Origin: Patescibacteria group bacterium | GTDB lineage: Bacteria; Patescibacteriota; Patescibacteriia; UBA2591; JABMQE01 | Direction: 5' to 3' | Assembly: GCA_018896645.1 (NCBI GenBank) | Contig: JAHIMF010000005.1 | Span: forward strand, 997-64,996 | DNA: 64,000 nucleotides | Part shown: positions 1 to 64,000 of the stretch, one piece after another | How the letters are laid out: every line of letters begins with the position of its first letter | Numbering within the stretch: position 1 is the stretch's first letter | The notes under the pieces: model-generated | The model's database searches: none | Told to the model about the DNA's origin: nothing | Seen by the model: only the letters and a program-made list of their open reading frames with translations | Made by a program: the position numbers and the translations under genes

Positions 1-127
1 GGCAAATTTCACTAATCACGAATGTGGTTAATAGGGTTAATAGAGTTAATAGAGTTAATAAACGGTGGTTAATAAATAATTAATAAAAGCGAAGCGCAAT
101 AAATTTAATAAATCAATAAATCAATTT

Positions 128-2806
128 ATGAAGAAGAACATCGTTATAATCGGCTCTGGTTACGTTGGCACAGTCGTTGGCGCTTGTTTAGCTAAACTTG
201 ATCATTCGGTGACTTGTGTTGATAAAGACAGGAAAAAGATTACTAAACTTAAAAAAGGTTTTTCGCCTATTTATGAACCCGGTCTTGAAGAATTGCTTCG
301 GGCGAATTTGTATCAAGGCCGTTTGCATTTTACGACTTCTCTTCCCGATGCTCTAAAAAGCGCGGAAGTTATTTTTATTGCCGTTGGCACTCCATCTAAA
401 CCAGATGGGTCTTGTGAGATGAAATATGTTTGGCAAGTGGCGCATGAGATTGGTCGGCATCTTGATCACTATGCTGTCATTGTAGATAAAAGTACGGTGC
501 CAGTAGGAACAGCTGGGCGGGTTAGAAAAATTATAGAAAGTTATAAAAAAACCGAGTTTGATATAGTTTCTAATCCGGAATTCCAGCGCGAGGGTTCAAG
601 TATCAAGGATTTTTTAGGGCCGGACAGAATTGTGCTCGGAGCTGATTCTCCTAAAGCCAAAAGAATAATGCGCCAAGTTTATAAAAAAATAAAAGCTCCA
701 AAACTAATAATGGATATAGCTTCGGCCGAAATGGTTAAATACGCAGCCAATGCATTTTTAGCCACAAAAATTTCCTACATAAACGAGATTGCCAATATCT
801 GCGAACATGTGGACGCTGATGTTGATGTGGTGGCAGAGGGAGTAGGCATGGACAGGCGGATTGGCTATAGTTTTATGAAAGCCGGGCTTGGTTATGGCGG
901 TAGTTGTTTGACTGAAAATGAGATTATTATTATAAAAAAAGGAAATCAAATTAAATCGATCAAAATCAAAGATCTATTTAATCAAAAATATATAAAGTCA
1001 GATGTGTTGAGTTTTGACATTAATAAGAGAAAGGTTTTGTTCAGACCGATTATCAATATAACTAAAAGAAAATATAAGGGCGATATAGTGTTCATAAAAT
1101 CACGAATGAATAAGATGCTCTCTTGTACTGAAGATCATCCTTTCATTTCTTATGAAGATAGTAGGTTTAAATTGAAGTTGGCAAAAGATTTGTTGTTGAC
1201 TGATAGACTACCTTGTTTTACATCCATGCCTTATATTACAAAAGGGTCTGTAATTGATGTTATATCTATTTTGCCAAAGGATAAATTTGATTATAAAAAA
1301 GTAAGAGTTAGGCCAGTTGGTAAACAGTTTTTAGATGTAAAAGAAAGATTAAGTTCATTTAAAGCTTCCAGACTCAGGGACATCTTGCGCTCAAATTGTA
1401 TGAATCTCGAAGAATTTCTAAAGACTGAAATGAAAACAAAAGATAAAATTTCAAGAAAAGATCTGGTTCTTTTTACTTCAAGGGGCAAGACAACTTATTG
1501 CCCAGCGGTTATTAAAATTGATAATGACTTTTGTCGACTCTTGGGTTATTACATCAGTGAGGGGAATATTCATTATGAGAAAAATTTGAGAGGAACACGA
1601 GCGAGAATAAATATACATTTTAATTCAAATGAAAAAGAATACATTAATGATTTAACAAATATCTTTAATAAATATTCACTTAAATTTGGCTTGCGGGGTA
1701 GAAAAGACATCCCAACTAAATCTTTTTATTTTTCTTCAATTATTTGGGCTTATTTACTAAATAATCATTTAGGCTGTGGAAAGGATTCATATAGCGCGGA
1801 TGTACCTGATATGATTTTTTCCTTAGATAAAGATAAAAAGGCGGAGTTCCTCCGAGGATTATTTAGGGGCGATGGACATGTTGCTTTCCCAAAAGGCACT
1901 AATTCTGTTGTCTATGATTATGGATCAATAAGCTATAGTTTAACTCATAAGTGTATTTTGCTCTTTAATTCAATTGGCATTGTCCCGAGTTATAAGACTT
2001 CGATTTCGAAAAAATCAAGTGATTATGCTCATTTTTTTAGGGTTTCTACTAAAAAACAGATAGAAGCCCTGAGTAATTTTAAAGACAAAAAAACGCAAAG
2101 GAAGATTAATCAGGTATTAAGTAATTGCAAGGACATTAAATCAGTTGGATTTAAGCGAGTTAATTCTGATTTCTGTGCTGTTGAGATTAAAGAATTGAAG
2201 AAAGAATATAAAGAGGTTGATGTATATTCACTTGAGGTTAAAGATACTCAAACTTTTATAACCAGCCATGGTTTAATAGTCCATAATTGTTTCCCCAAAG
2301 ACGTTAAGGCCTTGCATAATATTGCGTTTCAAGATGGTTATGATTTTAAGTTGCTTAAGAGTGTGATTCGGGTTAATCAGCAACAGCGGGAATTGGTGGC
2401 TAATAAAGTAAAGCGAATGCTTGGTAGAAAACTAAAAGGCAAAACAGTGGCGGTTTTAGGGTTAGCGTTTAAAAATAACACCGATGATGTGCGCGAGTCA
2501 GCCGCTATTGATATTATTAAAATACTGCAAAAATCAAAAATAAAAATTCAAGCATATGACCCGATTGCCATAGAAAACGCTAAAAAAGTCTTGGACCGAA
2601 AAATTAAATATTTTACTAATCCCTACAAAGCAGTGACTGGTGCTGACGCGCTGTTAATAGCTACCGAATGGCCGGAATTTATAGATTTAAATTGGAAAAG
2701 GATTAAAAAATTGATGAAATGTCCGAAAATTGTAGATGGCAGGAATTTATTAGAGAGGGCAGAAACGGAGGGGCTGGGGTTTGAGTATTGTGGAGTAGGT
2801 AAATGA
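128..2806 (+). CDS. ugd: UDP-glucose/UDP-sugar 6-dehydrogenase interrupted by an in-frame intein; extein about 431 aa
   Basis: N-terminal Rossmann motif IIGSGYVGTVVGACLA. The catalytic motif GGSCFPKD is split as GYGGS / C...HN / CFPKD. The C-terminal dimerisation and UDP-binding region is intact (LGLAFKNNTDDVRES...EWPEF). Confidence 0.9.
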   Translation: MKKNIVIIGSGYVGTVVGACLAKLDHSVTCVDKDRKKITKLKKGFSPIYEPGLEELLRANLYQGRLHFTTSLPDALKSAEVIFIAVGTPSKPDGSCEMKYVWQVAHEIGRHLDHYAVIVDKSTVPVGTAGRVRKIIESYKKTEFDIVSNPEFQREGSSIKDFLGPDRIVLGADSPKAKRIMRQVYKKIKAPKLIMDIASAEMVKYAANAFLATKISYINEIANICEHVDADVDVVAEGVGMDRRIGYSFMKAGLGYGGSCLTENEIIIIKKGNQIKSIKIKDLFNQKYIKSDVLSFDINKRKVLFRPIINITKRKYKGDIVFIKSRMNKMLSCTEDHPFISYEDSRFKLKLAKDLLLTDRLPCFTSMPYITKGSVIDVISILPKDKFDYKKVRVRPVGKQFLDVKERLSSFKASRLRDILRSNCMNLEEFLKTEMKTKDKISRKDLVLFTSRGKTTYCPAVIKIDNDFCRLLGYYISEGNIHYEKNLRGTRARINIHFNSNEKEYINDLTNIFNKYSLKFGLRGRKDIPTKSFYFSSIIWAYLLNNHLGCGKDSYSADVPDMIFSLDKDKKAEFLRGLFRGDGHVAFPKGTNSVVYDYGSISYSLTHKCILLFNSIGIVPSYKTSISKKSSDYAHFFRVSTKKQIEALSNFKDKKTQRKINQVLSNCKDIKSVGFKRVNSDFCAVEIKELKKEYKEVDVYSLEVKDTQTFITSHGLIVHNCFPKDVKALHNIAFQDGYDFKLLKSVIRVNQQQRELVANKVKRMLGRKLKGKTVAVLGLAFKNNTDDVRESAAIDIIKILQKSKIKIQAYDPIAIENAKKVLDRKIKYFTNPYKAVTGADALLIATEWPEFIDLNWKRIKKLMKCPKIVDGRNLLERAETEGLGFEYCGVGK
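905..2287 (+). mobile_element. Intein of about 461 aa with a LAGLIDADG homing-endonuclease domain, inserted at the catalytic Cys of Ugd
   Basis: Starts with Cys (CLTENE) immediately after GGS and ends with HN followed by the +1 Cys of CFPKD. Two LAGLIDADG-like blocks are present (LLGYYISEGN and LRGLFRGDGHV). Removing it restores a normal-length Ugd. Confidence 0.8.
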
Positions 2807-2861
2807 ATATTACTAATTCGCACTAATCTGTACACGAATTGCACCAATCACTAATCCTTTT

Positions 2862-3902
2862 ATGAATAGTTTAGAAAAGAAATTTAAAACAAGATTGAAA
2901 AAAAACGAATTGATGAAAAATTATACGACTTTTAGAATTGGCGGACCGGCTAAGTATTTTTTGGAAGCCAAGTCGGGTGAGGAATTGGTGGAAGCGGTTG
3001 GGTTAGCAAAGGATGATGGATTAGATTATGCAGTGATTGGAAAAGGCAGTAATATTTTAGTGAGTGATCAGGGATATAATGGTCTTATTATAAAAATGTC
3101 GAATGTCGGACATCGGAAGTTAGATGACGCAAGGTTGCTAGTAGACGCTGGATTAGATTTGAAAAAGTTGTCACAGTTTGCGATGGAGAATGGATTAACT
3201 GGCGTAGAGTGGGCGATGGATGTCCCGGGAACAGTGGGCGGGGCTATAACTATGAATGCGGGTTGCTTTGGACAAGAGATGAAGGATTATGTGACAAAAG
3301 TTAAGTATTTAAATAGCCGAGCTTTGGATATTAAAAAAAGTCAAAACTCGAATATCTCAAATATTGCTCAAATTAACTCTAATAATAAATTTAATAAATT
3401 AATAAAAGGAATAAATAACAAACAATGTGAATTTGGTTACCGGGAGAGTATTTTTAAAAAGCATCCTGAATGGATAGTTTTAGAGGCAGAGCTGAAATTA
3501 AAAAAGGGCGATAAAAAGGATATAAAACAAAAAATCAAAGAACAGTTGAGTCAGCGAAGCCAGAAAATTCCCGGGAAGCCTTCAGCCGGGTCAATATTTA
3601 AAAAATATGAAATTCTTAAAGGTGAAAAGTTAAATGAAAAATTGGAGAGAATTTTGCAAAAAGAACACCCAGAGTTTATTAAAAACAATTATATTCCCGC
3701 AGGCTGGCTAATTGAGGAAGCAGGACTGAAAGGTAAAATAGTCGGAGGCGCACAGATTTCCGAAAAGCACGCCAATTTTATTGTTAACTTAGGTAAAGCA
3801 ACCGCTGAACAGATTGTTATACTTATTGCGATAATTAAACAGAAGGTCAGAAATGAATTGGGTATTCAATTGCAGGAAGAGGTGATGTATTTGGGGTTTT
3901 GA
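2862..3902 (+). CDS. murB: UDP-N-acetylenolpyruvoylglucosamine reductase (MurB) with a low-complexity N/K-rich insertion
   Basis: FAD-binding motifs NYTTFRIGGPAKYF and AVIGKGSNILVSD; C-terminal MurB domain (AGWLIEEAGLKG, GGAQISEKHANFIVN). Confidence 0.85.
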   Translation: MNSLEKKFKTRLKKNELMKNYTTFRIGGPAKYFLEAKSGEELVEAVGLAKDDGLDYAVIGKGSNILVSDQGYNGLIIKMSNVGHRKLDDARLLVDAGLDLKKLSQFAMENGLTGVEWAMDVPGTVGGAITMNAGCFGQEMKDYVTKVKYLNSRALDIKKSQNSNISNIAQINSNNKFNKLIKGINNKQCEFGYRESIFKKHPEWIVLEAELKLKKGDKKDIKQKIKEQLSQRSQKIPGKPSAGSIFKKYEILKGEKLNEKLERILQKEHPEFIKNNYIPAGWLIEEAGLKGKIVGGAQISEKHANFIVNLGKATAEQIVILIAIIKQKVRNELGIQLQEEVMYLGF

Positions 3903-4003
3903 TTTGTACCGCAAAAGAACAAAAAACATAAATATTCAATAGTTTTGTAGTAAGTGGTGAATTTGTAGTATTTTGTGAGTTTGGTATTTTTGTGAGTTTT
4001 TTC

Positions 4004-4032
4004 TTGACAATAAAACTAATATCAGGTAATAT
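4004..4032 (+). promoter_or_regulatory. Sigma70-like promoter, TTGACA -17 nt- TAATAT, upstream of infA
   Basis: Perfect -35 hexamer and a near-consensus -10 with a 17-nt spacer, about 110 nt upstream of the infA ATG. Preceded by AT-rich direct repeats (tttgtagta x2, ttttgtgagttt x2). Confidence 0.55.
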
Positions 4033-4141
4033 TAGTAAAGTATAGAATTAACAGATTATCCAAAAATAAACCCTATTTCAAAGTCGTTAATGGTTTTTTA
4101 AAAACCCATATTTGAACGGCAGGTATTTTAGTATTTATTTT

Positions 4142-4360
4142 ATGGCCAAAAATAAAGAATTTATAGAAACCGAAGGCACGGTTACAGAACTTTTACCTTC
4201 AGCTAGCTTTAAGGTAGAGCTTGAAGACGGTCGAGAGATATTAGCTTATCTTTCGGGCAGAATGCGGATTCATAGGATTCGTCTTTTACCCGGTGATAAA
4301 GTTAAAGTTGAAATGAGCCCGTATGATTTAGACAGGGGGAGAATAACCTATAGGTTTTAA
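4142..4360 (+). CDS. infA: Translation initiation factor IF-1
   Basis: [71 protein letters not shown] is a canonical S1-like IF-1. The internal ATG at 4142 gives the normal length. Confidence 0.92.
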
Positions 4361-4370
4361 TTTTCACGAG

Positions 4371-4433
4371 GCACGATACACATGACATGAGGCAAAATAT
4401 TAGTGTATCATGTTATGTGTATCGCGAATCGTG
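4371..4433. repeat. Long imperfect inverted repeat between infA and rpmJ (cacgatacacatgacatga ... tcatgttatgtgtatcg)
   Basis: Arms of 17-19 nt; the same arm motif (cacgatacac / gtgtatcgtg plus gaatcgtgt) recurs downstream of mrdA at about 34418-34500. Confidence 0.6.
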
Positions 4434-4441
4434 TTATTTAT

Positions 4442-4555
4442 ATGAAAGTTAGATCATCCGTTAAAAAAATATGTAAGGAATGCAAAATAGTGCGCCGTAA
4501 AAAACGTCTCTATGTTATTTGTCGTAACCCAAAGCATAAACAACGACAAGGCTAA
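4442..4555 (+). CDS. rpmJ: 50S ribosomal protein L36 (37 aa); absent from the ORF track because it is under 60 aa
   Basis: Translation [37 protein letters not shown] has the C-x2-C...C-x-N zinc-ribbon pattern. Position between infA and rpsM is canonical. Confidence 0.9.
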
Positions 4556-4569
4556 AAAATATTAAAAAT

Positions 4570-4959
4570 ATGGCAAGAATAGCTGGAGTTAATTTACCCA
4601 ATGACAAAAGGATAGAAATAGGTTTAACCTATATTTTTGGTGTTGGCCGGAGTTTATCAAATAATATTTTAAGTCAATTAAAAATTAACCCTGATACCCG
4701 GGTAAAAGATTTAAATGAAACTGATGCGAACAAGCTTAGGGATATCCTTGAAAAGAATCACCGTGTGGAGGGAGAATTAAAAAGAGAAATTTTAACCAAT
4801 ATTAAACGTTTGAAAGAAATCGGTTCTTATCGGGGAATAAGACATGCTAGACATTTACCAGTTCGTGGACAACGGACAAAAACCAACACCCGGACCGTTA
4901 GAGGTAATGTCAGACGGACAGCGACCAGCGGGCGAAAACGAGCGCTAGAGAAGACATAA
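4570..4959 (+). CDS. rpsM: 30S ribosomal protein S13
   Basis: [28 protein letters not shown]... with a basic C-terminal tail. Confidence 0.95.
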
Positions 4960-5056
4960 AAGACATAAATACAATTCTTTGTAATAGTCCGATCACTTAG
5001 GCAGAAAAGTAAAAGGGTGGGCTTAATTAAGCTAAATAAATCAATAATTAAATTTC

Positions 5057-5581
5057 ATGGCAGAAGATAAAAAAACAGAATTAAAAATTGAGAATAAGAA
5101 TCAGTCATTGGATAACTTAGAAGTTAATGAAAACAAGGAAGATGGGCTCATTGTCCCTGAAAAAAAAGAGGGCCAGGTTAAAATTGAAAAAGGCAAAAAG
5201 GGCAAGAGTAAAAAAAGGAAAGTTATCAAGATGATTAAAAGTGGTCATGTTTATGTCCAAGCAAGTTATAATAATACAATAATAACAATTGCCGATCAAA
5301 ATGGTAATGTGATTAGTTGGGCTAGCGCCGGGAAGTGCGGTTTTAAAGGTCCTAAAAAGGCAACTCCCTATGCGGCCGGGATAATAGTTAAAACAGCAGC
5401 CGAAAAAGCGATTAAAGAACGAGGTCTTAAAGAGGTCTATGTCTTTGTTAAGGGCGTTGGTGCCGGTCGGGAGGCGGCTGTTAGGGCTTTAAATGCGAAT
5501 GGGTTGGCGGTACTATCAATAAAAGATGTTACTCCAACACCTCATAATGGATGTCGGCCGCCGAAGGTTAGGAGGGTATAA
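5057..5581 (+). CDS. rpsK: 30S ribosomal protein S11 with an N-terminal K/E-rich extension of about 45 aa
   Basis: Core [46 protein letters not shown] matches S11; the extension precedes it. Confidence 0.93.
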
Positions 5582-5628
5582 TTTTATAAATTTTGTTTTT
5601 TTAAATAAATACGAGTGAGAAAATCGTT

Positions 5629-5762
5629 GTCAGAAATCAGAGAACAGTTACCGAAAACAGAAAGCTGAAGTCAGTTTTGGGGGTCGATAGTAAGACTTAA
5701 ATCATGAATTTCAGGACTGTTCTCTGATTTCTAATTTCTGAAACCGACTTCGGCTTTCTGTC
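5629..5762 (+). promoter_or_regulatory. Structured leader between rpsK and rpsD: two interleaved inverted repeats in pseudoknot topology
   Basis: L1 agaaatcagagaacagt (about 5631-5648) pairs with R1 actgttctctgatttct (about 5716-5732). L2 cagaaagctgaagtcag (about 5658-5674) pairs with R2 ctgaaaccgacttcggctttctg (about 5738-5760). The order L1-L2-R1-R2 is read directly from the sequence. Confidence 0.45.
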
Positions 5763-5812
5763 AACTGATTTCTATCAAATTTAAGCTCACAAATTGTGAT
5801 AATAAAAATATC

Positions 5813-6448
5813 ATGGCACGTAACCTAGATCCAAAATGTAAACAATGCAGACGAATTGGCGAAAAGCTCTTTTTAAAGGGCGAGCGTTGTAATTCGACAA
5901 AATGCGCATTAGTTAAGCGAAAGTATCCACCGGGTGTCCATGGCCCTAAACGAAGAATAAGAGTTTCGGAATATGGTTTGCAGCTGCGCGAGAAACAAAA
6001 AGCCAAAAAAATGTATAGATTAATGGAAACCCAATTTGCGAATTATGTGAAAAAAGCCATGAACCTAAGCGGCGACGCTGGCAATAATTTGTTGGGCCTG
6101 CTGGAACAAAGGCTGGATAGTGTTTTATATAGGACCGGCATAGTAAAATCCCGAGATGCAGCTCGACAGGCAATATCTCATGGTTTGATTAAGGTTAATG
6201 GCAAAAAGGTTGATATTCCATCTTATATTCTTAGGGTCGGTGAAGTGGTTACTGTTAAAGACTCCAGCATCCTTGTTAAACAGTTTAAGGAGGAGGGCGC
6301 TAAAACTAAGAAAGAGAACGAATCTTTACCAAACTGGATAAGTTTGGATCCAAAAATTTTAGAAATTAAAGTATTAACTGCGCCAGATGCGGCTGATTTG
6401 CCGCACAACCTGGATATTCGATTAATTATTGAGTATTACTCTAGATAA
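5813..6448 (+). CDS. rpsD: 30S ribosomal protein S4
   Basis: MARNLDPKCKQCRRIGEKLFLKGERCNSTKCA (zinc-ribbon N-terminus) and S4 domain LDSVLYRTGIVKSRDAARQAISHGLIKVNGKKVDIPSY. Confidence 0.95.
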   Translation: MARNLDPKCKQCRRIGEKLFLKGERCNSTKCALVKRKYPPGVHGPKRRIRVSEYGLQLREKQKAKKMYRLMETQFANYVKKAMNLSGDAGNNLLGLLEQRLDSVLYRTGIVKSRDAARQAISHGLIKVNGKKVDIPSYILRVGEVVTVKDSSILVKQFKEEGAKTKKENESLPNWISLDPKILEIKVLTAPDAADLPHNLDIRLIIEYYSR

Positions 6449-6600
6449 TTCTTTTCTGTTCGTCAATTTTTTGTGTGTATTTGTTTTCATTTTCCGCGTG
6501 TTATCGTCTTTATAATTATTTAAAAATTAAAACACACAAAGGTTTTACAAAAGCACATGAAAAATGAAATATTCACTTAATAAATTTTTAAAATAAAACT

Positions 6601-7509
6601 ATGCAAAAAATTCCTTTACCAAAAAATATTAATGTGGAAGAAGACAAGGAAAACAAAAATCACGCTATCGTGACAATTGGTCCTTGTTACCCTGGTTATG
6701 GAACCACTATTGGCAATGCCCTAAGAAGGGTTTTACTTTCTTCTTTACCGGGTGCGGCAGTTACCGCTTTCAAAGTTAAGGGTGCCCCGCACGAGTTCTC
6801 AACGATTCCTGGAGTAAAAGAAGATGTGGTGGACATAATGTTAAATTTAAAGCAACTTCATCTGCGAGTTTTCAATGAGGAGCCGGTAGAACTTAATTTA
6901 AACGTTAAGGGAGAGAAACCGGTAAAAGCCTGTGATATCAGTAAGAATTCTGATGTAGAGATAATTAATCAAAACTTGGTGATTTGTCATTTAACCGATA
7001 AAAATGTCAAATTAGAAATGAAGATTTGGGTTGAGCCGGGACGGGGGTACGTTCCTGTTGATGAGAAGAGAGACGTGAAGCCAGAAATAGGCGTTATTCA
7101 AATTGATGCTTTTTATAGTCCGATAGAAAAAGTCGGTTTTAGGAAAGAAAATGTCCGTGTGGGCGAAAGAACTAATTATGACAAGTTGATTTTAGACATT
7201 GAGACCGATGGTACGATTACTCCCGAAGGGGCGGTATTGGAGGCAGGGAAGATTTTAGTTGAGCAATTTAGTTTTGTAGCTAGCGATGGAAAAGTTGAAG
7301 AAAAAAAGGAAGACGAACAGGGGATCAGTGAAGAGGTCGATGTCCCCAAAGAGGAAAAAGTAGAGGATAGCGAAACAGCCGGAGAAGATGAGGAGGCGAA
7401 AGAGGAAAAACAAGAAGAAAACCAGGAAGAGAAACCTGCCTCGCCAAGTCAAGGCGAGCCAAAGAAGAAGCGGGGAAGACCGAAGAAAGTTGAAAAAGTT
7501 ATAAGTTAG
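6601..7509 (+). CDS. rpoA: DNA-directed RNA polymerase alpha subunit: intact NTD, C-terminal domain replaced by an acidic linker ending in an AT-hook-like KKKRGRPKK
   Basis: NTD motifs GPCYPGYGTTIGNALRRVLLSSLPGAAVT and DVEIINQNLVICHL. No alpha-CTD sequence; last about 70 aa are E/K/D-rich with RGRP. Confidence 0.9.
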   Translation: MQKIPLPKNINVEEDKENKNHAIVTIGPCYPGYGTTIGNALRRVLLSSLPGAAVTAFKVKGAPHEFSTIPGVKEDVVDIMLNLKQLHLRVFNEEPVELNLNVKGEKPVKACDISKNSDVEIINQNLVICHLTDKNVKLEMKIWVEPGRGYVPVDEKRDVKPEIGVIQIDAFYSPIEKVGFRKENVRVGERTNYDKLILDIETDGTITPEGAVLEAGKILVEQFSFVASDGKVEEKKEDEQGISEEVDVPKEEKVEDSETAGEDEEAKEEKQEENQEEKPASPSQGEPKKKRGRPKKVEKVIS

Positions 7510-7568
7510 ACTAGTTACCTGCCTGCCGTCAGGCAGGGATCGATTATTAGTTAATTGATTTATTTTTT

Positions 7569-7919
7569 ATGAGACACCAAAAGAAGGGACGGAAATTGGG
7601 GAGGAAGACTGGACCGAGGACAGCTTTGATGAAAAATCTAGCTGATAGTTTGATTTTGTATGAAAAAATTAAGACTACGGAAGCCAAAGCTAAAGAACTA
7701 CGCCCGTATGTGGAACGACTACTTACCAGTGCTAAAAAAAATACATTGGTAGCCCGGCGGACGCTTATCTCTAAATTAAAGACCGAGAACGCAGTGAAAA
7801 AAACTTTGGAGGTATACGGTCCGAAATATAAAGACAGAAAAGGCGGATATACGCGGATTGTAAAACTGGAACCACGAAAGGGTGATGGCGCGCAGATGGC
7901 ACAGATTGAATTTGTATGA
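7569..7919 (+). CDS. rplQ: 50S ribosomal protein L17
   Basis: MRHQKKGRKLGRKTGPRTALMKNLADSLILYEKIKTTEAKAKELRPYVERL. Confidence 0.95.
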   Translation: MRHQKKGRKLGRKTGPRTALMKNLADSLILYEKIKTTEAKAKELRPYVERLLTSAKKNTLVARRTLISKLKTENAVKKTLEVYGPKYKDRKGGYTRIVKLEPRKGDGAQMAQIEFV

Positions 7920-7981
7920 TTGGAGATAATTGATAATTTTTTAAAAACTTTGTTTATCGCAATAAATTAACCTAATTGAGA

Positions 7982-8341
7982 ATGGTCAAATCTATAGAGC
8001 GAAAAAAACATACTATTGACGCGACAGGTAAAGCACCGGGCAGGTTAGCCAGCGGGATTGCCATAATTCTGCGCGGGAAAAATAAATCTAATTTTGTGCC
8101 TTATCTAGATCAAGGTGATTTTGTGATTATTGAAAATGTTGGTAAAATGAAATTTACTGGTAAAAAATTAGAACAAAAAGAATATTTTAGCCACTCTACA
8201 TACCCAGGTCATCTAAAACGCAGATCAGTTAAAGCAGTCTTTGCTGAAAATCCCGGCTTAGTATTACAGAAAGCCGTGAAAAACATGTTGCCAGCGAATA
8301 AGCTGCGGGACGGGATGATGAAGAGATTGGTTATTAAATGA
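7982..8341 (+). CDS. rplM: 50S ribosomal protein L13
   Basis: KHTIDATGKAPGRLASGIAIILRGKNK...; start taken at the ATG at 7982 (the ORF track begins at a TTG at 7976). Confidence 0.93.
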   Translation: MVKSIERKKHTIDATGKAPGRLASGIAIILRGKNKSNFVPYLDQGDFVIIENVGKMKFTGKKLEQKEYFSHSTYPGHLKRRSVKAVFAENPGLVLQKAVKNMLPANKLRDGMMKRLVIK

Positions 8342-8349
8342 GGCGATGA

Positions 8350-8520
8350 TTTATCTTATAAATTCACCTAATTCACCTAATTTCTAATTCACCTAATAAA
8401 AATCCAAATTCAAAATGTCAAATATCAAATCAATAACAAAATCTAAAATCCAAACTAAAAAAATTGACATTAAATCATTTGTCATTGATTTGATATTTTA
8501 AATTTGGATTTTTGAATTAC
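8350..8520. repeat. MITE-like AT-rich element: attcacctaat direct repeats plus the inverted repeat aaatccaaattcaaaatgtcaaatatcaaatca / tgatttgatattttaaatttggattttt
   Basis: The same terminal motif (ttcacctaatttctaat ... aattcaaaaatgtcaaa) flanks the 119-aa ORF at 43262-43745. Confidence 0.6.
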
Positions 8521-8529
8521 TTTATAATT

Positions 8530-8970
8530 ATGTATCCGACCGCTAAAAAAGAAAAAACTGAAGATAAACCCACCAATAAAGGAAAATATTTTTATGCTGT
8601 TTCTGGTCGCAAAAGTTCAAAAGCGACTAGCCGTCTTTATCCGAAAGGTAAAGGAAGGATTACGGTTAATGAAAAGGATTATAAAGAATATTTTCCTTAT
8701 TTTGAATTTCAGCAAATTGTTGAGGCCCCATTAAAATTGGTAGGTGAAGATGGTAAGATAGACCTCACGATTCGTGTCAAAGGCGGGGGTACCCGCGGCC
8801 AGGCTGAAGCAGTTAGAAGCGCAATCGCTAAATCTTTAGATAAATATAATAATGAATATCATACTTCTTTGAAAAAAGATGGTTTTTTAACAAGAGATCC
8901 GCGGAAAAAGGAAAGGAAAAAACCCGGACTTAAAGGAGCGCGAAGGGCGCCGCAGTGGGCGAAGCGGTAA
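8530..8970 (+). CDS. rpsI: 30S ribosomal protein S9
   Basis: GRKSSKATSRL...VKGGGTRGQAEAVRSAIAKSL...LTRDPRKKERKKPGLKGARRAPQWAKR. Confidence 0.93.
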   Translation: MYPTAKKEKTEDKPTNKGKYFYAVSGRKSSKATSRLYPKGKGRITVNEKDYKEYFPYFEFQQIVEAPLKLVGEDGKIDLTIRVKGGGTRGQAEAVRSAIAKSLDKYNNEYHTSLKKDGFLTRDPRKKERKKPGLKGARRAPQWAKR

Positions 8971-9003
8971 TCTTGGATTAATTAATTTACTGATATATAA
9001 TTA

Positions 9004-9025
9004 CCCCGTGCCAAGCGGGGTTTTT
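9004..9025 (+). terminator. Rho-independent terminator after rpsI (ccccgtgccaagcgggg + T5)
   Basis: GC stem followed by a T-run, immediately downstream of the rpsI stop. Confidence 0.6.
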
Positions 9026-9028
9026 GTG

Positions 9029-9037
9029 TGGTATAAT
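9029..9037 (+). promoter_or_regulatory. Extended -10 promoter element TGgTATAAT upstream of the flippase gene
   Basis: tgtggtataat about 35 nt upstream of the ATG at 9071. Confidence 0.45.
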
Positions 9038-9070
9038 GTTAGTAACTAGGGACTGATAATAAAATAATCT

Positions 9071-10516
9071 ATGAGTAAGATCGCCCGCAACACAACTTAT
9101 TTAACTGCCGCCTATGTCTTTCAAAAAGCCACGGCTTTTGTTTATTTTGCTTTGATTGCCAGGCATTTTGGCGTGGATTTGCTCGGAAAATATACGTTTT
9201 CTGTATTTTTTGTTATGCTTCTCTCAATTTTAATCGATTTGGGTCTCAATCAAGTTTTGACCAGAGAAATTGCCAAATATCCAGAAAAAACTAATGAATA
9301 TTTTGACAATATTTTTAGCTTTAAGATTTTATTGGGCATCGTGGTCTATGGCTTGGCGATTTTCTTAGTGTATGTTTTGGGGTATCCGCAGATTACTAAA
9401 AATTTGGTGATGATCACTGGCGTGATAATGTTTTTCGATGGTTTAACGCAAACCATGCATGCCACTATGCGCGGTCATCAGAATTTAAAATACGAAAGCA
9501 TTGGCACTGTAATTTATCAAACCGTGGAAATTGGAATCGGGGCTTGCGTGCTTCTTTTTCACTGGCCAATTTATGGTTTAGCAATTGCAATTTTGGGTGG
9601 TAGTTTGGGAAATTTTACTTACACGATTTCAAGAATTGTCAACGTTTTTAAAGTAAAAATCGGCATTCTTTTTGAAAAAGCCGTGATTAAAAATTTATTA
9701 CGTTTAGCTGCACCATTTTTTATTGCTGGCGTTTTTATAAAAGTTTATTCTCATATTGATTCTGTACTTTTAACTAAACTGGCCGGCGATGCTGCCATGG
9801 GATTTTACAGCGTACCGTATAAGCTCGTATTTTCATTGCAAGTCTTGCCCATGGCTTTTGGCGCCAGTGTTTATCCGGCTTTTTCGCATTATTGGCTTAA
9901 GTCTCGCGAGCTGCTTAAAAATACTTTTGAAAAATCCTTTTTCTATTTAATGGTCACGGTATTGCCAATAACATTTCGCACTATTGCATTGGCCGATCAA
10001 ATTATTGTCAAAGTGTACAGCAATCAATACGAACCTTCTATTCTCGCTTTGAAAATTTTAATTATCAGCGCTTTTTTTTCATTTTTAACTTTTCCTATTG
10101 GCGCGCTTCTCAATGCTTGCGACCGGCAGAAAACCAATACTCGCAACATTGGAATTGTTATGGTTATTAATATTGTTTTAAATTTAATACTGATACCCCG
10201 CCTTTCTTTTGTCGGCGCTAGTATTGCCGCTTTATGCAGCCAAGTCCTTCTTTTTACGTTGGGCTTGGCCTATGTTTCCGGGATTATTCATTATGACAAA
10301 AAATATTTGGGATGGTCATTTATTAAAATTGTATTAGCGAGTGCTGTAATGGGTGGTTTAGCTTATCTTGTTAAAGATCAGGTTCATGTGGTTTTTAATA
10401 TTGCAATTGCGGGGTTGGTGTATATTGGGATGATTATGGTTAGCGCCACCGTATCAAAAAGTGACATTAAAGAGATGCTCCGTTTGGCGAAATTTAAGAA
10501 AATGGATAAAATTTAG
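9071..10516 (+). CDS. Polysaccharide/O-unit flippase (Wzx-like, MOP superfamily), multi-TM
   Basis: About 12-14 predicted TM helices and a conserved polysaccharide-biosynthesis-protein N-terminus (TYLTAAYVFQKATAFVYFALIARHFG). Adjacent to a glycosyltransferase cluster. Confidence 0.75.
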   Translation: MSKIARNTTYLTAAYVFQKATAFVYFALIARHFGVDLLGKYTFSVFFVMLLSILIDLGLNQVLTREIAKYPEKTNEYFDNIFSFKILLGIVVYGLAIFLVYVLGYPQITKNLVMITGVIMFFDGLTQTMHATMRGHQNLKYESIGTVIYQTVEIGIGACVLLFHWPIYGLAIAILGGSLGNFTYTISRIVNVFKVKIGILFEKAVIKNLLRLAAPFFIAGVFIKVYSHIDSVLLTKLAGDAAMGFYSVPYKLVFSLQVLPMAFGASVYPAFSHYWLKSRELLKNTFEKSFFYLMVTVLPITFRTIALADQIIVKVYSNQYEPSILALKILIISAFFSFLTFPIGALLNACDRQKTNTRNIGIVMVINIVLNLILIPRLSFVGASIAALCSQVLLFTLGLAYVSGIIHYDKKYLGWSFIKIVLASAVMGGLAYLVKDQVHVVFNIAIAGLVYIGMIMVSATVSKSDIKEMLRLAKFKKMDKI

Positions 10517-10561
10517 CATGGAGCCATTCGCACGAATGGTTCCAGAGATAAAATATAAATT

Positions 10562-11653
10562 ATGAAGAAAATTTTACTAATTACATATTATTTTCCGCCC
10601 AAAATTGGCGGCGGCGAAGAATATCTCTATAATATATATAAACGACTGCCAGTAGATAAAGTGGTTGTTTTAGCCGATGACAAGGCGGGGAGCGCGCAGG
10701 TTAAGTTTGATAAACAGCAAAAGTTTAAAATCCATCGCACTAATTTTTTTGCTGGTAAATTGAAACCTACATGGCGGCCGCTAATAAAAATTGTCAAACT
10801 AATTATTCAAAAAGAAAATATCAAAGTCATTCATTTTGGCCATTATGCTCATTATATTTTGTTGGCCAGAATTGTGAAGCTGCCATATTTAATTTATATC
10901 CAGGGTTCTGATTTTACTTCTTATTCAAAATCTTGGTTTGGCAGGTGGCTGATGAAGTTCAACCTAAGTAAAGCAAAATTAATTATCACTACCAGTCAAT
11001 TTTTGAAGAACGGGGTTGTTGGGCTAGGCGTTGAAAATAATAAAATTGAGGTTGTGCACCCATGGTTGGATTTAGAAAAATATGATTTCAAAGCTGTCGA
11101 TGAAGGTGAGATTCGCGAATCTCACCTTCAAGTGAACGATAAAAAAATAATCCTCTCAGTCGGCCGCCTTCACAAAGTTAAAGGATTTGATTTAGTAATC
11201 AAGGCCTTGCCAAAAATTTTAAAACAAATCCCTAATGCAATTTATGTTATTGTTGGAGACGGCCAAGAAAAGGAGAATCTAAAAAATTTGGCTGTCAAAC
11301 AAAATATCGCAGACAAAGTTATTTTTGCCGGTGAAATTAAAAATAAAAAAGAACTTTCAAAATATTACGGGTCAGCCGATGTTTACGCTGGTCCATCAAG
11401 AGCAGAAGGATTCGGCATTGTTTTTCTGGAAGCCCGGGCATTTAGTTTGCCAATTGTGGCGAGTGATGTTGGGGGAGTGAAAGAGGCGGTTGAAGATGGG
11501 GGAGTGTTGATTAAGTCGGAAGATGTAGAAGATTTGAGTCAGAATATTGTAAAAGTTCTCAAAGAAAATAAAAAATATGAGCCGGATAAAAATTTTGATT
11601 GGGATAAAAAAATGGAAAAAATAAAAGAAATACTTTATGAAAATACGGTATGA
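10562..11653 (+). CDS. Glycosyltransferase family 4 (GT-B, RfaB-like)
   Basis: EGFGIVFLEARAFSLPIVASDVGGVKEAV matches the GT4 E-x7-E region. Confidence 0.85.
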   Translation: MKKILLITYYFPPKIGGGEEYLYNIYKRLPVDKVVVLADDKAGSAQVKFDKQQKFKIHRTNFFAGKLKPTWRPLIKIVKLIIQKENIKVIHFGHYAHYILLARIVKLPYLIYIQGSDFTSYSKSWFGRWLMKFNLSKAKLIITTSQFLKNGVVGLGVENNKIEVVHPWLDLEKYDFKAVDEGEIRESHLQVNDKKIILSVGRLHKVKGFDLVIKALPKILKQIPNAIYVIVGDGQEKENLKNLAVKQNIADKVIFAGEIKNKKELSKYYGSADVYAGPSRAEGFGIVFLEARAFSLPIVASDVGGVKEAVEDGGVLIKSEDVEDLSQNIVKVLKENKKYEPDKNFDWDKKMEKIKEILYENTV

Positions 11654-11701
11654 CCGTTTGGACGGTCATACTATACTAAATATTAAAATCCAAAAGTTCC
11701 T

Positions 11702-12022
11702 ATGCCTTATTACAACATTCGAAAACTCCAAGGAAAACATCAAAAAATCGTACTGAATGAATTCTATAAAGCAGTGGCTAGCCTAAAAACCAAAAAGGAA
11801 GTGGAAAAATTCTTTGCCGAACTCCTAGAACTTACAGAAATTACCATGCTCTCACGTCGCTTGATAGCCGCCGAAAAACTTTATCAAGGCAAAACCTTTG
11901 ACAAAGTAGCCCAAGAATTAAAGATGGGTAAAGATACAGTTACCAAGGTTAGTCACTGGCTTCAAGAAGGAGAAGGTTATAAATTAGTAGTTAAGAGGTT
12001 GAAAAAGTCTAAAAAGAAGTGA
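11702..12022 (+). CDS. YerC/YecD-like (Trp-repressor-related) small DNA-binding protein
   Basis: KEVEKFFAELLELTEITMLSRRLIAAEKLYQGKTFDKVAQELKMGKDTVTKVSHWL resembles the YerC/TrpR-like HTH fold. Confidence 0.5.
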   Translation: MPYYNIRKLQGKHQKIVLNEFYKAVASLKTKKEVEKFFAELLELTEITMLSRRLIAAEKLYQGKTFDKVAQELKMGKDTVTKVSHWLQEGEGYKLVVKRLKKSKKK

Positions 12023-12300
12023 AAGAATTTTAAACTATAATGAATTACCCCGCCGCCATTCGGCCTGAGCTCATAGCCGAAGGCAAGCGGACGGGGTATT
12101 AAAAATTCCCAATAAACTATAATATGACCGTCCAAACGGTCATACTATAAAGCTATGTTAATTTTGGTTTGATAGTTTGGACTGTCATACTATAATTATT
12201 TTAAAAAACTACTGAACTAATCACCTGAATAGTTCATTGCTAAAAATAAAAAAATCCCAATCCGTGAAAGTAAATTGGGACAAAATAATAGCGGGTATTA

Positions 12301-12507
12301 TCAAGTGGATTGTATTTTATGCATTAAAGTATCGCGACATGACCGTTTAAACCAGAAAGGGCCCAGAAACGCAAAGGCTAATTTGGTCTTCCTGTCATCT
12401 GCATTGGGATAATACCCCATAGATTCTTGATAAAGGGTTCCCCCTATAGAAATGGCAACCCAAAGAACAAGTATCACAGTGGCTATGATAGAGTATAATA
12501 ACCACAT
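12301..12507 (-). CDS. Small hypothetical membrane protein (68 aa, one TM)
   Basis: TM segment LLYSIIATVILVLWVAISIGG; a hairpin plus T-run terminator (cccaatccgtgaaagtaaattggg, about 12252-12280) lies downstream on the minus strand. Confidence 0.35.
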   Translation of the reverse strand: MWLLYSIIATVILVLWVAISIGGTLYQESMGYYPNADDRKTKLAFAFLGPFWFKRSCRDTLMHKIQST

Positions 12508-12582
12508 AGCTGTTCCCCCTTTGATAGTTTGAATGTTTTGTTATTTGTTGTTTATTTAAAACATTCCCTAAATAAATATTAC

Positions 12583-13392
12583 ATGGCAATTCAATTTATG
12601 TCAACTCCCATAATCTCCATCATCATCCCAACCTATAACAGCGCCCAAACTTTGCCAAAATGTTTGGAATGTATTTTTAATTTACCCTGTACCCAAGCAA
12701 AGCAAGTGGTTCAGGGTCAGACTTATAAAAATTTAGAGGTGATTGTGGTTAATGACGGATCAACGGATGAGACAATGGAGGTTTTGAAAGAATATAAATT
12801 GGGTAGCGATGGGTCCCTTGACCCATCGCGAGAGGTCGGGTCAAGGGACCCGACCCACCCGGTGAAAGTTATCCACCAACAAAACCAAGGCGCGCCAGCC
12901 GCCAGGAACAGGGGATTTAAAGAATCAAAAGGCGAATATTTACTTTTTGTTGATGCTGATGTTTATTTAAAACCAAGTTGCATCCAGAAAATGTACCAAA
13001 CTTTGCAAAAATATCCAGAAGCGGCTTATGCTTATTCGTCATTCAGATGGGGCTGGAAAAAATTTAAACTCTGGAAATTTGACGCAGAAAAACTCAAACA
13101 AATGCCTTATATCCACACTTGTTCTTTAATTCGCCGTGAAGCCTTTCCTGTCTCTGGTTGGGACAAATCACTCAAAAGATTCCAGGATTGGGATCTTTGG
13201 CTGACAATGTTGGAAAGTGGTCATCCGGGTATCTGGATTCCGGAAGTTTTATTTACCACCTCAACCAAAAAAAATACCATAAGTTCGTGGATACCGAGAT
13301 TTATTTATAATCACCTTTCATGGCTTGACAAAAAAAGAGTGGATGCGTATAATAAAGCTAAGGGTATCATTTTTAAAAAACATGGATTATGA
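12583..13392 (+). CDS. Glycosyltransferase family 2 with a GC-rich palindromic in-frame insert of about 20 aa
   Basis: PIISIIIPTYNSAQTLPKCLECIF, VNDGSTDET and the DAD motif (LFVDADVYL). The insert LGSDGSLDPSREVGSRDPTHP is encoded by gggtcccttgaccc...gggtcaagggaccc. Confidence 0.85.
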   Translation: MAIQFMSTPIISIIIPTYNSAQTLPKCLECIFNLPCTQAKQVVQGQTYKNLEVIVVNDGSTDETMEVLKEYKLGSDGSLDPSREVGSRDPTHPVKVIHQQNQGAPAARNRGFKESKGEYLLFVDADVYLKPSCIQKMYQTLQKYPEAAYAYSSFRWGWKKFKLWKFDAEKLKQMPYIHTCSLIRREAFPVSGWDKSLKRFQDWDLWLTMLESGHPGIWIPEVLFTTSTKKNTISSWIPRFIYNHLSWLDKKRVDAYNKAKGIIFKKHGL

Positions 13393-13634
13393 AAGAAACT
13401 AAAATTTATAAATACACAGCTATTTTTGAGCCGGCACAAGAGGGTGGCTATATTGTTAGAGTACCCATGCTCCCTGGTTGCCGAACCCAAGGTGAAACTT
13501 TTGAAGAAGCAAAGAAAATGATTAAAGATGCTATTAAATCCTATCTCACAGTTTTAAAAGAGGATGGCGATAGAATACCCAAGGAAGAAGAGGAATTGAT
13601 TGAGACCAGAATAGCTGTGCCTGTACAAATTTGA
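13389..13634 (+). CDS. hicB: HicB-family antitoxin
   Basis: YTAIFEPAQEGGYIVRVPMLPGCRTQGETFEEAKKMIKDAIKSYL is typical HicB/UPF0150; its start overlaps the GT2 stop (ATGA). Confidence 0.8.
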   Translation: MKETKIYKYTAIFEPAQEGGYIVRVPMLPGCRTQGETFEEAKKMIKDAIKSYLTVLKEDGDRIPKEEEELIETRIAVPVQI

Positions 13635-13635
13635 T

Positions 13636-13863
13636 ATGAGTTCAAAACTCCCTTCAGTAAAACCCAAAGAGCTTATAAAAGCCCTACTAAAGTTAGGATT
13701 TATAAAACGCCGTCAAACAGGGAGCCATTTAGTGATGCGCCATCCCCAGACAAAAGAAATAGTTATAATTGCGATTCATCCAAGAGATCTTAAGAGAGGA
13801 TTTTTAAAAGATACATTAAATCAATTGGGAATATCAGTGGAGGAGTTTAGAAAACTAAAATAG
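13636..13863 (+). CDS. hicA: HicA-family mRNA-interferase toxin
   Basis: KELIKALLKLGFIKRRQTGSHLVMRHPQTKEIVIIAIHP is a YcfA/HicA fold; 1-nt gap after hicB. Confidence 0.8.
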   Translation: MSSKLPSVKPKELIKALLKLGFIKRRQTGSHLVMRHPQTKEIVIIAIHPRDLKRGFLKDTLNQLGISVEEFRKLK

Positions 13864-13907
13864 ATTTCCCCCTTTTTTCTGGGAGGTGAGAATAAGATAG
13901 GGAAAAG

Positions 13908-13957
13908 AAAAGCCGCCTATTAGTCATTCCGAATAGGCGGCTTTTCTTTTTCCTAAA
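13908..13957 (+). terminator. Rho-independent terminator after hicA (aaaagccgcctattagtcattccgaataggcggctttt + T-run)
   Basis: Perfect 13-bp stem followed by ttctttttcc. Confidence 0.8.
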
Positions 13958-13976
13958 AATCCGCTAAAATAGGGTT

Positions 13977-14924
13977 ATGAATGAAAAAGTTGATTTATCT
14001 ATAATTATTGTTTCTTGGAATGTCAAGGAATTGCTTAAAAAGTGCCTTGGCTCTATTTATAATAATCAAGGTGATTTGAAGCTTGAAATTTTTGTGGTTG
14101 ATAATGCGTCTAAAGATGGAAGCATCGAAGAAATTGAGAAACTAAGCCAGCCAGAGGCTGGTCAGCCTTTGGCTGAAAATAAAGAAATAAAGGACTTGAA
14201 TTTGAAAATTATTAAGAATAAGAAGAATTTGGGCTTTACTAAGGCGAATAATCAGGCGATAAAAAGAGCTCAAGGCGAATTTATTTTATTATTAAATCCA
14301 GATGCCGAGGTAATTAATGGCGCCTTGGAAAAGATGGTTGAGTTTATGCGTGAGCATAAAAAGTGCGGAGTGGCGGGGTGTAAATTATTGAATTCTGATG
14401 AGAGTCTGCAGCCATCAGTGCGAAGATTCCCAACATTTTGGTCGCAGGCGATGATAATGTTAAAATTGCATCATTTGTTTCCCAATGCCGGACCAATAAA
14501 AAAATATTTTGCCAAGGATTTTGATTATCGAGGTATGGGTCAAGGGACCCATACCTACCCGTGCGACCAAGTCATGGGCGCTTTTTTTATGATTCGGCGC
14601 GAGGTGATTGAAAAAATTGGAATGCTTGATGAAAATTTCTTTATTTGGTTTGAAGAAGTTGATTTTTGTAAACGGGTTAAAGATGCTGGCTGGCAAGTTT
14701 GCTATACACCGGAAGCCGAGATAATCCATCATGGCGCTCAAAGTTTTAAGCAAGTGTTGAGTTTTAAAAAACAACGAATGTTTAATCGAAGCTTGCTATA
14801 CTATTTCAAGAAGCATAAACCCTGGTGGCAATGGTTGGGGTTGATGTTGCTACAGCCAATAAGTTTAGGGTTGTCGGTGATAATTCAAATATTTGCTAAA
14901 AAAAGTAATAAAGTAATCGAGTAA
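13977..14924 (+). CDS. Glycosyltransferase family 2
   Basis: LSIIIVSWNVKELLKKCLGSI...FVVDNASKDGS...LLLNPDAEV; contains the palindrome gtatgggtcaagggacccatac at about 14533-14556. Confidence 0.85.
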   Translation: MNEKVDLSIIIVSWNVKELLKKCLGSIYNNQGDLKLEIFVVDNASKDGSIEEIEKLSQPEAGQPLAENKEIKDLNLKIIKNKKNLGFTKANNQAIKRAQGEFILLLNPDAEVINGALEKMVEFMREHKKCGVAGCKLLNSDESLQPSVRRFPTFWSQAMIMLKLHHLFPNAGPIKKYFAKDFDYRGMGQGTHTYPCDQVMGAFFMIRREVIEKIGMLDENFFIWFEEVDFCKRVKDAGWQVCYTPEAEIIHHGAQSFKQVLSFKKQRMFNRSLLYYFKKHKPWWQWLGLMLLQPISLGLSVIIQIFAKKSNKVIE

Positions 14925-14991
14925 TCAGGTAATAAGGTCGAGAATTTATTATGTACCAGATTACTTTATTACTTTTTTACTCAATTATTTT

Positions 14992-16578
14992 ATGTTTGGA
15001 CAATTTTTTAAGAAAACATTACTTTTTGTTATTTTAGCAGAGCTTTTTTCATTGCTCGCTTTTTTGGTTCTCCAATTCATGCCTTTTGCCTTTTGGATTT
15101 TGGTGGGTTTATTTTTCATAATCTGTCTTTGGAAAATAGAGTATGGGTTATACCTGCTGTTAGCCGAGCTTTTTATTGGCTCCAAAGGTTATTTATTTTT
15201 TTATGAAGTGGGCGGTGTTCTCGTTTCAATTCGAATCGCTCTTTTTTTGGTGTTTATGGCGGTCTGGTTAAGTAAGACACTGATAGCCACGGATTTCATA
15301 CGGATAGCCACAGATCACGGATTTAAACTGACAAAATTCCATATTTTCAATAAAAGAATTATTCCAGCCAAAGGCTGGTCCGCCTCTGGCGGAACTTATT
15401 ACTTATTACTTATTACTTTTATAGTAATCGGATTAGCCAATGGATTACTACGAACTAGTCCATTCAACGATGTCTTTTTTGACTTTAACGCTTGGGTCTA
15501 CTTTGCCTTGTTCATACCATTTTTAGATATTATTAGGTCTCAAAAAGTTATAAATAACATTATCCAGATTTTCATCGCAGCCATTACCTGGATAGCCGTG
15601 AAGACAATAGTGGTATTTTATCTATTTGGTCATCAGTTTTTTAATATCACTCCATTTTACAAATGGCTTCGGGATTCCGGAGTGGGGGAGATAACTTTGA
15701 TGGCTGGTAATTTTTATCGAGTGTTTTTCCAGTCGCAGATTTTTATAATTATTGGCGCGATGTTACTTGTTGGTTTGTTAATTTATAATGTTAGGACTAA
15801 TAAAAGAAATTTATTACTTTATTATCAGCCAAAGGCTGACCAGCCTCTGGGTGGCTTTATTACTTTATTACTTTTTACTTCTATAATCATCAGTTTTGCG
15901 CGAAGTTTTTGGGTGGGCTGGATTGCTGGTTTGGGCCTACTCTTTTTATATTTAATATTGAAGGAAAAATTTTCTTGGCCAATGATTCTTAAAACAGTTG
16001 GAGCATTTTTGGTTTTTCTGATCATTTCGTCAGGAATAATTTTTGGAATCATGAAACTCCCGCCAAAAACAAGCAACAATGCTTCTTTTGCTAGCTTGGT
16101 TGAAAAGCGGGTTTCCACTATTGAAGCCGCTGGTTCAAGCCGAATAAATTTGCTAAAACCGCTTCTGCAAGAAAATTTAAAACATCCAATTTTGGGTGCT
16201 GGTTTTGGCGCCACGGTGACTTACCAAAGCAATGACCCGCGGATTAGAACCGAGCTTAATCCAGAGGGTTGGTATACAACTTATGCTTTTGAATGGGGAT
16301 ATTTGGACATTTGGTTAAAAATAGGGATTATCGGACTGGCTGTATATTTATTATTTATTTTGATGATTATGAAACAAGGACTGAAAAAGTTTAAGGGAAT
16401 TGAGAATAATGGTTTGAATAAGGGAGTGTGTTTAGGATTATTGGCGGGGATGGCTGTTTTACTAGTTATTAATATCTTTAGTCCTTATTTAAATCATCCC
16501 TTGGGGATCGGGTATATTTTGTTGTGCGGGGCGATATTTACATCATTGAAAAGTAAGGTGGACTATTCGGGCGAATAG
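14992..16578 (+). CDS. O-antigen polymerase/ligase-like (Wzy/WaaL family) polytopic membrane protein
   Basis: About 12 TM helices with a large periplasmic loop; sits within the glycosyltransferase cluster. Confidence 0.6.
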   Translation: MFGQFFKKTLLFVILAELFSLLAFLVLQFMPFAFWILVGLFFIICLWKIEYGLYLLLAELFIGSKGYLFFYEVGGVLVSIRIALFLVFMAVWLSKTLIATDFIRIATDHGFKLTKFHIFNKRIIPAKGWSASGGTYYLLLITFIVIGLANGLLRTSPFNDVFFDFNAWVYFALFIPFLDIIRSQKVINNIIQIFIAAITWIAVKTIVVFYLFGHQFFNITPFYKWLRDSGVGEITLMAGNFYRVFFQSQIFIIIGAMLLVGLLIYNVRTNKRNLLLYYQPKADQPLGGFITLLLFTSIIISFARSFWVGWIAGLGLLFLYLILKEKFSWPMILKTVGAFLVFLIISSGIIFGIMKLPPKTSNNASFASLVEKRVSTIEAAGSSRINLLKPLLQENLKHPILGAGFGATVTYQSNDPRIRTELNPEGWYTTYAFEWGYLDIWLKIGIIGLAVYLLFILMIMKQGLKKFKGIENNGLNKGVCLGLLAGMAVLLVINIFSPYLNHPLGIGYILLCGAIFTSLKSKVDYSGE

Positions 16579-16735
16579 TCCACTGATAAATTTTACGGTT
16601 TGACGGTTTGAACTGTCATGCCGAAAAAATTTGACCGTTTGGACGGTCATAGTATAGTTATGCAATTTGACATAATGAACCATCATACCGTTAAATTTTT
16701 GCAAAAAGAAAAAGGAACCATTCGCGCGAATGGTT
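16559..16735. repeat. Cluster of palindromic repeats: ggactattcgggcgaatagtcc, (t)gaccgtttggacggtcat x2, ggaaccattcgcgcgaatggttcc
   Basis: Perfect palindromes visible in the sequence. The same families recur at 10520, 11651, 12125, 58858, 61001 and 61339. Confidence 0.7.
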
Positions 16736-16748
16736 CCATGCTCATTAT

Positions 16749-17059
16749 TTATAAAATGAGATCAATCCGTGATAATACTTGCTTTATTGATAAATTCATC
16801 CCAGTGATGAGTTTTAAAAATTCCTTTGATGCCCTCCACATCTTCCGTGAAATTTTTCGGAAGTTGCCAGCCCCTTTCATGAACGTAAATAAACCCCATC
16901 TTTTCATATATCTATCCCCGGATTCACTCCTTTCCACCCCTGGTGTAGCAGGTTGTAAGGCGTGCCTTTCGGTAATATGATACCCGCATCATGACTCAAA
17001 TTATCTGGTCTATAAGAACAAACGCAAAACATGGTTTCTTCTTCTAATCTTCGTCTCAT
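16749..17059 (-). pseudogene. Possible frameshifted gene remnant in the 560-nt gap between the polymerase and the next GT2
   Basis: Minus strand: ATG about 17059 gives MRRRLEEETMFCVCSYRPDNLSHDAGIILPKGTPYNLLHQGWKGVNPGIDI then a stop. An overlapping second frame continues as ...YMKRWGLFTFMKGAGNFRKISRKMWRASKEFLKLITGMNLSIKQVLSRIDLIL. No family recognised. Confidence 0.25.
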
Positions 17060-17139
17060 TTTGTGTTCCCCTAAGTTTGATTATAGAGTGTACTATATGG
17101 ACTATTATCGTATTATTATACTAAATCAATTCTCAAAAA

Positions 17140-18126
17140 ATGTCCCCCCTCATCACAATCGTCATCATCACCTGGAACAGCCGCAAATTTTTGCCATACT
17201 GCCTGGAATCAATCTTTGAACAAACATTCAAGGATTTTTCAATTATTATTGTTGACAATGGCTCAACTGATGGTACAGTTGAATATATCAAACAAGAGTA
17301 TCCCATGGCGACCTGTTTAAAGAATTTTAAAAATCTTGGTTTTTGCCGCGCTAATAATCAGGGCATTCATTTGGCAAAAGGCGAGTATGTTTTGCTATGC
17401 AATACTGATATAATTTTGAAAAATGATTTTTTAAAAAATGCGATGAAGACAATAGAATCTGATAAAAATATTGCTAGTGTGGGCGGAAAATTGCTTAAAG
17501 CTAAATGGGACTCTGAAGAATTGCCAAAACCCATAAAAACTGATATAATAGACTCTTGCGGTTTGCGGGTTTTAAAAAGTCACCACGTTGTAGAGCGGGG
17601 TGAAAATGAAAAAGATGAAGACCAGTACAGCAAACCGGAAGAAATTTTTGGAATTTCTGGTGCCTTAATGCTTCTTCGTAAGTCAGCTCTTGAAGACATT
17701 AAATATAAAGAAGAATATTTTGATGAAAATTTCTTTTCCTATAAAGAAGACGTTGACTTAGATTGGCGATTCCGTCTGGCTGGGTATATATCTCGGTATA
17801 ATCCCCAAGCTCACGCTTATCATTTTCGGGGTGTAAGCAAAGGTGATGACCGCAAAACACGCTCAAAGTTAATAAATCAATTATCCTACAAAAATCACTT
17901 ACTATCACTCCTCAAAAATTTGACTTTTGCCAACCTGGTTTTTTACTTTCCTTTTATATTTTTTTATGAGCTGAAAAAGTTGGTTTATGTTTTGCTTTTC
18001 GAGCAGTCAACATTTCCTGGTTTATTCAAATTTTTTAGTCAGTTAGGCGAGACTTTGGATAAGAGGAGATTTATTATGAAAGGGAAGCAGGTGAGCGATA
18101 AAGAGATAAGGGGGTGGATTACCTAA
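17140..18126 (+). CDS. Glycosyltransferase family 2
   Basis: ITIVIITWNSRKFLPYCLESIFEQTF...IIVDNGSTDGT...LLCNTDIIL. Confidence 0.85.
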   Translation: MSPLITIVIITWNSRKFLPYCLESIFEQTFKDFSIIIVDNGSTDGTVEYIKQEYPMATCLKNFKNLGFCRANNQGIHLAKGEYVLLCNTDIILKNDFLKNAMKTIESDKNIASVGGKLLKAKWDSEELPKPIKTDIIDSCGLRVLKSHHVVERGENEKDEDQYSKPEEIFGISGALMLLRKSALEDIKYKEEYFDENFFSYKEDVDLDWRFRLAGYISRYNPQAHAYHFRGVSKGDDRKTRSKLINQLSYKNHLLSLLKNLTFANLVFYFPFIFFYELKKLVYVLLFEQSTFPGLFKFFSQLGETLDKRRFIMKGKQVSDKEIRGWIT

Positions 18127-18228
18127 TTTACTATTTATCATTTACTATTTACTATTCTTTTTGTGGAGGACCGAAGGTTAGTATATCAGTATAATTTTGA
18201 ATAGTAAATAATAAATAGTAAATAATAA

Positions 18229-19032
18229 ATGGTGGAATTATCAATAATCATTTTAAATTACAAGCAACGGGGACTAGTCAAGCAGTGTGTCAAAGGGATA
18301 TTGTCCCTATGTTTAGTTTTTGATTACGAAATTATTGTTGTTGACAATGATTCTCGTGATGGGTGCCTAAAAATGATTAAAAAGCAATTCAATAACTCCA
18401 GAATTAAGACTATTCAATCAGATAAAAATCTTGGCATGGGTGCGGGTAATAATTTGGGTATTAGACAAGCGCAAGGTGAATATATTTTAATTCTTAATCC
18501 TGATATTACATTGCTTGAAGGCGCTATTGAGAAAATGATTAAGTTCATGAAAGAAAGCTCTAGGGTTGGTATTCTGGCGCCAAAATTACTTAATCCAGAC
18601 AGAAGCGTGCAATACGCGCAATTCCGATTCCCAGATTTTTGGCGGCCGCTTTACCGCCGTACTCTGTTAGGTAAAACCGCTTGGGGCAAAAAAAGATTAG
18701 AAGACTTTTTAATGTTTGATTGGGATAGAAAGTCCGCGCGAAAGATTGATTGGGCGCTCGGAGCTTGCCTGTTAATTCGTAAGCTAGCGCTTGATTCTAT
18801 CGGACTTTTTGATGAACGATTCTTCTTGTTTTTTGAAGATACTGATTTATGCCGGCGGTTTTGGAACAATAGTTGGGAAGTATGGTGTCTGCCAGAAGCA
18901 GAAATGGTTCATTATCCGGAACGGCTTTCTGCTAAAAAAATAAATTTACAAAATTTATTTTCAAAACCAGTCCGAGCGCATTTAATTTCGCAGATGAAAT
19001 ATTTTTGTAAGTGGAGAAAATACACTAATTAA
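18229..19032 (+). CDS. Glycosyltransferase family 2
   Basis: LSIIILNYKQRGLVKQCVKGI...IIVVDNDSRDG...LILNPDITL. Confidence 0.85.
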   Translation: MVELSIIILNYKQRGLVKQCVKGILSLCLVFDYEIIVVDNDSRDGCLKMIKKQFNNSRIKTIQSDKNLGMGAGNNLGIRQAQGEYILILNPDITLLEGAIEKMIKFMKESSRVGILAPKLLNPDRSVQYAQFRFPDFWRPLYRRTLLGKTAWGKKRLEDFLMFDWDRKSARKIDWALGACLLIRKLALDSIGLFDERFFLFFEDTDLCRRFWNNSWEVWCLPEAEMVHYPERLSAKKINLQNLFSKPVRAHLISQMKYFCKWRKYTN

Positions 19033-19179
19033 CACTAATCTATACGCGAATTTCACTAATCACGAATAAAATTTTAATATGGACCATTCACAGACATACT
19101 TCAATATATTTAATATGACAAACTGACACAACACCGAATTAATAACTTATAACCAATCTAACCAGTAACTAGTTTTTTT

Positions 19180-20460
19180 ATGACCTACGACATCATCAAT
19201 AAAACCAACCAAGAACTTGAAGTTAAAGTTACTGTTCCAGTAGTAGAGCTTCAAGAAGCTACTAAAAAAACAGCTAACAAACTCTCAAAAGAGATCAAAA
19301 TTGACGGCTTTCGGCCGGGTAAAGCGCCGTACGAGGTTGTCAAAAAGTATGTGGGTGAGATGAAAATTTTTGAAGAAACAGCTAGTGAATTAGTGGCTAA
19401 ATATCTTAACGAAATCATTATTAAAGAAAACTTGGATATCATGGGCCAGCCAAAAGTTGATTTAGAAAAACTAGCGCCCGGAAACGAGTTTAGCTTTAAG
19501 GCGGTTTTTACATTACTGCCAACCGTAACCTTGCCTGACTTCTCTAAGATTAAAATTGAGAAACATGAAGTAAAAGTTAACGAGGAAGATATTAATAAAT
19601 CTTTGGAAGAACTAAGAAAGACGCGGGCTAAAGAAGTCCTAGAAAAACGACCAGCCCAAAAAGGTGATAAATTAGAAGTTGATTATGAGGTATATGTTGA
19701 CGGCAAATTGATTAAGGGCGGCAAAGCAGAAAAACAGAGCGTGATACTTGGTGAGGGCCTAATGATCCCTGGGTTTGAAGATAAACTGATTGGCGCAACC
19801 GCTGACCAAGACAAAGAATTTGAATTAACTTTTCCTAAAAATTATGTTCCTGAACTGGCCGGCAAAAAGGCGAGGTTCAAAGTCAAGGTGCGGGGCGTAT
19901 ATAAACAAGAGTTACCCCATCTTGACGATGATTTTGCTAAAAGCTTAGGAAAAAATTCAATCATTGATTTAAAAAAACAAATGCAAGAAAATCTTTATTT
20001 GGAAGTCGAGCAAAAAGAAAACGAACGCCAAGAATTAGAAATGTTGGATAAAATTGTTCAAGCGGCATCAATTACCTTTATTCCGGAATCATTAGTAAAA
20101 AATGAGCAAGAACAAATGTTAAAAGAAACGAAATTTCAAATAGAACATGGCGGAGGCAAGTTTGAAGATTATCTTTCACACCTCAAAAAAACCGAAGAAG
20201 AAGTAAAAAATGGTTTCGAGAAAGAGGCAGAGAAAAAAGTAAAATTAAATCTGTTGTTTCGTAAATTGATTATTGATAATAAGATTAAAGTTGATGAAAA
20301 AAGAGTTGATGAGGAGGTTGAACGGCAAGCCAAAGCTTATGCTTCTATGCCGGAGATGGTGGAGAAAATGAAGAGTGATAATTATTGGGTTTATTTAAGG
20401 GAAATGATGTTGAATCGGAAGGTGATTGAATGGTTGAATAACACGATAGTCCGCGATTGA
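19180..20460 (+). CDS. tig: Trigger factor (ribosome-associated chaperone, PPIase)
   Basis: N-terminal ribosome-binding motif (GFRPGKAPYEVVKKYVG) and central FKBP-like domain. Confidence 0.9.
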   Translation: MTYDIINKTNQELEVKVTVPVVELQEATKKTANKLSKEIKIDGFRPGKAPYEVVKKYVGEMKIFEETASELVAKYLNEIIIKENLDIMGQPKVDLEKLAPGNEFSFKAVFTLLPTVTLPDFSKIKIEKHEVKVNEEDINKSLEELRKTRAKEVLEKRPAQKGDKLEVDYEVYVDGKLIKGGKAEKQSVILGEGLMIPGFEDKLIGATADQDKEFELTFPKNYVPELAGKKARFKVKVRGVYKQELPHLDDDFAKSLGKNSIIDLKKQMQENLYLEVEQKENERQELEMLDKIVQAASITFIPESLVKNEQEQMLKETKFQIEHGGGKFEDYLSHLKKTEEEVKNGFEKEAEKKVKLNLLFRKLIIDNKIKVDEKRVDEEVERQAKAYASMPEMVEKMKSDNYWVYLREMMLNRKVIEWLNNTIVRD

Positions 20461-20605
20461 CATTTCCTCTAAACCTGATAATCTAAAAAGAGTTATAAGC
20501 TAGACTGGTTATTAGTTATAAGTTATATTTTTTCACTATCTGTGTTTTTATATTTTTAAGTTTGTGTTTTTTATTTTTTATATTTCATTTTTTATTTTGT
20601 AAAAC

Positions 20606-21613
20606 GTGTTCATAAAAAAAATCGGAATTGACTTAGGCACTGCCAATACCCTAGTTTTTCTCCCAAAACGAGGCATTGTTGTTAATGAACCCAGTGTGGT
20701 GGCTATTTCTAAAATAGACAAAAAGGTTTTAGCGGTCGGGAGTGAGGCCAAGGAAATGCTTGGCCGGACACCGGACACCATTATTGCCTTAAAGCCCTTG
20801 AAAGATGGCGTGATTGCTGATTATAAAACTACCGAAGCCATGCTACGTTATTTTATTGGCAAGGCGATTGGCGGTTTTCGTTTATTCCGGCCAGAGGTTA
20901 TGGTTTCGGTACCCGCCGGGATTACTTCAACAGAGAAACGAGCAGTTATTGACGCTACTATGACCGCAGGCGCTAAAGCGGCCTATATTATTAAAGAACC
21001 CATTGCCGCAGCTATTGGCGCCAATATCCCGATTGGTTCCGCTTCCGGCCACATGATAATTGATATGGGCGGCGGGACCAGCGAGATGGCAGTTATTTCT
21101 TTAGGCGGTATTGTGGCATCTACTTCAGTTCGGGTAGCTGGTAATAAGTTTGATATAGCAATCTCTAATTATATTAGAAAAAAGTATAATTTGGCAATTG
21201 GGGAGCGGACTGCTGAACGAATTAAAATTGAAATTGGTTCGGCCCTGTATTTAGAAAAAAAATTGAGCACTGATATCCGTGGTCGTGATATGATTAATGG
21301 TTTACCCAGGACCATTACGATAACCTCTGATGATGTTACTGCGGCTATCCAAGATGAATTAGAAGAGATTATCTCGGCTTTAAAATCGGTTTTGCACAAG
21401 ACCCCCCCAGAACTTTCAGCTGATGTTATGGATAAAGGCATGGTCCTGGCTGGCGGCAGCAGCATGCTTAGGAATATTGATAAATTATTTTCCCAAGCCA
21501 CTGGCGTACCGGCTTATGTTGCTGATGAGCCCCTGCTTTGCGTAGCCCGGGGTACGGGTATTGCTCTGGATAATTTAGAAAGCTATAAGAGGTCGATATT
21601 GGCAGCGAAATAG
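20606..21613 (+). CDS. mreB: Rod-shape-determining protein MreB (actin homologue), copy 1
   Basis: IGIDLGTANTLVF, DMGGGTSEMAVISLGG, VLAGGSSMLRNID. Confidence 0.9.
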   Translation: MFIKKIGIDLGTANTLVFLPKRGIVVNEPSVVAISKIDKKVLAVGSEAKEMLGRTPDTIIALKPLKDGVIADYKTTEAMLRYFIGKAIGGFRLFRPEVMVSVPAGITSTEKRAVIDATMTAGAKAAYIIKEPIAAAIGANIPIGSASGHMIIDMGGGTSEMAVISLGGIVASTSVRVAGNKFDIAISNYIRKKYNLAIGERTAERIKIEIGSALYLEKKLSTDIRGRDMINGLPRTITITSDDVTAAIQDELEEIISALKSVLHKTPPELSADVMDKGMVLAGGSSMLRNIDKLFSQATGVPAYVADEPLLCVARGTGIALDNLESYKRSILAAK

Positions 21614-21655
21614 ATTTCTTTTGCTTATCTTTTTTAATTATGTTAAAATTAAAAC

Positions 21656-22660
21656 ATGAAAGATGTAGATTTCAACTGGAGCATCATTGGCCATAAACGT
21701 ATTTTAAATTTCCTGGAAAAAAGCATTAAATTTCAAAATTTAAGCCATGCCTATTTGTTTTATGGAACCGGCGGACTGGGTAAGCATTCTTTGGCGACTA
21801 AATTTATCCAGATTTTACAATGTGAAAATGATAAAAAATTACCTTGCGGCCAATGCTCAATGTGTCAGCAAGTACAAAAGGGTATTCATCCGGATGTTTA
21901 TTTTCTTAAGAAAGAAGAGGATAAAAAAAATATCAGTATTGAGCAGGTTAGGGTCCTTCAGAGAAAATTAAGTATGCGCTCTTTTGCTGGCTCTTTTAAA
22001 ATCGCCTTAATTAATGAGGCGGAAGTTCTATCAAGAGAGGCTTGGGACAGCTTGCTCAAAACTTTAGAGGAACCAACCCCGAGGACAATTATTATTTTGA
22101 TCACTAACAGTATTAATGTCCTGCCGAAAACAATCCTTTCCCGCAGTCAACTATTACGATTTTTACCAGCGCCAAGCTCCCAGATAATAGATTATTTAAC
22201 TCACAATTTAGGTATTGAGCCCGGGCAAGCAGAAATGTTAGCCCAAATAAGCCTAGGCAAGCCTGGATTAGCAATCAATTTTTTACAAAATCCTGGCCTT
22301 TTAGAAAATTATCAAAAAAGTATTAATGATTTCCTGGGTATCTTAAATAGTGATATGAATCAACGGATGACCAGTATTGACCGCCTGATTCCTGGCGATT
22401 ACAAATTTTTAAACAAAATAGAATTATTACAAAATACTTTATTTGTCTGGAAATTAGTGGTGCGCGACTTACTGTTGTTAAAGACTTCGCCCGCATCAAT
22501 CACTAATGTAAATTTAGGGGATAAGTTAAAAGACATCAGCACAAATTATTCTTCTACAAAGTTAAAAAATATATTAAAAAACATATTAAAAACCCAAGAG
22601 CTTTTAGGCCTAAATGTTAGCCCAAAATTAGCTCTTAACAATTTGGTTCTAAACATATGA
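21656..22660 (+). CDS. holB: DNA polymerase III delta-prime subunit
   Basis: HAYLFYGTGGLGKHSLATKF, zinc module CGQCSMCQQVQKGIHPDV, SRSQLLRF sensor motif. Confidence 0.85.
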   Translation: MKDVDFNWSIIGHKRILNFLEKSIKFQNLSHAYLFYGTGGLGKHSLATKFIQILQCENDKKLPCGQCSMCQQVQKGIHPDVYFLKKEEDKKNISIEQVRVLQRKLSMRSFAGSFKIALINEAEVLSREAWDSLLKTLEEPTPRTIIILITNSINVLPKTILSRSQLLRFLPAPSSQIIDYLTHNLGIEPGQAEMLAQISLGKPGLAINFLQNPGLLENYQKSINDFLGILNSDMNQRMTSIDRLIPGDYKFLNKIELLQNTLFVWKLVVRDLLLLKTSPASITNVNLGDKLKDISTNYSSTKLKNILKNILKTQELLGLNVSPKLALNNLVLNI

Positions 22661-23706
22661 AAAAAGTTTTGCCTTTTGCGTTAGTTATATTGGCACTGCT
22701 AATAACTTCCGCCTGCACTTTAGGCGGAAAAAAACCACCCCCCTCATATCCTGGCGGTGTCTTTAAAACCTTTGATGCCGCTCTTACCTGGGACCATAAA
22801 GTCATGGTTAGCCAAATAGGCGCGGCTCAACAAACAATCAATGACGTTAACGTGAGAAAATTATCATTTTTTCCGAAAACCACTAAAAGTTTGTATCTTT
22901 TGCCGGAAGGAGAAGGGTTTTATGTTAGCTATAACAATGGAGAAACCTGGATTCCGCAGTTAATGGATAAGGGTGTTATAAATGATTTAGATATTGACCC
23001 GCAAAACAGGGGTTACATTTTCGTTGTGGTCAATGATATCGTTTATCGGCTCGAGCAGTGTTGTGATGAGTGGTCAAAGGTTTATTTGGAAACACGGGGT
23101 AATATTTTAACCAGTATTGCTATTAATCCTAAAAATCCCCAAGAAGTTTATTTTACAACCTCCAAGGGGGAGTTATTCAAAAGCAATAATCATGGCGACT
23201 CTTGGACAGTTATTAAACGTCTAGAAATCTTTATCCAGGAATTAATCATCAATCCCCAAGATCAGAATATAATGTATATTATTGCGAACCAGGGTATATA
23301 CAAAAGTAAAGATAAAGGTATAACCTGGAATAAGATTGACAGCCTAAGCCAGTACCCGGGAACAGGGGAATTGTATCATTTTGTATTTAATCCTAATAAA
23401 TGGGATTCCTTTTTCTATGTTTCTAAATATGGTATCCTGAAAACTGATGATGGAGGAGAAACTTGGCACGATATTAGCTTGTTGACTCCACCAGGCGCGG
23501 TGAGAATTCACGCTTTTACATTTAACCCAAAGAATTTGGAAGAAATGATATATGCTACTGCCAATACGTTATACAAAACAGCAGACGGAGGCGAAAAGTG
23601 GGAAACAAAATCATTACCCACAAAGAGCCCGCCAACCTTTCTTTTGACCGATCCCGAGCACTCCAATGTTATTTATCTAGGGACAAAGACTGCATCGGTT
23701 CAATAA
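22657..23706 (+). CDS. Lipoprotein with BNR/Asp-box beta-propeller repeats (Ycf48-like)
   Basis: Signal peptide plus lipobox (LLITSAC). Repeated S-x-D-x-G-x-T-W motifs (NNGETW, NHGDSWTV, DKGITW, DDGGETW, DGGEKWE). Confidence 0.7.
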   Translation: MKKVLPFALVILALLITSACTLGGKKPPPSYPGGVFKTFDAALTWDHKVMVSQIGAAQQTINDVNVRKLSFFPKTTKSLYLLPEGEGFYVSYNNGETWIPQLMDKGVINDLDIDPQNRGYIFVVVNDIVYRLEQCCDEWSKVYLETRGNILTSIAINPKNPQEVYFTTSKGELFKSNNHGDSWTVIKRLEIFIQELIINPQDQNIMYIIANQGIYKSKDKGITWNKIDSLSQYPGTGELYHFVFNPNKWDSFFYVSKYGILKTDDGGETWHDISLLTPPGAVRIHAFTFNPKNLEEMIYATANTLYKTADGGEKWETKSLPTKSPPTFLLTDPEHSNVIYLGTKTASVQ

Positions 23707-23814
23707 AGATACTTAAAAGGGATAAGAAGGCTTGATGGGGCGGACATGGCTATCAGGCAAGAGGGCTATAAGGCGATACCGCCTTCTTATGCCTTCTTAT
23801 TTCCCTAAATTTTT

Positions 23815-24210
23815 ATGAAAAACAAAAGATTACAAAGTCATAAAAAAATGATTGTATGGCAAAGTATTGATCAACTTGACTTTATTGTGCAGAAAATTTT
23901 AAAAAGAATACCTCGGCATGAATTTAAAATGAAAAGTCAGATCGATAACGCGTCGGATTCTATGGGTTCTAATTTTGTAGAAGGTTATTATAGTGGCTCA
24001 TTGGGTGAGTACATGAGATTCCTTAGATATAGCAAAAGGTCAAACGCAGAGCTTCAAGAAAGAGTAAGACGAGTTTTACGAAAGGGTCATATAGATAAAA
24101 ATCTATACGATGAATTTGAAGACAGAGCTATTAAAACCATGTATTTACTTGACCGTTTAATTCAGTCATTAGAAAATAAGCAAAATGATGAAAAGAACAA
24201 ACCTTCTTAA
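23815..24210 (+). CDS. Four-helix-bundle protein (23S rRNA intervening-sequence protein family)
   Basis: QIDNASDSMGSNFVEGYYSGSLGEYMRFLRYSKRSNAELQERV matches the four-helix-bundle family consensus. Confidence 0.75.
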   Translation: MKNKRLQSHKKMIVWQSIDQLDFIVQKILKRIPRHEFKMKSQIDNASDSMGSNFVEGYYSGSLGEYMRFLRYSKRSNAELQERVRRVLRKGHIDKNLYDEFEDRAIKTMYLLDRLIQSLENKQNDEKNKPS

Positions 24211-24367
24211 TCTTCTTGCCCCATAGCCTTACCCGCCTCCTTATGCCTTCTTATCCCTTATAAAATTATTAGAAAATAAGCAAAATGATGAAAAGAACAA
24301 ACCTTCTTAATCTTCTTGCCCCATAGCCTTACCCGCCTCCTTATGCCTTCTTATCCCTTATAAAATT
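24168..24367 (+). repeat. Perfect 100-nt tandem duplication covering the 3' end of the 4HB gene and the frr leader; a 35-nt partial copy lies upstream at about 23779-23814
   Basis: The unit attagaaaataagcaaaatgatgaaaagaacaaaccttcttaatcttcttgccccatagccttacccgcctccttatgccttcttatcccttataaaatt occurs twice back to back. The upstream copy is ccgccttcttatgccttcttatttccctaaattttt. Confidence 0.9.
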
Positions 24368-24369
24368 AT

Positions 24370-24924
24370 ATGAACCAAATTATAAATAAATCCAAACAAG
24401 AATTTGAATCCGCGATTAGCCACCTAACCCAAGAGGTGAATGGTTTGCGTATTGGCCGAGCAGCTCCATCAATGGTGGAGAACCTTATAATAGAAGTTTA
24501 TGAGTCAAAAATGCCCTTGGTTCAGTTGGCCAGCATTAATTCCACGGGGCCCAGTGAGTTAGCGGTCCAGCCTTGGGATAAGACTAACCTCAAACCCATA
24601 GAAAAAGCTTTAACCCAAAGTGATTTGGGATTTAGCGTGGTTATTCAAGAAAATATTATCCGTCTGACTTTACCGCAACTCACAGAAGAGCGGCGCAAAG
24701 AAATTATCAAGGTTTTGCACGAGAAATTAGAACGAGCAAGAATCACTATCCGGGGCATTCGCGACAAAACTAGGGAGGAAATTGTCGCTATAGAAAAAAA
24801 CAAAGAAATTGGCGAGGATGACAAATACCGGCTCCAGGAAGAGCTTAATGAGGTTACTCGGGGATATGTGGATAAAATTGGGGAGTTAGGGAAGAAGAAG
24901 GAGGTAGAGATTATGACTGTGTGA
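24370..24924 (+). CDS. frr: Ribosome recycling factor
   Basis: Full-length RRF signature (LRIGRAAPSMVENLIIEVY..., RITIRGIRDKTREE). Confidence 0.93.
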   Translation: MNQIINKSKQEFESAISHLTQEVNGLRIGRAAPSMVENLIIEVYESKMPLVQLASINSTGPSELAVQPWDKTNLKPIEKALTQSDLGFSVVIQENIIRLTLPQLTEERRKEIIKVLHEKLERARITIRGIRDKTREEIVAIEKNKEIGEDDKYRLQEELNEVTRGYVDKIGELGKKKEVEIMTV

Positions 24925-25079
24925 AATCTTGAGATTGTAATTTCTAAAAACATAACCTGAATCGACTTGCAATAATTCCATTGCTCAATTGCTCCATTGT
25001 TCAATTGTTTTGTTATAACAATCGAGCAATTGAACAATGAAGCAATGAAAGTGTTTTATAGTTAAATTCCACTCGTAAA

Positions 25080-26354
25080 ATGTTAGTAACCATCATCACC
25101 TTCCTAATAATCTTAGGCCTCCTGGTCCTAGTCCACGAGCTAGGGCATTTTTTTGTGGCTCGGCGTTTTGGAGTTAAGTGTGATGAATTTGGTTTAGGGT
25201 TCCCGCCGCGAATGATTGGCTTTGTCAAAGACCCTGAGCGACCTCTCGGCCCTGAGCTTGAGGCCGAAGGGGCGAAGCGAGCCGAAGGGTCAGGAGTGTT
25301 GGGTTTTTTCAAACAATGGAAAATAGTCAAGCGTAAAAATAAAGATGCCCGTGGCAATGAAAAAGAATATAAAAATACAATCTATTCTTTAAACTGGATT
25401 CCTCTCGGTGGTTTTGTCAAAATAAAAGGCGAGCAAGGCGAGGAGGCCAAGGACGAGGATAGCTTTGCTCATCAAAAACTTTGGAAACGCGCTATAATAC
25501 TATCCAGCGGGGTTACGATGAATTTTATATTCGCTACTCTTTTATTATCTATTGGTTTTATTATTGGCATTCCCCAAGTTATAGATGAAATAACTCCAAA
25601 ATATGCGAGCGTCAAAGACGAAAAAATTCAACTTCTTTCCATCCAAAAAGATTCTCCGGCCAAGCAGGTTGGTCTTGAAGTTGGTGATATTGTTGTAAGT
25701 ATTGATAACCAAAAATTTAAAGAAATTGAAGATGTCCAAAAATATATTCAAGAAGATGATGATGGGGAGATTATCGTTACGGTTAAACGAGCTGGTGAGG
25801 AAATAGAACAAACAGTTACCTCTGAGGTAATGGAAATTGAGGGCGGACAAAGCAAAAAAGCCATTGGAGTAGTGCTGGCCAAGACCGGCACAGTCTCTTA
25901 TCCATTTTTTCAAGCTATCTGGCAGGGCATTATTACCACGCTTTATTTAATGAAGTTAATTGTGCTGTCATTTTATCATTTATTTAAAGATCTGATTGTG
26001 ATGCATAAGGTAACCATTGATATCGCGGGGCCTGTTGGTATTGCCGTGGTTACGGGGCAAGTTGTTAGACTTGGATTTATTTATATTTTACAATTCGCGG
26101 CTTTACTCTCTATAAATTTGGGCATTATTAATTTTTTCCCTTTCCCGGCTCTGGATGGCGGTCGGGTGGTCGCCTTGGGCATAGAAGCTGTCAGGCGTAA
26201 ACCCAATAATCAAAGAATTGAAGCTGTGATTCATAATATTGGTTTTGGTGTTTTAATGGTTTTAGTGGTTTTGGTGACTTACCGGGATGTAGTGCGATTT
26301 GGCGGTAAGCTTATGGGGAAAATTTTTGGATATTTTGATGATGTTGTTTCTTAA
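25080..26354 (+). CDS. rseP: RseP-like site-2 protease (M50 zinc metalloprotease) with PDZ domain
   Basis: HELGHFFVARRFG (HExxH in TM1), PDZ (GLEVGDIVVSID), LDGG motif (FPFPALDGGRVV). Confidence 0.88.
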   Translation: MLVTIITFLIILGLLVLVHELGHFFVARRFGVKCDEFGLGFPPRMIGFVKDPERPLGPELEAEGAKRAEGSGVLGFFKQWKIVKRKNKDARGNEKEYKNTIYSLNWIPLGGFVKIKGEQGEEAKDEDSFAHQKLWKRAIILSSGVTMNFIFATLLLSIGFIIGIPQVIDEITPKYASVKDEKIQLLSIQKDSPAKQVGLEVGDIVVSIDNQKFKEIEDVQKYIQEDDDGEIIVTVKRAGEEIEQTVTSEVMEIEGGQSKKAIGVVLAKTGTVSYPFFQAIWQGIITTLYLMKLIVLSFYHLFKDLIVMHKVTIDIAGPVGIAVVTGQVVRLGFIYILQFAALLSINLGIINFFPFPALDGGRVVALGIEAVRRKPNNQRIEAVIHNIGFGVLMVLVVLVTYRDVVRFGGKLMGKIFGYFDDVVS

Positions 26355-26369
26355 ACATTTTTAGTCATT

Positions 26370-26729
26370 ATGATAATTAGAATTGCAGACCCAACCCAAA
26401 ATTCTTACAACCTCCTCCGCCAATGCGGATACGCAGTTTTTCGAGATCCTAACACTGGCAAAACTTCATATACTAAAAGGCTGGACCGGGATTATTATCC
26501 ACGATTTCATATTTATATGAATAAGGAAAGTGAGGGCGAGTTAGAATTAAATCTTCATCTTGATCAAAAACATGCCTCCTACAAAGGTCAGACTGCGCAT
26601 AGCGGTGAGTATGACGGGGACTTGGTGGAGCGGGAGGCGGAGCGGATAGAATCATTGGTAAATCAGGTTATTCACGAAACGGCGGAAAAGCCCAAGAAAG
26701 GATTTTTTACAAAATTGTTTGGTAAATAG
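26370..26729 (+). CDS. Hypothetical protein (119 aa)
   Basis: ORF with plausible spacing; no recognisable motif. Confidence 0.4.
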   Translation: MIIRIADPTQNSYNLLRQCGYAVFRDPNTGKTSYTKRLDRDYYPRFHIYMNKESEGELELNLHLDQKHASYKGQTAHSGEYDGDLVEREAERIESLVNQVIHETAEKPKKGFFTKLFGK

Positions 26730-26922
26730 TCAATAGCAACTGGTTACTAGCCACTAGGGGTTTTAAACCCTATGACTGTTTTATTGAACCAGTTTTTTTA
26801 TTTCCAAAAACTTCGAAAAATTAACCCTAGTTGCTAGTGACGAGCGACCAGTAAAGCGACGCCATTTGCCAAAAAATCAAAAATAAAGTAAGATACAATT
26901 AGTAATTCTTAAAATCAAAACA

Positions 26923-28140
26923 ATGCTTCAATCTCAATTATTCTACAAAACAACCAAAGAACCACCCAAAGATGCAGAAATTGCCAGCCATAAATTTTTA
27001 GTTCAAGCGGGATTTATTGACCAAGTAGCCGCCGGGATTTATTCGCTTTTGCCCCTAGCCTTTCGCGTTTATAAAAAGATTGAGAATATAATCAGAGAAG
27101 AGATGAATAAAGCCGAAGGCCAGGAAATCAGCATGCCCACCTTACAACCAAAGACCTTGTGGCAAGAAACTGGCCGCTGGGAGACTATTGACCCGCCTCT
27201 TTTTATAATCCAAGACCGTCACAAAAAGGAGCTTTGCCTCGGCCCCACGCACGAAGAAGTTATCACCAAACTTGTCCGCGAACGCGTTAATTCATATAAG
27301 GATTTACCTCTTTATCTTTATCAAATCCAAAACAAATTCCGCAATGAAATGCGTTCCACGGGCGGTCTCCTGCGGGTCCGGGAATTTATGATGAAAGATT
27401 TGTACAGTTTTCATGCTGATGAAAAAGATTTGGACAAATATTATAAAGTTATGCTTCAGTCCTATAAAAATGTGTATCAACGGTGTGGCGTTGAAGCTGT
27501 GGCTGTTGAAGCTTCTTCCGGCTCTATTGGCGGTGAAGAATCCCAGGAATTTATGGTTTTAGCCAAAGACGGAGAAGATAGTATCAAACTTTGTCCTAAA
27601 TGCGGTTATGCCGGCAATGTTGAGGTTGTTAAAGCTGAAGTCTGTCCTAAGTGTGATGCTGTATTAGATGAAAAAAAATGCATTGAAGCCGGTCATATTT
27701 TTAAGCTCGGTACTATGTACTCCAAAAAAATGGGCGCTAAGTTTATTGATAAAGACGGCAAAGAAAAACCAATTCACATGGGTTGCTATGGCATTGGCTT
27801 AGGCCGCCTCTTAGCCACAATTGTGGAAGCCAGCCACGATGAAAAGGGGATTATCTGGCCAAAAAATGTTGCTCCTTTCCGGGCGCATTTGATTGGACTG
27901 GATTTGGAAAAAGCCAAAGATATTTATAATAAACTAAAAAAACAGAACATTGATGTCCTGTTTGACGACAGAGAAGAAGTAAGCGCGGGCGAAAAATTCG
28001 TCGAAGCAGATTTGATTGGGATTCCGATAAGGTTGGTGGTTAGCAAAAAAACCGGTGAAAATGTAGAGTGGAAAGAGCGAGGCAGTAAAAAAACGAAAAT
28101 ACTTGGTGTTGATGAAGTCACATCAAAATTACAGAAATAA
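26923..28140 (+). CDS. proS: Prolyl-tRNA synthetase, compact form: INS editing domain replaced by a CxxC...CxxC zinc ribbon
   Basis: Class II motifs (FRNEMRSTGGLLRVREFMMKDLYSFH; GCYGIGLGRLL), anticodon-binding domain (APFRAHLI...IPIRLVVS), zinc ribbon CPKCGYAGNVEVVKAEVCPKCDAV. Confidence 0.88.
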   Translation: MLQSQLFYKTTKEPPKDAEIASHKFLVQAGFIDQVAAGIYSLLPLAFRVYKKIENIIREEMNKAEGQEISMPTLQPKTLWQETGRWETIDPPLFIIQDRHKKELCLGPTHEEVITKLVRERVNSYKDLPLYLYQIQNKFRNEMRSTGGLLRVREFMMKDLYSFHADEKDLDKYYKVMLQSYKNVYQRCGVEAVAVEASSGSIGGEESQEFMVLAKDGEDSIKLCPKCGYAGNVEVVKAEVCPKCDAVLDEKKCIEAGHIFKLGTMYSKKMGAKFIDKDGKEKPIHMGCYGIGLGRLLATIVEASHDEKGIIWPKNVAPFRAHLIGLDLEKAKDIYNKLKKQNIDVLFDDREEVSAGEKFVEADLIGIPIRLVVSKKTGENVEWKERGSKKTKILGVDEVTSKLQK

Positions 28141-28491
28141 TTTTAATAAAAGAAAGATAAATCTGGTTGCTCTTTAATTAAATGAGAGGATAGCTATGGC
28201 TAAAAGAAAAAGAAAAGATTTTTTTGCAGACCATCCGAGTTTTATGGCTCTTGTTGTCAATAAAATTAGTTCTGGAATACGATTTCTCCTGAAAATAGTT
28301 ACCCAAATTTTCAACGAGCGAAAAGATAAACTTTTCATTGGGGGTGAGAAAAATGTTGAATAATAGTCATGAAAAATATTTAATTCTCCCAAGCCATGTA
28401 TGTTATTTGTTCCTTTTTGTTGTCGATGCTCTTTTGTCGATTTTCAAAAAAAATGGCAAGAGGTTATTTTTCTGACATCAGGAGATAGAAA

Positions 28492-28533
28492 AAGCCCTGT
28501 CCATTGAAACATCACAAGACAGGGCTTATTTTT
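28492..28533. terminator. Bidirectional rho-independent terminator (aaaaagccctgtc...gacagggcttatttttt)
   Basis: 9-bp stem with A-run and T-run flanks, between convergent reading frames. Confidence 0.65.
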
Positions 28534-28550
28534 TGCTGAGCAAGCACACC

Positions 28551-29306
28551 TCACTTGTGCCAACTCATAGGGTGGGTTTTTGTTGTCCCTTTTGGGACGA
28601 AGAACCATTTTTCCCCCTCGCAACAAAGGACTTCCCCGGTATTAAGGATGCTAATTCCCAGAACCTTAATGTTAGTTTTTTCAAGGCTAACCCATGTTTC
28701 GTTTTCGTCTTGCTGTTTTTTACCGTCAGGTTCCCAAGAAATCAACCATCCTCCCCAAGTACCACCTGGTCCAACAGGACGATTTTTTTTAATGATCAGC
28801 GCTATCCCCTCATCAATCTGAGAAAGATAATTTCTTACTGTTGGTTGGTAATAATAAAAGTTGCCATTCACGGCAATAAAGAGATCCCGCCATAGCCCAC
28901 TATGCATAAGAAATTTCCGAATATTTTTGCTCGCATCATGTTGAGAAACATCAACTGGCAAGAGCAGCAAAGAAATTACTAAAGCCTGTTTAATGACGGA
29001 CTCTTGTTGCGAAAAATTACCTTCATTTGTCCCTTTAAGAACAAGGGATCGAAAACAGTAGCGCTTTCCCTTATCGATTGATTTCCAAGAAAGCAATAAG
29101 GGATTACGAAAAATAGTATGCTCCGGTGATAATTCCTCTTGTTTTACAGTGATTTCCTGATAGTCTGCCTCCATAACTGTGAAATTTTGGAAACCAACCA
29201 TTTCAACCGCGAGATTTTTCAGAGCGCTAGGTAGGGGAGCAGCGCGAAGTATATAACTTGGAAAAATAACTGTAAGAATAACCAACAAACAGATTGTCCG
29301 CTTCAT
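28551..29306 (-). CDS. Secreted hypothetical protein (signal peptide MKRTICLLVILTVIF)
   Basis: Strong SD (AGGAGG) upstream of the internal ATG at about 29306; N-terminal signal peptide; no recognised domain. Confidence 0.55.
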   Translation of the reverse strand: MKRTICLLVILTVIFPSYILRAAPLPSALKNLAVEMVGFQNFTVMEADYQEITVKQEELSPEHTIFRNPLLLSWKSIDKGKRYCFRSLVLKGTNEGNFSQQESVIKQALVISLLLLPVDVSQHDASKNIRKFLMHSGLWRDLFIAVNGNFYYYQPTVRNYLSQIDEGIALIIKKNRPVGPGGTWGGWLISWEPDGKKQQDENETWVSLEKTNIKVLGISILNTGEVLCCEGEKWFFVPKGTTKTHPMSWHK

Positions 29307-29656
29307 TTTGGCCTCCTTTTGAAGTGGGTAGAAAAAAAAATATGCCAATGGCAAGTTTTTTCAAAGGCTTCCGATGGACAATTCTGTAGGAAGAGTATAT
29401 ACTGGATTAATAGACAAAAGCCTAGAACCCAATATTAACTTTGCGTCCTCCCTACAAAATTATCCATCGGAAAATTCGGATACTAATTTTCAAAGTTCAT
29501 ACTTCGCATTTAATTACTTCATCATAGCATATATTTTTAAACTTGTCAATGGGCGAAACAAAAATTTTAGGTAATTAAGGATATTTTTGGCTAAAATTAG
29601 CGTAAAATGATTACTAATTTACTTTATTACTTTATTGCTCGATTACTTAACAAAAT

Positions 29657-30703
29657 ATGTTCAACAACCTCCTCGGCCGTTTTTCCCGCGATATGGGTAT
29701 AGATTTGGGCACTGCCAATACTTTAGTCTATGTCCGTGATAAAGGAATTGTTATTAACGAGCCCAGTATCGTGGCTATCAATACCCGCGCTGACCAGATT
29801 TTAGCCGTGGGCGAAAACGCCAGGAAAATGTTAGGCAAAACCCCGCCCCATATTATTACTTCAAGACCACTATCCGATGGGGTGATTTCTGATTTTGAAA
29901 TTGCTGAAAGGATGTTAAAACATTTTATTGCCAAGGTTCATCAGGATAAATTTTCTTTTTATACCCGACCCCGAGTAATTATTGGGATTCCCTTGGAAAT
30001 AACTGAAGTAGAGCGTAAAGCAGTTGAAGACGCGGCGATGCAAGCTGGCGCCAGAGAGGTTTTTTTAGTGGAAGAGCCAATGGCCGCGGCAATCGGCGCT
30101 CGCCTTCCAATTCAAGAATCATGCGGTAATATGATTGTTGATATTGGCGGCGGCACTACAGAAATTGCTGTAATTTCCTTGGCAGGTATCGTCACCTGGA
30201 AATCTTTACCAATTGCCGGAAATGAACTAACTGAAGATATTATAGAATATGCCCGCGAAAAATATAATTTACTAATTGGCGAAACCACGGCTGAAGAGAT
30301 AAAAATAAAAATTGGCTCGGTTTTTCCCCTGGAAAAATCTTTAAAAACAATTATGCGGGGTCGGGATTTGGTTTCTGGTCTGCCTAAAGAAGAGACTATT
30401 ACTGATGAAGAGGTGCGAGAAGCGATGCAACGTTCGGCTAAAATCTTGGCTGTTAATATCCGCGATACTATAGAATCTACCCCGCCAGAATTAGTAGCGG
30501 ATATTTATAGCCGAGGCATAGTTTTATCAGGCGGCGGGGCTTTACTTAAAGGACTTCAAGATTTGATTTATAGAGAAGTCCAAGTGCCTATCCACATTAC
30601 TGATGACCCCCTAACTGCGGTGGTTCGCGGTTTAGGAATTATTATAGAAGACATGAATACTCTTAAAGATGTTTTGTTGCCTTCAGCTGGAGAAATCACT
30701 TAA
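29657..30703 (+). CDS. mreB: Rod-shape-determining protein MreB, copy 2, heading an mreBCD-mrdA operon
   Basis: GIDLGTANTLVYV, DIGGGTTEIAVISLAG, VLSGGGALLKGL. Confidence 0.9.
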   Translation: MFNNLLGRFSRDMGIDLGTANTLVYVRDKGIVINEPSIVAINTRADQILAVGENARKMLGKTPPHIITSRPLSDGVISDFEIAERMLKHFIAKVHQDKFSFYTRPRVIIGIPLEITEVERKAVEDAAMQAGAREVFLVEEPMAAAIGARLPIQESCGNMIVDIGGGTTEIAVISLAGIVTWKSLPIAGNELTEDIIEYAREKYNLLIGETTAEEIKIKIGSVFPLEKSLKTIMRGRDLVSGLPKEETITDEEVREAMQRSAKILAVNIRDTIESTPPELVADIYSRGIVLSGGGALLKGLQDLIYREVQVPIHITDDPLTAVVRGLGIIIEDMNTLKDVLLPSAGEIT

Positions 30704-30805
30704 TCGCATTTACTATTCATTATTTATTATTTACTATTCATTATTCACCACAATCTTTTCATAGCGAAACACTAGGAAAAAAATTAAAAAACAGAATAGT
30801 AAATA

Positions 30806-31663
30806 ATGAATTCCTTGATATTCTCATTATCAAAACTATTCAGCATGAACAAACTTTTATCAAAAACCGTAATTTCCATCACTACAGTAGCTGTCCTACT
30901 GATTTTTTTTCATTCTATTGGCTGGCTTAAGCCTTTTGAGGCTTTACTTGCGAAATCCGTGGGTAAACCCCAAGAATTTGTATACAATATTGCTTTAGGT
31001 TTTAAAAACATATTCACGGGTATTGATTTTAAAGAAGAGAATACCAGATTGAAAGCCGAACTTGAAGAGCATATTATTGATGGCGTGGCTTTAAAACTTT
31101 TGGAAGAGGAGAATAAAAGACTTAGGCAAGAATTGAATTTTTTGGAAATTAGGGGGTATGCTTATGTTTTAGCTCATATCATTGCCAGAGAACCGGAACT
31201 TGATCAAAAGATAGTAATACTTAATCAAGGCTCTGCTCAAGGCATTAAAAAGGGCTGCCCAGTAATTATTACTCGCAATGATGAAAGTTCTTTCACTCGA
31301 CCCGAAGGCTTTTTAGTTGGAAAAATTATCAAAGTCAGCACTTATAAATCATGGGTTGTCCTTCTACCTGATAACCGAAGCGCGGTTGCCGCAGAAATCC
31401 AAAGCAGAAAGGCATTATACGGATTAGTCAAAGGTGAGCGAGGATTATCATTAAACATGGATCTAATACCCCAGGGCACTGAAATTATTCCGGGTGATAC
31501 GGTTATAACTTCTGGTTTAGAAAATATGATTCCCAAGGGATTAATTATTGGTGAAGCAGAAACGATTGAATCTGTTCCGGGCGACTTTTTTCAAAAGGCA
31601 AAAATTAAACCCCTTGTTTCTTTTGATAATCTGAACCTGGTCACCGTATTAATTCCCAATTAA
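30806..31663 (+). CDS. mreC: Rod-shape-determining protein MreC
   Basis: N-terminal TM, coiled coil (LKAELEE...EENKRLRQELNFLE), C-terminal beta domains (GDTVITSGLENMIPKGLIIGE). Confidence 0.8.
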   Translation: MNSLIFSLSKLFSMNKLLSKTVISITTVAVLLIFFHSIGWLKPFEALLAKSVGKPQEFVYNIALGFKNIFTGIDFKEENTRLKAELEEHIIDGVALKLLEEENKRLRQELNFLEIRGYAYVLAHIIAREPELDQKIVILNQGSAQGIKKGCPVIITRNDESSFTRPEGFLVGKIIKVSTYKSWVVLLPDNRSAVAAEIQSRKALYGLVKGERGLSLNMDLIPQGTEIIPGDTVITSGLENMIPKGLIIGEAETIESVPGDFFQKAKIKPLVSFDNLNLVTVLIPN

Positions 31664-31806
31664 GGTTTGTATTGTTCGATAATAATTAACAAAATCAACA
31701 GAAAAGAAATATAGAAATTAAGAAATAGAGAAATAAAGGATTTGTTTGTTGGTAGCTGATATCCTTTTCCTATATTTCTTAGTTTCTTTATTTCTTAATT
31801 TCTATT

Positions 31807-32322
31807 ATGGCAAAAGGTTTTGGACAACTAATTTTTATAATCATAGCTATAATTTTTGAGTTAAGCGTATTAAGTCTTCTTTATCCTTTAAATCAAATCA
31901 GGCTAGTTTTAGTAATTGCCTTAATAATCGCTTTATCTGATTACAAAAAAGCTTTATTTTGGGTATTTCTTGGAGGATTAATTTTGGATACTTGTTCAGT
32001 CTTGCCTTTCTCAAGCATAACATTAAGCTTGTTTGTCGCGGTTACAATTATTTTTATTCTAGCCAGGAATACCTTTACCAGTGGATCATTATATGCGGTC
32101 ATTGCTCTGGGAATTATTGGCATAGTTATTTATAACCTTTCCTTGATATTGTTAGTTCATATTTTCTATTTATTAAAAATTACAGATTTTCAAATACAAT
32201 TTCACACTTTATACAGCCAAGATATGTTTTGGCAGATATTACTTAATACAACACTGATGGTGGGGATTTTCTGGTTAAGGAAGAGGATCAAAAAAAGACC
32301 CGAAGGAGCGGTATTAAAATAA
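31807..32322 (+). CDS. mreD: Rod-shape-determining protein MreD (polytopic membrane protein)
   Basis: Five hydrophobic helices; positioned between mreC and mrdA. Confidence 0.6.
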   Translation: MAKGFGQLIFIIIAIIFELSVLSLLYPLNQIRLVLVIALIIALSDYKKALFWVFLGGLILDTCSVLPFSSITLSLFVAVTIIFILARNTFTSGSLYAVIALGIIGIVIYNLSLILLVHIFYLLKITDFQIQFHTLYSQDMFWQILLNTTLMVGIFWLRKRIKKRPEGAVLK

Positions 32323-32483
32323 ACTCCTTTTAAAAAATCTTCTGAAGGGCTGAGTGTCTAGTAAAGTCTTAGGTTTGGGGTCCTAGCTGTAGGTTTGGTT
32401 AAAAATTATTAGTCATGGATTATCTAACAACTTAAGACTAAAGACTAAACTTACTGCTAAGACCATAAACCAATAACCCGAAA

Positions 32484-34409
32484 ATGGACGACCCCTTCAT
32501 CATACAGCACCAAGACAATGTTAAAGACGCTCGTCTTAATCAGTATACTGCTGGGTCAGACGAGGGTAATTTTTATTCTACGGAAAAAGGAACGTTTGAT
32601 TCGTTAAGGATTTCAATTTCCTGGCCGCGGTTAAGAATGTTTTTTATAATTGTGATGTTAGCGCTCTCGGTCCTGGTGCTGCGAGTTTTTTATCTGCAGA
32701 TTATTGAAGGTAATTATTATCGAACTGTAGCCGAAGGCAACCGAATTCGCATTAAACCAATAAAAGCGGTCCGGGGAATAATTTATGACAGGCAAGGAAA
32801 AATATTGGTAAGAAATGTGCCTAATTTTTCTTTGTTTTTTATACCCGGTGACTTGCCAAGAGAAGAAGATGAGTTAACAAAAATTCTAAATACTATTTCC
32901 GATATTTTGGAGTCACCAACCCTATATTTAAGAACTTTACTTGGAGATGTTTCTCCTTATTCATACGAGCCACTTTTAGTAGCTGAAAATATTAGCCATA
33001 GTAAAACCCTTTTATTAGAAATCGAAACCTCTATGATCCCCGGGGTGTTTTTAGAGACAAGAAGTCGAAGGGAGTATTTATTCTCCGATTCTGATTATGG
33101 TTTATCGCACATCCTGGGATATACAGGTAAATTATCGCCTGAAGAATATCAAGAAAGAAAAAATAAGGGTTATCTTCTTAACGATTATATTGGCAAAACA
33201 GGCATTGAATATAATTATGAGTTTTATTTGCGGGGTCAGGATGGAAAAAAGCGGATTGAAGTTGATTTTTTAGGCAAAGAAGAAAAAATTGTTTCTTTTT
33301 CACCTCCAAAAGACGGGCAAAGTCTTGTTTTATCAATAGACTTGGATCTACAGAAAAAAATCTCGGAAATTCTCCAAAAACAGCTGCGCCAAATCAAAAA
33401 GACTAAGGGAGTGGTAATAGTTACTGAAGTCAATTCTGGTGAAATTTTAGCCCTGGTTTCCGTGCCCAGTTATGACAATAATTTATTTGCCAGGGGTATT
33501 TCTAGAGAAAATTATGAAAAATTAATTAATGATGAATCAGAACCATTATTTAATCGGGCCATTGCTGGCGAATATCCTCCAGGCTCTACTATCAAACCAG
33601 TCTTAGCAGCCGCGGCTCTAGAGGAAGAGATTATTAATGAAAATACTACCTTTATAAGCACTGGAGGCATCTGGTTAAGCGAGTGGTTTTTTCCTGATTG
33701 GAAGGCCGGGGGTCATGGCCGCATTAATGTTACCCAGGCGATTGCTGAATCAGTTAACACTTTTTTTTACTATATCGGCGGCGGGCATGAAGAATTTAAA
33801 GGCCTGGGATTAGAAAAAATTAATTATTGGAGCTCGCTGTTTGGTTTTGGTCGGGATACAAAAATCGATTTACCGGGTGAGGGGTCAGGATTTTTACCGA
33901 CGAAACAATGGAAAATGGATACCCGGGAAGAACCCTGGTATATTGGTGACACCTATCATCTCGCAATCGGCCAAGGCGATATTTTAGTCACTCCGATTCA
34001 GGTAGCTAATTTTACTGCCGTGATTGCTAATGATGGGACTCTTTATAGGCCGCATTTACTTAAAAATCTCCTTCATGCAGACAATGAGACGGCGAGTGCT
34101 GTCCAAAATGAAATCTTGCGAACAAATATTGCTCAAAAAAAGAATTTAGAAATTGTAAGACAAGGAATGCGGGGGGCAGTTGTCTATGGTTCATCCCAAT
34201 CTTTGGCTGACCTGCCAATAGCAGTTGCCGGTAAAACCGGCACAGCTCAAGTGGGCGGCGAGAAAGACCCGCATGCCTGGTTTACTGGTTTTGCGCCTTA
34301 TGAAAATCCCGAAATAGCCATCACAATTTTAATAGAGAATGGGGGAGAGGGCAGTCGGGTAGCGGTGCCGATTGCTAAGGAGATTTTACAATATTATTTT
34401 GGACAATGA
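32484..34409 (+). CDS. mrdA: Penicillin-binding protein 2 (elongasome transpeptidase)
   Basis: N-terminal TM and dimerisation domain; transpeptidase motifs STIKP (SxxK), SVN (SxN), KTGTA. Confidence 0.9.
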   Translation: MDDPFIIQHQDNVKDARLNQYTAGSDEGNFYSTEKGTFDSLRISISWPRLRMFFIIVMLALSVLVLRVFYLQIIEGNYYRTVAEGNRIRIKPIKAVRGIIYDRQGKILVRNVPNFSLFFIPGDLPREEDELTKILNTISDILESPTLYLRTLLGDVSPYSYEPLLVAENISHSKTLLLEIETSMIPGVFLETRSRREYLFSDSDYGLSHILGYTGKLSPEEYQERKNKGYLLNDYIGKTGIEYNYEFYLRGQDGKKRIEVDFLGKEEKIVSFSPPKDGQSLVLSIDLDLQKKISEILQKQLRQIKKTKGVVIVTEVNSGEILALVSVPSYDNNLFARGISRENYEKLINDESEPLFNRAIAGEYPPGSTIKPVLAAAALEEEIINENTTFISTGGIWLSEWFFPDWKAGGHGRINVTQAIAESVNTFFYYIGGGHEEFKGLGLEKINYWSSLFGFGRDTKIDLPGEGSGFLPTKQWKMDTREEPWYIGDTYHLAIGQGDILVTPIQVANFTAVIANDGTLYRPHLLKNLLHADNETASAVQNEILRTNIAQKKNLEIVRQGMRGAVVYGSSQSLADLPIAVAGKTGTAQVGGEKDPHAWFTGFAPYENPEIAITILIENGGEGSRVAVPIAKEILQYYFGQ

Positions 34410-34417
34410 CATACATT

Positions 34418-34500
34418 TCCACGACACACGATACACGTAACATGATACAAAAATTCGCATATTGAGTTGTGATGCGTGAATCGTGTATCGTGCTCGCAGT
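34418..34500. repeat. Inverted repeat cacgatacacg ... cgtgtatcgtg (second member of the family seen after infA)
   Basis: Arms separated by about 40 nt; shares gaatcgtgtatcg with 4409-4433. Confidence 0.55.
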
Positions 34501-34694
34501 TATCCACACCCCCCTTGACCCATTCATAAAAACAGTGTATCGTTAAAATTGTAACTGAATCTCCAATAATCAAGCTCACCCTTTCGACTAGCTCCGGGTG
34601 ATTTTAAAAATTTTTCATATTCATAATAAATAATTTTAATCTACCCTAACCAGTATTATTTTGAATCAATGGCACGGGGTAAAAATTAAAAAGC

Positions 34695-35165
34695 ATGATT
34701 GAAGATCAAACTTATATTACCAAAGAAAAATTAAAAGAATTAAAAAAAGAACTTGACTATTTGAAAACTACTAAAAGACGGGAGATTGCTAATCGAATTC
34801 GAGAGGCTAAAGAACTTGGCGACTTGAGTGAGAATGCTGAATACGCTGATGCTAAAGATGAACAGGGCTGGACCGAGGGGAGAATTCTAAAAATTGAAGA
34901 CATTTTGCGAAGAGCGGTTTTGATTGAGAGTAATCATAAAAATCACTCCGCAATAATCAATGTGGGTTCAAAAATAAAAGTTAAAGTTTCTGACTCGGAA
35001 AAAAATTTTGAGATTACTGGTTCCCAGGAAGCCGACCCCCCAAATGGCAAAATTTCCAATGAATCACCCCTAGGTAAAGCTTTTCTTGGTAAAAAAGCGG
35101 GCGATGAGGTGGAAGTTGAAGTGCCAAAAGGAGTGATAAAATATAAGATTATTGCGATTAGTTGA
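34695..35165 (+). CDS. greA: Transcription elongation factor GreA
   Basis: Coiled-coil N-domain with acidic tip (LGDLSENAEYADAKDEQ) and FKBP-like C-domain. Confidence 0.9.
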   Translation: MIEDQTYITKEKLKELKKELDYLKTTKRREIANRIREAKELGDLSENAEYADAKDEQGWTEGRILKIEDILRRAVLIESNHKNHSAIINVGSKIKVKVSDSEKNFEITGSQEADPPNGKISNESPLGKAFLGKKAGDEVEVEVPKGVIKYKIIAIS

Positions 35166-35223
35166 TTAGCCAGTCATTAGGAATGAGTCATCAGGCATTA
35201 GGGTTTTGTAAGATATAATCATC

Positions 35224-35259
35224 TACAAAAAAACGGGCGTGAGAGCGCTTGTTTTTTTG
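35224..35259 (+). repeat. Direct repeat copy 1 (tacaaaaaaacgggcgtgagagcgcttgtttttttg), identical to 37162-37197
   Basis: Exact 36-nt match at both ends of the REC/hypothetical/small-ORF island. Confidence 0.9.
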
Positions 35260-35315
35260 TTATTTTTTGGCGCCTGCGCCTTTTCTTTTTTAAAAAGATA
35301 TGTTAGAATTTAAAT

Positions 35316-35792
35316 ATGGAAAAAGAAACTGGTTTTAGCCCAGAAAAAGAACCAACCCTTTCAAAAGAAATTTGGATTATTGATGACGAAAAAGAAATAA
35401 TAAAGGGTGTTTTAAGATTTTGGCAAATGAAGACTAAGAATTTAGGTTATGATTTTAAGCACTTTGAAACCGGCCAATCTGCTTTGGAAGAAATCAAAAA
35501 GAGAAAAGAGTCAAAAGAAAGATTGCCAGAAATGGTTTTTGTTGACGGTGAATTAGAAAAAGATCAAGGAGAATTAAGCAAAGGAGTAAATTTTATTAAA
35601 GAAATTAGAAGTATAGATGGGGTTAAGCAACCAAAAATCGTGGCCCATAGTTCTGATTTTGCTAATAATGTTGAACTATTGATGGCTGGGGCTGATTTGG
35701 GTTTTCAAAAACAAGATATTACTAAATCAGCTGAGTTCTTACAAGACCCGGAACATTACAAACATTATTTTAAAAAGCCGGAAGAAGAATAG
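35316..35792 (+). CDS. Stand-alone response-regulator receiver (CheY-like REC) domain protein
   Basis: IWIIDDEKEI...FETGQSALEEI...PEMVFVDGEL...PKIVAHSS...LLMAGADLGFQK. Confidence 0.65.
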   Translation: MEKETGFSPEKEPTLSKEIWIIDDEKEIIKGVLRFWQMKTKNLGYDFKHFETGQSALEEIKKRKESKERLPEMVFVDGELEKDQGELSKGVNFIKEIRSIDGVKQPKIVAHSSDFANNVELLMAGADLGFQKQDITKSAEFLQDPEHYKHYFKKPEEE

Positions 35793-35956
35793 ATTTTTGA
35801 TTATCCATATTGACTTTTTTATTAGAGATTGATAGAATAAAAATAGTTATGGAAAAGAAGGCTGACTTTTCCAAATAAAAATAAATTTCCTCGCCGCAAG
35901 CGGACGGGGTATTAAAAAATTTTGATAAATTTATCAATTTAGAAAGGAATAAAACT

Positions 35957-36967
35957 ATGCCAAAATCGCCAGAACAACTTCGTTATACCGAAGATGAGGC
36001 CTTGGAGGAAGCTTCTGAAATGAAGGAAAAGGTAGAACACAAAGAAGCAAAAGATTATGAGGAAGCGGAAGAAGGGAAAACGCCAGAAGCAAAAGAAACC
36101 AAGAAACTTCCACCAGTTTTTCTTATCTATCGTAATAATAATGTATTTGAAAAGTTAGTTCCAAAAATTGCAGAAACATTTGGATCACTAGACCGGGAAG
36201 TAAAAATACAAAGTTTTCCGGCTGGAACTGATCAAATAAAAATTCTTAACTGGATACTAACAAATAGTAAAGAGATTGCTGGCACAGAAATAGTTACTGA
36301 TGAAACAGTTAAATACGCATTTTCCGGCATCGAAGATGAAATGCGCCATTTTCCTGATCCAAACGAAGAAGCGGCTAAAGAAAAGGCTATGAAAGTTTTA
36401 AAGAATTGCAGTAGACATTATGAATATTTAGATTTTTTTGAGCCACCCCTAATTGGCGAAACACTTTTTGGAAAAAATTACTCCGATGAGTTTCACGAAA
36501 AAGCAGAATCATTGGAAAAGAGCGGTGAGCTAATCTCTGACATAGTTAAACGCATTATTATAAATAAAGATAATATACCACAAAAAGTATATATATCTCG
36601 GCAGGAGATATTTGCGCATCAACCACTTAGACAAATTCCTGAAAATCCTAGATACGAAAGTGAAGAGGAATTGATGAAGGGCATAGAAATAGTAAAAGAA
36701 TGGCTTATTAAAGGAGGGATTCCAAAAGAAGCGTTTGTCGAAGGTGAATTCGAGCATAATTTGTCCTGGGTAATTATGGATAGACATAGCAGAAGTTATC
36801 CCCAGGGAGATAAAATTAAGATCATAAGTGGTCAAAAAGAAATAACATTAGGATTACCTCTTTCTAATTTTTTCCAAGATGCTTGCAAGACCGGGTTGAT
36901 TACATTGACACCAGAGGAAAAACAGAGATACAATAAATTGTTAAAAGAAAAACTAATTAAACTTTAA
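35957..36967 (+). CDS. Hypothetical protein (336 aa) with an acidic N-terminus
   Basis: Long ORF with no recognisable motif; inside the direct-repeat-bounded island. Confidence 0.5.
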   Translation: MPKSPEQLRYTEDEALEEASEMKEKVEHKEAKDYEEAEEGKTPEAKETKKLPPVFLIYRNNNVFEKLVPKIAETFGSLDREVKIQSFPAGTDQIKILNWILTNSKEIAGTEIVTDETVKYAFSGIEDEMRHFPDPNEEAAKEKAMKVLKNCSRHYEYLDFFEPPLIGETLFGKNYSDEFHEKAESLEKSGELISDIVKRIIINKDNIPQKVYISRQEIFAHQPLRQIPENPRYESEEELMKGIEIVKEWLIKGGIPKEAFVEGEFEHNLSWVIMDRHSRSYPQGDKIKIISGQKEITLGLPLSNFFQDACKTGLITLTPEEKQRYNKLLKEKLIKL

Positions 36968-36987
36968 ACACCAAACAACAGGAGGGA

Positions 36988-37143
36988 ATGATGGAAAAGC
37001 AAGAATTTCAGAAAAGGGTAGAGGAAGCTATGAAGAAATGTCTTGAGGCGCATCAACACAATCATCTTCTTTATCAGCCAACCAAGATAACTGAATACAA
37101 GATTGACTTCAAAAGAAAGCTGGCGGCTTGGATACTCTTTTAG
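36988..37143 (+). CDS. Small protein (about 50 aa), not in the ORF track
   Basis: Consensus SD AGGAGG 5 nt upstream of the ATG at 36991 (tandem ATG-ATG from 36988). Translation MMEKQEFQKRVEEAMKKCLEAHQHNHLLYQPTKITEYKIDFKRKLAAWILF. Ends 19 nt before direct-repeat copy 2. Confidence 0.45.
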   Translation: MMEKQEFQKRVEEAMKKCLEAHQHNHLLYQPTKITEYKIDFKRKLAAWILF

Positions 37144-37161
37144 CAGATTGTAACGGATTAT

Positions 37162-37197
37162 TACAAAAAAACGGGCGTGAGAGCGCTTGTTTTTTTG
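37162..37197 (+). repeat. Direct repeat copy 2 (identical 36-mer)
   Basis: See copy 1. Confidence 0.9.
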
Positions 37198-37229
37198 ACA
37201 ATAAATGGGATACGGATTATAATTAGAAT

Positions 37230-38750
37230 ATGAAAGGAACAAAAAATATAATAACTGACGAGTCCGCCTCTGCTAAGGCTATGGCTGGTGAACATCAAAT
37301 GCGCCTCAAGCGGCTGGAAAAAATTAAAAAGCAGGGGATTAATCCTTATCCCAGCCAAACCCGCAAAACTCACCAAATTAGCGAGTTAAATTTGGATTTT
37401 GATGATTTAGGCGCAAACAAGACAAAAGTGAGCATAGCGGGCAGAATTAGAGCTCTCCGAGGCCATGGGGGTTCTACTTTTGCGAATATTGAAGATGAAT
37501 CTGATAAATTTCAGGTATATTTTAAAAAGGATGAATTAGGCGAGGATAAATACAGTTTGGTTAATCTGTTGGATGTGGGCGACTTTATAGCATGCAGCGG
37601 CGAACTGTTTAAAACCAAAAACGGCGAAAAAACCCTAATGGTCCAAAACTTTGAGATTTTAAGTAAAGCGATTTTGCCGTTGCCAGAAAAATGGCATGGC
37701 TTAAGCGATGTGGAAATTAGGTATCGCAAACGCCATCTTGATTTAATAGCTAATCCCAAAGTGAGAAACATTTTTGAAAAACGCAGTTTAATTTTAAAAA
37801 CCTTAAGAAATTTTTTAGAAAATAAAGGATTCCTAGAAGTAGAAACACCTGTGCTTCAACCAATGGCTGGCGGAGCTACTGCTAAGCCTTTTGTCACTCA
37901 TCACAATGCTCTAGACATTGATATGTATTTACGCATCGCGCCCGAGCTGTATCTTAAACGGCTGATTGTCGGTGGGTTTGAAAAAATTTATGAAGTGGCG
38001 CGCTGTTTCCGCAACGAAGGCATTGATTGGCAGCATAATCCGGAATTCACCCAGATTGAATTTTACTGGGCTTATGCTGATTATGAAGATTTGATAGAGC
38101 TGACCGAAGAAATGTTTGTAGAGTTGATGAACAAAGTCAACGGCAAAAAAATGACCTTGGAATTTGAAAAAGCGAAAATCGACTTTACGCCTCCTTATGA
38201 TCGCTTAAGTTTTCGCGAGGGAATCAAAAAATATGCTAAATTTGATATTGAAGAATATCAGGATAAAACCAAGTTGGCCAAGAAAGCTAAAGAACTTAAT
38301 GTTGAGATTAAAAAACAAGATGGGCGGGGAAAGATTTTGGACGAAATTTATAAAGAATACGTGCGTAAAAATATTCACAAACCAACATTTATAATTGATC
38401 ATCCAATTGAATTATCGCCCCTAGCTAAACAAAAAGAAGATAATCCAAATTATGTCCAACGTTTACAGTTAGTTGTGCCTGGCGGTTTGGAAATGTGCAA
38501 TGCTTTTACCGAGCTTAATGACCCCCTTGAACAAGCGGTTCAATTTAAGGCCCAGCAAAAGTTAAAAATGGCTGGTGATGAAGAAGCCCAGGAATTTGAT
38601 AAAGATTATGTAGAAGCCATGGAACACGGTATGCCGCCTTGCGCTGGATATGGGATTGGCATTGACCGGCTGACGCAAATTTTGACAAATTCGCATAATA
38701 TCAAAGAGGTGATATTATTTCCGACATTAAGGCCAAAATATAGAGGATAA
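37230..38750 (+). CDS. lysS: Lysyl-tRNA synthetase (class II)
   Basis: OB-fold N-domain, motif 2 (FRNEGIDWQHNPEFTQIEFYWAY), motif 3 (GIGIDRLTQIL). Confidence 0.92.
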   Translation: MKGTKNIITDESASAKAMAGEHQMRLKRLEKIKKQGINPYPSQTRKTHQISELNLDFDDLGANKTKVSIAGRIRALRGHGGSTFANIEDESDKFQVYFKKDELGEDKYSLVNLLDVGDFIACSGELFKTKNGEKTLMVQNFEILSKAILPLPEKWHGLSDVEIRYRKRHLDLIANPKVRNIFEKRSLILKTLRNFLENKGFLEVETPVLQPMAGGATAKPFVTHHNALDIDMYLRIAPELYLKRLIVGGFEKIYEVARCFRNEGIDWQHNPEFTQIEFYWAYADYEDLIELTEEMFVELMNKVNGKKMTLEFEKAKIDFTPPYDRLSFREGIKKYAKFDIEEYQDKTKLAKKAKELNVEIKKQDGRGKILDEIYKEYVRKNIHKPTFIIDHPIELSPLAKQKEDNPNYVQRLQLVVPGGLEMCNAFTELNDPLEQAVQFKAQQKLKMAGDEEAQEFDKDYVEAMEHGMPPCAGYGIGIDRLTQILTNSHNIKEVILFPTLRPKYRG

Positions 38751-38753
38751 GCT

Positions 38754-39530
38754 TTGACTATGTCCATCCAACGCAAAAATTTCAAACTAAAAGATTTAAA
38801 GTATAAAGTTGACAAAAAAATAAGTCAGCAAATTTTGGATTTACAAAAAAAATTTGATGAAAAATTTAACAGAGATGAGCAGAAAAAATTAGCATTTTCA
38901 GAAAAAGTGGATTTTGTTTATAATACTACGGCCTTAGAAGGCAATACTTATACTTATGCGGAGACCGAAACTTTGCTTTCTGGAGTAACAATCGGTGGAC
39001 ATTCTATAAAAGAGACCAACGAGATTATCAATCAAAAAGAGGCCTGGGAATTTACCTTGAATCAAGCTTTTTCAAATTCAAAGGATATAACAGAAACTTT
39101 GATAAAAGATATTCATTTTAGAGTTGGGAAAGACACGGTGGTAAAACCAGGGCAGTATCGGGATGGCCGAGTCAAAATCGGCGGTACTGATTATGTGCCG
39201 CCGAAAACAAAATTAGAAATTGATAATTTGATTAAAATTTTTTTGATTGATTTTGCTAATTTAGAAAAAGATATTTTTTTAAAAGCAATTATAATCCATT
39301 TTGTGATTGCTTTAATTCAACCATTTTACGATGGCAATAAAAGAACAGCGCGACTGCTGATGAATTTTATTTTGTTACAAAATAATTATCCTTTGTTTTC
39401 GGTTCCAGCTAAAATGCGCAAAGAGTATGTTGAGGCCATGATTAAGGGATATGAGAGTTTGGATATTAGTGGTTTAGTTGAGTTGTTGAAAGGGTTGATG
39501 ATTGAGAGATTGGAGGATTATGGGATTTGA
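38754..39530 (+). CDS. Fic/DOC family protein with a degenerate active-site motif (QPFYDGNKRTAR instead of HPFx[DE]GNGRxxR)
   Basis: Fido-fold spacing and the ...PFYDGN.R.ARLL core; the catalytic His is Gln in this sequence. Confidence 0.7.
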   Translation: MTMSIQRKNFKLKDLKYKVDKKISQQILDLQKKFDEKFNRDEQKKLAFSEKVDFVYNTTALEGNTYTYAETETLLSGVTIGGHSIKETNEIINQKEAWEFTLNQAFSNSKDITETLIKDIHFRVGKDTVVKPGQYRDGRVKIGGTDYVPPKTKLEIDNLIKIFLIDFANLEKDIFLKAIIIHFVIALIQPFYDGNKRTARLLMNFILLQNNYPLFSVPAKMRKEYVEAMIKGYESLDISGLVELLKGLMIERLEDYGI

Positions 39531-39603
39531 TTCTTAGGAGCTGAATTTGACAAAAATTTTGCGTTTGGTATTATATATATAATCGATATTTAATCCATAT
39601 ATT

Positions 39604-39858
39604 ATGGCTATTGTAAATTTTTCTATTCCAACTACCCTTGAAAAGAGGGTTGGGCAAACTATAAGGGAAAAGGGTTTCAGCAGTAAAGCCGAATTTTTTC
39701 GTTATGCGGCAATTTATTTTATTGATGTTGTAGATGATTCAGCTATATCCGAAGACGAACGCATTAAATATCTAAGCGATGCCATTACTCGAGAAGTTAT
39801 AAAAAAATTTCACAATAAAAAAATTCCTCCTGTGGAGGAACAACTAGCAGATATATAA
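39604..39858 (+). CDS. Ribbon-helix-helix (CopG/ParD-like) putative antitoxin
   Basis: N-terminal beta-strand VNFSIP followed by a helix pair; precedes a RelE-like ORF by 9 nt. Confidence 0.45.
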   Translation: MAIVNFSIPTTLEKRVGQTIREKGFSSKAEFFRYAAIYFIDVVDDSAISEDERIKYLSDAITREVIKKFHNKKIPPVEEQLADI

Positions 39859-39867
39859 TTTCTTTTT

Positions 39868-40212
39868 ATGTATGAGATAATAGTTTTACCTCATTTCCAC
39901 GGACAGTTGAAGCGTTATGCTAAAAAGTATCGTCATATTAAGAATGATGTTATTGAAAAGTTAAGGGGTTTTGATAAAAGACAGCATGTTTATCTTGGTA
40001 ATCGTATCTATAAATTACGGCTTAAATCGAAAGATATCCCCAGAGGTAAGAATAAATCATTGCGGTTAGTTATTTTGGTGGTAGAAATGACCAGTGCTAT
40101 TGTGCCGGTTATTTTATATTTTAAAGGGGATCGTGAAGATATCAGCAAGAAAGAACTAAAAGAGCATTTACAAATAATATTATTTGAACTAGAATTATAC
40201 CATGACTCGTGA
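39868..40212 (+). CDS. RelE/ParE-superfamily putative toxin
   Basis: Size and pattern (..HFHGQLKRY...LGNRIYKLRL...LRLVILVVE...) are compatible with a RelE fold. Confidence 0.4.
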   Translation: MYEIIVLPHFHGQLKRYAKKYRHIKNDVIEKLRGFDKRQHVYLGNRIYKLRLKSKDIPRGKNKSLRLVILVVEMTSAIVPVILYFKGDREDISKKELKEHLQIILFELELYHDS

Positions 40213-40786
40213 TGAAGCGTTACAATTAGTTCATAAGTACGTGAAGACCGATAACAGCGTTAAACACATGCTGGCGACCGAAGCTATTATGCGAGCATTG
40301 GCACGTCATTTTGGCGAAGACTCCAAGTCATCCGACGGGGTAAACGAAGAAAAATGGGGTTTAGCGGGTTTGGTGCATGATATTGATATGGAAGAGGTAG
40401 ATTATCGCAATGAGCCGACTAAGCATGGGCCAAGATCAATAGAAATTTTAAAAGAAAATGGACTGACAGATGAGGAAATCTTGAATGCCGTTTTAGCGCA
40501 TAATGAGGCTTTGGGCGGGGAGCGGGGGACTAAAATTGAAAAAGCCATCCACTCGGTTGACCCCTTGACAGGTTTGATTGTGGCTGCTACACTGGTTTTA
40601 CCCTCTCGTAAATTAGCTGATGTGACAGTTGAAAATATTTTAAATAGATTTAAAGAAAAACATTTTGCCCGTGGCGCTAATCGGGAGATTATTGCCAGAT
40701 GTGAGGAGTTGGGATTATCTTTGAAAGAATTCTGTAAGATTGGGTTGGAAGCCATGCAGGGGATATCAGATGAACTTGGGCTATAA
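40202..40786 (+). CDS. HD-domain phosphohydrolase (YqeK-like)
   Basis: H...HD metal-binding motif (MLATEAIMRAL...LAGLVHDID) and downstream His residues. Confidence 0.7.
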   Translation: MTRDEALQLVHKYVKTDNSVKHMLATEAIMRALARHFGEDSKSSDGVNEEKWGLAGLVHDIDMEEVDYRNEPTKHGPRSIEILKENGLTDEEILNAVLAHNEALGGERGTKIEKAIHSVDPLTGLIVAATLVLPSRKLADVTVENILNRFKEKHFARGANREIIARCEELGLSLKEFCKIGLEAMQGISDELGL

Positions 40787-40821
40787 AAATGTTCATTATA
40801 ATAATTTCATATGGACGGGAA

Positions 40822-40923
40822 ATGACATTAGGCATTTTGCCTGCTGTTGTAATGGGGGCATTGAGTCTTCTGGTGATTAGTTCGCTCTTGGCAAAAGTGC
40901 TCCACAAAATCCGCACCCACTAG
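40822..40923 (+). CDS. Putative small TM peptide (33 aa)
   Basis: MTLGILPAVVMGALSLLVISSLLAKVLHKIRTH; first of three tandem short hydrophobic ORFs. Confidence 0.25.
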   Translation: MTLGILPAVVMGALSLLVISSLLAKVLHKIRTH

Positions 40924-40943
40924 TTTGATACGGAGGATAAATC

Positions 40944-41060
40944 ATGAAAGATATCTGGGTTTTGGCTTTGTTCCCCTTGGCTGGGTTTGCAATTTGGCTA
41001 GCGGCTAAAATCGGCGCCTGGAGAGAGATAAAAAATTTACAAAGCAAGAGTAAAAAATGA
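40944..41060 (+). CDS. Putative small TM peptide (38 aa)
   Basis: SD GGAGG 7 nt upstream; MKDIWVLALFPLAGFAIWLAAKIGAWREIKNLQSKSKK. Confidence 0.35.
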   Translation: MKDIWVLALFPLAGFAIWLAAKIGAWREIKNLQSKSKK

Positions 41061-41203
41061 TTAATTCCACTGTTGTTTTACCGGGAGGCATCACCCTTTT
41101 TATGGAGGATAAAAAAATGGAAGCTAGGATTATGTTGATTATATGTTGCGCGTTGTTGCTTTTATTAATGCTTTATAAAAACAGGCCACCCCCAGGATAT
41201 TAG
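41057..41203 (+). CDS. Putative small TM peptide (48 aa, or 29 aa from an internal SD-ATG)
   Basis: Start overlaps the previous stop (ATGA); the internal GGAGG-N8-ATG gives MEARIMLIICCALLLLLMLYKNRPPPGY. Confidence 0.25.
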   Translation: MINSTVVLPGGITLFMEDKKMEARIMLIICCALLLLLMLYKNRPPPGY

Positions 41204-41245
41204 TTAGAAAATGGTACCCACAGAGAAATAAGGATACCACAAAAA

Positions 41246-41280
41246 GCGTTGTCAAACAAAGACAGCGCTTTTTTTATTGC
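41246..41280 (+). terminator. Rho-independent terminator (aaagcgttgtcaaacaaagacagcgcttttttt)
   Basis: Stem with one mismatch followed by a T7 run. Confidence 0.6.
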
Positions 41281-41365
41281 TTAATATAATATTTTTAGTT
41301 AAAATTAAGATAGGGATTAAAACGGAAACATTTGGTAGATAAAATAAAATTTAAAAAGATTTAAA

Positions 41366-43243
41366 ATGAAAAAGGCTATATTTATTATTTTAGGAATTAT
41401 AGTTATTATTGGTGTATCTCTTGGGGGTTACCGTTATTTTAAACGTGGAGAAAAAATTAATTTTGATTATATTATTACTGAAAGAGGTGAACTTGTCCAA
41501 GAGGTTAATATTACCGGTCGGATAAAGCCAGCCGAAAGCGTTGACCTGGCCTTTGAAAATACCGGAAAAATAGCCAATATTTATGTACAAATAGGTGATA
41601 AAGTAACCACGAGTCAAATCTTAATTGAAATAGATAATACTGATGCCAATGCCCAGCTGGCACAAGCTCAAGCCGGGGTGGATAGCTCTCAAGCTGAACT
41701 TATTCAATATCAAGCAACTTTGGAAGCCCAGCAAACAAAATTACTCGAACTAATCAAAGGAACAAGGCCCGAAGAAATTCAATTATCAGAAACAAAAGTT
41801 ATAAATGCACAAAAAGCATTGGCCGACGCCCAAGAAAACCTTAAAAACACTTTAAACAAAGCTGAAACCGAACTAGCCAAGGCCCAGCAAACAAAAACTG
41901 ATGCCGAGATAAACTTGGCCAACATTACGAGTAAATCTGGAAGTGATTTAGCCGACCTTTACAGCAAAGCAGGAGATATTCTTGATGATGCTTATGCTAA
42001 AGCTGATGATGCTGTTAAAAATAGAACAAGTGGAATCTTCACTGCTGGTTCTAATAAATTATCTTTTGCTACAACTAATTCACAAGCAAAGTCTGATGCG
42101 GAATCACAAAAGCCAGTGGTTGAAAACGCACTTAATGAACTTAATGCCTTAGTGTATAATCTTACCTCTGATTATATTGACCTAGACGAAGCTCTTGCAA
42201 GGGTAAAAGATTATTTAATTATTATAAAAGATTTTTTTTCTCGGTTAGACACCGCTCTTAGCAGCGCCGCTGATTTATCTCAAACAACACTCACTACTTA
42301 TCAAACAAACACTTACACGGCTCGCACCAATGTTAATACTGTTCTTTCCAATATTAATGTTCAACAAAACGCTATTACAACCCAAAACCAAACGAATCAA
42401 ACTAATATTGATACGGCTCAGTCTCAACTTAATACAACCAAAGCAGCCCTATCCTTGCAAGAAGCCGCAAACCAAAGTAATGTCTCCACAGCCCAAGCAG
42501 GTATTACTACGGCTCAAAATACTTTAGCCAGCGCTCAAGATGAACTCTCACTTAAGAAAGCTGGTTCCACAGCGGAACAAATTGCGGTTCAACGGGCAAT
42601 TATAAAACAAGCTCAAGCAAACACATCCGCCCAAAGAGCTAGAATAAAACAAGCTGAAGCAAATTTACAAAACTATCAAGCCCAAAAAGAAAAAACAACC
42701 ATTCGAGCACCTATGGATGGAATCGTAACAAAACAAGATGCTAAAGTTGGCGAAATTGTCTCGGCTTCCGCCAACATTATTTCCCTTATCTCGGAAAAAC
42801 AATTTGAAATTGAGGCTTTAATACCAGAAGCAGATACTGCTAAAGTTAAAGTCAATGATTTGGCAAAAGTTACTCTTGATGCCTATACTAATAATATTAT
42901 TTTTAAGGCTAAAGTAATTCGGATTAATCCTGCGGAAACTATGATTGAAGGCATGGCTACTTATAAAACGATATTACAATTTGCGGATGATGATGAACGG
43001 ATAAAATCCGGCATGACTGCTAATGTTGATATTTTAACTAATAAAAGAGAGAATGTTATTGCTATTCCCGGACGGGCTGTGATTTCCAGAAATGGCGGAA
43101 AAATGGTTCAAATAGTTAGAGATGATGATACGATTACAGAAGTAGAGGTAAAAACCGGCATTCGCGGTTCTGATGGTCGGATAGAAATTTTGAGCGGAGT
43201 TAGCGAGGGTTATAAAGTAATTACTTTTATGGAAGAAGAGTAA
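41366..43243 (+). CDS. HlyD-family periplasmic adaptor (membrane-fusion protein) with a very long coiled-coil hairpin
   Basis: N-terminal TM, biotinyl-lipoyl-like halves (GELVQEVNITGRIKP / IRAPMDGIVTK), about 330-aa Q/A/T-rich coiled coil, C-terminal beta-barrel. Confidence 0.8.
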   Translation: MKKAIFIILGIIVIIGVSLGGYRYFKRGEKINFDYIITERGELVQEVNITGRIKPAESVDLAFENTGKIANIYVQIGDKVTTSQILIEIDNTDANAQLAQAQAGVDSSQAELIQYQATLEAQQTKLLELIKGTRPEEIQLSETKVINAQKALADAQENLKNTLNKAETELAKAQQTKTDAEINLANITSKSGSDLADLYSKAGDILDDAYAKADDAVKNRTSGIFTAGSNKLSFATTNSQAKSDAESQKPVVENALNELNALVYNLTSDYIDLDEALARVKDYLIIIKDFFSRLDTALSSAADLSQTTLTTYQTNTYTARTNVNTVLSNINVQQNAITTQNQTNQTNIDTAQSQLNTTKAALSLQEAANQSNVSTAQAGITTAQNTLASAQDELSLKKAGSTAEQIAVQRAIIKQAQANTSAQRARIKQAEANLQNYQAQKEKTTIRAPMDGIVTKQDAKVGEIVSASANIISLISEKQFEIEALIPEADTAKVKVNDLAKVTLDAYTNNIIFKAKVIRINPAETMIEGMATYKTILQFADDDERIKSGMTANVDILTNKRENVIAIPGRAVISRNGGKMVQIVRDDDTITEVEVKTGIRGSDGRIEILSGVSEGYKVITFMEEE

Positions 43244-43261
43244 ACGAAATTTCTAATTTTT

Positions 43262-43745
43262 AATTCACCTAATTTCTAATAAAATTCTTAATTCAAAAAT
43301 GTCAAACAAAGAGAAAAAAAAGTATGACCAGAAATAAAAAAATTATTTTAATCTTAATTTTGACAATAGTTTTATTTTGTTTGTCACTTTTCTATGTGAG
43401 AAATGAAGTATGTTGTATGTTTGCTGGCATGAGACATCGTGGATTCCCTTATCAAATAATATCAATATCTAAGGTAACTGAGGATTTTGAAGAAGCGAAA
43501 AAAGTTTACTCCCTTAATGATTTTGAGCTTTTGAGTCGAGGTTGGAAGTTAAAAATAGATTCCGGCTTTGATCCGCTTTTCTGGAGTATTTCTTTTAATT
43601 TTATATTTTATTTAGCCATAAGCAGTGGATTAATTTTTATAGTCGAACGCATAAAACAGAATGAGAAAAAAATCAAAAAATAATTTTGAATTAAGCATTT
43701 AGAATTTTATTAGAAATTAGAAATTAGGTGAATTAGGTGAATTTT
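43262..43745. mobile_element. MITE-like element with about 45-nt terminal inverted repeats, carrying a 119-aa membrane-protein ORF, inserted between the adaptor and ATPase genes
   Basis: Left end ttaattcacctaatttctaataaaattcttaattcaaaa; right end ttttgaattaagcatttagaattttattagaaattagaaattaggtgaattaggtgaat is its reverse complement. Same end motif as 8350-8520. Confidence 0.6.
43324..43683 (+). CDS. Small membrane protein (cargo of the MITE-like element)
   Basis: N-terminal TM (IILILILTIVLFCLSLFYV) and C-terminal TM (FNFIFYLAISSGLIFIV). Confidence 0.5.
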   Translation: MTRNKKIILILILTIVLFCLSLFYVRNEVCCMFAGMRHRGFPYQIISISKVTEDFEEAKKVYSLNDFELLSRGWKLKIDSGFDPLFWSISFNFIFYLAISSGLIFIVERIKQNEKKIKK

Positions 43746-43750
43746 ATAAC

Positions 43751-44446
43751 ATGTCTCTCATAGAAGCCAAAAATTTAGAAAAAACCTATTATACTGATGG
43801 TATCGCTACTCCTGTTCTTAAAGGAGTTTCTTTTTCTATTGAACCAGGAGATTTTGTGGCTATTATGGGCCCTTCGGGCTCTGGTAAATCTACCTTGCTT
43901 CATATTTTGGGATTCCTGTCCCGTCATTCAGCAGGTGAATATCGTTTTGAGGGCAAAACTTTCGATGATTACTCTAAATCCGAAATTGCTCACGCTCGGA
44001 ATAAAAAAATGGGTTTTGTTTTTCAATCTTTTAATCTGCTTGCAAGAACAACGGTCATAGACAATGTAAAATTACCACTCTTATATTCAGATGTGCCAGA
44101 AAATGAATGGAATGATATGGCCTTAAAATTAATAAAAACCGTGGGCCTCTCCCACCGCATTAGCCACTTATCATCTCAACTATCTGGCGGGGAGCAGCAG
44201 CGCGTTGCTATTGCCCGCGCTTTTGTCAATAATCCACCAGTTATTTTTGCTGATGAACCAACTGGAAATCTTGACACAGCTACTGGAATAAAGATTATGG
44301 ATATTTTAAAGACATTTAATGAAAAACTAGGTCATACGATTATTTTAATCACTCACGAGTTGGATATTGCTCAAGGCACTAAACGAATTATCAAACTTGT
44401 TGATGGTAAAATTGCCAGTGATACAAAAGTTAATCATAATTTATGA
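43751..44446 (+). CDS. ABC transporter ATP-binding protein (MacB/LolD-like)
   Basis: Walker [10 protein letters not shown], signature [14 protein letters not shown], Walker [14 protein letters not shown]-loop ITHE. Confidence 0.92.
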
Positions 44447-45675
44447 AATCTATATACACCATAAAAACAGCTGTCGGGGGGTTAAAGGCGCATAAATCAC
44501 GTTCGGTCTTGACGATTTTGGGCATTGTAATTGGTATTACCGCGATTATTGTTATTATGGCAGTGGGACAGGGAGCCGAGAATTTAATCTTAGACCAGAT
44601 GCGCGGTTTTGGTTCGCAGATAGTAAGTGTTCAAGCTGGCCGAGCGCCCCAGGGCGTTTCTGATATTGCTCAAATGTTTACTGATTCTTTAAAACAACGG
44701 GATGTTGATGCTTTGAAAAAGATTCCCGGAGTAGAGAAGGTTGCCCCAGGAGTTTATGACATGACTACTATAACTTATGGCAATGAGAGCAAAAGAGCTA
44801 CTGTTTATGGTTCAGCTGATTTAATAATGGAGATTTTAGGTCTGTCAGTAGAACAAGGATCATTTTTTACTGAAGATGACATTAGGCAAAATGCGAGCGT
44901 GGTTGTAATTGGTTCAGAAATTAAAGATGATGTTTTTGGTTTTGCTGAAGCTATAGGAGAAAAAATTAAAATTAAGGGTAAAACCTTTCGTATAATAGGT
45001 GTGCTGGAGCCCAAAGGACAGATGATGGGTTTTAATTTAGATGATATGGTGTTAGTGCCTTATTCAACTGCTCAAAAATATTTATTAGGTATTAGTCATT
45101 TTAATGATGGTATTACGGTTCAGGCTGAAAGCGAGGAGATAGTGCCGCATTTAGTTCGGGAAATTGAGTTTACATTAAGAGAGCTGCATGGCATTACAGA
45201 TCCTGATAAAGATGATTTTTATGTCATGACCCAGGCAGACGCCATGGAAAGTATTGGCATGGTGACTTCAATTTTAACAGCATTATTAGGTTCAGTCGCG
45301 GCTATTTCTTTGATTGTCGGCGGAATTGGTATTATGAATATCATGTTGGTGTCTGTAACTGAACGAACGCGAGAAATTGGCTTGCGCAAAGCTCTTGGCG
45401 CGACCGAAAAGGACATTATGGTTCAATTTTTGCTTGAGTCAATGATTCTCACGATTATCGGTGGCATTGTTGGCATTACTTTTGGGGCTACATTTTCTTT
45501 TCTGGTAGCGTTTGTTTTAAATAAAACTGTAGCTAGCGGTTGGTCATTTGCTTTTCCGATATCAGCTGTAGTTTTAGGCATTGGGGTGGCTGCTACGGTT
45601 GGCTTGATTTTTGGACTCTATCCCGCTCGTCAGGCCTCGCAAAAGAGTCCTATTGAGGCTTTGAGGTATGAGTAG
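44443..45675 (+). CDS. ABC transporter permease (FtsX/MacB-type with a periplasmic domain)
   Basis: N-terminal TM, large periplasmic domain, three C-terminal TMs with the conserved LVGGIGIMNIMLVSVTERTREIGLRKALGA. Confidence 0.9.
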   Translation: MKSIYTIKTAVGGLKAHKSRSVLTILGIVIGITAIIVIMAVGQGAENLILDQMRGFGSQIVSVQAGRAPQGVSDIAQMFTDSLKQRDVDALKKIPGVEKVAPGVYDMTTITYGNESKRATVYGSADLIMEILGLSVEQGSFFTEDDIRQNASVVVIGSEIKDDVFGFAEAIGEKIKIKGKTFRIIGVLEPKGQMMGFNLDDMVLVPYSTAQKYLLGISHFNDGITVQAESEEIVPHLVREIEFTLRELHGITDPDKDDFYVMTQADAMESIGMVTSILTALLGSVAAISLIVGGIGIMNIMLVSVTERTREIGLRKALGATEKDIMVQFLLESMILTIIGGIVGITFGATFSFLVAFVLNKTVASGWSFAFPISAVVLGIGVAATVGLIFGLYPARQASQKSPIEALRYE

Positions 45676-45794
45676 TTATAATTCAAATCTACGAATGTAT
45701 GCCAGTCTATGAATGCTGTAAACAAATTTTTAGTATTTTAATTATATATATTGGCTAATATATCGAATATCAGCATCACTAAATTTGTGAACAA

Positions 45795-46052
45795 ATGAGG
45801 CTTTTTTTATTTGCATTTTATAAATATATTAGCTACAATATAGACATTATGTATAATTGGGATTATAATTTAAAAAATGTTAACAAAAAAGACCCGGTCT
45901 ATATCAAATGGAAACTAGAACGGTTGATTAATTATGGTTTAAATGGCGAAAAAATTAAAAAAATCGAACTAAAAAAATATTGGAATCAAATAAAGATTGA
46001 TCCCGACAAACGAACATTTTTAAAAACAATTTTATGGCCGAAAAAATCATAA
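45795..46052 (+). CDS. Hypothetical small protein upstream of, and overlapping, the AbiEii-like gene (possible truncated antitoxin)
   Basis: ORF only; K-rich; overlaps the next gene by 19 nt. Confidence 0.3.
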   Translation: MRLFLFAFYKYISYNIDIMYNWDYNLKNVNKKDPVYIKWKLERLINYGLNGEKIKKIELKKYWNQIKIDPDKRTFLKTILWPKKS

Positions 46053-46690
46053 CAAAAGAACAGGAGCAATTCTTAGAGTATTTTAAAAAAAATAAATTGC
46101 TGGCCCAAGATTTTTATTTAACCGGGGGCACAGCTTTGGCTTTATTTTATTACCAACATCGCAAGTCCGAAGATCTAGATTTTTTTACTTCAAAGAAAAT
46201 ACCAAATTCAATAATTGATAAATCCATCAAAGATGTTAAAATTAAGCTTAATGCTAGCAAAGTTGAGTATAATCAATTGTATGATCGGCGAATTTATCAA
46301 TTCAAATTAACTAAAAAAGGTATTTTAAAAATAGAGTTCACCTTATATCCATTCAAAAATCTAAAAAAGCTTAAAAAAATCAATGGCGTATTTGTTGATA
46401 GCCTCTTAGATATGGGAGCCAATAAAATTATGTCTATAATGGATAGATTTGAGCCTAAAGATTTTTTTGATTTGTATTTTATGAAAAATGACTTTCGGCT
46501 GGAAAATTTAAGAACCGCAGCTCAAAAAAAGTTCGGTATTGAAATAGACCCGATAGCTTTAGTTAGTCGGTTCAACAAAGTCAAAGATTTAAGGATAATC
46601 CCCCAAATGATAAAAAAAGTTGACATAATAGATTTAAAAAATTATTTTCAAAAGTTTAACAAAAAAGAAGCTAAAATGTTTTTAGTTTGA
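46034..46690 (+). CDS. Nucleotidyltransferase-fold protein, AbiEii/DUF1814-like toxin family
   Basis: FYLTGGTALALFYYQHRKSEDLDFF matches the hG[GS]...S.D.D NTase motif of AbiEii-type proteins. Confidence 0.55.
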   Translation: MAEKIITKEQEQFLEYFKKNKLLAQDFYLTGGTALALFYYQHRKSEDLDFFTSKKIPNSIIDKSIKDVKIKLNASKVEYNQLYDRRIYQFKLTKKGILKIEFTLYPFKNLKKLKKINGVFVDSLLDMGANKIMSIMDRFEPKDFFDLYFMKNDFRLENLRTAAQKKFGIEIDPIALVSRFNKVKDLRIIPQMIKKVDIIDLKNYFQKFNKKEAKMFLV

Positions 46691-46707
46691 TTTTAATAAC
46701 GAATTAT

Positions 46708-47958
46708 ATGTTAGACATCAATTTTATTCGCGAAAATCCCGAAGAAGTTAAAAAAGGCATTGCTAAAAAGCAGTTAACCGTTGATATTGACCGTCTTTTA
46801 TCATTAGACAAAACAAAACGGGATATTTTGCAAAAAATAGAAGCCCTGCGCGCCGAACAGAATAATGCTAATAAAGAGATTATTAAGCTAAAAAATGACG
46901 TTAAAAAGCAAAAATTAGCCGAAATGAAAAAAATTGCCGACCAAGTCAAAGATGTAAACAACAAGCTGGGGATAATAGAAAAAGATTTTACAGACTTAAT
47001 GCGTCAGATTCCCAATTTACCAGCGCCTAATGTTAAAGTGGGCCGGGGAGAACAAGACAACCAAGTAGCGCGGCATGAAGGTGATATTCCTAAATTTGAA
47101 TTTGACCCTAAAGATTATGTGGAGATTGCTGAAGAATTGGACATAATTGATACAAAAAGGGCTGCTAAAGTGGCTGGCTCGCGCTTTGGCTATATAAAAG
47201 GGGATTTAGTTTTGTTAGAATTTGCTTTGATTAGATTTGCGTTTGATATCCTAACTAAAGCCGGATTTAGGCTAGTCTTGCCGCCAGTAATGCTTAATGA
47301 TAATGCAATGCGCGGCATGGGCTATCTTGATAGGGGAGCTGAAGAGGTTTATAAAACCCAAGATGATTTATACTTAATCGGCACTAGCGAGCAATCACTT
47401 GGAGCCATGCACATGGATGAGATACTAGACAGTAAAAAATTACCTTTGCATTATGCGGGTTTTTCCACTTGTTTCCGCCGAGAAGCCGGGAGTTATGGCA
47501 AGGACACCAAGGGTATTTTGCGTGTTCATCAGTTTAATAAAGTGGAAATGTTTGTTTTCTGCAAACCCGAACAATCAGAAGATGAGCATAAATTATTATT
47601 GCGAATGGAAGAAAATTTAATGCAGGCGCTTAAACTCCCATATCGAGTAATGGACATTTGCAGCGGCGATTTGGGCGACCCGGCGGCTAAAAAGTGGGAT
47701 ATTGAAGCTTGGTTTCCGGGTTCAAGCGAATACCGCGAAACTCACTCCACCTCTAACTGTACTGATTGGCAAGCCCGGCGTTTGAATATTCGCTATAAAG
47801 ACGAAAATAATAAAAATCAATTTGTTCATACTTTAAATGGCACCGCGTTCTCCGAAAGGCCTCTTTTGGCGATTTTGGAAAATTATCAAACTGAAGCTGG
47901 GGGAGTGCGGGTGCCGGACGTTTTGCGGGAGTATGTGGGGAAAGAGATGATTGAGTAA
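46708..47958 (+). CDS. serS: Seryl-tRNA synthetase
   Basis: N-terminal coiled-coil arm; class II motifs (FRREAGSYGKDTKGILRVHQFNKVE; TLNGTAFSERPLLAILEN). Confidence 0.92.
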   Translation: MLDINFIRENPEEVKKGIAKKQLTVDIDRLLSLDKTKRDILQKIEALRAEQNNANKEIIKLKNDVKKQKLAEMKKIADQVKDVNNKLGIIEKDFTDLMRQIPNLPAPNVKVGRGEQDNQVARHEGDIPKFEFDPKDYVEIAEELDIIDTKRAAKVAGSRFGYIKGDLVLLEFALIRFAFDILTKAGFRLVLPPVMLNDNAMRGMGYLDRGAEEVYKTQDDLYLIGTSEQSLGAMHMDEILDSKKLPLHYAGFSTCFRREAGSYGKDTKGILRVHQFNKVEMFVFCKPEQSEDEHKLLLRMEENLMQALKLPYRVMDICSGDLGDPAAKKWDIEAWFPGSSEYRETHSTSNCTDWQARRLNIRYKDENNKNQFVHTLNGTAFSERPLLAILENYQTEAGGVRVPDVLREYVGKEMIE

Positions 47959-48108
47959 CTCGTAGTAATAAGCTCGTCTCGCTACGCTCGACTTCGCGTA
48001 ATACAATAGTAATTCATTATAATTTGTTGTTTTTAAGATTGTAAAATAAAAAAGGACTGAATCCATAATCTGAATTAGTCCTTACTAGGGGAATAACACT
48101 GATTCCTT

Positions 48109-48429
48109 CTATTGCGAAGTGCTGGTAGTTGCTTTTCTCGATGACTTTGCTTGCAGACCCCCGCAACCTATAAAGAACAATGAAGTAGAGAGCAGAAAGG
48201 TGACAATGTACAATGGGGAATGAACTGCATATTTTGCCCAACTTATCTCCAACGTAGTAAGCATTGCCAGAATTATCTCTACCATCATTACAATCATTCC
48301 AGGTACTGCTAAGAATAACCCCATGGGGTGTTTTGCTCTTGTTTTTACTTCAATCAACATACGAACCAAACGAATTGAGATTATAATTATTCCTAATATG
48401 AAAAGAGTGCAAAAGATGGTGTATGCCAT
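48109..48429 (-). CDS. Hypothetical membrane protein (3 TM)
   Basis: Hydrophobic helices; convergent with serS across an imperfect hairpin. Confidence 0.45.
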   Translation of the reverse strand: MAYTIFCTLFILGIIIISIRLVRMLIEVKTRAKHPMGLFLAVPGMIVMMVEIILAMLTTLEISWAKYAVHSPLYIVTFLLSTSLFFIGCGGLQAKSSRKATTSTSQ

Positions 48430-48536
48430 GGTTAAGTCCTCCTTGACTGAATGTTAAGTCCTAATGTTAGTTGAGAATATAGCGAAATGACGTGGTTTTA
48501 TCTTAATTCATTTTAAAATTTTTGTCAAATTAATAT

Positions 48537-49469
48537 ATGTCTTTCTTAAAACGGAGAAGGCGAGACTATCACGGCGTTCATGTTGACCCGGCTCGAGTTA
48601 AAAAACAAAAGCGGGCAACAAAATTCAGAAAATTTTTAAACACTGTTTATGCGATTATTATCTTTGGTACACTGCTCTGGCTGGTGTATTTTGTTTTATA
48701 TTCCTCAACTTTTAAAATCAAAAATATTACTATCACTGGTAATCAAGGTGTCTCCAGAGAGGAGATTGTAAGCGTCGTAAATGTGCTTTTAGACTCAAAA
48801 AAATATTTCATTGTTCCTAAAAATACCTTTTTCACTGTTAATACTGATGGGCTTAGCGAAGTATTGAATGATAACTTTATTTTAGCCTATTCGGAAATCA
48901 AGAAAAAATTTCCCCATGATTTAAATATTAGTATACGAGAAAAACTTGCCGGGCTCAACTTTTGCTTAGAAACCAGGGAGAAGTGTTATTATGTCAACTA
49001 TGACGGCCTGGTTGTCCATAGAGTAGGCGGGGCCGAACTTGATCCTAGGCTGCCATTACTTTTTTACAGATTGTCCCCCCAAAAAAATGAGCAGGTGGGG
49101 GAGACCCCCACCCCGGCGACCACCACAACCCCTATAAACAAACAAGGGCTACCGACAATAACTATTAGCCAAACCAATTTACCGGTTACCATGATTCGCT
49201 TTGTTTTAGAGCTTTTTATCGGGTTTAGTCAAAAAATAAGGGAGACAGGTATTCATGATATGGAAGTTAATACTCTAGAAATTTACGAAAAAAAAGTGAT
49301 AGTTAATACCCACGCGGGGTATCAAATTTATTTTAATTATGACAAATCTCTAGCGGAACAAATGAATAACTTAAATACAATATTAATGAAAAAAATAAAA
49401 GGGGAGCAAGAGAACCTTGAATATGTTGACTTGCGTTTTGGAGAAAAAATTTATTATAAGATGAAATAG
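48537..49469 (+). CDS. ftsQ: FtsQ/DivIB-like cell-division protein (POTRA domain) with a Thr/Pro-rich insertion
   Basis: Basic N-terminus, TM, POTRA (IKNITITGNQGVSREEIVSVV). Confidence 0.6.
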   Translation: MSFLKRRRRDYHGVHVDPARVKKQKRATKFRKFLNTVYAIIIFGTLLWLVYFVLYSSTFKIKNITITGNQGVSREEIVSVVNVLLDSKKYFIVPKNTFFTVNTDGLSEVLNDNFILAYSEIKKKFPHDLNISIREKLAGLNFCLETREKCYYVNYDGLVVHRVGGAELDPRLPLLFYRLSPQKNEQVGETPTPATTTTPINKQGLPTITISQTNLPVTMIRFVLELFIGFSQKIRETGIHDMEVNTLEIYEKKVIVNTHAGYQIYFNYDKSLAEQMNNLNTILMKKIKGEQENLEYVDLRFGEKIYYKMK

Positions 49470-49557
49470 TTGACCCGCCTTCGCCATAGTACAAATCCAT
49501 AGCTTTCACTATAATAAAAATAATAATAAAAATATAGTTTAATTTTGATAGGACTGG

Positions 49558-49799
49558 CTTCGGCGGGCGACCTGCCCGCTGAAGCTTTAGCGAAAGCGGG
49601 GACCCAGACCAACAGAGGATTATATGAGTAATAAATTTTTGCAGAAAGCAAAAGTTATACCTAAAAATTTGACAGGGGAGAATACCGCATGCTATATTGA
49701 GAATAAGACATAATGTCTCATAATATACCTTAACAGTCATTTAAAGTTATCCACAGCCCTTCGCCCCACCTTCGCTAAAGCTTTGGTGGGCTTCGGGCT
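49558..49799 (+). promoter_or_regulatory. GC-rich structured leader upstream of the Xer recombinase gene: two long hairpins flanking a sigma70-like promoter (TTGACA-18-TATATT, about 49669-49698) and a 13-nt palindrome agacataatgtct at the predicted start site
   Basis: Hairpin 1 cttcggcgggcgacctgcccgctgaag (about 49558-49584). Hairpin 2 cagcccttcgccccacc...ggtgggcttcgggctg (about 49753-49799). The segments aagctttagcgaa (about 49580) and ttcgctaaagctt (about 49768) are mutually complementary. Confidence 0.45.
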
Positions 49800-49814
49800 G
49801 CAAGCAAATATCTC

Positions 49815-50780
49815 ATGCAGAAATCATCCAAACCAATCATAAAACATATACTGGATTTTTTAGAATTTTGTGAAGTTGAAAAAGGATTAACTCAAAAATC
49901 TATTGAAAATTATAAAAGATTTTTAGATAAATTTTTAAATTGGTTAAAAAATAAAAAATTACAAAACCTTAAACCTCACGAACTAACTGATAAACATATT
50001 TGGGATTATCGAGTTTATTTATCTAGATACATTGATCCTCGGACCAGCTCTTCCCTATCCCGGCGGACCCAGAACTATTACCTGGTAGTTCTAAGGGTTT
50101 TGTTGGCTTATTTTGCGGATAAAGACATTGAATCCCTGCCATCTGATAAGATTAAATTGCCAAAGCTACGAGACTCGGATAAGGCAATCAAATTTTTGAC
50201 AGTTGAACAAATAGAAAAGCTTCTCTCGGTTACGGACATCAAAACAAAAACCGGCCTGCGTGACCGGACAATCATGGAAGTTTTGTTCAGCACTGGTTTG
50301 CGAGTATCCGAGCTCACGAGCTTAAATCAAGATCAATTTAATCTTTCTTGGATAAAAAAGAATGCCAAATCTTATGAATTAAGCATCACTGGCAAGGGCG
50401 GCCGTACCCGTACGGTTTATTTTTCGCAACGGGCATTATATTGGCTAAATAAATATTTACAAAAGCGGATTGATAATGACAAAGCGCTTTTTATTCATTA
50501 TCATTCGCCTGATAAAGAAACCAAGTCTCATCGATTGACTCCCCGTTCAGTAGCGCGAATTGTGGCCAAATACACTAAAATGGCTGGCTTACCGATTAGC
50601 GCTACGCCCCATACTTTGCGCCATAGTTTTGCTACTGATTTATTAACTCGCGGAGCGGACATTAGAGCAGTCCAAGAGTTTTTAGGCCATAAAAATATTG
50701 TCACTACGCAGGTTTACACTCATGTAACTAACAAAAGATTACGGGATTTGTATGACAAGTTTCATAGCGGAAATAAATAA
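49815..50780 (+). CDS. Tyrosine site-specific recombinase (XerC/XerD-like)
   Basis: Catalytic R...HxxR...Y (ATPHTLRHSFATDLLTRGADIRAVQEFLGHKNIVTTQVYTHV). Confidence 0.88.
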   Translation: MQKSSKPIIKHILDFLEFCEVEKGLTQKSIENYKRFLDKFLNWLKNKKLQNLKPHELTDKHIWDYRVYLSRYIDPRTSSSLSRRTQNYYLVVLRVLLAYFADKDIESLPSDKIKLPKLRDSDKAIKFLTVEQIEKLLSVTDIKTKTGLRDRTIMEVLFSTGLRVSELTSLNQDQFNLSWIKKNAKSYELSITGKGGRTRTVYFSQRALYWLNKYLQKRIDNDKALFIHYHSPDKETKSHRLTPRSVARIVAKYTKMAGLPISATPHTLRHSFATDLLTRGADIRAVQEFLGHKNIVTTQVYTHVTNKRLRDLYDKFHSGNK

Positions 50781-50910
50781 AAATAATTCCAAAATCCAAA
50801 TTACAAATTATTCCAAATCAAATCCAAACAACAAACCCAAAAAATGAAATTTGACATTTGAGCTTTGAGCTTCATTTGGCATAATTTAAACTTTGAAATA
50901 ATTTGGATTT

Positions 50911-51300
50911 TTAATTAAAGTGCTCCCCCAACACCCCATCCTTCTTAAACTTCTCAATATTTTTGTTAACCTGCTTATAAAACGCCGGGTAGTGTTTGCG
51001 AATAATCAAATGGCCTTTGTAGCGCTGACGATATGGGAGTTTCTGATGATGGGCTATTTCGTGCGCTATCACCCGCAGAATTGAGTTATAGCTTTTTGGT
51101 TTGCGGTGTTTTGGAGTATAAATATCAACGGTAATGGTTTTATTTTTGAGATTAGTGTGCCCGAGGACGAGATTTTTAGCAGACTTGACTCCCCCATTCC
51201 GTCCTTGCATTGGGCGGAATTTTAAGTTTGGGTATTTTAAAATAATACACGCGCGGATGAAAAGGTGAGAGATGAGTTGTTCGTGTTTTGGGTTTAACAT
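50911..51300 (-). CDS. Small HExxH zinc-metallopeptidase-like protein (SprT/YgjP-DUF45-like)
   Basis: IAHEIAHHQKLPYRQRYKGH with downstream His. Confidence 0.45.
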   Translation of the reverse strand: MLNPKHEQLISHLFIRACIILKYPNLKFRPMQGRNGGVKSAKNLVLGHTNLKNKTITVDIYTPKHRKPKSYNSILRVIAHEIAHHQKLPYRQRYKGHLIIRKHYPAFYKQVNKNIEKFKKDGVLGEHFN

Positions 51301-51427
51301 ACGAATAATAATGCGAATGATGCCAATTACCTGCCTTGCCGGCAGGCAGGCGCGAATATGCGAATTTATTATTTTTTTTCACCCCCTATTGCATAATCAG
51401 ATTTTTGGCGAAAGTTGATTAGGCGGC

Positions 51428-52486
51428 TCATACTTTACTTAATCTTTTAGCTGTTTCAAATTGTTCTCTTTTAGTAATTGCGTCATGATAATTTATTTTT
51501 TCTTCAGAATAGGTATACTGTCCTTTTTTCGATTCTTCTATTAGTTCATTTACCCATTCCCGGTCATCTTCATCTTCAAGCATATCCCTGGCTTGTTCAG
51601 CGCTGTCAAAACCGCTCAAAAGCGCAGCTTCACCAGGACTTAAATCAATATCAAATTCTTGACATTCCCCACTTAAGTGTTCGTCTTGCTTTCTGAAAAA
51701 TGGAACATTCAAACGAATTGTTAATACTTTTTCTCTTCCTTTGCGATCAGCTAACGAGCCCATATCAGCCGCTAAAAGTGTTTCTGCTACAATGTTTCCT
51801 TCTTCCGGATAAGGATGTTTGATTTCCATTTCTCCTTTTTTTTGGAGCTCTTTATTTACATTTTCTAATATCCTCGTCATAAAACCGGGATGTGGTCCCA
51901 TATGGCATCTAATCGCTTCCTCAATAGTCGATATTGTCTTTTCGACGTCTTCTTCGCTATAATTTTCTCCTAAAATTTTGGTCAGCATCTCTGGTTGTTG
52001 CTCAAAAATACTCTTTACTTCATTGGCGGCAATTTCGCCGTGAGCCGCCAGCATATAATTTTGAATGTTTGCTGATTCTTCTGGCGGTTTACCTGATTTA
52101 GCTAAATCGTGTAAAATCGCTGCTGCCTCAAGCGTTGCGAGTTGTTTTTCACCTAGGCCCTTTTTTACTCCTCTTTCAACGCAAAAATTCAATATTTGCT
52201 TATTATGTTCTTCAAAAGATTTAAGTTGCTCTGGACTTTCAGCTATTGTTGAATTAGGATTTTCGTAACGTTCATTGACCAAATTAATCAATCCAGAAAA
52301 TCTTTCTTGAGCGGCTTTATACTCTTTATCAATAGGAGTTAATTCTTTTTCTATTTTTTTCTCTTCGGATTTTTCAACGGTTATTTCTTCTGGTTTTATC
52401 CCCATTTCTTTTAATTGCTCCTCTGACATTGAACTTTCTAGTCCCATAGGCATATAATTTTTCCTTTCCCCTTTACTCAACGCCAA
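51428..52486 (-). CDS. HD-domain protein
   Basis: AAAILHDLAK (HD) with upstream and downstream His (EEHNKQ, AAHGE, RCHMGPH) and Asp (AADMGS). Confidence 0.5.
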   Translation of the reverse strand: MALSKGERKNYMPMGLESSMSEEQLKEMGIKPEEITVEKSEEKKIEKELTPIDKEYKAAQERFSGLINLVNERYENPNSTIAESPEQLKSFEEHNKQILNFCVERGVKKGLGEKQLATLEAAAILHDLAKSGKPPEESANIQNYMLAAHGEIAANEVKSIFEQQPEMLTKILGENYSEEDVEKTISTIEEAIRCHMGPHPGFMTRILENVNKELQKKGEMEIKHPYPEEGNIVAETLLAADMGSLADRKGREKVLTIRLNVPFFRKQDEHLSGECQEFDIDLSPGEAALLSGFDSAEQARDMLEDEDDREWVNELIEESKKGQYTYSEEKINYHDAITKREQFETAKRLSKV

Positions 52487-52509
52487 CTTTAAATAAAGGA
52501 ATTAAATAA

Positions 52510-53058
52510 TTATTCTTCAAATTTACCGACCACATAATCAAATTCCTGGCCCCAGTCTCTTGTTGGGCACTTGAATCCCGTAGGACTAATCGCCCGATTA
52601 GTCCACCTAACTTTTTCAGTTTCTAACTTCCTAATAGCCAAAACATAAAACGGTTTATCACAACCATAACAGGGGTAATATGGGCTATTGTTATTACAAT
52701 TGTAGTGATGATAAAAATATCCTTGGCAATGGCCAAAAAACAAGGGGTCTCCCCTATCTTGGTCTAGAAAACCTTCTTTGACAAGAACCGACAAAAAGCC
52801 ATCATTGCCATCTTTTTTACAAAAACCAATATCCCAGCGGTCACAACAGGCATCTTGGCCCGCATCAGGATAATTTCCGTGTTTTTCATAATATTTATCT
52901 ATAGCAATTTGAATATCTCGGATATCTTGCAGGCGTTTCTGGTCACGAGTAATTTTTTGGTGCGCATCAAAGTAAAAAACTCCTAAAATAAAAAAAAGTC
53001 CGATTAGAGATATTATTATAACCAGTTTAAAACAATTTTTCTGAAGATACACATTCAT
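52510..53058 (-). CDS. Membrane-anchored protein with a pseudopilin/type IV pilin-like domain and a Cys-rich C-terminus
   Basis: RDQKRLQDIRDIQIAIDKYYEKHGNYP resembles the pilin N-domain helix (RDAxRKxDLxxIQTALExYYxDNGxYP). No prepilin GFTLIE cleavage motif; 12 Cys residues. Confidence 0.45.
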   Translation of the reverse strand: MNVYLQKNCFKLVIIISLIGLFFILGVFYFDAHQKITRDQKRLQDIRDIQIAIDKYYEKHGNYPDAGQDACCDRWDIGFCKKDGNDGFLSVLVKEGFLDQDRGDPLFFGHCQGYFYHHYNCNNNSPYYPCYGCDKPFYVLAIRKLETEKVRWTNRAISPTGFKCPTRDWGQEFDYVVGKFEE

Positions 53059-53171
53059 TTATAATATATTCATTTATCATCTTAATGATTGGCTGATAAA
53101 GTTGTTAATAAGGTGGTAATTTTTATTAAGTAAGTATTAACCCTAATAGATGACAAATGGAAATGTTAACA

Positions 53172-54437
53172 TCACGGGAGATAATTGAGTGGATTCACCG
53201 GTATCCCATTCAATCTCACTTCAAAATGCAGATGGGGTCCGCTGCTAAATCTGCCGGCGCCTGGGGTGCCGGGCATACCGCCGGAAAGACCCATCACTTG
53301 GCCTCGCTTTACATAACTATCTTCTTTTACATCAATTCTTGAAAGGTGCCCGTAAACAGTGGAAATGCCATTATTGTGGATAATCATTACATAACTGTAG
53401 CCTGTAGCCCCGCCATTTTTAGCCCGCGCCACATAGCCGGAAGCTGCCGCTCTAACTGAAATGCCATTAGAGGGCACGCCGTCTCTCAAAGTTCTAATAT
53501 CAACGCCTGAATGTTCGCCAATCCAAAGGCGGTAGGGATAGTCCGGGTCATGAAAATAAGCAACGATTTGACGCGACGGAACCGGCCAGGACAAAGTGGC
53601 CGTATCGTTATCTAAATCAGTTCCCCCCTGCTCTTGCTCCTGGGCTTCCAGGGCCGCGCGAATCTTTTGCTCTAAATTTTTCATTTCAACATTTGCTTGT
53701 TCAAATTCCTGACGCGCTAAAACCAGCAAATTTTCAAATTTTCTTTCTGAACTTTTTGTCTGGGCCAGCAAATTGGTTTTCATGCCAGTTTCTTCGGCCA
53801 AGGCATTTTTCTCGGACAAGAGCTCTTCTTTTAAATTTTCTAACTTTTTCTTCTTAGCGCCTAAATTATTTTTCTCTACTACCAGCCTTTCTCTTAATTC
53901 TTGGACTTCACCCAAAGTAATCTGGACATCATTCTGCACACTCTCCAGATATTGAATGTGATTAAAAAAATCAGACAAGTTATCATTAGTCAAAATAATT
54001 TCTATATACCCTTTTTGATCGTATTTGTAGATGGTACGAATAAATTCACCGAGATTAACTTTATTGGTTTCGATTTTTTCTTCCTTATCAGTAATCTCTT
54101 TTTCTACCTTACGAATTTGCAAATCCGCTTCTTCTATCTTAGACTGGGTGAGCTCAATATTTAATTTCGCTTTTTCAATTCGGCTCTCTAAGATACTAAG
54201 TTGATTGCTTAGGCTTAAAGCTTCTTTTTGTTTCTGGGTTATTCTTTCTTGGTATAGCTCACGCTCGGTTTCCAGCTCTTTGATGTACTGTTTCTTTTTG
54301 TTGATTTCTTGTTCTAAAATACTAACCGGGTCCTGGTCATAAGCGGCTAGAACTGGCGAAAATAAAAAGACAGTACAAAAAACTGCCAGAATTATAACTG
54401 TGAAATAATAATTATTTTTTTGTTTCTGTGAATGCAT
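53172..54437 (-). CDS. M23-family peptidase with an N-terminal coiled coil (EnvC-like)
   Basis: Signal/TM, heptad-rich region, M23 motifs (HSGVDI...HNNGISTVYGHLS...GPHLHFEV). Confidence 0.85.
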   Translation of the reverse strand: MHSQKQKNNYYFTVIILAVFCTVFLFSPVLAAYDQDPVSILEQEINKKKQYIKELETERELYQERITQKQKEALSLSNQLSILESRIEKAKLNIELTQSKIEEADLQIRKVEKEITDKEEKIETNKVNLGEFIRTIYKYDQKGYIEIILTNDNLSDFFNHIQYLESVQNDVQITLGEVQELRERLVVEKNNLGAKKKKLENLKEELLSEKNALAEETGMKTNLLAQTKSSERKFENLLVLARQEFEQANVEMKNLEQKIRAALEAQEQEQGGTDLDNDTATLSWPVPSRQIVAYFHDPDYPYRLWIGEHSGVDIRTLRDGVPSNGISVRAAASGYVARAKNGGATGYSYVMIIHNNGISTVYGHLSRIDVKEDSYVKRGQVMGLSGGMPGTPGAGRFSSGPHLHFEVRLNGIPVNPLNYLP

Positions 54438-54760
54438 GGGTTTTCTTAACTCAAATTACAAAATACTGCCAAAGTTTGACATTCTCTGATATTATTATAG
54501 TATAGTTTATTGTTTTAGTAAAATAGATAAGTAGAACGAAAGAACTTGCGGTAGCTATGTGGATAACTTATCTGTGTATGAGACGTTTTGTGCCATATTC
54601 ATAGTATTTTTCATTGATTTAGCATACTCGTTCATTATCAGTAGTCGTTTTGTACTACCCCTGTTTGGAGGCACAAAATTTGGGTAGAATAGAATAAGAA
54701 TAAATTTGCAATTTTTGTCGTGAAATTGTCATTATCTGTTATAGTCAATTTTCACAGAGG

Positions 54761-54832
54761 TGGACCCGACCGGACTTGAACAGGCATAGCACATGTGTCA
54801 AGTATGGCATGTTACCATTACATCACGGGCCC
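54761..54832 (-). tRNA. tRNA-like element (possible divergent tRNA with anticodon GAC, Val, or a pseudogene)
   Basis: Minus strand reads GGGCCCG-TG-ATGT-AATGGTAA-ACAT-...-TTCAAGT-...-CGGGTCC-A. Acceptor stem 7 bp (one G-U), D-arm 4 bp with GG, T-loop TTCAAGT. The anticodon stem has a mismatch and the T-stem has one T-C mismatch. Confidence 0.35.
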
Positions 54833-55135
54833 AGGCCCACCAATTTCAGTATAAAGCAAAAAGAACCCTCTTGCAAGGATTCTTTTTGTTGACACATGCG
54901 CAATATCCGTGATGCGGGTATGCCATATCTAATTGCAGTATAGCACAAGTGATATAAATGTCAAGCGTATTTATCCACAAGCGCAAACTGCTAAATTTGC
55001 GTTAAAAAATTGAGAATCCACATGCCAATTTAACGCAATATGGCTCCACAGTCTCCCTTTGGGAGAACTATGGAGCCCGCGAGGTGTGGAGTCAGCGGGT
55101 CGTTCAAAATTTATTTATGGATATAGGCTTTATGA

Positions 55136-55414
55136 CTATCTACTCTTTAACAATTCATCGATAGCTTCTATAACAGAATTTTCTGCATCTTGTTGCACTT
55201 TTTTTTCACTAAGCTTTCCGTCATATGCCCGTTCTCCAGTTTCTGGCACACTATAAATACCTCCTCTTGCGATACTTTTTAAGAAATTAAGTAGACCTTT
55301 TGCCGAGGTTTTGGAAAGCTCATCCTTTAATTTTTCTAATTTTTGCTTTAACTCTAACGATATTTCACCTTCTTGACTTATTTCTTCGGTTTTTGGATTA
55401 AATTTTTCACTCAT
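55136..55414 (-). CDS. Hypothetical protein (92 aa)
   Basis: ORF with K/E-rich helical N-terminus. Confidence 0.35.
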   Translation of the reverse strand: MSEKFNPKTEEISQEGEISLELKQKLEKLKDELSKTSAKGLLNFLKSIARGGIYSVPETGERAYDGKLSEKKVQQDAENSVIEAIDELLKSR

Positions 55415-55499
55415 ATTAGTTTCCCTTTTTATAACAATTTGGATTAAACTAAATTGTTATATTGATTAAAATTTTTTTAGGATTTAGTTAGTAATGAAT

Positions 55500-55665
55500 A
55501 TGCAAACTTTATCCTTTCAACACTTTTCTCTTTCCCTAAAGCCCTAATAATCTCAAAAACATCCGGGGAGTTTTTTTGACCGGAAACGGCCACGCGCAGG
55601 GGTCAAAAAGTTTCGGAGCGGGTTAAGTTTTGTTCTTCTCGCTTGGAATCAAGGGATTTATTTAG
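55500..55665 (-). pseudogene. Duplicated 3'-end fragment of gltX (about 160 nt, about 80-85% identical to 57060-57225)
   Basis: caacacttttctctttccctaaagccctaataatctcaaaaacatccgggga...ccggaaacggccacgcgcagggg aligns base by base with the true gltX 3' coding end. Confidence 0.7.
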
Positions 55666-56951
55666 CTTTCTCTCAAATATCCCCAGTTATGAAGTTTATC
55701 GCTATCGTTAAACCAACGTTCACCAATATCGTCACGATAATACATGTGGGGGATATTGATGTTTTTAATTCGGTTGTAAGCTTGTTCTTGGGTTTGTTTC
55801 ATGGTTTGACCAGTGCCGCAGACTATCAGCACGACGCCTGATGTTCCAGTAACCAGCCATTCATTATTAATCATTTTAACATCTTCTATGTGAACTCCTT
55901 CGGTAGGTTTTTTAAAAAAGATGACCGAATCTTTGGATTTAACTAGAAAGGTTTGTTTATCGCGGAAAGGGAACGGTGGTACAACAATACGAATACCGAT
56001 TTGGAAACCATTTTTAACTTTTAAAACGGGTTTGTTTCCGGAAGCAAGTTCAAAAAGAAATTCGCTGATAGGCGTAACCATTCCTTCTTGTTGGATGCTG
56101 ATAGTGGGGTAACCAAATCGGGCGGTCCATTCCAATGGGTAGATGCCATTAACATTAACAATGCAGTTAATATCAATATAGCCGATATATTTTTCTTGAG
56201 CGAGAACCGATTCAAATTTTTTTAGGGTGGCGTTAAAAATTTTGTTAGGAGTTGACCAAAACATAACAGTTCCCATTTCCCCAGTAGAAGGACCAAGGTT
56301 GCCGGGAAAGAGTTTTTTGTGCTCAAAGTTAACATTAATTGGATAGATAAATTCTTGGCCGTTAAAGAAGGCGCCGACAGCAATTTCGACACCGACTAAT
56401 CTTTTTTGGAGCTGAAAATTGGGAATTTTTTTGGCCCAGGCTTTGTTGTAATCGTTTAAAACTTGGATAACATCTCGGCCGTCGTCTTCTTCACCGATAA
56501 AAAGCAGGCCTTTTAAGTTTTGGGCCTCGCCGCTCGGTTTGATAACATATTTAGTAGGATTTTCTCGAACAAATTTAATTGCTTCTTCGAAATTAGTGAA
56601 ATTCCAATGAGGAGCTACTGATACGCCATGTTTTTTTAGCTCTTCTTGACCAAAGGCGCGTTCATCCTCAAGACGGTCAGTATACGGTGTTCCGCCGATA
56701 ACTCTTTTGCCTTGGTCGCGTAATTTTTTGGCAAGGGTTCCTTGGCCTAGGACATCATCAAAAATAATGACATCAGCCCATTCGACTTCCTGTTGCCAAT
56801 TAAGAGTTTTTTCAACGAAGCCATCACCGACTTCACGTTCTTCTGACTCTTTAATATAATATTTAGTTTGATGTCCTTCCTTTTTTATTTGCCAGGCGAT
56901 ATCGGTGATCAGGCCGTCGTAGGAATAAAAGAGAAATTTTAGAGGTTTCAT
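55662..56951 (-). CDS. PurD (phosphoribosylamine-glycine ligase)-family ATP-grasp protein, divergent: N-terminal Gly-rich loop not conserved
   Basis: Collinear similarity to PurD across the ATP-grasp and C-domains (PSTGEMGTVMFW vs GPNTGGMGAYSP; IDINCIVNVNGIYPLEWTARFGYPT vs IEFNCRFGDPE; MYYRDDIGERW vs CFCRKDIGWRA). N-terminus FYSYDGLITDIAWQI replaces GNGGREHALAWK. Confidence 0.6.
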   Translation of the reverse strand: MKPLKFLFYSYDGLITDIAWQIKKEGHQTKYYIKESEEREVGDGFVEKTLNWQQEVEWADVIIFDDVLGQGTLAKKLRDQGKRVIGGTPYTDRLEDERAFGQEELKKHGVSVAPHWNFTNFEEAIKFVRENPTKYVIKPSGEAQNLKGLLFIGEEDDGRDVIQVLNDYNKAWAKKIPNFQLQKRLVGVEIAVGAFFNGQEFIYPINVNFEHKKLFPGNLGPSTGEMGTVMFWSTPNKIFNATLKKFESVLAQEKYIGYIDINCIVNVNGIYPLEWTARFGYPTISIQQEGMVTPISEFLFELASGNKPVLKVKNGFQIGIRIVVPPFPFRDKQTFLVKSKDSVIFFKKPTEGVHIEDVKMINNEWLVTGTSGVVLIVCGTGQTMKQTQEQAYNRIKNINIPHMYYRDDIGERWFNDSDKLHNWGYLRES

Positions 56952-57035
56952 TTTTTTGGATGATGAATTATTTTATTATGGGATAGGCGAATTCAACGGA
57001 TTTGTTTTGATTGAATTCGTTGATATTATTCTTAA

Positions 57036-58508
57036 TTATTTTTTAAGTAGATTTAAGGCATGTTTAATTCGTTCAACACTTTTCTCTTTCCCCAAAGCAC
57101 TAATAATCTCAAAAACATCAGGAGAATTTTGTTGGCCGGAAACGGCTACGCGCAGGGGCCAGAGGGCGTCGGAACGCGATAAATTTTGTTTTTCGCGTTG
57201 GGAATCTAATTCTTCTCGTAATTTTTGGCTATTCCCTATTGTTCGATTGCTCGATTGCTCGATTGTCGATAGGGTAAATTCCAAAGCCTTGATTGTTGTT
57301 TCTTTGGTTGATTTTTTGGGAATGAGAAGCCCGGACTTATATTCTAATTTTTCTTGAAAAATAAAGCCAACTAACTCCCCTATCTCGTTTAATCGTTTTA
57401 ATCTGTCTTGGGCGAGTTTGACAATATTTTCGTTTGTTTTTTTGTTTTTTTGTTTTTTTGTTTTTTTTATAAATCCAGCTTCAATTAAAAATGGCAAACA
57501 CAATTCAGTAAGTCGTTCAACTGGCAACTGCCGTATGTACCAACCATTAAGCCAATCCAGTTTTTCAAGATTAAAAATCGCGCCGGCCTTTTGGACTTTT
57601 TGCAATTCAAAATCTTCAATTAACTCATTAGAAGAATATGCCTCTTTGTCCGTACCCGGGTTCCAGCCCAGAAAAGCAATAAAGTTAATCAAAGCTTCTT
57701 TAAGATAACCCTTTTTTAGATAATCTTCAACCGCGACATCACCCTGGCGTTTGGAAAGTTTTGATTTGTTTGGATTGAGAAGAAGCGGAAGATGAGCAAA
57801 CTCGGGAGGCCGCCATTCAAAATATTTATAAAGTAAAATGTGTTTTGGTGTTGAAGACAGCCACTCCTCTCCCCTAATAACATGACTAATTTTCATCTCG
57901 TGGTCATCAACCACACTAGCCAAATGATAGGTTGGGTAACCGTCAGATTTAAGTAAAACTTGGTCGTCAATCAAGTCATTTTCAAATTTAACTTTGCCCC
58001 GCACAATATCTTCAAATTCAGTCATCCCCTGCTCTGGCACTCTCATCCGGATTATATGCGGTTTACTTTCTTTAATATTTTTTTCAACATCTTCCCGGCT
58101 CAACTCACGGCAATGCCCATCATATTTTGGCGGTTCTTTGCGTGTTTGCTGTTCTTTACGCATCTTTTCCAATCGCTCGGTTGAACAAAAACAATAATAA
58201 GCTTTATTATTTTTGACTAATTGTTCAGCGTGCTTTTTATAAATATCCAATCGCTGGGATTGCACTACCACCGGTTCATCACTCTCCATATCAAAATCTT
58301 TGAGCGTTTTAAGTAGTTTTTCAGTAGCGCCTTCGATTTGTCTTTTTTTGTCCGTATCTTCAATCCGAATCAAAAATTTACCCTTATTATGTCGGGTAAA
58401 TAAAAAATTATATAAAGCGCTCCGAAGGCTCCCAACATGGAGAAAACCAGTTGGGCTGGGCGCGAAACGAACGCGGATTGGAGAGGGGGTTGACATAATT
58501 GGGATCAT
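57036..58508 (-). CDS. gltX: Glutamyl-tRNA synthetase
   Basis: HVGSLRSALYNFLF (HIGH region), KLSKR (KMSKS), anticodon-binding domain. Confidence 0.92.
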   Translation of the reverse strand: MIPIMSTPSPIRVRFAPSPTGFLHVGSLRSALYNFLFTRHNKGKFLIRIEDTDKKRQIEGATEKLLKTLKDFDMESDEPVVVQSQRLDIYKKHAEQLVKNNKAYYCFCSTERLEKMRKEQQTRKEPPKYDGHCRELSREDVEKNIKESKPHIIRMRVPEQGMTEFEDIVRGKVKFENDLIDDQVLLKSDGYPTYHLASVVDDHEMKISHVIRGEEWLSSTPKHILLYKYFEWRPPEFAHLPLLLNPNKSKLSKRQGDVAVEDYLKKGYLKEALINFIAFLGWNPGTDKEAYSSNELIEDFELQKVQKAGAIFNLEKLDWLNGWYIRQLPVERLTELCLPFLIEAGFIKKTKKQKNKKTNENIVKLAQDRLKRLNEIGELVGFIFQEKLEYKSGLLIPKKSTKETTIKALEFTLSTIEQSSNRTIGNSQKLREELDSQREKQNLSRSDALWPLRVAVSGQQNSPDVFEIISALGKEKSVERIKHALNLLKK

Positions 58509-58577
58509 GATTTAATATGGTGGTGACAGCAGGAATTGAAATCAAACCGCTTGATTAAACTGGACGGGGGTGTGAAT

Positions 58578-58754
58578 ATGAAAATTTTTGTAGCTATGAA
58601 CGGAGACTTGCGTGAATTTACGCGAGATGAGTTGTTGGCGGAGTCCGGAGAGAACCTTATTAAGTTTCATCGTATCAATGTGGTTTTCTGCAATGCGGAC
58701 TGTCAGTGCGATTTGGAAAAATTGGAGGAAGTTATGTTGGAGAGAATGAGCTAA
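58578..58754 (+). CDS. Small hypothetical protein (58 aa) followed by a strong terminator
   Basis: MKIFVAMNGDLREFTRDELLAESGENLIKFHRINVVFCNADCQCDLEKLEEVMLERMS; G-rich SD-like sequence upstream. Confidence 0.35.
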   Translation: MKIFVAMNGDLREFTRDELLAESGENLIKFHRINVVFCNADCQCDLEKLEEVMLERMS

Positions 58755-58776
58755 TCTCTTCCTGCCTCGTGATTTG

Positions 58777-58822
58777 TTCCCAATCCGTGTTTTGAATTTT
58801 ACACGGGTTGGGATTTTTTTAT
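58777..58822 (+). terminator. Rho-independent terminator (cccaatccgtgttttgaattttacacgggttggg + T7)
   Basis: 10-bp stem and a T-run. Confidence 0.65.
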
Positions 58823-58939
58823 ACAAAATGCAAACCGTGATAATTTAGTATTCAACTATTCGTGCGAATAGTTGAATGGTTTAATTCTAAATATTCCAAA
58901 TTTTTTGTAAGAATCTTTGCGATGTTTGATTTTAATTTT

Positions 58940-59554
58940 TCATTTTCCACCCAACTCTTTCAAAATTCCCTTTTTTGTTTTCGCCATTTTTTGTTCGTTG
59001 ATTTTTAGTTCTTCGGCTCTTGTGGTATTTTTTAAAAAAGATAAAAATTGTTTGTTGAGAGATTGCAAATTATTTTTTTTGATTAAATTTTTATATTCCC
59101 GCCAATCAAATTCCGGGAGCAAAGCCAAACTTAAAAGGTCAAGCTCGTCTTTTCGGCCTTTGGTTGAACCTTGTCGATTTTGCCAGGCGTGAAGTTTCAG
59201 CAAAAACAGGATTTCCAATTTTGGCAGATGAAAGCCCTCGCGATTTTGCGCGGTTTTTTTAATACGAGAGAGATCAATCCCTAATTCCGAATAATGCGGC
59301 AGATAAATGTCAATGTCAAATTCGCCGGATTTTATTTCGTATTTTTTGAGGCGATCGTTTTTGAAAACCTCATATTTTTCTTTCAGCCGGGCTAATTCTT
59401 GATATTCTATAATAATATCAATATCTTTGGATTTTAAACTGTGCGAGTATAGAAAAACTGCCCAGCCGCCAATCAAAATAAAATCGTATTCTTGATTAAA
59501 CTTTTGCAAAAATTCAAAACTTTTTTGAGTAATTATGTTATGATAAAATTGCAT
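58940..59554 (-). CDS. Nucleotidyltransferase-fold protein (AbiEii/MNT-like putative toxin)
   Basis: DFILIGGWAVFLYSHSLKSKDIDIII matches the GG...S.D.D polymerase-beta NTase motif. Confidence 0.5.
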   Translation of the reverse strand: MQFYHNIITQKSFEFLQKFNQEYDFILIGGWAVFLYSHSLKSKDIDIIIEYQELARLKEKYEVFKNDRLKKYEIKSGEFDIDIYLPHYSELGIDLSRIKKTAQNREGFHLPKLEILFLLKLHAWQNRQGSTKGRKDELDLLSLALLPEFDWREYKNLIKKNNLQSLNKQFLSFLKNTTRAEELKINEQKMAKTKKGILKELGGK

Positions 59555-59558
59555 AAAT

Positions 59559-60149
59559 TCAAATTAAATTCATTTTTTCTTTAAGGCATTTCAGAAAATC
59601 TTTGGCATACCAATCAGACAGATTCCAAAGGTCGGCAAAAGTTTGGACATCAGGGGTGTTTTCGCCGAAATCTTTCAGGCAAGCATCGGCTTTTAAAACA
59701 AATAAATTTTTCTGGCCTTTTTCTTGAGGAAATCTTTTTTTAACTTCTGCCAATTGGCTGGGGTCGGCGTAAATATAAACTTTGTCGTAGTCAGCCGGAG
59801 ATTCTCGATATTTTTTGGCGTAAGCGCTATAAGCGCCAAAAATAATTGCTTGGGGCATTAGCCCTTCAATTTCATTAGGATTTTTAGCAACATTGGTTGA
59901 GTAAATAATTTCTTTTGTTAAATTCCTTTGAGTAGCCCAGAAATATAAAAATTTTTCTTTGTCTTGGATTAAAAAATTGCGACCGGTTACTTTGACAGCG
60001 CCTGATTGTCTGGGAACTTTCAGGGCGTTAAAAACAGTACTTAAAGAAATCCTAAACTTTTCAGATAGATCTTTTTGGGTAAATTCGATTTTTTTATTGT
60101 CTATGGCTTGATGCAAAATTTCCCGCCAGAGAATTTCTTTTTTGGTCAT
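59559..60149 (-). CDS. wHTH-domain protein, AbiEi-like putative antitoxin/regulator
   Basis: N-terminal HTH (FTQKDLSEKFRISLSTVFNALKV); 4-nt gap to the NTase gene. Confidence 0.4.
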   Translation of the reverse strand: MTKKEILWREILHQAIDNKKIEFTQKDLSEKFRISLSTVFNALKVPRQSGAVKVTGRNFLIQDKEKFLYFWATQRNLTKEIIYSTNVAKNPNEIEGLMPQAIIFGAYSAYAKKYRESPADYDKVYIYADPSQLAEVKKRFPQEKGQKNLFVLKADACLKDFGENTPDVQTFADLWNLSDWYAKDFLKCLKEKMNLI

Positions 60150-60228
60150 AAATTGATAAATCTCCTAAAATTAGGTTTCTGTTTTTTGATAAAATTTATA
60201 GGTTCATTTCTATCATATTAGAAATGAG

Positions 60229-60987
60229 TTATTTTGTCAATTTTTCCTTCAAAACCAACCACATAAACACTGCCGTAGCGTTCCAAATTCTTTTTATTCG
60301 TTTTGGCTGTAAAATTAACCGAACCAGCCATTCCAGGCCTAAAATTCGCAAAAATTTGGGCGCTCTGGGGGTTTTTTTGCTGATATAGTCAAAACTACCC
60401 CCAACACCCATGGCCAAGCGCACAGAGGGTAATTTTGGCAAATTTTGGACTATCCACTTTTCTTGTTTAACTTGGCCTAAGGCAACGAGTATAATGTCAG
60501 GATTTGCTGATTTTATTTTAGCAATATTTTGACTATTATTCAACTTTGGATTGATAATTGATAATTGATAATTGATAATTCCGCCGGAGTGCGCGCCTGC
60601 TATTTTTAATTCAGGAAATTTTTGCTTTAGCTTATTCACAGCTTTTTTGGCTACCCCCTCCCCGGCTCCGAATAAATATATTGACTTGTTTTTTTGGGCT
60701 GCGAGTTTGCAAATTTTTATCATCAAATCAACTCCGGCAAGGCGGTTGATTTTTTGTTTATGCAAAATACGAGCCGCAATTTTAAGACCCATACCATCAG
60801 GAATAGCAATGTCTGCCTTATTTAATATTTTGGTAAATTCTTGATCTTTTTGGGCGGCAACAATAAACTCTGGATTGGGGGTAACAATGTAGTGTTGTTC
60901 CTCACTATTCAAAAAATGTTCAATTTTTCTTAGAACTTCAGTTCTGGAGAGATTATCAATTTGGACGCCGAGAATGGTAGGTTTCAT
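60229..60987 (-). CDS. WecB/TagA/CpsF-family glycosyltransferase (GT26)
   Basis: Family-typical ...NPEF.V.A..D..F...LN.AD...PDG.G...A.... Confidence 0.8.
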   Translation of the reverse strand: MKPTILGVQIDNLSRTEVLRKIEHFLNSEEQHYIVTPNPEFIVAAQKDQEFTKILNKADIAIPDGMGLKIAARILHKQKINRLAGVDLMIKICKLAAQKNKSIYLFGAGEGVAKKAVNKLKQKFPELKIAGAHSGGIINYQLSIINPKLNNSQNIAKIKSANPDIILVALGQVKQEKWIVQNLPKLPSVRLAMGVGGSFDYISKKTPRAPKFLRILGLEWLVRLILQPKRIKRIWNATAVFMWLVLKEKLTK

Positions 60988-60999
60988 AATATATGTTTA

Positions 61000-61025
61000 T
61001 AATGTTATGGAACCATTCGCACGAA
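61000..61025. repeat. Perfect 24-bp palindrome ggaaccattcgcacgaatggttcc (also at about 61338-61362, about 16709 and about 10520)
   Basis: Exact sequence recurrence in four intergenic sites. Confidence 0.85.
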
Positions 61026-61035
61026 TGGTTCCAAA

Positions 61036-61323
61036 CTACTTTTTAATATTAAGAATCATTTTCAAAAATTTTAATGCCTCTTGGGTTGGTTTATTCTGGT
61101 TTTTAAAATTTGAGTCATAATATACGAACATGCCATCCTTTATTCTCTTGATGAACCCCGCGGATTCCAATACAAGCAAATGTTTAGATGTTCCTTTTAT
61201 ACTGATTCTAAACTTGCTGGCAGTATCGCCCACGGTTAATTTTTCATTATTTAACATCATTTTCATGATACTCAATCTTTTTTCATTCCCCAGGGCTTTA
61301 AATTTTTTACTAAGCTGCCGCAT
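61036..61323 (-). CDS. ArsR/SmtB-family transcriptional regulator
   Basis: ALGNEKRLSIMKMMLNNEKLTVGDTASKFRISIKGTSKHLLVLESAGFIKR. Confidence 0.8.
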   Translation of the reverse strand: MRQLSKKFKALGNEKRLSIMKMMLNNEKLTVGDTASKFRISIKGTSKHLLVLESAGFIKRIKDGMFVYYDSNFKNQNKPTQEALKFLKMILNIKK

Positions 61324-61408
61324 AAATTTTTATATTTGTATCTGGAACCATTCGCACGAATGGTTCACGATTATTAATACTACTATTTATATTAATATTA
61401 CTTATATT

Positions 61409-61963
61409 CTACCCCAACTTAAACGATTTAACAACCCTATACTTGGCTCCACCTGGCGTCAGTTGACTTTCCATCAATTCAATGCTTCTCACCTCAAAAT
61501 CACTCTCCCCCATCTCCACTCGCGGAATATTTAACTGGCATTTGTCCTTGACTCTAGCAATAGTAACATGTTCGTGCCATGGCCGTGACTCCACGTCAAA
61601 ACCACCCTTTTCTAATTCCTCGCCAATAGCTTTTTGAATACTGCAAGCTTTCCCACCGCCCAATTTTCCACAATCGACAAATATTATCCTGGGATTGTCA
61701 AAATTAGGAAAAACGTCTATGTTATCCAATCTCATAATAAAAGGGGGGCAATTTTTATTTACTTTCTCTAATATTTTTTCAACTTGCGGTATTTGTTGCT
61801 CTTCTAGGTAACCCAAAAAATGCAAGGTCAAGTGCAGGCCCTCGGGATTTGTCCACTTCACGGGCAGCCCCTTGTTTCTTCTTTCCAATTCTAAGATCAG
61901 TTTTGCTAATCTTTTTTTGAGCGGTTCTGGAAGATTGATGGCGATAAAAAGGCGATGTTTCAT
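61409..61963 (-). CDS. thpR: RNA 2',3'-cyclic phosphodiesterase / 2'-5' RNA ligase (LigT/ThpR, 2H family)
   Basis: Two H-x-T-x motifs (HLTLHF and HVTIAR). Confidence 0.85.
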   Translation of the reverse strand: MKHRLFIAINLPEPLKKRLAKLILELERRNKGLPVKWTNPEGLHLTLHFLGYLEEQQIPQVEKILEKVNKNCPPFIMRLDNIDVFPNFDNPRIIFVDCGKLGGGKACSIQKAIGEELEKGGFDVESRPWHEHVTIARVKDKCQLNIPRVEMGESDFEVRSIELMESQLTPGGAKYRVVKSFKLG

Positions 61964-62025
61964 AAAATATAATTCAAATCTACAAATGAATGCTAATCTA
62001 CAAATGTTACAAATTTCGTTGATAA

Positions 62026-62940
62026 TTGTATTTTATCATGATTTGGGTTAATATTAAAGATATGAAAGAAGCAATATTGTACAAAAAATTGAACAATCGA
62101 AAAGTTCAATGTCGGGTGTGTAATCATTATTGTAAAATTAATCCTGGTAAGCGTGGTGTTTGCGGGGTGCGGGAGAACAAAAATGGTAAATTATACAGTT
62201 TAGTTTATGACAGAGCTTGTGCGGAAAATATTGACCCAATTGAGAAAAAGCCATTTTATCATTTCTTACCCGGCACCTTTTCCCTTTCTATCGCCACGGT
62301 AGGTTGTAATTTTCGTTGTCATAATTGTCAAAATTGGGATATTAGTCAAAATGTCAAAATTGCAGCTGACATTATTGGGCAAGAATTGCCACCTGAAAAA
62401 ATTGTTCAAAATGCAATAGATAATAATTGTCCTAGTATTTCTTATACTTATACCGAGCCAACAATATTTTTAGAATATGCTTTGGACACAATGAAATTGG
62501 CTCGCAAAGCCGGATTAAAAAACTGTTGGGTAAGTAATGGGTACATGAGCAAGGAATCACTTAAGCTTATTTTTCCAAATCTTGACGCTATTAATGTTGA
62601 TTTGAAATCTTCTGATGATGAATTTTATAAAAAATACTGTAACGCGAGATTGCAACCGGTCTTAGATAATCTGATGGCAATCAAAAAAGCTAAAGTTCAT
62701 TTGGAAGTGACGACTTTAGTTATCCCGACCCTCAATGATGAGGAAAATAACCTAAAAAAAATCGCCCAATTTATTCATGGCAAATTAGGCGCGGATACCC
62801 CATGGCATGTCAGTCGTTTTTCTGGAATGATTTCTTGGAAACTTCAACATCTGCCAGATACGCCAGCAGAAACTATAAGACGAGCTAAAGAGATTGGTGA
62901 AGGGGTTGGACTTAAGCGGGTGCATTTAGGCAATATTTGA
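62026..62940 (+). CDS. Radical SAM enzyme of the AmmeMemoRadiSam family; true start likely the ATG at about 62062
   Basis: N-terminal Cys cluster CRVCNHYCKINPGKRGVCGVREN and the radical-SAM CxxxCxxC (CNFRCHNCQNW). Confidence 0.75.
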   Translation: MYFIMIWVNIKDMKEAILYKKLNNRKVQCRVCNHYCKINPGKRGVCGVRENKNGKLYSLVYDRACAENIDPIEKKPFYHFLPGTFSLSIATVGCNFRCHNCQNWDISQNVKIAADIIGQELPPEKIVQNAIDNNCPSISYTYTEPTIFLEYALDTMKLARKAGLKNCWVSNGYMSKESLKLIFPNLDAINVDLKSSDDEFYKKYCNARLQPVLDNLMAIKKAKVHLEVTTLVIPTLNDEENNLKKIAQFIHGKLGADTPWHVSRFSGMISWKLQHLPDTPAETIRRAKEIGEGVGLKRVHLGNI

Positions 62941-63157
62941 TATATAACATAATTATCAAAAAGTAAAAACGACTCACTGGTTTTAACCTAGGTGAGTCGT
63001 TGTGTTCTTCTACCAGCGACACTATAAAGAGCATATCGCTGCACATTCTATTATTATGTTCCAATAATCTAAAAAGTCAAGCCCCTACAATTAGCCAAAA
63101 AAATACGCGCTTATCTGCATTAAACAAGCGCGTATTTTTTATTTGAAATGTAATAAA

Positions 63158-64000
63158 TTAGTTACTAATATAATCAGCCACTACAACCAACCGTTTCTCG
63201 CTAGTAAATAACGGTGTGCAAGTGAAAAGAGTTAAAACTGGCTGGGTGGTATTGGACAGAATTTCTACTTGTCCCGGATCAACTACTTTAATCTCTTTAA
63301 CTTGATACTGATACTCTTTATCCCGCCAAATCACTTTTACTATATCCCCAACTCCCAATTTATCCAAAAGATAAAAAGTTCGGGAGCTGGGTGGTTGGTA
63401 TAAATAGCGATGAGCAGAAATTACTGTATTGCCGCCCTTGTCCGGAGCAGAGGTTCCGGGTATATGCCAGGCGCCTTGGTATAAAACATTGGCATCAGCT
63501 CCTTCTATAATCTTCATATCAACCCCAATTTTGGGAATAATGATTTTATTGACTGGCTCAATTCTGGCGAGCTGCGTGGCAACTGGTTGTGGCTCTTGAT
63601 AATTTAGAAGCTCCTTCTTATCATTAGCTTCAGTCACTTGAGTGGGGAGGGATAATTTTTCCTCACTATTCCCGGGGAAAGATAACAGGACGGGTTCTTC
63701 TTGTTCAATTTCTAAATCGGGAATTTCCTCAAAAACCAGGGCTGATTGGATGCTCTGTTCCAAAGCATCTCCGGGTAATGACTGCCTGTCTAAATAAGAA
63801 TTATCTAGAAAATGATAGCCCAATAAGGTTCCCAAGGGATATATAACCAAACCCAAGCTCAAACACAGGGTAATTAAGGCGAGGATTCTAAAGGGTCTAT
63901 TATTTTTGGCCGGTTTTGGTAAAAGATTAACACCTTTAGATGTTAGACGATATGTATTTTTTGCTGTCAAAGTAAACATAAGCACTGGAACAAATAACAA
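63158..64000 (-). CDS. Sortase (transpeptidase); N-terminus may extend beyond the window
   Basis: Active-site His (ISAHR), TLFTCTP (TLxTC Cys motif), N-terminal membrane anchor. Confidence 0.8.
   Translation of the reverse strand: MLFVPVLMFTLTAKNTYRLTSKGVNLLPKPAKNNRPFRILALITLCLSLGLVIYPLGTLLGYHFLDNSYLDRQSLPGDALEQSIQSALVFEEIPDLEIEQEEPVLLSFPGNSEEKLSLPTQVTEANDKKELLNYQEPQPVATQLARIEPVNKIIIPKIGVDMKIIEGADANVLYQGAWHIPGTSAPDKGGNTVISAHRYLYQPPSSRTFYLLDKLGVGDIVKVIWRDKEYQYQVKEIKVVDPGQVEILSNTTQPVLTLFTCTPLFTSEKRLVVVADYISN

What the first reader, a model, noticed from the sequence alone, without database searches (positions are those of the whole stretch)
905..2287. Large LAGLIDADG intein inserted at the catalytic cysteine of UDP-sugar 6-dehydrogenase
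The Ugd catalytic motif GGSCFPKD is split as GGS | C...(461 aa)...HN | CFPKD. The insert begins with Cys and ends with His-Asn followed by Cys, and it carries two LAGLIDADG-like blocks (LLGYYISEGN, LRGLFRGDGHV). The nucleophilic Cys of the host enzyme is the +1 extein residue, so enzyme activity depends on protein splicing. Inteins at the UDP-GD catalytic Cys are known from a few archaea; one in this lineage's polysaccharide gene is worth documenting.
Basis: partly seen in the sequence, partly recalled or inferred. Interest (0 to 1): 0.6.

Follow-up and report, generated by a model that had tools for sequence, protein, structure and literature searches.

The report
Homing-endonuclease intein splitting a CPR sugar dehydrogenase
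A self-splicing protein insert (an intein that carries its own DNA-cutting enzyme) sits exactly at the catalytic cysteine of a UDP-glucose dehydrogenase gene in a Patescibacteria (CPR) bacterium; the insert type and site are already well known, and the only mildly new points are the host lineage and its closest relatives being in DPANN archaea.

Summary
One ORF (window 128..2806, +, 892 aa) encodes a UDP-glucose/nucleotide-sugar dehydrogenase interrupted at nt 905..2287 by a 461-aa insert: GGS | C…HN | CFPKD.

The insert passes curated intein and LAGLIDADG models. It keeps every canonical splicing residue (Cys1, Thr75/His78, His460-Asn461, Cys+1) and both endonuclease acidic residues (Glu219, Asp323). 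Its predicted fold (pLDDT 90.9) matches PI-PkoII, PI-PfuI and PI-SceI.

Removing it leaves a 1296-nt ORF that aligns without gaps to intein-less orthologues of the same length. These are 77-87% identical; one is a syntenic Candidatus Falkowbacteria gene.

This is the long-known "udp"/UDP-GD intein allele (M. jannaschii, haloarchaea, a few bacteria). A scan of GTDB species genomes gave at least 493 related loci, and 77 of the best 80 sit at this same catalytic-Cys site.

Two points are new here:
- The host is a Patescibacteria bacterium whose nearest orthologues lack the intein.
- The intein groups with DPANN-archaeal inteins at 47-57% identity (NJ bootstrap 100), while the extein groups with CPR genes. 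That argues for horizontal, probably cross-domain, acquisition.

Verdict: a real and ordinary new member of a known kind, of modest interest.

The parts
128..904 (+). N-extein: Ugd residues 1-259 (NAD-binding domain plus the first three quarters of the central domain), ending GLGYGGS.
   Evidence: Pfam UDPG_MGDP_dh_N matches aa 4-183. UDPG_MGDP_dh central matches aa 199-274 and is cut at profile position 77/94. This part is 83-86% identical to intein-less orthologues P0172 and P0173.
905..2287 (+). Intein, 461 aa, 53.5 kDa, pI 9.7; in frame with no stop codon; GC 0.303.
905..1219 (+). Hint-domain N-terminal lobe (intein aa 1-105): block A Cys1 (905-907), block B Thr75 (1127-1129) and His78 (1136-1138).
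   Evidence: TIGR01445 intein_Nterm matches aa 1-81. The model is beta-rich here. C1 and the T-x-D-H-P block are present in all 30 aligned same-site inteins.
1220..1504 (+). Linker / small helical subdomain (intein aa 106-200) between the Hint lobe and the endonuclease. Its role is unassigned; it may contact DNA.
   Evidence: Predicted helices at 142-149, 154-163 and 168-178, pLDDT mostly above 90. A conserved R..D..R.N.L.L..FL pattern runs across the family. No function was tested.
1505..2080 (+). LAGLIDADG homing-endonuclease domain (intein aa about 201-392). Motif 1 LLGYYISEGN is at 1538-1567 with Glu219 (1559-1561). Motif 2 LRGLFRGDGHV is at 1850-1882 with Asp323 (1871-1873).
   Evidence: Pfam LAGLIDADG_3. 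phmmer to PI-PkoII 2cw7 gives E=8.7e-9 over aa 201-360, with both motifs aligned. Foldseek to I-DmoI gives TMt 0.72. E219 and D323 are invariant in the family.
2138..2287 (+). Hint-domain C-terminal lobe (intein aa about 412-461): block F VYSLEV, and block G ending His460 (2282-2284) and Asn461 (2285-2287).
   Evidence: TIGR01443 intein_Cterm matches aa 439-461. Alignment shown.
2288..2806 (+). C-extein: Ugd residues 260-431 plus the stop codon. It starts with Cys+1 (2288-2290), the Cys of GGSCFPKD.
   Evidence: Pfam UDPG_MGDP_dh_C matches aa 775-876 of the precursor. The spliced protein aligns through GGSCFPKD with solved UDP-glucose dehydrogenase 4a7p.

Best explanation
This is a canonical class-1 intein that carries a LAGLIDADG homing endonuclease, inserted in the ugd gene of a Patescibacteria (CPR) bacterium.

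**Proposed splicing path (steps inferred from the residues):**
1. The gene is translated as a 101.5-kDa precursor. The dehydrogenase central domain is split, and the motif cysteine is amide-bonded to the intein's last residue.
2. Cys1 performs an N-S acyl shift on the Ser259-Cys1 bond, helped by block B Thr75/His78.
3. The thiol of Cys+1, the enzyme's own nucleophile, takes over the N-extein by trans-thioesterification.
4. Asn461, helped by His460, cyclises and releases the intein.
5. An S-N shift restores the GGS-CFPKD peptide bond. The product is a 48-kDa, 431-aa UDP-glucose 6-dehydrogenase.

**Fate of the released intein.** The free 53.5-kDa basic intein is most likely a site-specific DNA endonuclease with Glu219 and Asp323 as metal ligands. 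It would cut intein-less ugd alleles across the GGS/CFPKD codons and be copied in by repair (homing).

**Origin.** The element was acquired horizontally into a native CPR gene, from an intein lineage otherwise seen in DPANN archaea.

**Shown:** the anatomy, motifs, predicted fold, precise excisability, empty-site orthologues, and intein/extein phylogenetic discordance.
**Inferred:** actual splicing, endonuclease activity, and the direction of transfer.
For: - **Intein boundaries and motifs:**
- **Fold:** AF2 pLDDT 90.9, pTM 0.90. Foldseek top hits are PI-PkoII (E=2.4e-25), the TliVMA intein, PI-PfuI and PI-SceI, followed by I-DmoI for the endonuclease core.
- **Host gene:** the spliced extein scores TIGR03026 481.5 bits (cut-off 189.8) and carries all three Pfam domains intact. 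It aligns end to end with solved UDP-glucose dehydrogenases (4a7p, 423 bits).
- **Empty-site orthologues:** P0172-P0175 are 431 aa, 78-86% identical and intein-less. The P0173 locus (Candidatus Falkowbacteria) has the same epimerase-ugd-murB order.
- **Trees:** the extein groups with those four intein-less CPR genes (bootstrap 100). The intein groups with four archaeal inteins (Nanoarchaeota, Nanobdellota and two 'uncultured archaeon'; bootstrap 100) at 47-57% identity.
- **Assembly:** two separate assemblies carry the identical gene, with 0 mismatches over 128..2806.
- **Literature:** the udp intein allele is documented and described as spanning class and domain boundaries (PMC4071816).
Against: - No experiment exists, so splicing and DNA cleavage are inferred from conserved residues only.
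- The nearest intein relative is only 57% identical, so there is no sign of very recent spread and the donor is unsampled.
- The trees are NJ on 30-38 taxa, not ML.
- The archaeal labels are MAG taxonomy taken from record titles.
- The intein's low GC (0.303 against 0.40 for the extein) is not evidence of recent arrival. Related inteins are also 4-10 points below their exteins in other hosts.
Confidence: 0.85

Rival explanations
1. The intein still splices but its endonuclease is inactive. It would be an immobile, vertically inherited passenger at a late stage of the homing cycle.
For: No relative closer than 57% identity turned up among about 15 billion proteins or the GTDB species genomes. 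Degenerate same-site inteins do exist: P0158 is 308 aa and lacks the motif-1 region.
Against: Both LAGLIDADG motifs and the acidic residues E219 and D323 are intact and invariant in the family. The domain is full size and modelled with high confidence. Close orthologues lack the intein, which fits a gain within this small clade rather than ancient fixation.
Confidence: 0.3
2. The insert does not splice. The gene would be a disrupted, non-functional ugd, or the insert an ordinary domain insertion.
For: Nothing specific. Splicing simply has not been tested.
Against: All splicing residues are present (C1, T75, H78, H460, N461, C+1). The exteins show no decay: they are 77-87% identical and collinear with intein-less orthologues. 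A 461-codon open frame is kept at 30% GC. Curated intein models are passed.
Confidence: 0.04
3. Splicing is conditional, for example redox-gated through Cys1 and Cys+1, and acts as a post-translational switch on UDP-glucuronate supply for surface polysaccharide.
For: The +1 nucleophile is the enzyme's own motif cysteine. [quoted passage not shown] Polysaccharide genes lie downstream: a flippase-like gene at 9071-10516 and a Wzy_C gene at 14992-16578. Redox-controlled inteins are known elsewhere (my own knowledge; not checked here).
Against: Nothing in the sequence indicates regulation. Close orthologues work without the intein. A highly conserved site is sufficient to explain the position, since it favours homing and blocks imprecise loss (established view of intein site preference).
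Confidence: 0.07
4. Assembly or binning artefact: an archaeal intein sequence chimerically joined into a CPR gene.
For: The closest intein relatives are archaeal.
Against: Two separate assemblies (contigs of 66,430 and 38,862 bp) have the identical gene. The insertion is exactly in frame at a canonical site, with CPR-like exteins on both sides. The nearest archaeal intein is only 57% identical, so it cannot be a co-assembled contaminant read set.
Confidence: 0.02

Closest known systems
The 'udp' / UDP-GD intein allele (InBase Mja UDP GD in Methanocaldococcus jannaschii NP_248048.1; haloarchaeal udp inteins; Dictyoglomus and Fervidibacteria copies; Soucy et al. 2014, PMC4071816; Novikova et al. 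2016, PMC4760082)
   Same: The host family and the insertion point are the same. Methanococci and Halobacteria loci show GGS|C…HN|CFPKD. The architecture is the same (Hint plus a two-motif LAGLIDADG domain, 450-480 aa), and the sequences are homologous at 29-41% identity.
   Different: The host here is a Patescibacteria (CPR) bacterium. This intein belongs to a subclade otherwise found in DPANN archaea at 47-57% identity, and its closest host orthologues are intein-free.
PI-PkoII (Thermococcus kodakarensis Pol intein-2, PDB 2cw7), PI-PfuI (1dq3), PI-SceI (1vde)
   Same: All are bifunctional intein plus LAGLIDADG endonuclease folds. 2cw7 is the best structural match (E=2.4e-25, TMq 0.69) and the best sequence match among solved structures (E=8.7e-9).
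   Different: They sit in different host proteins (DNA polymerase, RNR, VMA1) and share only 12-15% identity over the structural alignment. Block F has Ser442 here, where PI-PkoII has Asp in the aligned VYDLSV.
Same-site inteins in the GGH|C…HN|CIPxDP branch of the dehydrogenase family (WecC/TviB-like)
   Same: The structural site is the same (the motif Cys) and the inteins are homologous. They make up 29 of the 80 best GTDB loci.
   Different: The host paralogue is different. Identity to the window intein is 26-36%.

Membership tests
Intein (class 1, Hint-domain protein-splicing element) | Nucleophilic Cys/Ser as the first residue, at the start of the N-terminal splicing region | tested here: met
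   Cys1 (nt 905-907). TIGR01445 matches from model position 1 at intein residue 1.
Intein (class 1, Hint-domain protein-splicing element) | Block B T-x-x-H | tested here: met
   Thr75-Glu-Asp-His78. This block is present in all 30 aligned same-site inteins.
Intein (class 1, Hint-domain protein-splicing element) | C-terminal His-Asn followed by a Cys/Ser/Thr +1 extein residue | tested here: met
   His460-Asn461 | Cys (nt 2282-2290). TIGR01443 matches aa 698-721 of the precursor, +1 residue included.
Intein (class 1, Hint-domain protein-splicing element) | Hint fold | tested here: met
   On a predicted model only: pLDDT 90.9. The top Foldseek hits are solved inteins 2cw7, 7qsu, 1dq3 and 1vde.
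Intein (class 1, Hint-domain protein-splicing element) | In-frame insertion whose removal restores collinearity with intein-less homologues | tested here: met
   The spliced ORF is 1296 nt, the same length as L082 and L083, with an ungapped alignment at 74-78% nt and 77-87% aa identity.
Intein (class 1, Hint-domain protein-splicing element) | Autocatalytic protein splicing | not testable with these tools
   Needs expression of the precursor and detection of the 48-kDa and 53.5-kDa products.
LAGLIDADG homing endonuclease (two-motif, monomeric) | Two LAGLIDADG motifs, each with a conserved acidic residue near its end | tested here: met
   LLGYYISEG (Glu219) and LRGLFRGDG (Asp323). Pfam LAGLIDADG_3 scores 40.5 bits (cut-off 22.5).
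LAGLIDADG homing endonuclease (two-motif, monomeric) | Pseudo-dimeric alpha-beta-beta-alpha-beta-beta-alpha core | tested here: met
   On a predicted model only: Foldseek to I-DmoI gives TMt 0.72, rmsd 3.6-3.7 Å.
LAGLIDADG homing endonuclease (two-motif, monomeric) | Site-specific cleavage of the intein-less allele | not testable with these tools
   Needs an in vitro cleavage assay on the GGS/CFPKD junction DNA.
udp / UDP-GD intein allele | Insertion immediately before the Cys of GGSCFPKD in a UDP-glucose dehydrogenase | tested here: met
   The junction is the same as in the Methanococci (L043, L058) and Halobacteria (L011-L029) loci.
udp / UDP-GD intein allele | Sequence homology to other inteins at that site | tested here: met
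   E-values from 1e-44 to 1e-163 and 27-57% identity over the full length.
UDP-glucose 6-dehydrogenase (host protein) | N-terminal NAD-binding, central and C-terminal UDP-binding domains; nucleotide-sugar dehydrogenase subfamily model | tested here: met
   All three Pfam domains are complete in the spliced protein. TIGR03026 scores 481.5 bits (cut-off 189.8).
UDP-glucose 6-dehydrogenase (host protein) | Equivalog-level assignment (TuaD NF047673, AglM NF041297) | tested here: not met
   TuaD scores 549.6 bits against a cut-off of 700, and AglM 389.7 against 670. Substrate specificity therefore rests on the best solved homologues being UDP-glucose dehydrogenases. It was not tested.
UDP-glucose 6-dehydrogenase (host protein) | Catalytic Cys in the GGSCFPKD motif | tested here: met
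   The motif is contiguous only after excision. It aligns with GGSCFPKD of 4a7p. That this Cys is the thioester-forming nucleophile is established knowledge (S. pyogenes Cys260, Campbell et al. 2000, cited in PMC9927302).

The most novel reading that the evidence does not exclude
The intein is still mobile and crossed the domain boundary between DPANN archaea and a CPR bacterium. In addition, because splicing uses the dehydrogenase's own catalytic thiol as the +1 nucleophile, it may work as a redox-sensitive gate on UDP-glucuronate production in this organism. The probability given is for the regulatory part. Cross-domain acquisition on its own I put at about 0.5.
Probability: 0.07. Interest if true: 0.6.

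Novelty: new member of a known kind. Interest (0 to 1): 0.3.

Why it matters
The public record calls this protein only 'nucleotide sugar dehydrogenase' (MBU4331526.1), so the annotation gains a correct intein call and a mature protein length (431 aa, not 892).

It also documents an intein-plus gene next to intein-minus orthologues that are 78-86% identical, in CPR bacteria. The intein's relatives are in DPANN archaea. That makes it a small but clean marker of DNA exchange between bacteria and archaea, both of them lineages with very small cells.

It shows that the catalytic-Cys site of the nucleotide-sugar dehydrogenase family is invaded far more widely than the registry-era counts suggested (about 10-20 inteins then, hundreds of species now).

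It does not change how inteins are understood to work.

Tried and rejected
- **Other copies in the window.** I looked for a second intein, a free-standing LAGLIDADG gene or a second ugd copy, using phmmer and an HMM against all six-frame ORFs of at least 80 aa. None was found.
- **Viral vector.** A scan of IMG/VR found only distant inteins, at most 30% identity over long matches, and none close to this one.
- **Low GC as a sign of recent transfer.** The intein (0.303) is below every long ORF in the window (minimum 0.348). I rejected this as evidence because related inteins are also 4-10 points below their exteins in other genomes.
- **Literature.** Searches for 'intein' with 'UDP GD', with 'nucleotide sugar dehydrogenase', and for 'inteins' with 'Patescibacteria' found nothing. 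The CPR homing-endonuclease paper (PMC11270868) mentions inteins only in passing.
- **Archaeal identity of L002 and L008.** I checked flanking genes. Only a NOL1/NOP2-type methylase next to L002 is mildly suggestive, and the rest are uninformative sugar or phosphatase genes. The archaeal assignment therefore rests on the record titles.
- **First bootstrap run.** It timed out and was redone with a faster distance routine.
- **Whole-window Rfam scan.** It gave no hits. This was a filter effect and not an absence of RNA genes.
Full report
**Observation.**
The window holds one long ORF at 128..2806 on the + strand, 892 aa. In its translation GGSC starts at residue 257 and VHNCFPKD at residue 718. 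The segment from Cys260 to Asn720 is 461 aa and is encoded by nt 905..2287. What remains is 431 aa. Every number in the finding is correct.

**What the insert is.**
- Pfam gives Intein_splicing (E=3e-18, 66.5 bits, cut-off 35.8), spanning intein residues 15-461, and LAGLIDADG_3 (E=3.4e-10, 40.5 bits, cut-off 22.5).
- NCBIfam's intein N-terminal model aligns from its first position to intein residue 1. In the whole precursor the C-terminal model ends on the +1 Cys. Both score above their cut-offs.
- The canonical class-1 residues are all present: Cys1 (905-907), Thr75 and His78 of block B (1127-1129, 1136-1138), His460-Asn461 (2282-2287) and Cys+1 (2288-2290).
- In an alignment of 30 inteins from the same site, C1, the T-x-D-H-P block, the VYS.E block F and the terminal HN are kept throughout; one sequence has GQ. 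So are Glu219 in LAGLIDADG motif 1 and Asp323 in motif 2.
- The closest solved protein by sequence is the intein endonuclease PI-PkoII (2cw7, E=8.7e-9), with both motifs aligned.
- An AlphaFold2 model of the intein, built with 18 homologues, has mean pLDDT 90.9 and pTM 0.90.
- Foldseek against the PDB ranks PI-PkoII, the TliVMA intein, PI-PfuI and PI-SceI first (E from 2e-25 to 1e-11). I-DmoI follows for the endonuclease core (TMt 0.72).
- The intein is 53.5 kDa and basic (pI 9.7), as expected for a DNA-binding protein.

**What the host is.**
- With the insert removed, the protein has the three UDPG_MGDP_dh domains intact. The central domain goes from 77/94 to 93/94 profile positions.
- It scores 481.5 bits on TIGR03026, the nucleotide-sugar dehydrogenase model (cut-off 189.8).
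- It aligns end to end with solved UDP-glucose dehydrogenases (4a7p, 423 bits), straight through GGSCFPKD.
- It does not reach the equivalog cut-offs for TuaD or AglM. 'UDP-glucose' is therefore the most likely substrate but is not proven.
- That the motif Cys is the thioester-forming nucleophile is established enzymology (S. pyogenes Cys260; Campbell et al. 2000 and Rocha et al. 2011 are cited in PMC9927302).

**Source and reliability.**
The exact protein is in GenBank twice: MBU4331526.1 on a 66,430-bp contig and MBU4512928.1 on a 38,862-bp contig of GCA_018894455.1. Both are labelled 'nucleotide sugar dehydrogenase [Patescibacteria group bacterium]', with no mention of an intein. The two assemblies are identical across the whole gene. 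They differ at 14 of 5806 shared positions, all outside it. An assembly chimera is therefore very unlikely. The neighbouring genes are bacterial: murB, infA, rpmJ, rpsM, rpsK, rpsD and rpoA.

**Empty-site orthologues.**
- A search with the spliced extein returned four 431-aa intein-less proteins at 78-86% identity (P0172-P0175; P0173 is from Candidatus Falkowbacteria). After them come many Patescibacteria Ugds at 53-59% identity.
- The P0173 locus has the same epimerase-ugd-murB order as the window's contig.
- At the DNA level the spliced window gene and both empty-site genes are all 1296 nt. They align without gaps at 74-78% nt identity, and the junction falls exactly between …GGT AGT and TGT TTC….
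- This fixes the intein boundaries independently of any intein model.

**Distribution of the site.**
- Related inteins were found in Ugd-type proteins of Omnitrophota, Thermoplasmatota, Halorubrum, Natronomonas and Nanoarchaeota.
- An exhaustive HMMER search of 1.84 billion cluster representatives gave 1387 hits at E≤1e-3. Dozens of about 900-aa proteins among them carry the same GGS|C…HN|CFPKD junction.
- A scan of one genome per GTDB species gave at least 493 loci encoding relatives.
- Of the best 80 loci, 48 have the Ugd-type junction, 29 have the same site in the GGH|C…HN|CIPxDP branch of the family, and 3 are in another host.
- Hosts include Halobacteria, Methanococci, Archaeoglobi, Heimdallarchaeota, DPANN groups, Planctomycetes, Omnitrophota, Chloroflexota, Acidobacteria, Aquificales and Gammaproteobacteria.
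- The literature already names this the 'udp' allele. It lists M. jannaschii NP_248048.1, other Methanococci, Thermococcus gammatolerans, haloarchaea, Dictyoglomus and a Fervidibacteria genome, and says its diversity spans class and domain boundaries (PMC4071816).
- The kind and the site are therefore known.

**Origin of this copy.**
- The intein's nearest relatives are 47-57% identical. By record title they come from a Nanoarchaeota MAG (L002, on a 116-kb contig), a Nanobdellota MAG (L008) and two 'uncultured archaeon' MAGs (L003, L005). All other same-site inteins are at most 41% identical, apart from a 1.7-kb contig labelled Planctomycetia at 49% and three unlabelled database hits at 48-52% (P0001, P0014, P0021).
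- In an NJ tree the window intein falls inside a clade with those four archaeal inteins, with bootstrap 100.
- In the extein tree the window groups with the four intein-less CPR proteins, also with bootstrap 100, while the exteins of the DPANN genes lie elsewhere.
- Intein and extein identities are uncoupled. Exteins of very different hosts are all about 40-55% identical to the window's, whereas inteins range from 27% to 57%.
- The simplest reading is that a native CPR ugd was invaded by an intein from the lineage circulating in DPANN archaea, after the split from the P0172 lineage.
- Four independent precise losses are the less parsimonious alternative.
- Caveats: these are NJ trees with limited sampling, MAG taxonomy is taken at face value, and 57% identity means the direct donor is not sampled.
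- No close relative was found on viral contigs.

**Mechanism.**
Shown here are the sequence anatomy, the predicted fold and the comparative data above. The following steps are inferred from them and from established intein chemistry:
1. Cys1 makes an N-S acyl shift at Ser259-Cys1.
2. The N-extein is transferred to the thiol of Cys+1.
3. Asn461 cyclises, assisted by His460.
4. An S-N shift restores GGSCFPKD.

The precursor has its central domain split by 461 residues, so it should be inactive until spliced. This is an inference. The excised intein would act as a two-motif LAGLIDADG endonuclease on intein-less alleles. I rate splicing competence at about 0.85 and endonuclease activity at about 0.55.

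**Rivals.**
- A dead endonuclease in a splicing-competent intein (0.3) cannot be excluded without an assay.
- A non-splicing insertion (0.04) is contradicted by the intact residues and the undecayed exteins.
- Conditional, redox-gated splicing (0.07) has no direct support.
- An assembly artefact (0.02) is contradicted by two assemblies and by the 57% ceiling on archaeal similarity.

**Verdict.**
The element is a new member of a well-known intein allele. The host lineage (CPR) and the DPANN affinity of the intein give it modest extra interest.

Noticed in passing
window 50,800-51,400 (ORFs on + up to 50780, on - from 51428): Gene orientation flips from + to -, and GC skew changes sign from positive to negative at the same place. 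This could be a replication terminus or origin-type switch point.
   Followed up: no
window 3429-3488 (inside murB, 2862-3902): The window and the second assembly (L001) differ at 14 of 5806 positions. Thirteen of these are in murB, and 11 of those cluster within 60 nt in an N/S/I-rich stretch. It looks like a local hypervariable or recombined patch.
   Followed up: partly
window 54759-54832 (-): The whole-window Rfam gathering scan returned no hits, although ARAGORN finds tRNA-Val(GAC). A local Rfam scan scores it 34.8 bits, above the tRNA gathering score of 29. The miss was a filter effect of the large search.
   Followed up: yes
window 9071-10516, 14992-16578, 32484-34409; L001 1921-2835 (just upstream of the window): Surface-polysaccharide and cell-wall genes surround ugd. 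An NAD-dependent sugar epimerase/dehydratase lies directly upstream. Downstream are a Polysacc_synt flippase-like gene, a Wzy_C (O-antigen-ligase-like) gene and a PBP2-type transpeptidase.
   Followed up: partly
L056 (Nitrososphaerales), L072 (Pyrinomonadaceae), L079 (Planctomycetales): Three homologous inteins (about 27-29% identity) sit in a different host protein of about 1240 aa, not in a sugar dehydrogenase. The host was not identified.
   Followed up: no
P0006 (Halorubrum distributum), P0007, P0008 and other database entries: Many public gene calls for intein-bearing ugd genes are truncated. They start at or inside the intein (for example MWGGGSCL…) and are named only 'nucleotide sugar dehydrogenase' or 'UDP binding domain-containing protein'. 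This points to systematic mis-annotation of the allele.
   Followed up: no
P0158 (739 aa; intein residues 256-563): This is a same-site intein of only 308 aa that lacks the LAGLIDADG motif-1 region. It looks like a degenerating endonuclease stage of the same allele.
   Followed up: no
L062, L064, P0065, P0073, P0132, P0153 (same-site inteins): Several same-site inteins end in Gln rather than Asn (HQ, GQ or AQ before the +1 Cys). These are variant C-terminal splicing residues within the allele.
   Followed up: no

Follow-up and report, generated by a model that had tools for sequence, protein, structure and literature searches.

The C-terminal domain found in RNA polymerase's alpha subunit (alpha-CTD) counts as a near-universal component of transcription initiation in bacteria, where it contacts UP elements, notably those of rRNA promoters, and provides a docking site for many activators. 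The rpoA gene of a Patescibacteria group bacterium, contained in a 64-kb stretch of DNA that we refer to as the window, raises the question of what an alpha subunit may carry in place of this domain. A preliminary description of the sequence had proposed that the encoded protein retains an intact N-terminal domain (NTD), lacks the alpha-CTD, and ends in an acidic low-complexity tail with a terminal AT-hook. We asked how far this proposal holds, how widely such a tail is shared, and what the tail is likely to do.

The stretch of DNA is AT-rich (about 36–37% GC), and the product of its rpoA gene is a 100% match to NCBI entries MBU4331533.1 and MBU4512921.1, both listed as DNA-directed RNA polymerase subunit alpha of "Patescibacteria group bacterium". 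Its closest named relative is a protein of Candidatus Falkowbacteria, with 73% identity across the NTD. As is characteristic of genes for RpoA, the gene lies within an rpsM-rpsK-rpsD-rpoA-rplQ operon, and the order S13-S11-S4-rpoA-L17-L13-S9 is common to the window and related genomes. In the same window, ribosomal protein S11 is extended by some 60 E/K-rich residues. The short spacer downstream of rpoA contains two hairpins with a fold energy of -21.4 kcal/mol (z = -4.1). The features at the locus are as follows.

5813–6448: rpsD, the upstream neighbour of rpoA
6601–7509, forward strand: rpoA coding sequence, 302 amino acids plus stop codon
6601–7284, forward strand: complete alpha NTD (dimerisation, beta/beta' assembly), residues 1–228
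7285–7458, forward strand: acidic disordered linker, residues 229–286
7459–7488, forward strand: AT-hook PKKKRGRPKK, residues 287–296
7489–7509, forward strand: C-terminal hexapeptide VEKVIS with the stop codon
7518–7560, forward strand: two neighbouring RNA hairpins followed by a U-rich run, within the rpoA-rplQ spacer
7569–7919, forward strand: rplQ (L17), directly downstream of rpoA

Several lines of evidence agree that the assembly half of the protein is intact. Both Pfam domains of the NTD were found above cut-off, PF01193 at residues 28–223 (85.1 bits) and PF01000 at residues 59–173 (108.8 bits), and the NCBIfam model for RpoA, TIGR02027, scored 265 bits (cut-off 227.8). In a comparison with alpha subunits in the PDB, the protein aligned with residues 9–240 of E. 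coli alpha (E = 1e-59). An AlphaFold2 model built on a 92-sequence alignment folds the NTD confidently, with pLDDT values of 92–98 up to about residue 228 and a final helix at residues 208–227. The intact NTD of the preliminary description is thus borne out and ends at about residue 228. The start that had been given for the tail, position 7255, corresponds to residue 219 and falls within this last helix; the disordered tail itself begins at about residue 229 (nucleotide 7285), and the feature stands with that boundary moved.

Beyond this point every search that could have recovered an alpha-CTD came back without one. The Pfam model for the domain, PF03118 (RNA_pol_A_CTD), gave no match at E ≤ 10 with either the full protein or the isolated tail. 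Matches to the NCBIfam rpoA equivalogs stopped at about position 232–250 of 298–344 model positions, and alignments to PDB alpha subunits stopped at about E. coli residue 240, leaving the CTD part unmatched. The AlphaFold2 model contains no helices past residue 241, and the tail has no helical domain. Nor did Pfam searches of RpoA return CarD_TRCF (PF02559), a delta-like HARE-HTH domain, or similarity to sigma region 1.1.

Because low-complexity masking had been raised as a concern, we built a custom alpha-CTD HMM from 51 distinct Saccharibacteria CTDs together with E. coli and B. subtilis CTDs, and ran it with filters off. As a control, the model recovered 79 of 79 Saccharibacteria RpoA proteins, each with at least 108 bits. 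Among the 983 stop-to-stop six-frame ORFs of the window, by comparison, its best score was 7.8 bits (E = 0.19), to an antisense fragment; the 120 closest homologues of the protein (described below) scored no more than 5.4 bits each, and in two related genomes the ±10 kb around rpoA gave no match. Searching the window by tblastn with E. coli and B. subtilis alpha-CTD queries yielded nothing but noise; the best match, at 40607–40726 (E = 0.04), lies inside an HD-domain protein. The other two reading frames over 7255–7630 contain many stop codons and rplQ starts only 59 nt after the rpoA stop, so that a frameshifted or adjacent CTD is not present either. The lack of the domain is therefore common to Pfam, NCBIfam, the PDB comparison and a custom HMM validated by its control. 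Two findings that would have undone the original proposal, a tail that aligns to the alpha-CTD once low-complexity masking is lifted and a CTD encoded by a separate ORF, were not encountered: with all filters removed there was no alignment, and neither the 64-kb window nor the ±10 kb around rpoA in the two relatives contains such an ORF. This RpoA has no folded alpha-CTD and retains its NTD.

That alpha subunits of this group can lack the CTD has been noted before, in a single sentence of Rangel-Chavez et al. 2021 stating that the loss "is also present in Parcubacteria", beside losses in Hodgkinia, Tremblaya and Euglena chloroplasts (PMC8321222). The source cited there for Parcubacteria, Nelson & Stegen 2015, is silent on RNA polymerase in the text consulted. 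In open-access papers and on bioRxiv we found no description of an AT-hook replacing the alpha-CTD in Patescibacteria, CPR or Parcubacteria. As far as we could find, then, the loss of the CTD is known, and what is new is a conserved replacement by an AT-hook or basic tip with an HMGA/CarD-like organisation.

The loss does not extend to all Patescibacteria. A scan of species-representative genomes found 79 RpoA genes in Saccharibacteria, whose products of 307–316 amino acids have a canonical CTD (...IEDLNLSARTTNALINN...LKGFGSKALDEV...). When we used the NTD alone to search 1.84 billion 50%-identity representatives, a CTD was detectable in 83 of the 150 best matches; the remainder were hook-tipped, Lys-tipped, tail-less or obviously corrupted sequences. 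Since the CTD is retained in Saccharibacteria and in these 83 proteins, its loss marks one sub-radiation of the Patescibacteria rather than the whole group.

The tail that follows the NTD has two distinct parts. Residues 233–302 consist of 36% D+E, 21% K+R and 10% hydrophobic residues, and the linker (residues 233–284) has a net charge of -16. Its pLDDT values are 45–62 and its sole predicted secondary structure is a four-residue turn. Beyond the linker the sign of the charge reverses, the tip GEPKKKRGRPKKVEKVIS having a net charge of +6. The tip has the marks of an AT-hook: an RGRP core (residues 291–294, nucleotides 7471–7482) flanked by basic residues on both sides, KKK-RGRP-KK (residues 288–296), within a segment predicted to be disordered (pLDDT 45–71 over residues 232–302, rising to 67–71 at the extreme C-terminal tip). 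No other RGRP occurs in any genuine ORF across the 64-kb window. To our knowledge, the RGRP core is an AT-selective minor-groove element in all characterised cases. The E/D/K-rich low-complexity tail with a terminal AT-hook was accordingly described correctly from the outset.

The Pfam AT_hook model (PF02178, 13 residues) gave the tip 11.8–13.8 bits, against a gathering threshold of 17.4. As a control we scored human HMGA1a, which reached 16.2 bits with its three hooks; a single HMGA1 hook went unreported. Because even the three-hook protein falls below the cut-off, the threshold is uninformative for single hooks, and we dropped it as a criterion for membership.

We took as homologues the 120 best database matches, all of them proteins of Falkow-, Uhr-, Komeili- or Parcubacteria or of unclassified Patescibacteria. 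These proteins are 234–321 amino acids long, all have the NTD domains, and none (0/120) matches PF03118 in Pfam, so that the comparison with relatives that had been suggested as a check finds the CTD missing in all of them. The short architecture recurs in more than 120 independent assemblies (NCBI, JGI, ENA and Logan). Exactly one RGRP is present in 51 of 119–120 homologues, and 47 match the wider pattern [KR]xRGRP[KR][KR], with an unvarying K at -1, RGRP core, K/R at +4 and K at +5. The hook starts 7–16 residues before the C-terminus (7–12 in 45 of the 47). This regularity is found in proteins whose NTDs are 50–75% identical across the hook-bearing set and whose tails are mutually unalignable, though the motif and the charge features recur.

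Two observations bear on whether the motif is maintained. In 1000 shuffles of the tails, RGRP was expected by chance in a mean of 0.014 of 116 tails (maximum 2), compared with the 47 of 116 in which it occurs; its frequency therefore goes beyond what composition would produce. In addition, four lineages encode RGRP with different codons (CGG-GGA-AGA-CCG, CGC-GGC-CGG-CCC, AGA-GGA-AGA-CCA and CGT-GGA-CGA-CCA), and such synonymous turnover points to selection acting on the peptide. Judged by these sequence comparisons, the hook is under purifying selection.

The hook is nevertheless one of several endings. By tail class, the 120 homologues comprise 51 with a hook, 9 with a degenerate hook (RGRK and similar), 41 with a Lys/Ala/Pro-rich basic tip and 19 without a basic tip, and on a neighbour-joining tree of the NTD these types are mixed among one another. 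Tail length varies from 11 to 80 residues, with some homologues ending right past the NTD. The last 12 residues are strongly basic in 97 of 119 tails. The linker has a net charge of -3 or lower in 76 of the 119 (median D+E of 35%) and is net basic in 16; its acidity persists in homologues without a basic tip, and acidic linker and basic tip occur together in 71 of 119. With Lys-rich tips in 41 of the 120 homologues and no basic tip in 19, the hook is not universal, and the role of the tip must be dispensable or replaceable. Across the closest homologues, loss of the CTD is a clade-wide lineage trait, joined in most of them by a basic-tipped tail.

Canonical RpoA, of the type found in E. coli and also in Saccharibacteria, has the same NTD and the same operon position, and shares a logic in which an assembly domain, a flexible tether and a C-terminal minor-groove element (putative here) are present twice per enzyme. 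Where the canonical protein has a folded CTD on a short tether, the protein described here has an acidic tether of about 55 residues and a 10-residue linear motif as its putative DNA reader.

A closer parallel for the tail itself is CarD of Myxococcus xanthus, in which an acidic region of about 50 residues separates an RNAP-binding domain from RGRP AT-hooks, the segment being intrinsically disordered (PMC8156234). The CarD hooks contact AT tracts of a target promoter, at -63 and -77, and the protein still works when they are swapped for a histone H1-like Lys-rich sequence (PMC8156234). The order of parts (RNAP module, acidic region of about 50 residues, C-terminal RGRP) is the same as in the RpoA tail, and the interchangeability of hooks and Lys-rich sequence mirrors the alternation among RpoA tails. 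The differences are that CarD is an accessory factor which binds beta via CarD_TRCF, whereas the RpoA hook is fused to a core subunit, and that CarD has four hooks, whereas each of the 51 hook-bearing homologues has exactly one RGRP. HMGA-like domains of the CarD type have three or four hook repeats and an N-terminal CarD_TRCF domain, neither of which is present in RpoA, whose N-terminal module is the alpha NTD. The two are not homologous, and their likeness is convergent.

The hook core and its flanks are near-identical to the third hook of HMGA1a, PRGRPKK RKPRGRPKKLEK, and HMGA1, like the RpoA tail, combines an acidic stretch with a disordered context in the same polypeptide. HMGA1 differs in having three hooks with the acidic tail after them, where RpoA has one hook after the acidic region, and in not being part of a polymerase. 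In the delta subunit (RpoE) of Firmicutes, the C-terminal region is long, acidic and disordered, includes a Lys tract, and presumably competes with nucleic acids. It resembles the RpoA tail as an acidic disordered C-terminal region on an RNAP-bound protein, but it is another protein with another N-terminal fold and no AT-hook. Finally, the alpha subunits of Hodgkinia, Tremblaya and the Euglena chloroplast have, as here, lost the CTD and kept the NTD in reduced genomes (PMC8321222). Those cases are described as plain erosion, with no replacement DNA-binding motif reported, whereas the present lineage has an AT-hook or basic tip kept in place by selection.

We considered how such an enzyme might work. 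In E. coli, an alpha subunit truncated near residue 235 still allows RNAP to assemble and keeps basal transcription, while UP-element and activator contacts are provided by the alpha-CTD (PMC8321222). An enzyme with a CTD-less alpha is therefore expected to be active apart from CTD-dependent functions, and the present protein, of the Falkowbacteria/Parcubacteria type, would be the sole and functional alpha of its lineage. In place of the CTD it has a predicted disordered tail of about 75 residues, made up of an acidic tether of about 55 residues and a single canonical AT-hook. With alpha present twice in the core enzyme, every polymerase would have two hooks on long flexible leashes. In the mechanism we propose, sigma would dock the enzyme first, and the hooks could then enter the minor groove where it is narrow, at A/T tracts upstream of the -35 element, adding binding energy much as the alpha-CTD does at UP elements or the AT-hooks of CarD at -63/-77. 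The acidic tether may prevent the tip from settling on non-specific DNA, or hide it until it comes into play. A lone AT-hook binds DNA weakly by itself. We put the chances at about even that the paired alpha tips, each on its tether, grip the minor groove of A/T tracts upstream of promoters, with the leash limiting non-specific binding. DNA binding, a preference for AT, placement upstream of promoters and stimulation of transcription are properties that the tail would have under this mechanism, and the "radically simplified UP-element reader" of the preliminary description is a plausible reading of its role.

Two indirect tests, both weak, bear on this. Upstream of 29 predicted -35 boxes we detected no enrichment of A/T (0.59–0.73 per bin against an intergenic background of 0.69), in a comparison that relies on predicted promoters in an AT-rich background. 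Using NTD amino-acid composition as a proxy for genome GC, we found hooks to be rarer in GC-rich-proxy lineages (6 of 35 versus 45 of 85; Fisher p = 4e-4), a difference that is driven mostly by one GC-rich clade and is calculated with kinship ignored. The depletion gives weak support to AT-reading.

These results have to be set against other accounts of the tail. The basic tip might act as a non-specific electrostatic tether that raises the general affinity of RNAP for DNA, helping the enzyme to search for promoters or to stay with the nucleoid of a very small cell, with no defined element upstream of promoters and no UP-like reading. The repeated swapping of hooks and Lys-rich tips over the NTD tree, the sufficiency of a generic basic disordered domain in CarD (PMC8156234) and the lack of a positional AT signal upstream of predicted promoters all fit such a tether. 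The invariance of K-RGRP-[KR]-K in 47 homologues despite synonymous codon turnover, on the other hand, exceeds the constraint expected of a generic basic patch, and both the AT-selectivity of RGRP in every characterised case we know of and the scarcity of hooks in GC-rich-proxy lineages argue for something more specific; we regard the tether as an unlikely explanation, if a credible one. It is alternatively conceivable that the acidic linker is the main element, a DNA/RNA mimic like the C-terminal region of Firmicutes delta or region 1.1 of sigma70 that expels non-specific nucleic acid and sharpens promoter selectivity, with the basic tip mainly folding back as an intramolecular regulator. Acidity is indeed the most widespread property of the tails, tip-less ones included, and delta is known to pair an acidic tract with a Lys tract. 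Yet 16 of 119 linkers are net basic, some tails are just 11–19 residues long, HARE-HTH or sigma region 1.1 similarity was not detected, and a conserved minor-groove motif at the extreme C-terminus would be left unexplained, all of which makes a mimic improbable as the main function.

Three further accounts fare worse. AT-hooks can also bind RNA, and extended AT-hooks have been reported as RNA binders; a tail of this length could reach many sites on RNAP, and the hook might engage RNA, whether nascent or structured, or a protein such as a host or nucleoid factor, instead of DNA. Nothing in our analysis points that way, and CarD, the nearest bacterial RNAP-bound precedent, binds promoter-upstream DNA (PMC8156234), so we consider this very unlikely. 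Could the tail instead be a functionless remnant, a low-complexity sequence drifting in a reduced genome after the CTD was lost? Such drift would agree with the similar extension of S11 in the same window, the high variability of the linkers (11–80 residues), the homologues that stop after the NTD, and the losses without replacement in Hodgkinia and Tremblaya (PMC8321222). It is incompatible with a seven-residue motif that is invariant, and set at a fixed distance from the C-terminal end, in 47 diverged sequences (against 0.014 by chance), with the synonymous changes at that motif, and with the hook being the only RGRP in a real ORF of the window; recent horizontal spread of one allele is countered by NTD identities as low as 50–75%. 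A neutral origin of the whole tail is accordingly highly improbable. Least of all do we credit a CTD encoded separately elsewhere in the genome, or a short gene produced by an assembly or frameshift artefact, which we judge extremely improbable. The DNA inspected comprises 64 kb of this genome and, in two relatives, the ±10 kb surrounding rpoA; in those sequences no frame of the window or of the relatives' loci contains a CTD, the alternative frames are filled with stops and rplQ follows 59 nt on, the same short architecture recurs in more than 120 independent assemblies, and we know of no way in which an untethered CTD could act on RNAP.

Returning to the tail as a pair of minor-groove grips, its broader form is that, in a large branch of the Patescibacteria, an HMGA-like disordered module, composed of an acidic leash with an AT-hook or, in sister lineages, an H1-like Lys-rich tip, replaced the CTD as a UP-element reader by convergence, giving the enzyme a built-in DNA grip of eukaryotic style, and that class I activation was abolished throughout the clade. 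For this combined statement our confidence falls somewhat short of even. One part of it follows more directly: as the folded helix-hairpin-helix CTD is absent, there is no surface for activator contacts, and class I-type contacts that need the alpha-CTD surface cannot take place in this lineage. CRP/FNR-type activators are reported to be missing from CPR (PMC12531629), which fits a lineage without this docking surface.

The affected clade is a major, environmentally abundant bacterial radiation. If the proposed replacement is correct, its regulatory repertoire must function without alpha-CTD contacts, HMGA-like modules would have arisen on RNA polymerase independently of CarD, and the tail would show how little upstream promoter contact needs.

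The spacers on either side of rpoA each hold a candidate regulatory feature.

Window 7518..7560, + strand: two neighbouring stable RNA hairpins, then a U-rich run (-21.4 kcal/mol, z=-4.1).
Window 6449..6600: rpsD-rpoA gap, 152 nt, unusually long.

The hairpin pair and U-rich run fill the 59-nt spacer between rpoA and rplQ and were not called as a terminator by a simple terminator scan; within the operon they might act in attenuation, termination or mRNA processing. On the upstream side, the gap between rpsD and rpoA is 21-116 nt in relatives, versus 152 nt in the window, and it contains a promoter-like site (TTTACA-18-AATATT with a TG upstream, 6544-6573). The length of this gap, together with the predicted site, suggests that rpoA may have its own promoter. 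Elsewhere in the window, short direct-repeat motifs occur in the intergenic regions upstream of 8512, 43324, 18229 and 25080. Specifically, TTCACCTAATTTCTAA is present upstream of rpsI and likewise upstream of the gene at 43324, and tandem repeats resembling TTACTATTTA and CCATTGCTCAATTGCT are found elsewhere. All of these motifs may serve as regulatory sites, or they may represent small repeat elements.

Two further genes stand out in the window.

Window 49815..50780: Xer-like tyrosine recombinase (Phage_integrase, E=7e-39).
Window 128..2806, + strand: UDP-glucose/GDP-mannose dehydrogenase of 892 aa, interrupted by an intein (domain matches Intein_splicing and LAGLIDADG_3).

The recombinase gene directly adjoins the point, near 50-51 kb, at which cumulative GC skew reaches its maximum (region about 49800..51300) and gene orientation switches from + to -. 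The replication terminus or dif region may lie within the window. The dehydrogenase intein (Intein_splicing match, aa 274-720) carries a LAGLIDADG homing endonuclease (LAGLIDADG_3, aa 570-645).

Among the 150 best matches to the RpoA NTD in 50%-identity representative proteins, three were long and carried an alpha-CTD.

P0121: 569 aa.
P0122: 526 aa.
P0150: 664 aa.

In these proteins the NTD match begins only at residue 213-350. The upstream S4 gene may be fused to rpoA in these cases, or gene calling may have read through in lineages that use an altered genetic code. In the CTD-bearing Saccharibacteria loci (L002-L080), the inter-domain linker is short and acidic (e.g. ...AAKEDEESELAMPIEEL...), whereas the tether of the CTD-less clade is likewise acidic but long. 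This long tether may be an outgrowth of the ancestral inter-domain linker.

RpoA is not the only protein encoded in the window with a charged region of this kind.

Window 5057..5581, + strand: ribosomal protein S11 with an E/K-rich N-terminal extension; the Pfam S11 domain begins only at aa 63.

The extension comprises ~60 residues ahead of the S11 domain (aa 63-173), and S11 ranges from 124 to 185 aa across related genomes. Considering this extension together with the variation in S11 length, charged low-complexity extensions seem to be common in the lineage of the source bacterium.

Follow-up and report, generated by a model that had tools for sequence, protein, structure and literature searches.

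Background

Two places in a 64,000-nucleotide stretch of a Patescibacteria genome (the whole stretch that was analyzed, hereafter the window; G+C 36.7%) share the same inverted sequences. One is the spacer between the ribosomal protein genes rplM and rpsI (locus A), where the repeats enclose no gene; the other lies inside a MacAB-like operon (locus B), where they surround a gene for a 119-amino-acid membrane protein. What kind of element are these sequences, and how did a membrane-protein gene come to lie within one of them? The initial annotation took them for a MITE-like family with an empty copy and a cargo-carrying copy.

The known systems that bear on this question include the intervening sequences (IVSs) of rRNA genes. 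The IVS of Coxiella is 428-444 nt long, has a 28-bp terminal stem, carries an S23p ORF and is cleaved by RNase III (PMC4990558). IVS distribution is sporadic, horizontal spread has long been suspected, and the origin and mobility of these sequences, like the role of their PF05635 ORF, have been debated since the early 1990s (PMC4990558). Within CPR, 23S_rRNA_IVP ORFs are found at scattered insertion sites within 16S and 23S genes (PMC11270868).

In this report, we compared the two loci with each other and with related sequences throughout CPR/Patescibacteria. Our main reading, to which we give a probability of about 0.68, is that loci A and B are palindromic insertion elements, IVS-like and MITE-like, that are widespread in CPR, and that the cargo has been swapped at locus B. 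The literature searched contained no earlier description of this CPR family, of CPR word hairpins or of CPR MITEs.

Results and discussion

Two loci of the window share one repeat

The two loci are indeed linked by a repeat. The window contains three exact copies of the 19-mer AATTCACCTAATTTCTAAT, at 8370-8388 (+), 43262-43280 (+) and 43716-43734 (-), against 0.08 expected, and positions 8360-8389 are the exact reverse complement of 43715-43744 over 30 nt. In local alignment, the outer array of locus A reaches a score of 81, against a null mean of 18.9. The second motif quoted in the initial annotation, aattcaaaaatgtcaaa, did not hold up as a shared end: it is exact at 43290 only, occurs in the window no more often than chance would give, and has at 8406 a variant form that is offset by 1 nt and scored with 3 mismatches. 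Only two to three partial copies are visible in the whole 64-kb window, loci A and B included; they have arms in common and different inner parts.

Locus B sits between the genes of an HlyD-type adaptor (41366-43243) and an ABC ATPase (43751-44446), the latter followed by a MacB/FtsX permease; the window holds no rRNA, and this location is therefore not a 23S gene. The left terminal inverted repeat (43247-43298, + strand, approximately 52 nt) begins 4 nt 3' of the HlyD stop codon and runs from a word array through AATAAAAT to inner words. The right one (43684-43743, - strand, approximately 60 nt) starts directly after the stop codon of the cargo and stops 7 nt upstream of the ATPase ATG. The two arms are inverted copies of each other and align in blocks of 20/20 and 23/24 nt, with an indel of 7-9 nt between the blocks. 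The proposal that inverted repeats enclose the 119-aa ORF between adaptor and ATPase is therefore confirmed. The element measures approximately 500 nt, and its sole ORF (43324-43683, +) encodes the small membrane protein, with one predicted hydrophobic helix at each terminus. Its termini are complementary, so that a long stem closes the element, as in rRNA IVSs: when the whole unit is folded as RNA, a terminal stem of approximately 50 bp appears in both the minimum free energy (MFE) and the centroid structure (z = -3.6). The element is present in all three assemblies of this species, and the identity of the 119-aa ORF sequence between the MAG GCA_018894455.1 and an independent Logan assembly excludes an assembly artefact at locus B.

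Locus A (8342-8529) is a gene-less and one-sided copy that occupies the entire 188-nt, non-coding spacer between rplM (Ribosomal_L13, 7976-8341) and rpsI (Ribosomal_S9, ATG at 8530); its RNA folds with an MFE of -30.4 kcal/mol (z = -3.8). The outer word array (8360-8397, +) reads AATTCACCT AATTCACCT AATTTCT AATTCACCT AAT and is followed by the junction AATAAAAAT. Next comes an inner hairpin (8398-8518) made of xxCxAAT words, the arms of which (8398-8440 and 8478-8518) are 83% complementary over 41 nt. The TTCACCTAAT word array is found on the left side only (8360-8397); on the right of locus A, the inverted AGGTGAATT array is absent and a one-word remnant, GAATTAC, is left. The description of shared inverted ends at both loci thus stands for locus B, while locus A has only one outer arm, and the statement that two ends abut at 8350-8520 was imprecise, as what is found there is a left outer array plus an inner hairpin, with the right array missing. 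The left inner arm of locus A opens with AAT CCA AAT TCA AAA TGT CAA, which is similar to the start of the PF05635 ORF described below. Locus A is one of the gene-less derivatives of the family, with the look expected after internal deletion from a full-length element.

A family of elements with word-array ends in CPR

A scan of species-representative genomes retrieved the 19-mer in at least 120 stretches from 57 assemblies, with up to 10 matches per assembly. Among the matches listed, all lineages named to taxon belong to CPR (Magasanik-, Uhr-, Moran-, Nomura-, Taylor-, Sung- and Portnoybacteria, and Parcubacteria), and a few third-party MAGs bear other taxon labels. These loci comprise copies with and without cargo, as the initial annotation had anticipated.

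A common layout emerged from approximately 140 arms: an array of AATTxxxCT words, then AATAAAAT, inner words of the type xxCxAAT, a loop, and the mirror image, which closes with ATTTTATT and words AGxxxAATT. AATTCACCTAATTTCTAATAAAAT is an example of such a word array. Each end is approximately 50-70 nt long, the arms being defined by a regular expression and their limits being ambiguous in AT-rich, low-complexity sequence, and consists of 7-9-nt words (AATTCACCT, AATTTCT, AATTCCT and others), AATAAAAT and approximately 25 nt of inner words. The word arrays are AT-rich and non-palindromic, with 6% G in the left half and 7% C in the right half.

Among the matches listed, 77 of 87 adjacent arm pairs are arranged as a left arm followed by an inverted right arm ('+ then -'), a polarity that reverse complementing leaves unchanged. 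Arm spacing is bimodal in the same set: 14-205 nt in 70 pairs, which form short hairpins and hold no ORF, and 405-469 nt in 7 pairs, each of which holds one small ORF. The full-length form thus measures approximately 480-520 nt, and the gene-less copies, which are the majority, 70-250 nt. Directly after AATAAA, 172 arms show the consensus ATKYCNAAT (that is, ATG CCA AAT); gene-less copies therefore retain the first codons of the ORF, which is the look expected of internal-deletion derivatives. A transposase-free family with both gene-less and gene-carrying forms bears out the earlier suggestion of a small non-autonomous element that occurs with or without a gene. At gathering thresholds, no Rfam family matched the window.

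A hairpin related to the inner part of locus A lies at 50781-50910: it contains the inner words AAATCCAAAT and TCCAAAT, lacks the TTCACCTAAT outer arrays, and folds with z = -3.0; positions 8495-8523 match 50780-50808 at 86%. It directly follows a gene for an XerC/D-like tyrosine recombinase (49815-50780).

PF05635 genes are the usual cargo

The ORFs enclosed by arms in four MAGs (L004, L027, L053 and L083) are 69-82% identical to each other. Two of these ORFs were scanned directly and match PF05635 (23S_rRNA_IVP), and the subfamily matches TIGR02436 and counts over 2,100 homologues with E values below 1e-10. Four more homologues, picked by name, are all flanked by arms, which brings the count to eight of the eight examined: one in Moranbacteria (L136), one between atpD and atpC in Sungbacteria (L139), one between ybeY and dgkA in Uhrbacteria (L141-143), and one between two giant LamG-domain genes (L145). 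The native cargo is a four-helix bundle protein of approximately 125 aa (range 120-130), with one gene per element. The idea of ends that can carry just any gene consequently gives way to a usual cargo, the PF05635 gene, although one element (L059) carries an unrelated 115-aa protein. A single copy is linked to rRNA (L055), and it lies in a tRNA-23S spacer, outside mature 23S; a link of the family to mature rRNA was rejected on this ground.

In 10 genomes, all 10 cargo genes are oriented like their neighbors. This bears on the idea that locus B is an inverton, in which a recombinase would flip the enclosed gene on and off at the inverted repeats. The element is indeed a short segment flanked by inverted repeats, and the tyrosine recombinase gene (49815-50780) lies 6 kb downstream with the related hairpin right behind it. 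Nevertheless, the invariable direction of the cargo argues against flipping, 70 of the 77 pairs have neither a gene nor a promoter-like site to flip, and the recombinase has the ordinary domain pattern of XerC/D. The arms, imperfect over 50-70 nt, are moreover unlike typical inverton repeats. We consider an inverton very improbable.

Replacement of the native ORF at locus B

Locus B still holds the beginning of a PF05635 ORF. The first 15 or so codons (43284-43328, +) lie in the same register after AATAAA as in intact elements and read ATT CTT AAT TCA AAA ATG TCA AAC AAA GAG AAA AAA AAG TAT GAC, the counterpart in L083 being ATG CCA AAT GAT AAA ATG TCT AAA AAG TAT GAT; the corresponding peptides are MSNKEKKKYD in the remnant and MPNDKMSKKYD in intact elements. 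Collinearity with the PF05635 ORF stops after TATGAC, and the ATG of the cargo lies within that hexamer. On the right side, from the stop codon outward, locus B is again collinear with PF05635 elements of other genomes. As approximately 15 codons of PF05635 are kept and the sequence then switches, the membrane-protein gene took the place of the native ORF in an element that already existed. The body of the PF05635 gene from about codon 15 onward was exchanged for the unrelated 119-aa gene while both ends were kept intact, and the junction may have formed through the ATGAC microhomology. We hold with high confidence that loci A and B are members of the CPR family and that locus B is a PF05635 element with a replaced ORF.

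The 119-aa protein matches no Pfam or NCBIfam family, so that the PF05635 feature is missing from this copy. It has 22 homologues with 65-87% identity and 39 invariant columns, and is therefore the product of a real gene. An AlphaFold2 model (mean pLDDT 64.5, pTM 0.32) was too poor for a fold search. Homologous genes are placed after alaS, beside a pair of genes of 74 and 98 aa, or before yceG; arms were sought around them at five loci in four unrelated contexts, and none was present. This speaks against the earlier proposal that MITE ends mobilized the 119-aa gene as a unit.

The junction between macA-like and macB-like genes was compared with that of deep relatives, since a metagenome scan combined with a homologue search for empty sites gave adaptors of at most 58% identity and nothing closer. 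In one distant relative (L129), the gap between the HlyD and ABC genes is 6 nt. In the two closest operons (L133 and L134, 54-58% identical), the junction holds other hairpins and no gene.

Dispersal of the elements

One relative genome, JAUPKF01, has six copies of approximately 175 nt at unlinked loci, 85-95% identical over their full length and with sharp ends, which indicates that the element family has dispersed. One of these copies contains a nested 30-nt GC-rich hairpin insertion, and nested or tandem element copies occur in L027 and L145.

Traces of the insertion process were sought at the borders. In 80 elements compared with permuted flanks, direct repeats of 4 nt numbered 7 against 5.6 expected, those of 5 nt numbered 5 against 2.2 (40 of 500 permutations reached 5), and those of 6 nt numbered 1 against 0.6; the search for target-site duplications, suggested by the initial annotation, thus revealed none above permutation. 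Single candidates such as TTATA (locus A) and TTTATA (L027) are weak in AT-rich DNA, and a logo of the flanks is AT-rich and displays nothing further. The search for a cognate transposase gave a similar outcome: approximately 50 ORFs scanned in the 64-kb window include no transposase, reverse transcriptase or RAYT gene, and neither a transposase nor a reverse transcriptase lies between arm pairs in approximately 1 Mb of fetched CPR loci. A single arm pair spaced by 1.7 kb encloses an ordinary 409-aa gene, with no features of a transposase by eye. Carriage by phages was rejected, as 2.9 million viral contigs contained no copy of the 19-mer. Close relatives showed no presence/absence polymorphism, the three assemblies of the species all carrying the element.

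We consider it likely that these elements are mobile DNA or have been so in the past. The family would spread, or would once have spread, as DNA, leaving no obvious target duplication, and a trans-acting protein would recognize the word arrays by their sequence rather than by the pairing of the arms. Identical 19-mers over deep CPR lineages could instead reflect a conserved host function.

The most conventional form of mobility would be that of a classical IS-derived MITE or mobile insertion cassette, for which a DDE transposase encoded elsewhere duplicates the target and the 119-aa gene is a passenger. The terminal inverted repeats, the small size and the lack of an internal transposase are those of a MITE, near-identical copies are dispersed in a single genome (JAUPKF01), and several cargos are known (PF05635, the 119-aa gene and the 115-aa gene of L059). 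In addition, the arrays of short sites at both ends resemble the ends of Tn7- or Mu-type transposons, which contain multiple transposase-binding sites. Such an origin nonetheless appears improbable to us: target-site duplications do not exceed chance, no transposase was found within arm pairs or in the window, the long form regularly carries PF05635 instead of a transposase, and the 119-aa gene is found in other contexts without such ends.

Elements at the RNA level

Elements lie between co-directional genes in 48 of 54 cases, with gaps of 0-20 nt on either side. As they fill the stop-to-start gaps of such genes, and as their cargo is oriented like the operon, they must be co-transcribed with the host genes, and the stem will form in the operon transcripts. 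The pairing itself bears no mark of co-adaptation: inner halves in their native combination have no folding advantage over chimeras of different elements (-0.150 versus -0.148 kcal/nt), and arm mismatches are of the G-U type in 78 cases and of the A-C type in 76, so that there is no G-U excess on the sense strand. Selection on an RNA stem of the transcribed strand was rejected on these mismatch counts. It is the words that are constrained, not their pairing, which fits recognition by a protein better than a selected RNA stem. A promoter or terminator role was also discarded, as at neither locus did consensus scans exceed chance.

If the parallel with the IVSs of rRNA holds, RNase III may cut the stem of approximately 50 bp in the operon transcript. 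Such a cut would free the cargo mRNA and uncouple the expression of the macA-like and macB-like genes, leaving both genes intact. Processing of the element by RNase III is a tentative proposal, which we regard as possible and somewhat doubtful.

Structured spacers are frequent in this genome: 18 of the 43 spacers of the window fold far better than their shuffled versions, with many different word vocabularies. A second, GC-rich palindromic family of the window sits in frame inside two genes. The abundance and variety of such spacers is one argument for regarding the elements as immobile intergenic RNA hairpins owned by the host, similar to REP/BIME or ERIC sequences once these are co-opted, which would act as processing, stabilizing or insulating stems, change by slippage in place, and occasionally receive a small gene in their loop. 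In relatives, the macA-macB and macB-permease junctions hold differing word hairpins; the stop-to-start gaps in strings of co-directional genes are tightly filled; and the same words are kept across deep CPR lineages. Copies of 175 nt that are 85-95% identical at unlinked loci, in contrast, cannot arise in place, and a conserved protein gene is part of the unit in eight of eight cases. Chimeras fold equally well and the transcribed strand has no G-U bias, contrary to what selected stems would lead one to expect; no Rfam family is matched and promoter or terminator consensus sequences are not above chance. Both parts of this explanation, the host-owned hairpins and their growth by slippage with occasional capture of a gene, seem to us quite improbable.

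A further RNA-level explanation concerns translation. The right arm contains AGGTGA, which resembles a Shine-Dalgarno sequence and stands 10 nt before the ATPase ATG at 43751, and the left arm contains TCACCT, which resembles the 3' tail of 16S rRNA; a hairpin could thus mask the ribosome-binding site and control translation. Many elements do end 0-20 nt upstream of a start codon. However, even AGG occurs at positions -20 to -3 in only 8 of the 47 long genes of the window; the organism therefore hardly uses Shine-Dalgarno sites, and the masking role was rejected. Other word families of the same genome show no such resemblance, and locus A has the TCACCT array without an AGGTGA partner. Translational control is, in our estimation, hardly credible.

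Comparison with known systems

Several known systems share part of the features of these elements. The IVSs of 23S rRNA (Leptospira, Coxiella burnetii) have the same size (approximately 430-520 nt), a terminal stem that closes the element, a sporadic distribution, and in their loop a single PF05635 ORF of approximately 120-130 aa, of which locus B retains only a remnant. Unlike these IVSs, locus B lies in a protein-coding operon, not in helix 25 or 45 of rRNA, and its ORF has been replaced; the CPR family as a whole differs in having ends made of sequence-conserved arrays of 7-9-nt words, and abundant gene-less derivatives.

Correia/NEMIS elements of Neisseria and the ERIC, RUP and BOX MITEs are likewise short, non-autonomous and intergenic, with inverted ends and many copies per genome, and MITEs of the Correia type also fold as hairpins in operon transcripts; RNase III cleaves the Correia hairpins. 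Correia elements, however, duplicate TA, whereas no target-site duplication was detected for the CPR elements. MITEs of this type are confined to one genus, while the CPR end sequence spans class-level lineages, and the CPR family differs further in that no IS parent was found in the loci searched and that its long form carries a PF05635 gene instead of a transposase. The mobile insertion cassette MIC231 of Bacillus cereus combines IS-like inverted ends with a passenger gene that varies by copy, and has no transposase of its own, a structure that the CPR elements fit. It has the ends of IS231, and its movement by this IS in trans generates a duplication; for the CPR element, in contrast, neither a cognate IS nor a duplication was found.

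REPINs and REP-BIME sequences, which are mobilized by RAYT proteins, resemble the CPR elements in their inverted arms, long hairpin, intergenic position and dozens of copies. REPINs make no target duplication, and none above permutation was seen for the CPR elements; in REPINs, the arm sequence is kept for recognition by a protein and not for pairing, as is proposed for the CPR arms. REP units are nonetheless GC-rich, species-specific palindromes of 20-40 nt, whereas the arms considered here are arrays of AT-rich words that recur across CPR. The palindromic elements of Rickettsia (RPEs) offer another parallel, that of a reduced genome with several small palindromic families settled at the least harmful sites. 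RPEs are 100-150 nt long and gene-less, whereas the CPR element is intergenic and able to carry a gene.

In design, the element resembles an rRNA IVS, and in population structure a MITE or a mobile insertion cassette. It belongs to neither class, as it lies outside rRNA and has lost its PF05635 ORF here, and as neither a target duplication above permutation nor an IS parent was found in the loci examined.

A bolder interpretation, which we deem unlikely, is that the PF05635 'intervening sequences' constitute a distinct, self-propagating class of palindromic mobile elements, whose four-helix protein would bind the words of the ends and promote insertion. With equal reserve, any site at which a transcript can bear a removable hairpin would be open to insertion, both in rRNA and in operon spacers, and the PF05635 protein would be a relative of Avd, the nucleic-acid-binding accessory protein of diversity-generating retroelements (DGRs). 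If this were true, the CPR family would be the first with its full life cycle visible, comprising complete elements, MITE-like derivatives formed by deletion, nested insertions and replacement of the ORF by a host gene.

Conclusions

The family described here amounts to hundreds of copies outside rRNA that combine the same ORF and the same stem design, some of them in essential operons such as atpD-atpC. It could make the mobility of IVSs, the recognition of their ends, the function of the PF05635 protein and the harmless excision from a transcript testable. For genome annotation, it suggests caution, as small ORFs wedged in conserved operons may be the cargo of such elements. For CPR bacteria, it means that a noticeable share of their scarce intergenic DNA consists of palindromic elements that are able to bring small accessory genes into operons.

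Other copies and cargos of the element

Beyond locus A (8342-8529), the gene-less copy, and locus B (43247-43743), where the 119-aa membrane-protein gene stands in place of the PF05635 ORF, there is a third type of cargo between the arms of this hairpin family, found in a Parcubacteria MAG (L059, 3472-3999): a 115-aa protein, which had no match in Pfam or NCBIfam. In locus L055, a complete 23S rRNA gene (377-3299, minus strand) has another gene-less copy (3820-3901) about 520 nt upstream of it; this copy lies downstream of a tRNA and is therefore within the rRNA operon spacer, outside the mature rRNA.

The window itself contains a second PF05635 (23S_rRNA_IVP) gene (23815-24210, within a region spanning 23713-24367), located between frr and a gene for a BNR-repeat protein. 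This PF05635 gene is enclosed by a 50-nt inverted repeat (23713-23762 and 24214-24263) made up of words of the CCTTCTTAT type, which differs from the arms of loci A and B and has the reverse polarity, the G-rich arm coming first. A complete hairpin (23713-23806, z = -5.3) lies upstream of the gene, and the gene's 3' end and the right arm are spanned by an exact 100-nt tandem duplication (24168-24267 and 24268-24367).

Other repeats and inserted sequences

A GC-rich double hairpin, CAGCCAGAGGCTGGTCAGCCTTTGGCTG, is present at 14128-14202, 15365-15404 and 15799-15873. It resides in frame within a GT2 glycosyltransferase gene, where it inserts ...SQPEAGQPLAE..., and twice in frame within a Wzy/O-antigen-ligase-like gene, a situation that recalls the Rickettsia palindromic elements. 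A hairpin element in another CPR genome (L034) contains a similar GC-rich double hairpin. A REP-like palindrome, GGAACCATTCGCACGAATGGTTCC, recurs at the ends of genes (10520-10559, 16714-16753, 61009-61048 and 61344-61383), with degenerate copies at 12213 and 58852. The palindrome ATGACCGTTTGGACGGTCAT has five copies, within 11640-12194 and 16590-16656, two of which (11648-11675 and 12118-12145) enclose a 106-aa Trp-repressor-like ORF (11702-12022), another small gene enclosed by repeats. A 36-nt terminator-like hairpin, TACAAAAAAACGGGCGTGAGAGCGCTTGTTTTTTTG, is identical at 35224-35259 and 37162-37197, 1.9 kb apart. Finally, the UDP-glucose/GDP-mannose dehydrogenase gene (128-2806) is split by an intein (residues approximately 274-720) with a LAGLIDADG homing-endonuclease domain.

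Intergenic hairpins and translation starts

Among window spacers of 50-400 nt, 18 of 43 folded with a z below -2.5 (5582-5812, 18127-18228, 24925-25079 and 31664-31806, among others). Many of these 18 are long AT-rich hairpins, each with its own vocabulary of 7-9-nt words, such as TCAGAAA, ATTTACT, CAATTGN and GAAATAA; different AT-rich word hairpins occupy the same operon junctions in L133 and L134, the two closest relatives of the HlyD-ABC ATPase operon. Shine-Dalgarno-like sequences almost never precede the start codons of the 47 window ORFs of at least 150 aa with an ATG start (AGG at -20 to -3 in only 8), and word arrays often reach the ATG directly.

Neighborhood of the membrane-protein homologues

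Across loci L123-L127, the genes for homologues of this 119-aa protein repeatedly have two paired, conserved ORFs of 74 and 98 aa as neighbors; L123 carries two tandem copies of the homologue, and AbiEii-type toxin genes lie close by in L127 and likewise at 46034-46690 of the window. Taken together, these features suggest that the homologues reside in a variable accessory-gene neighborhood.
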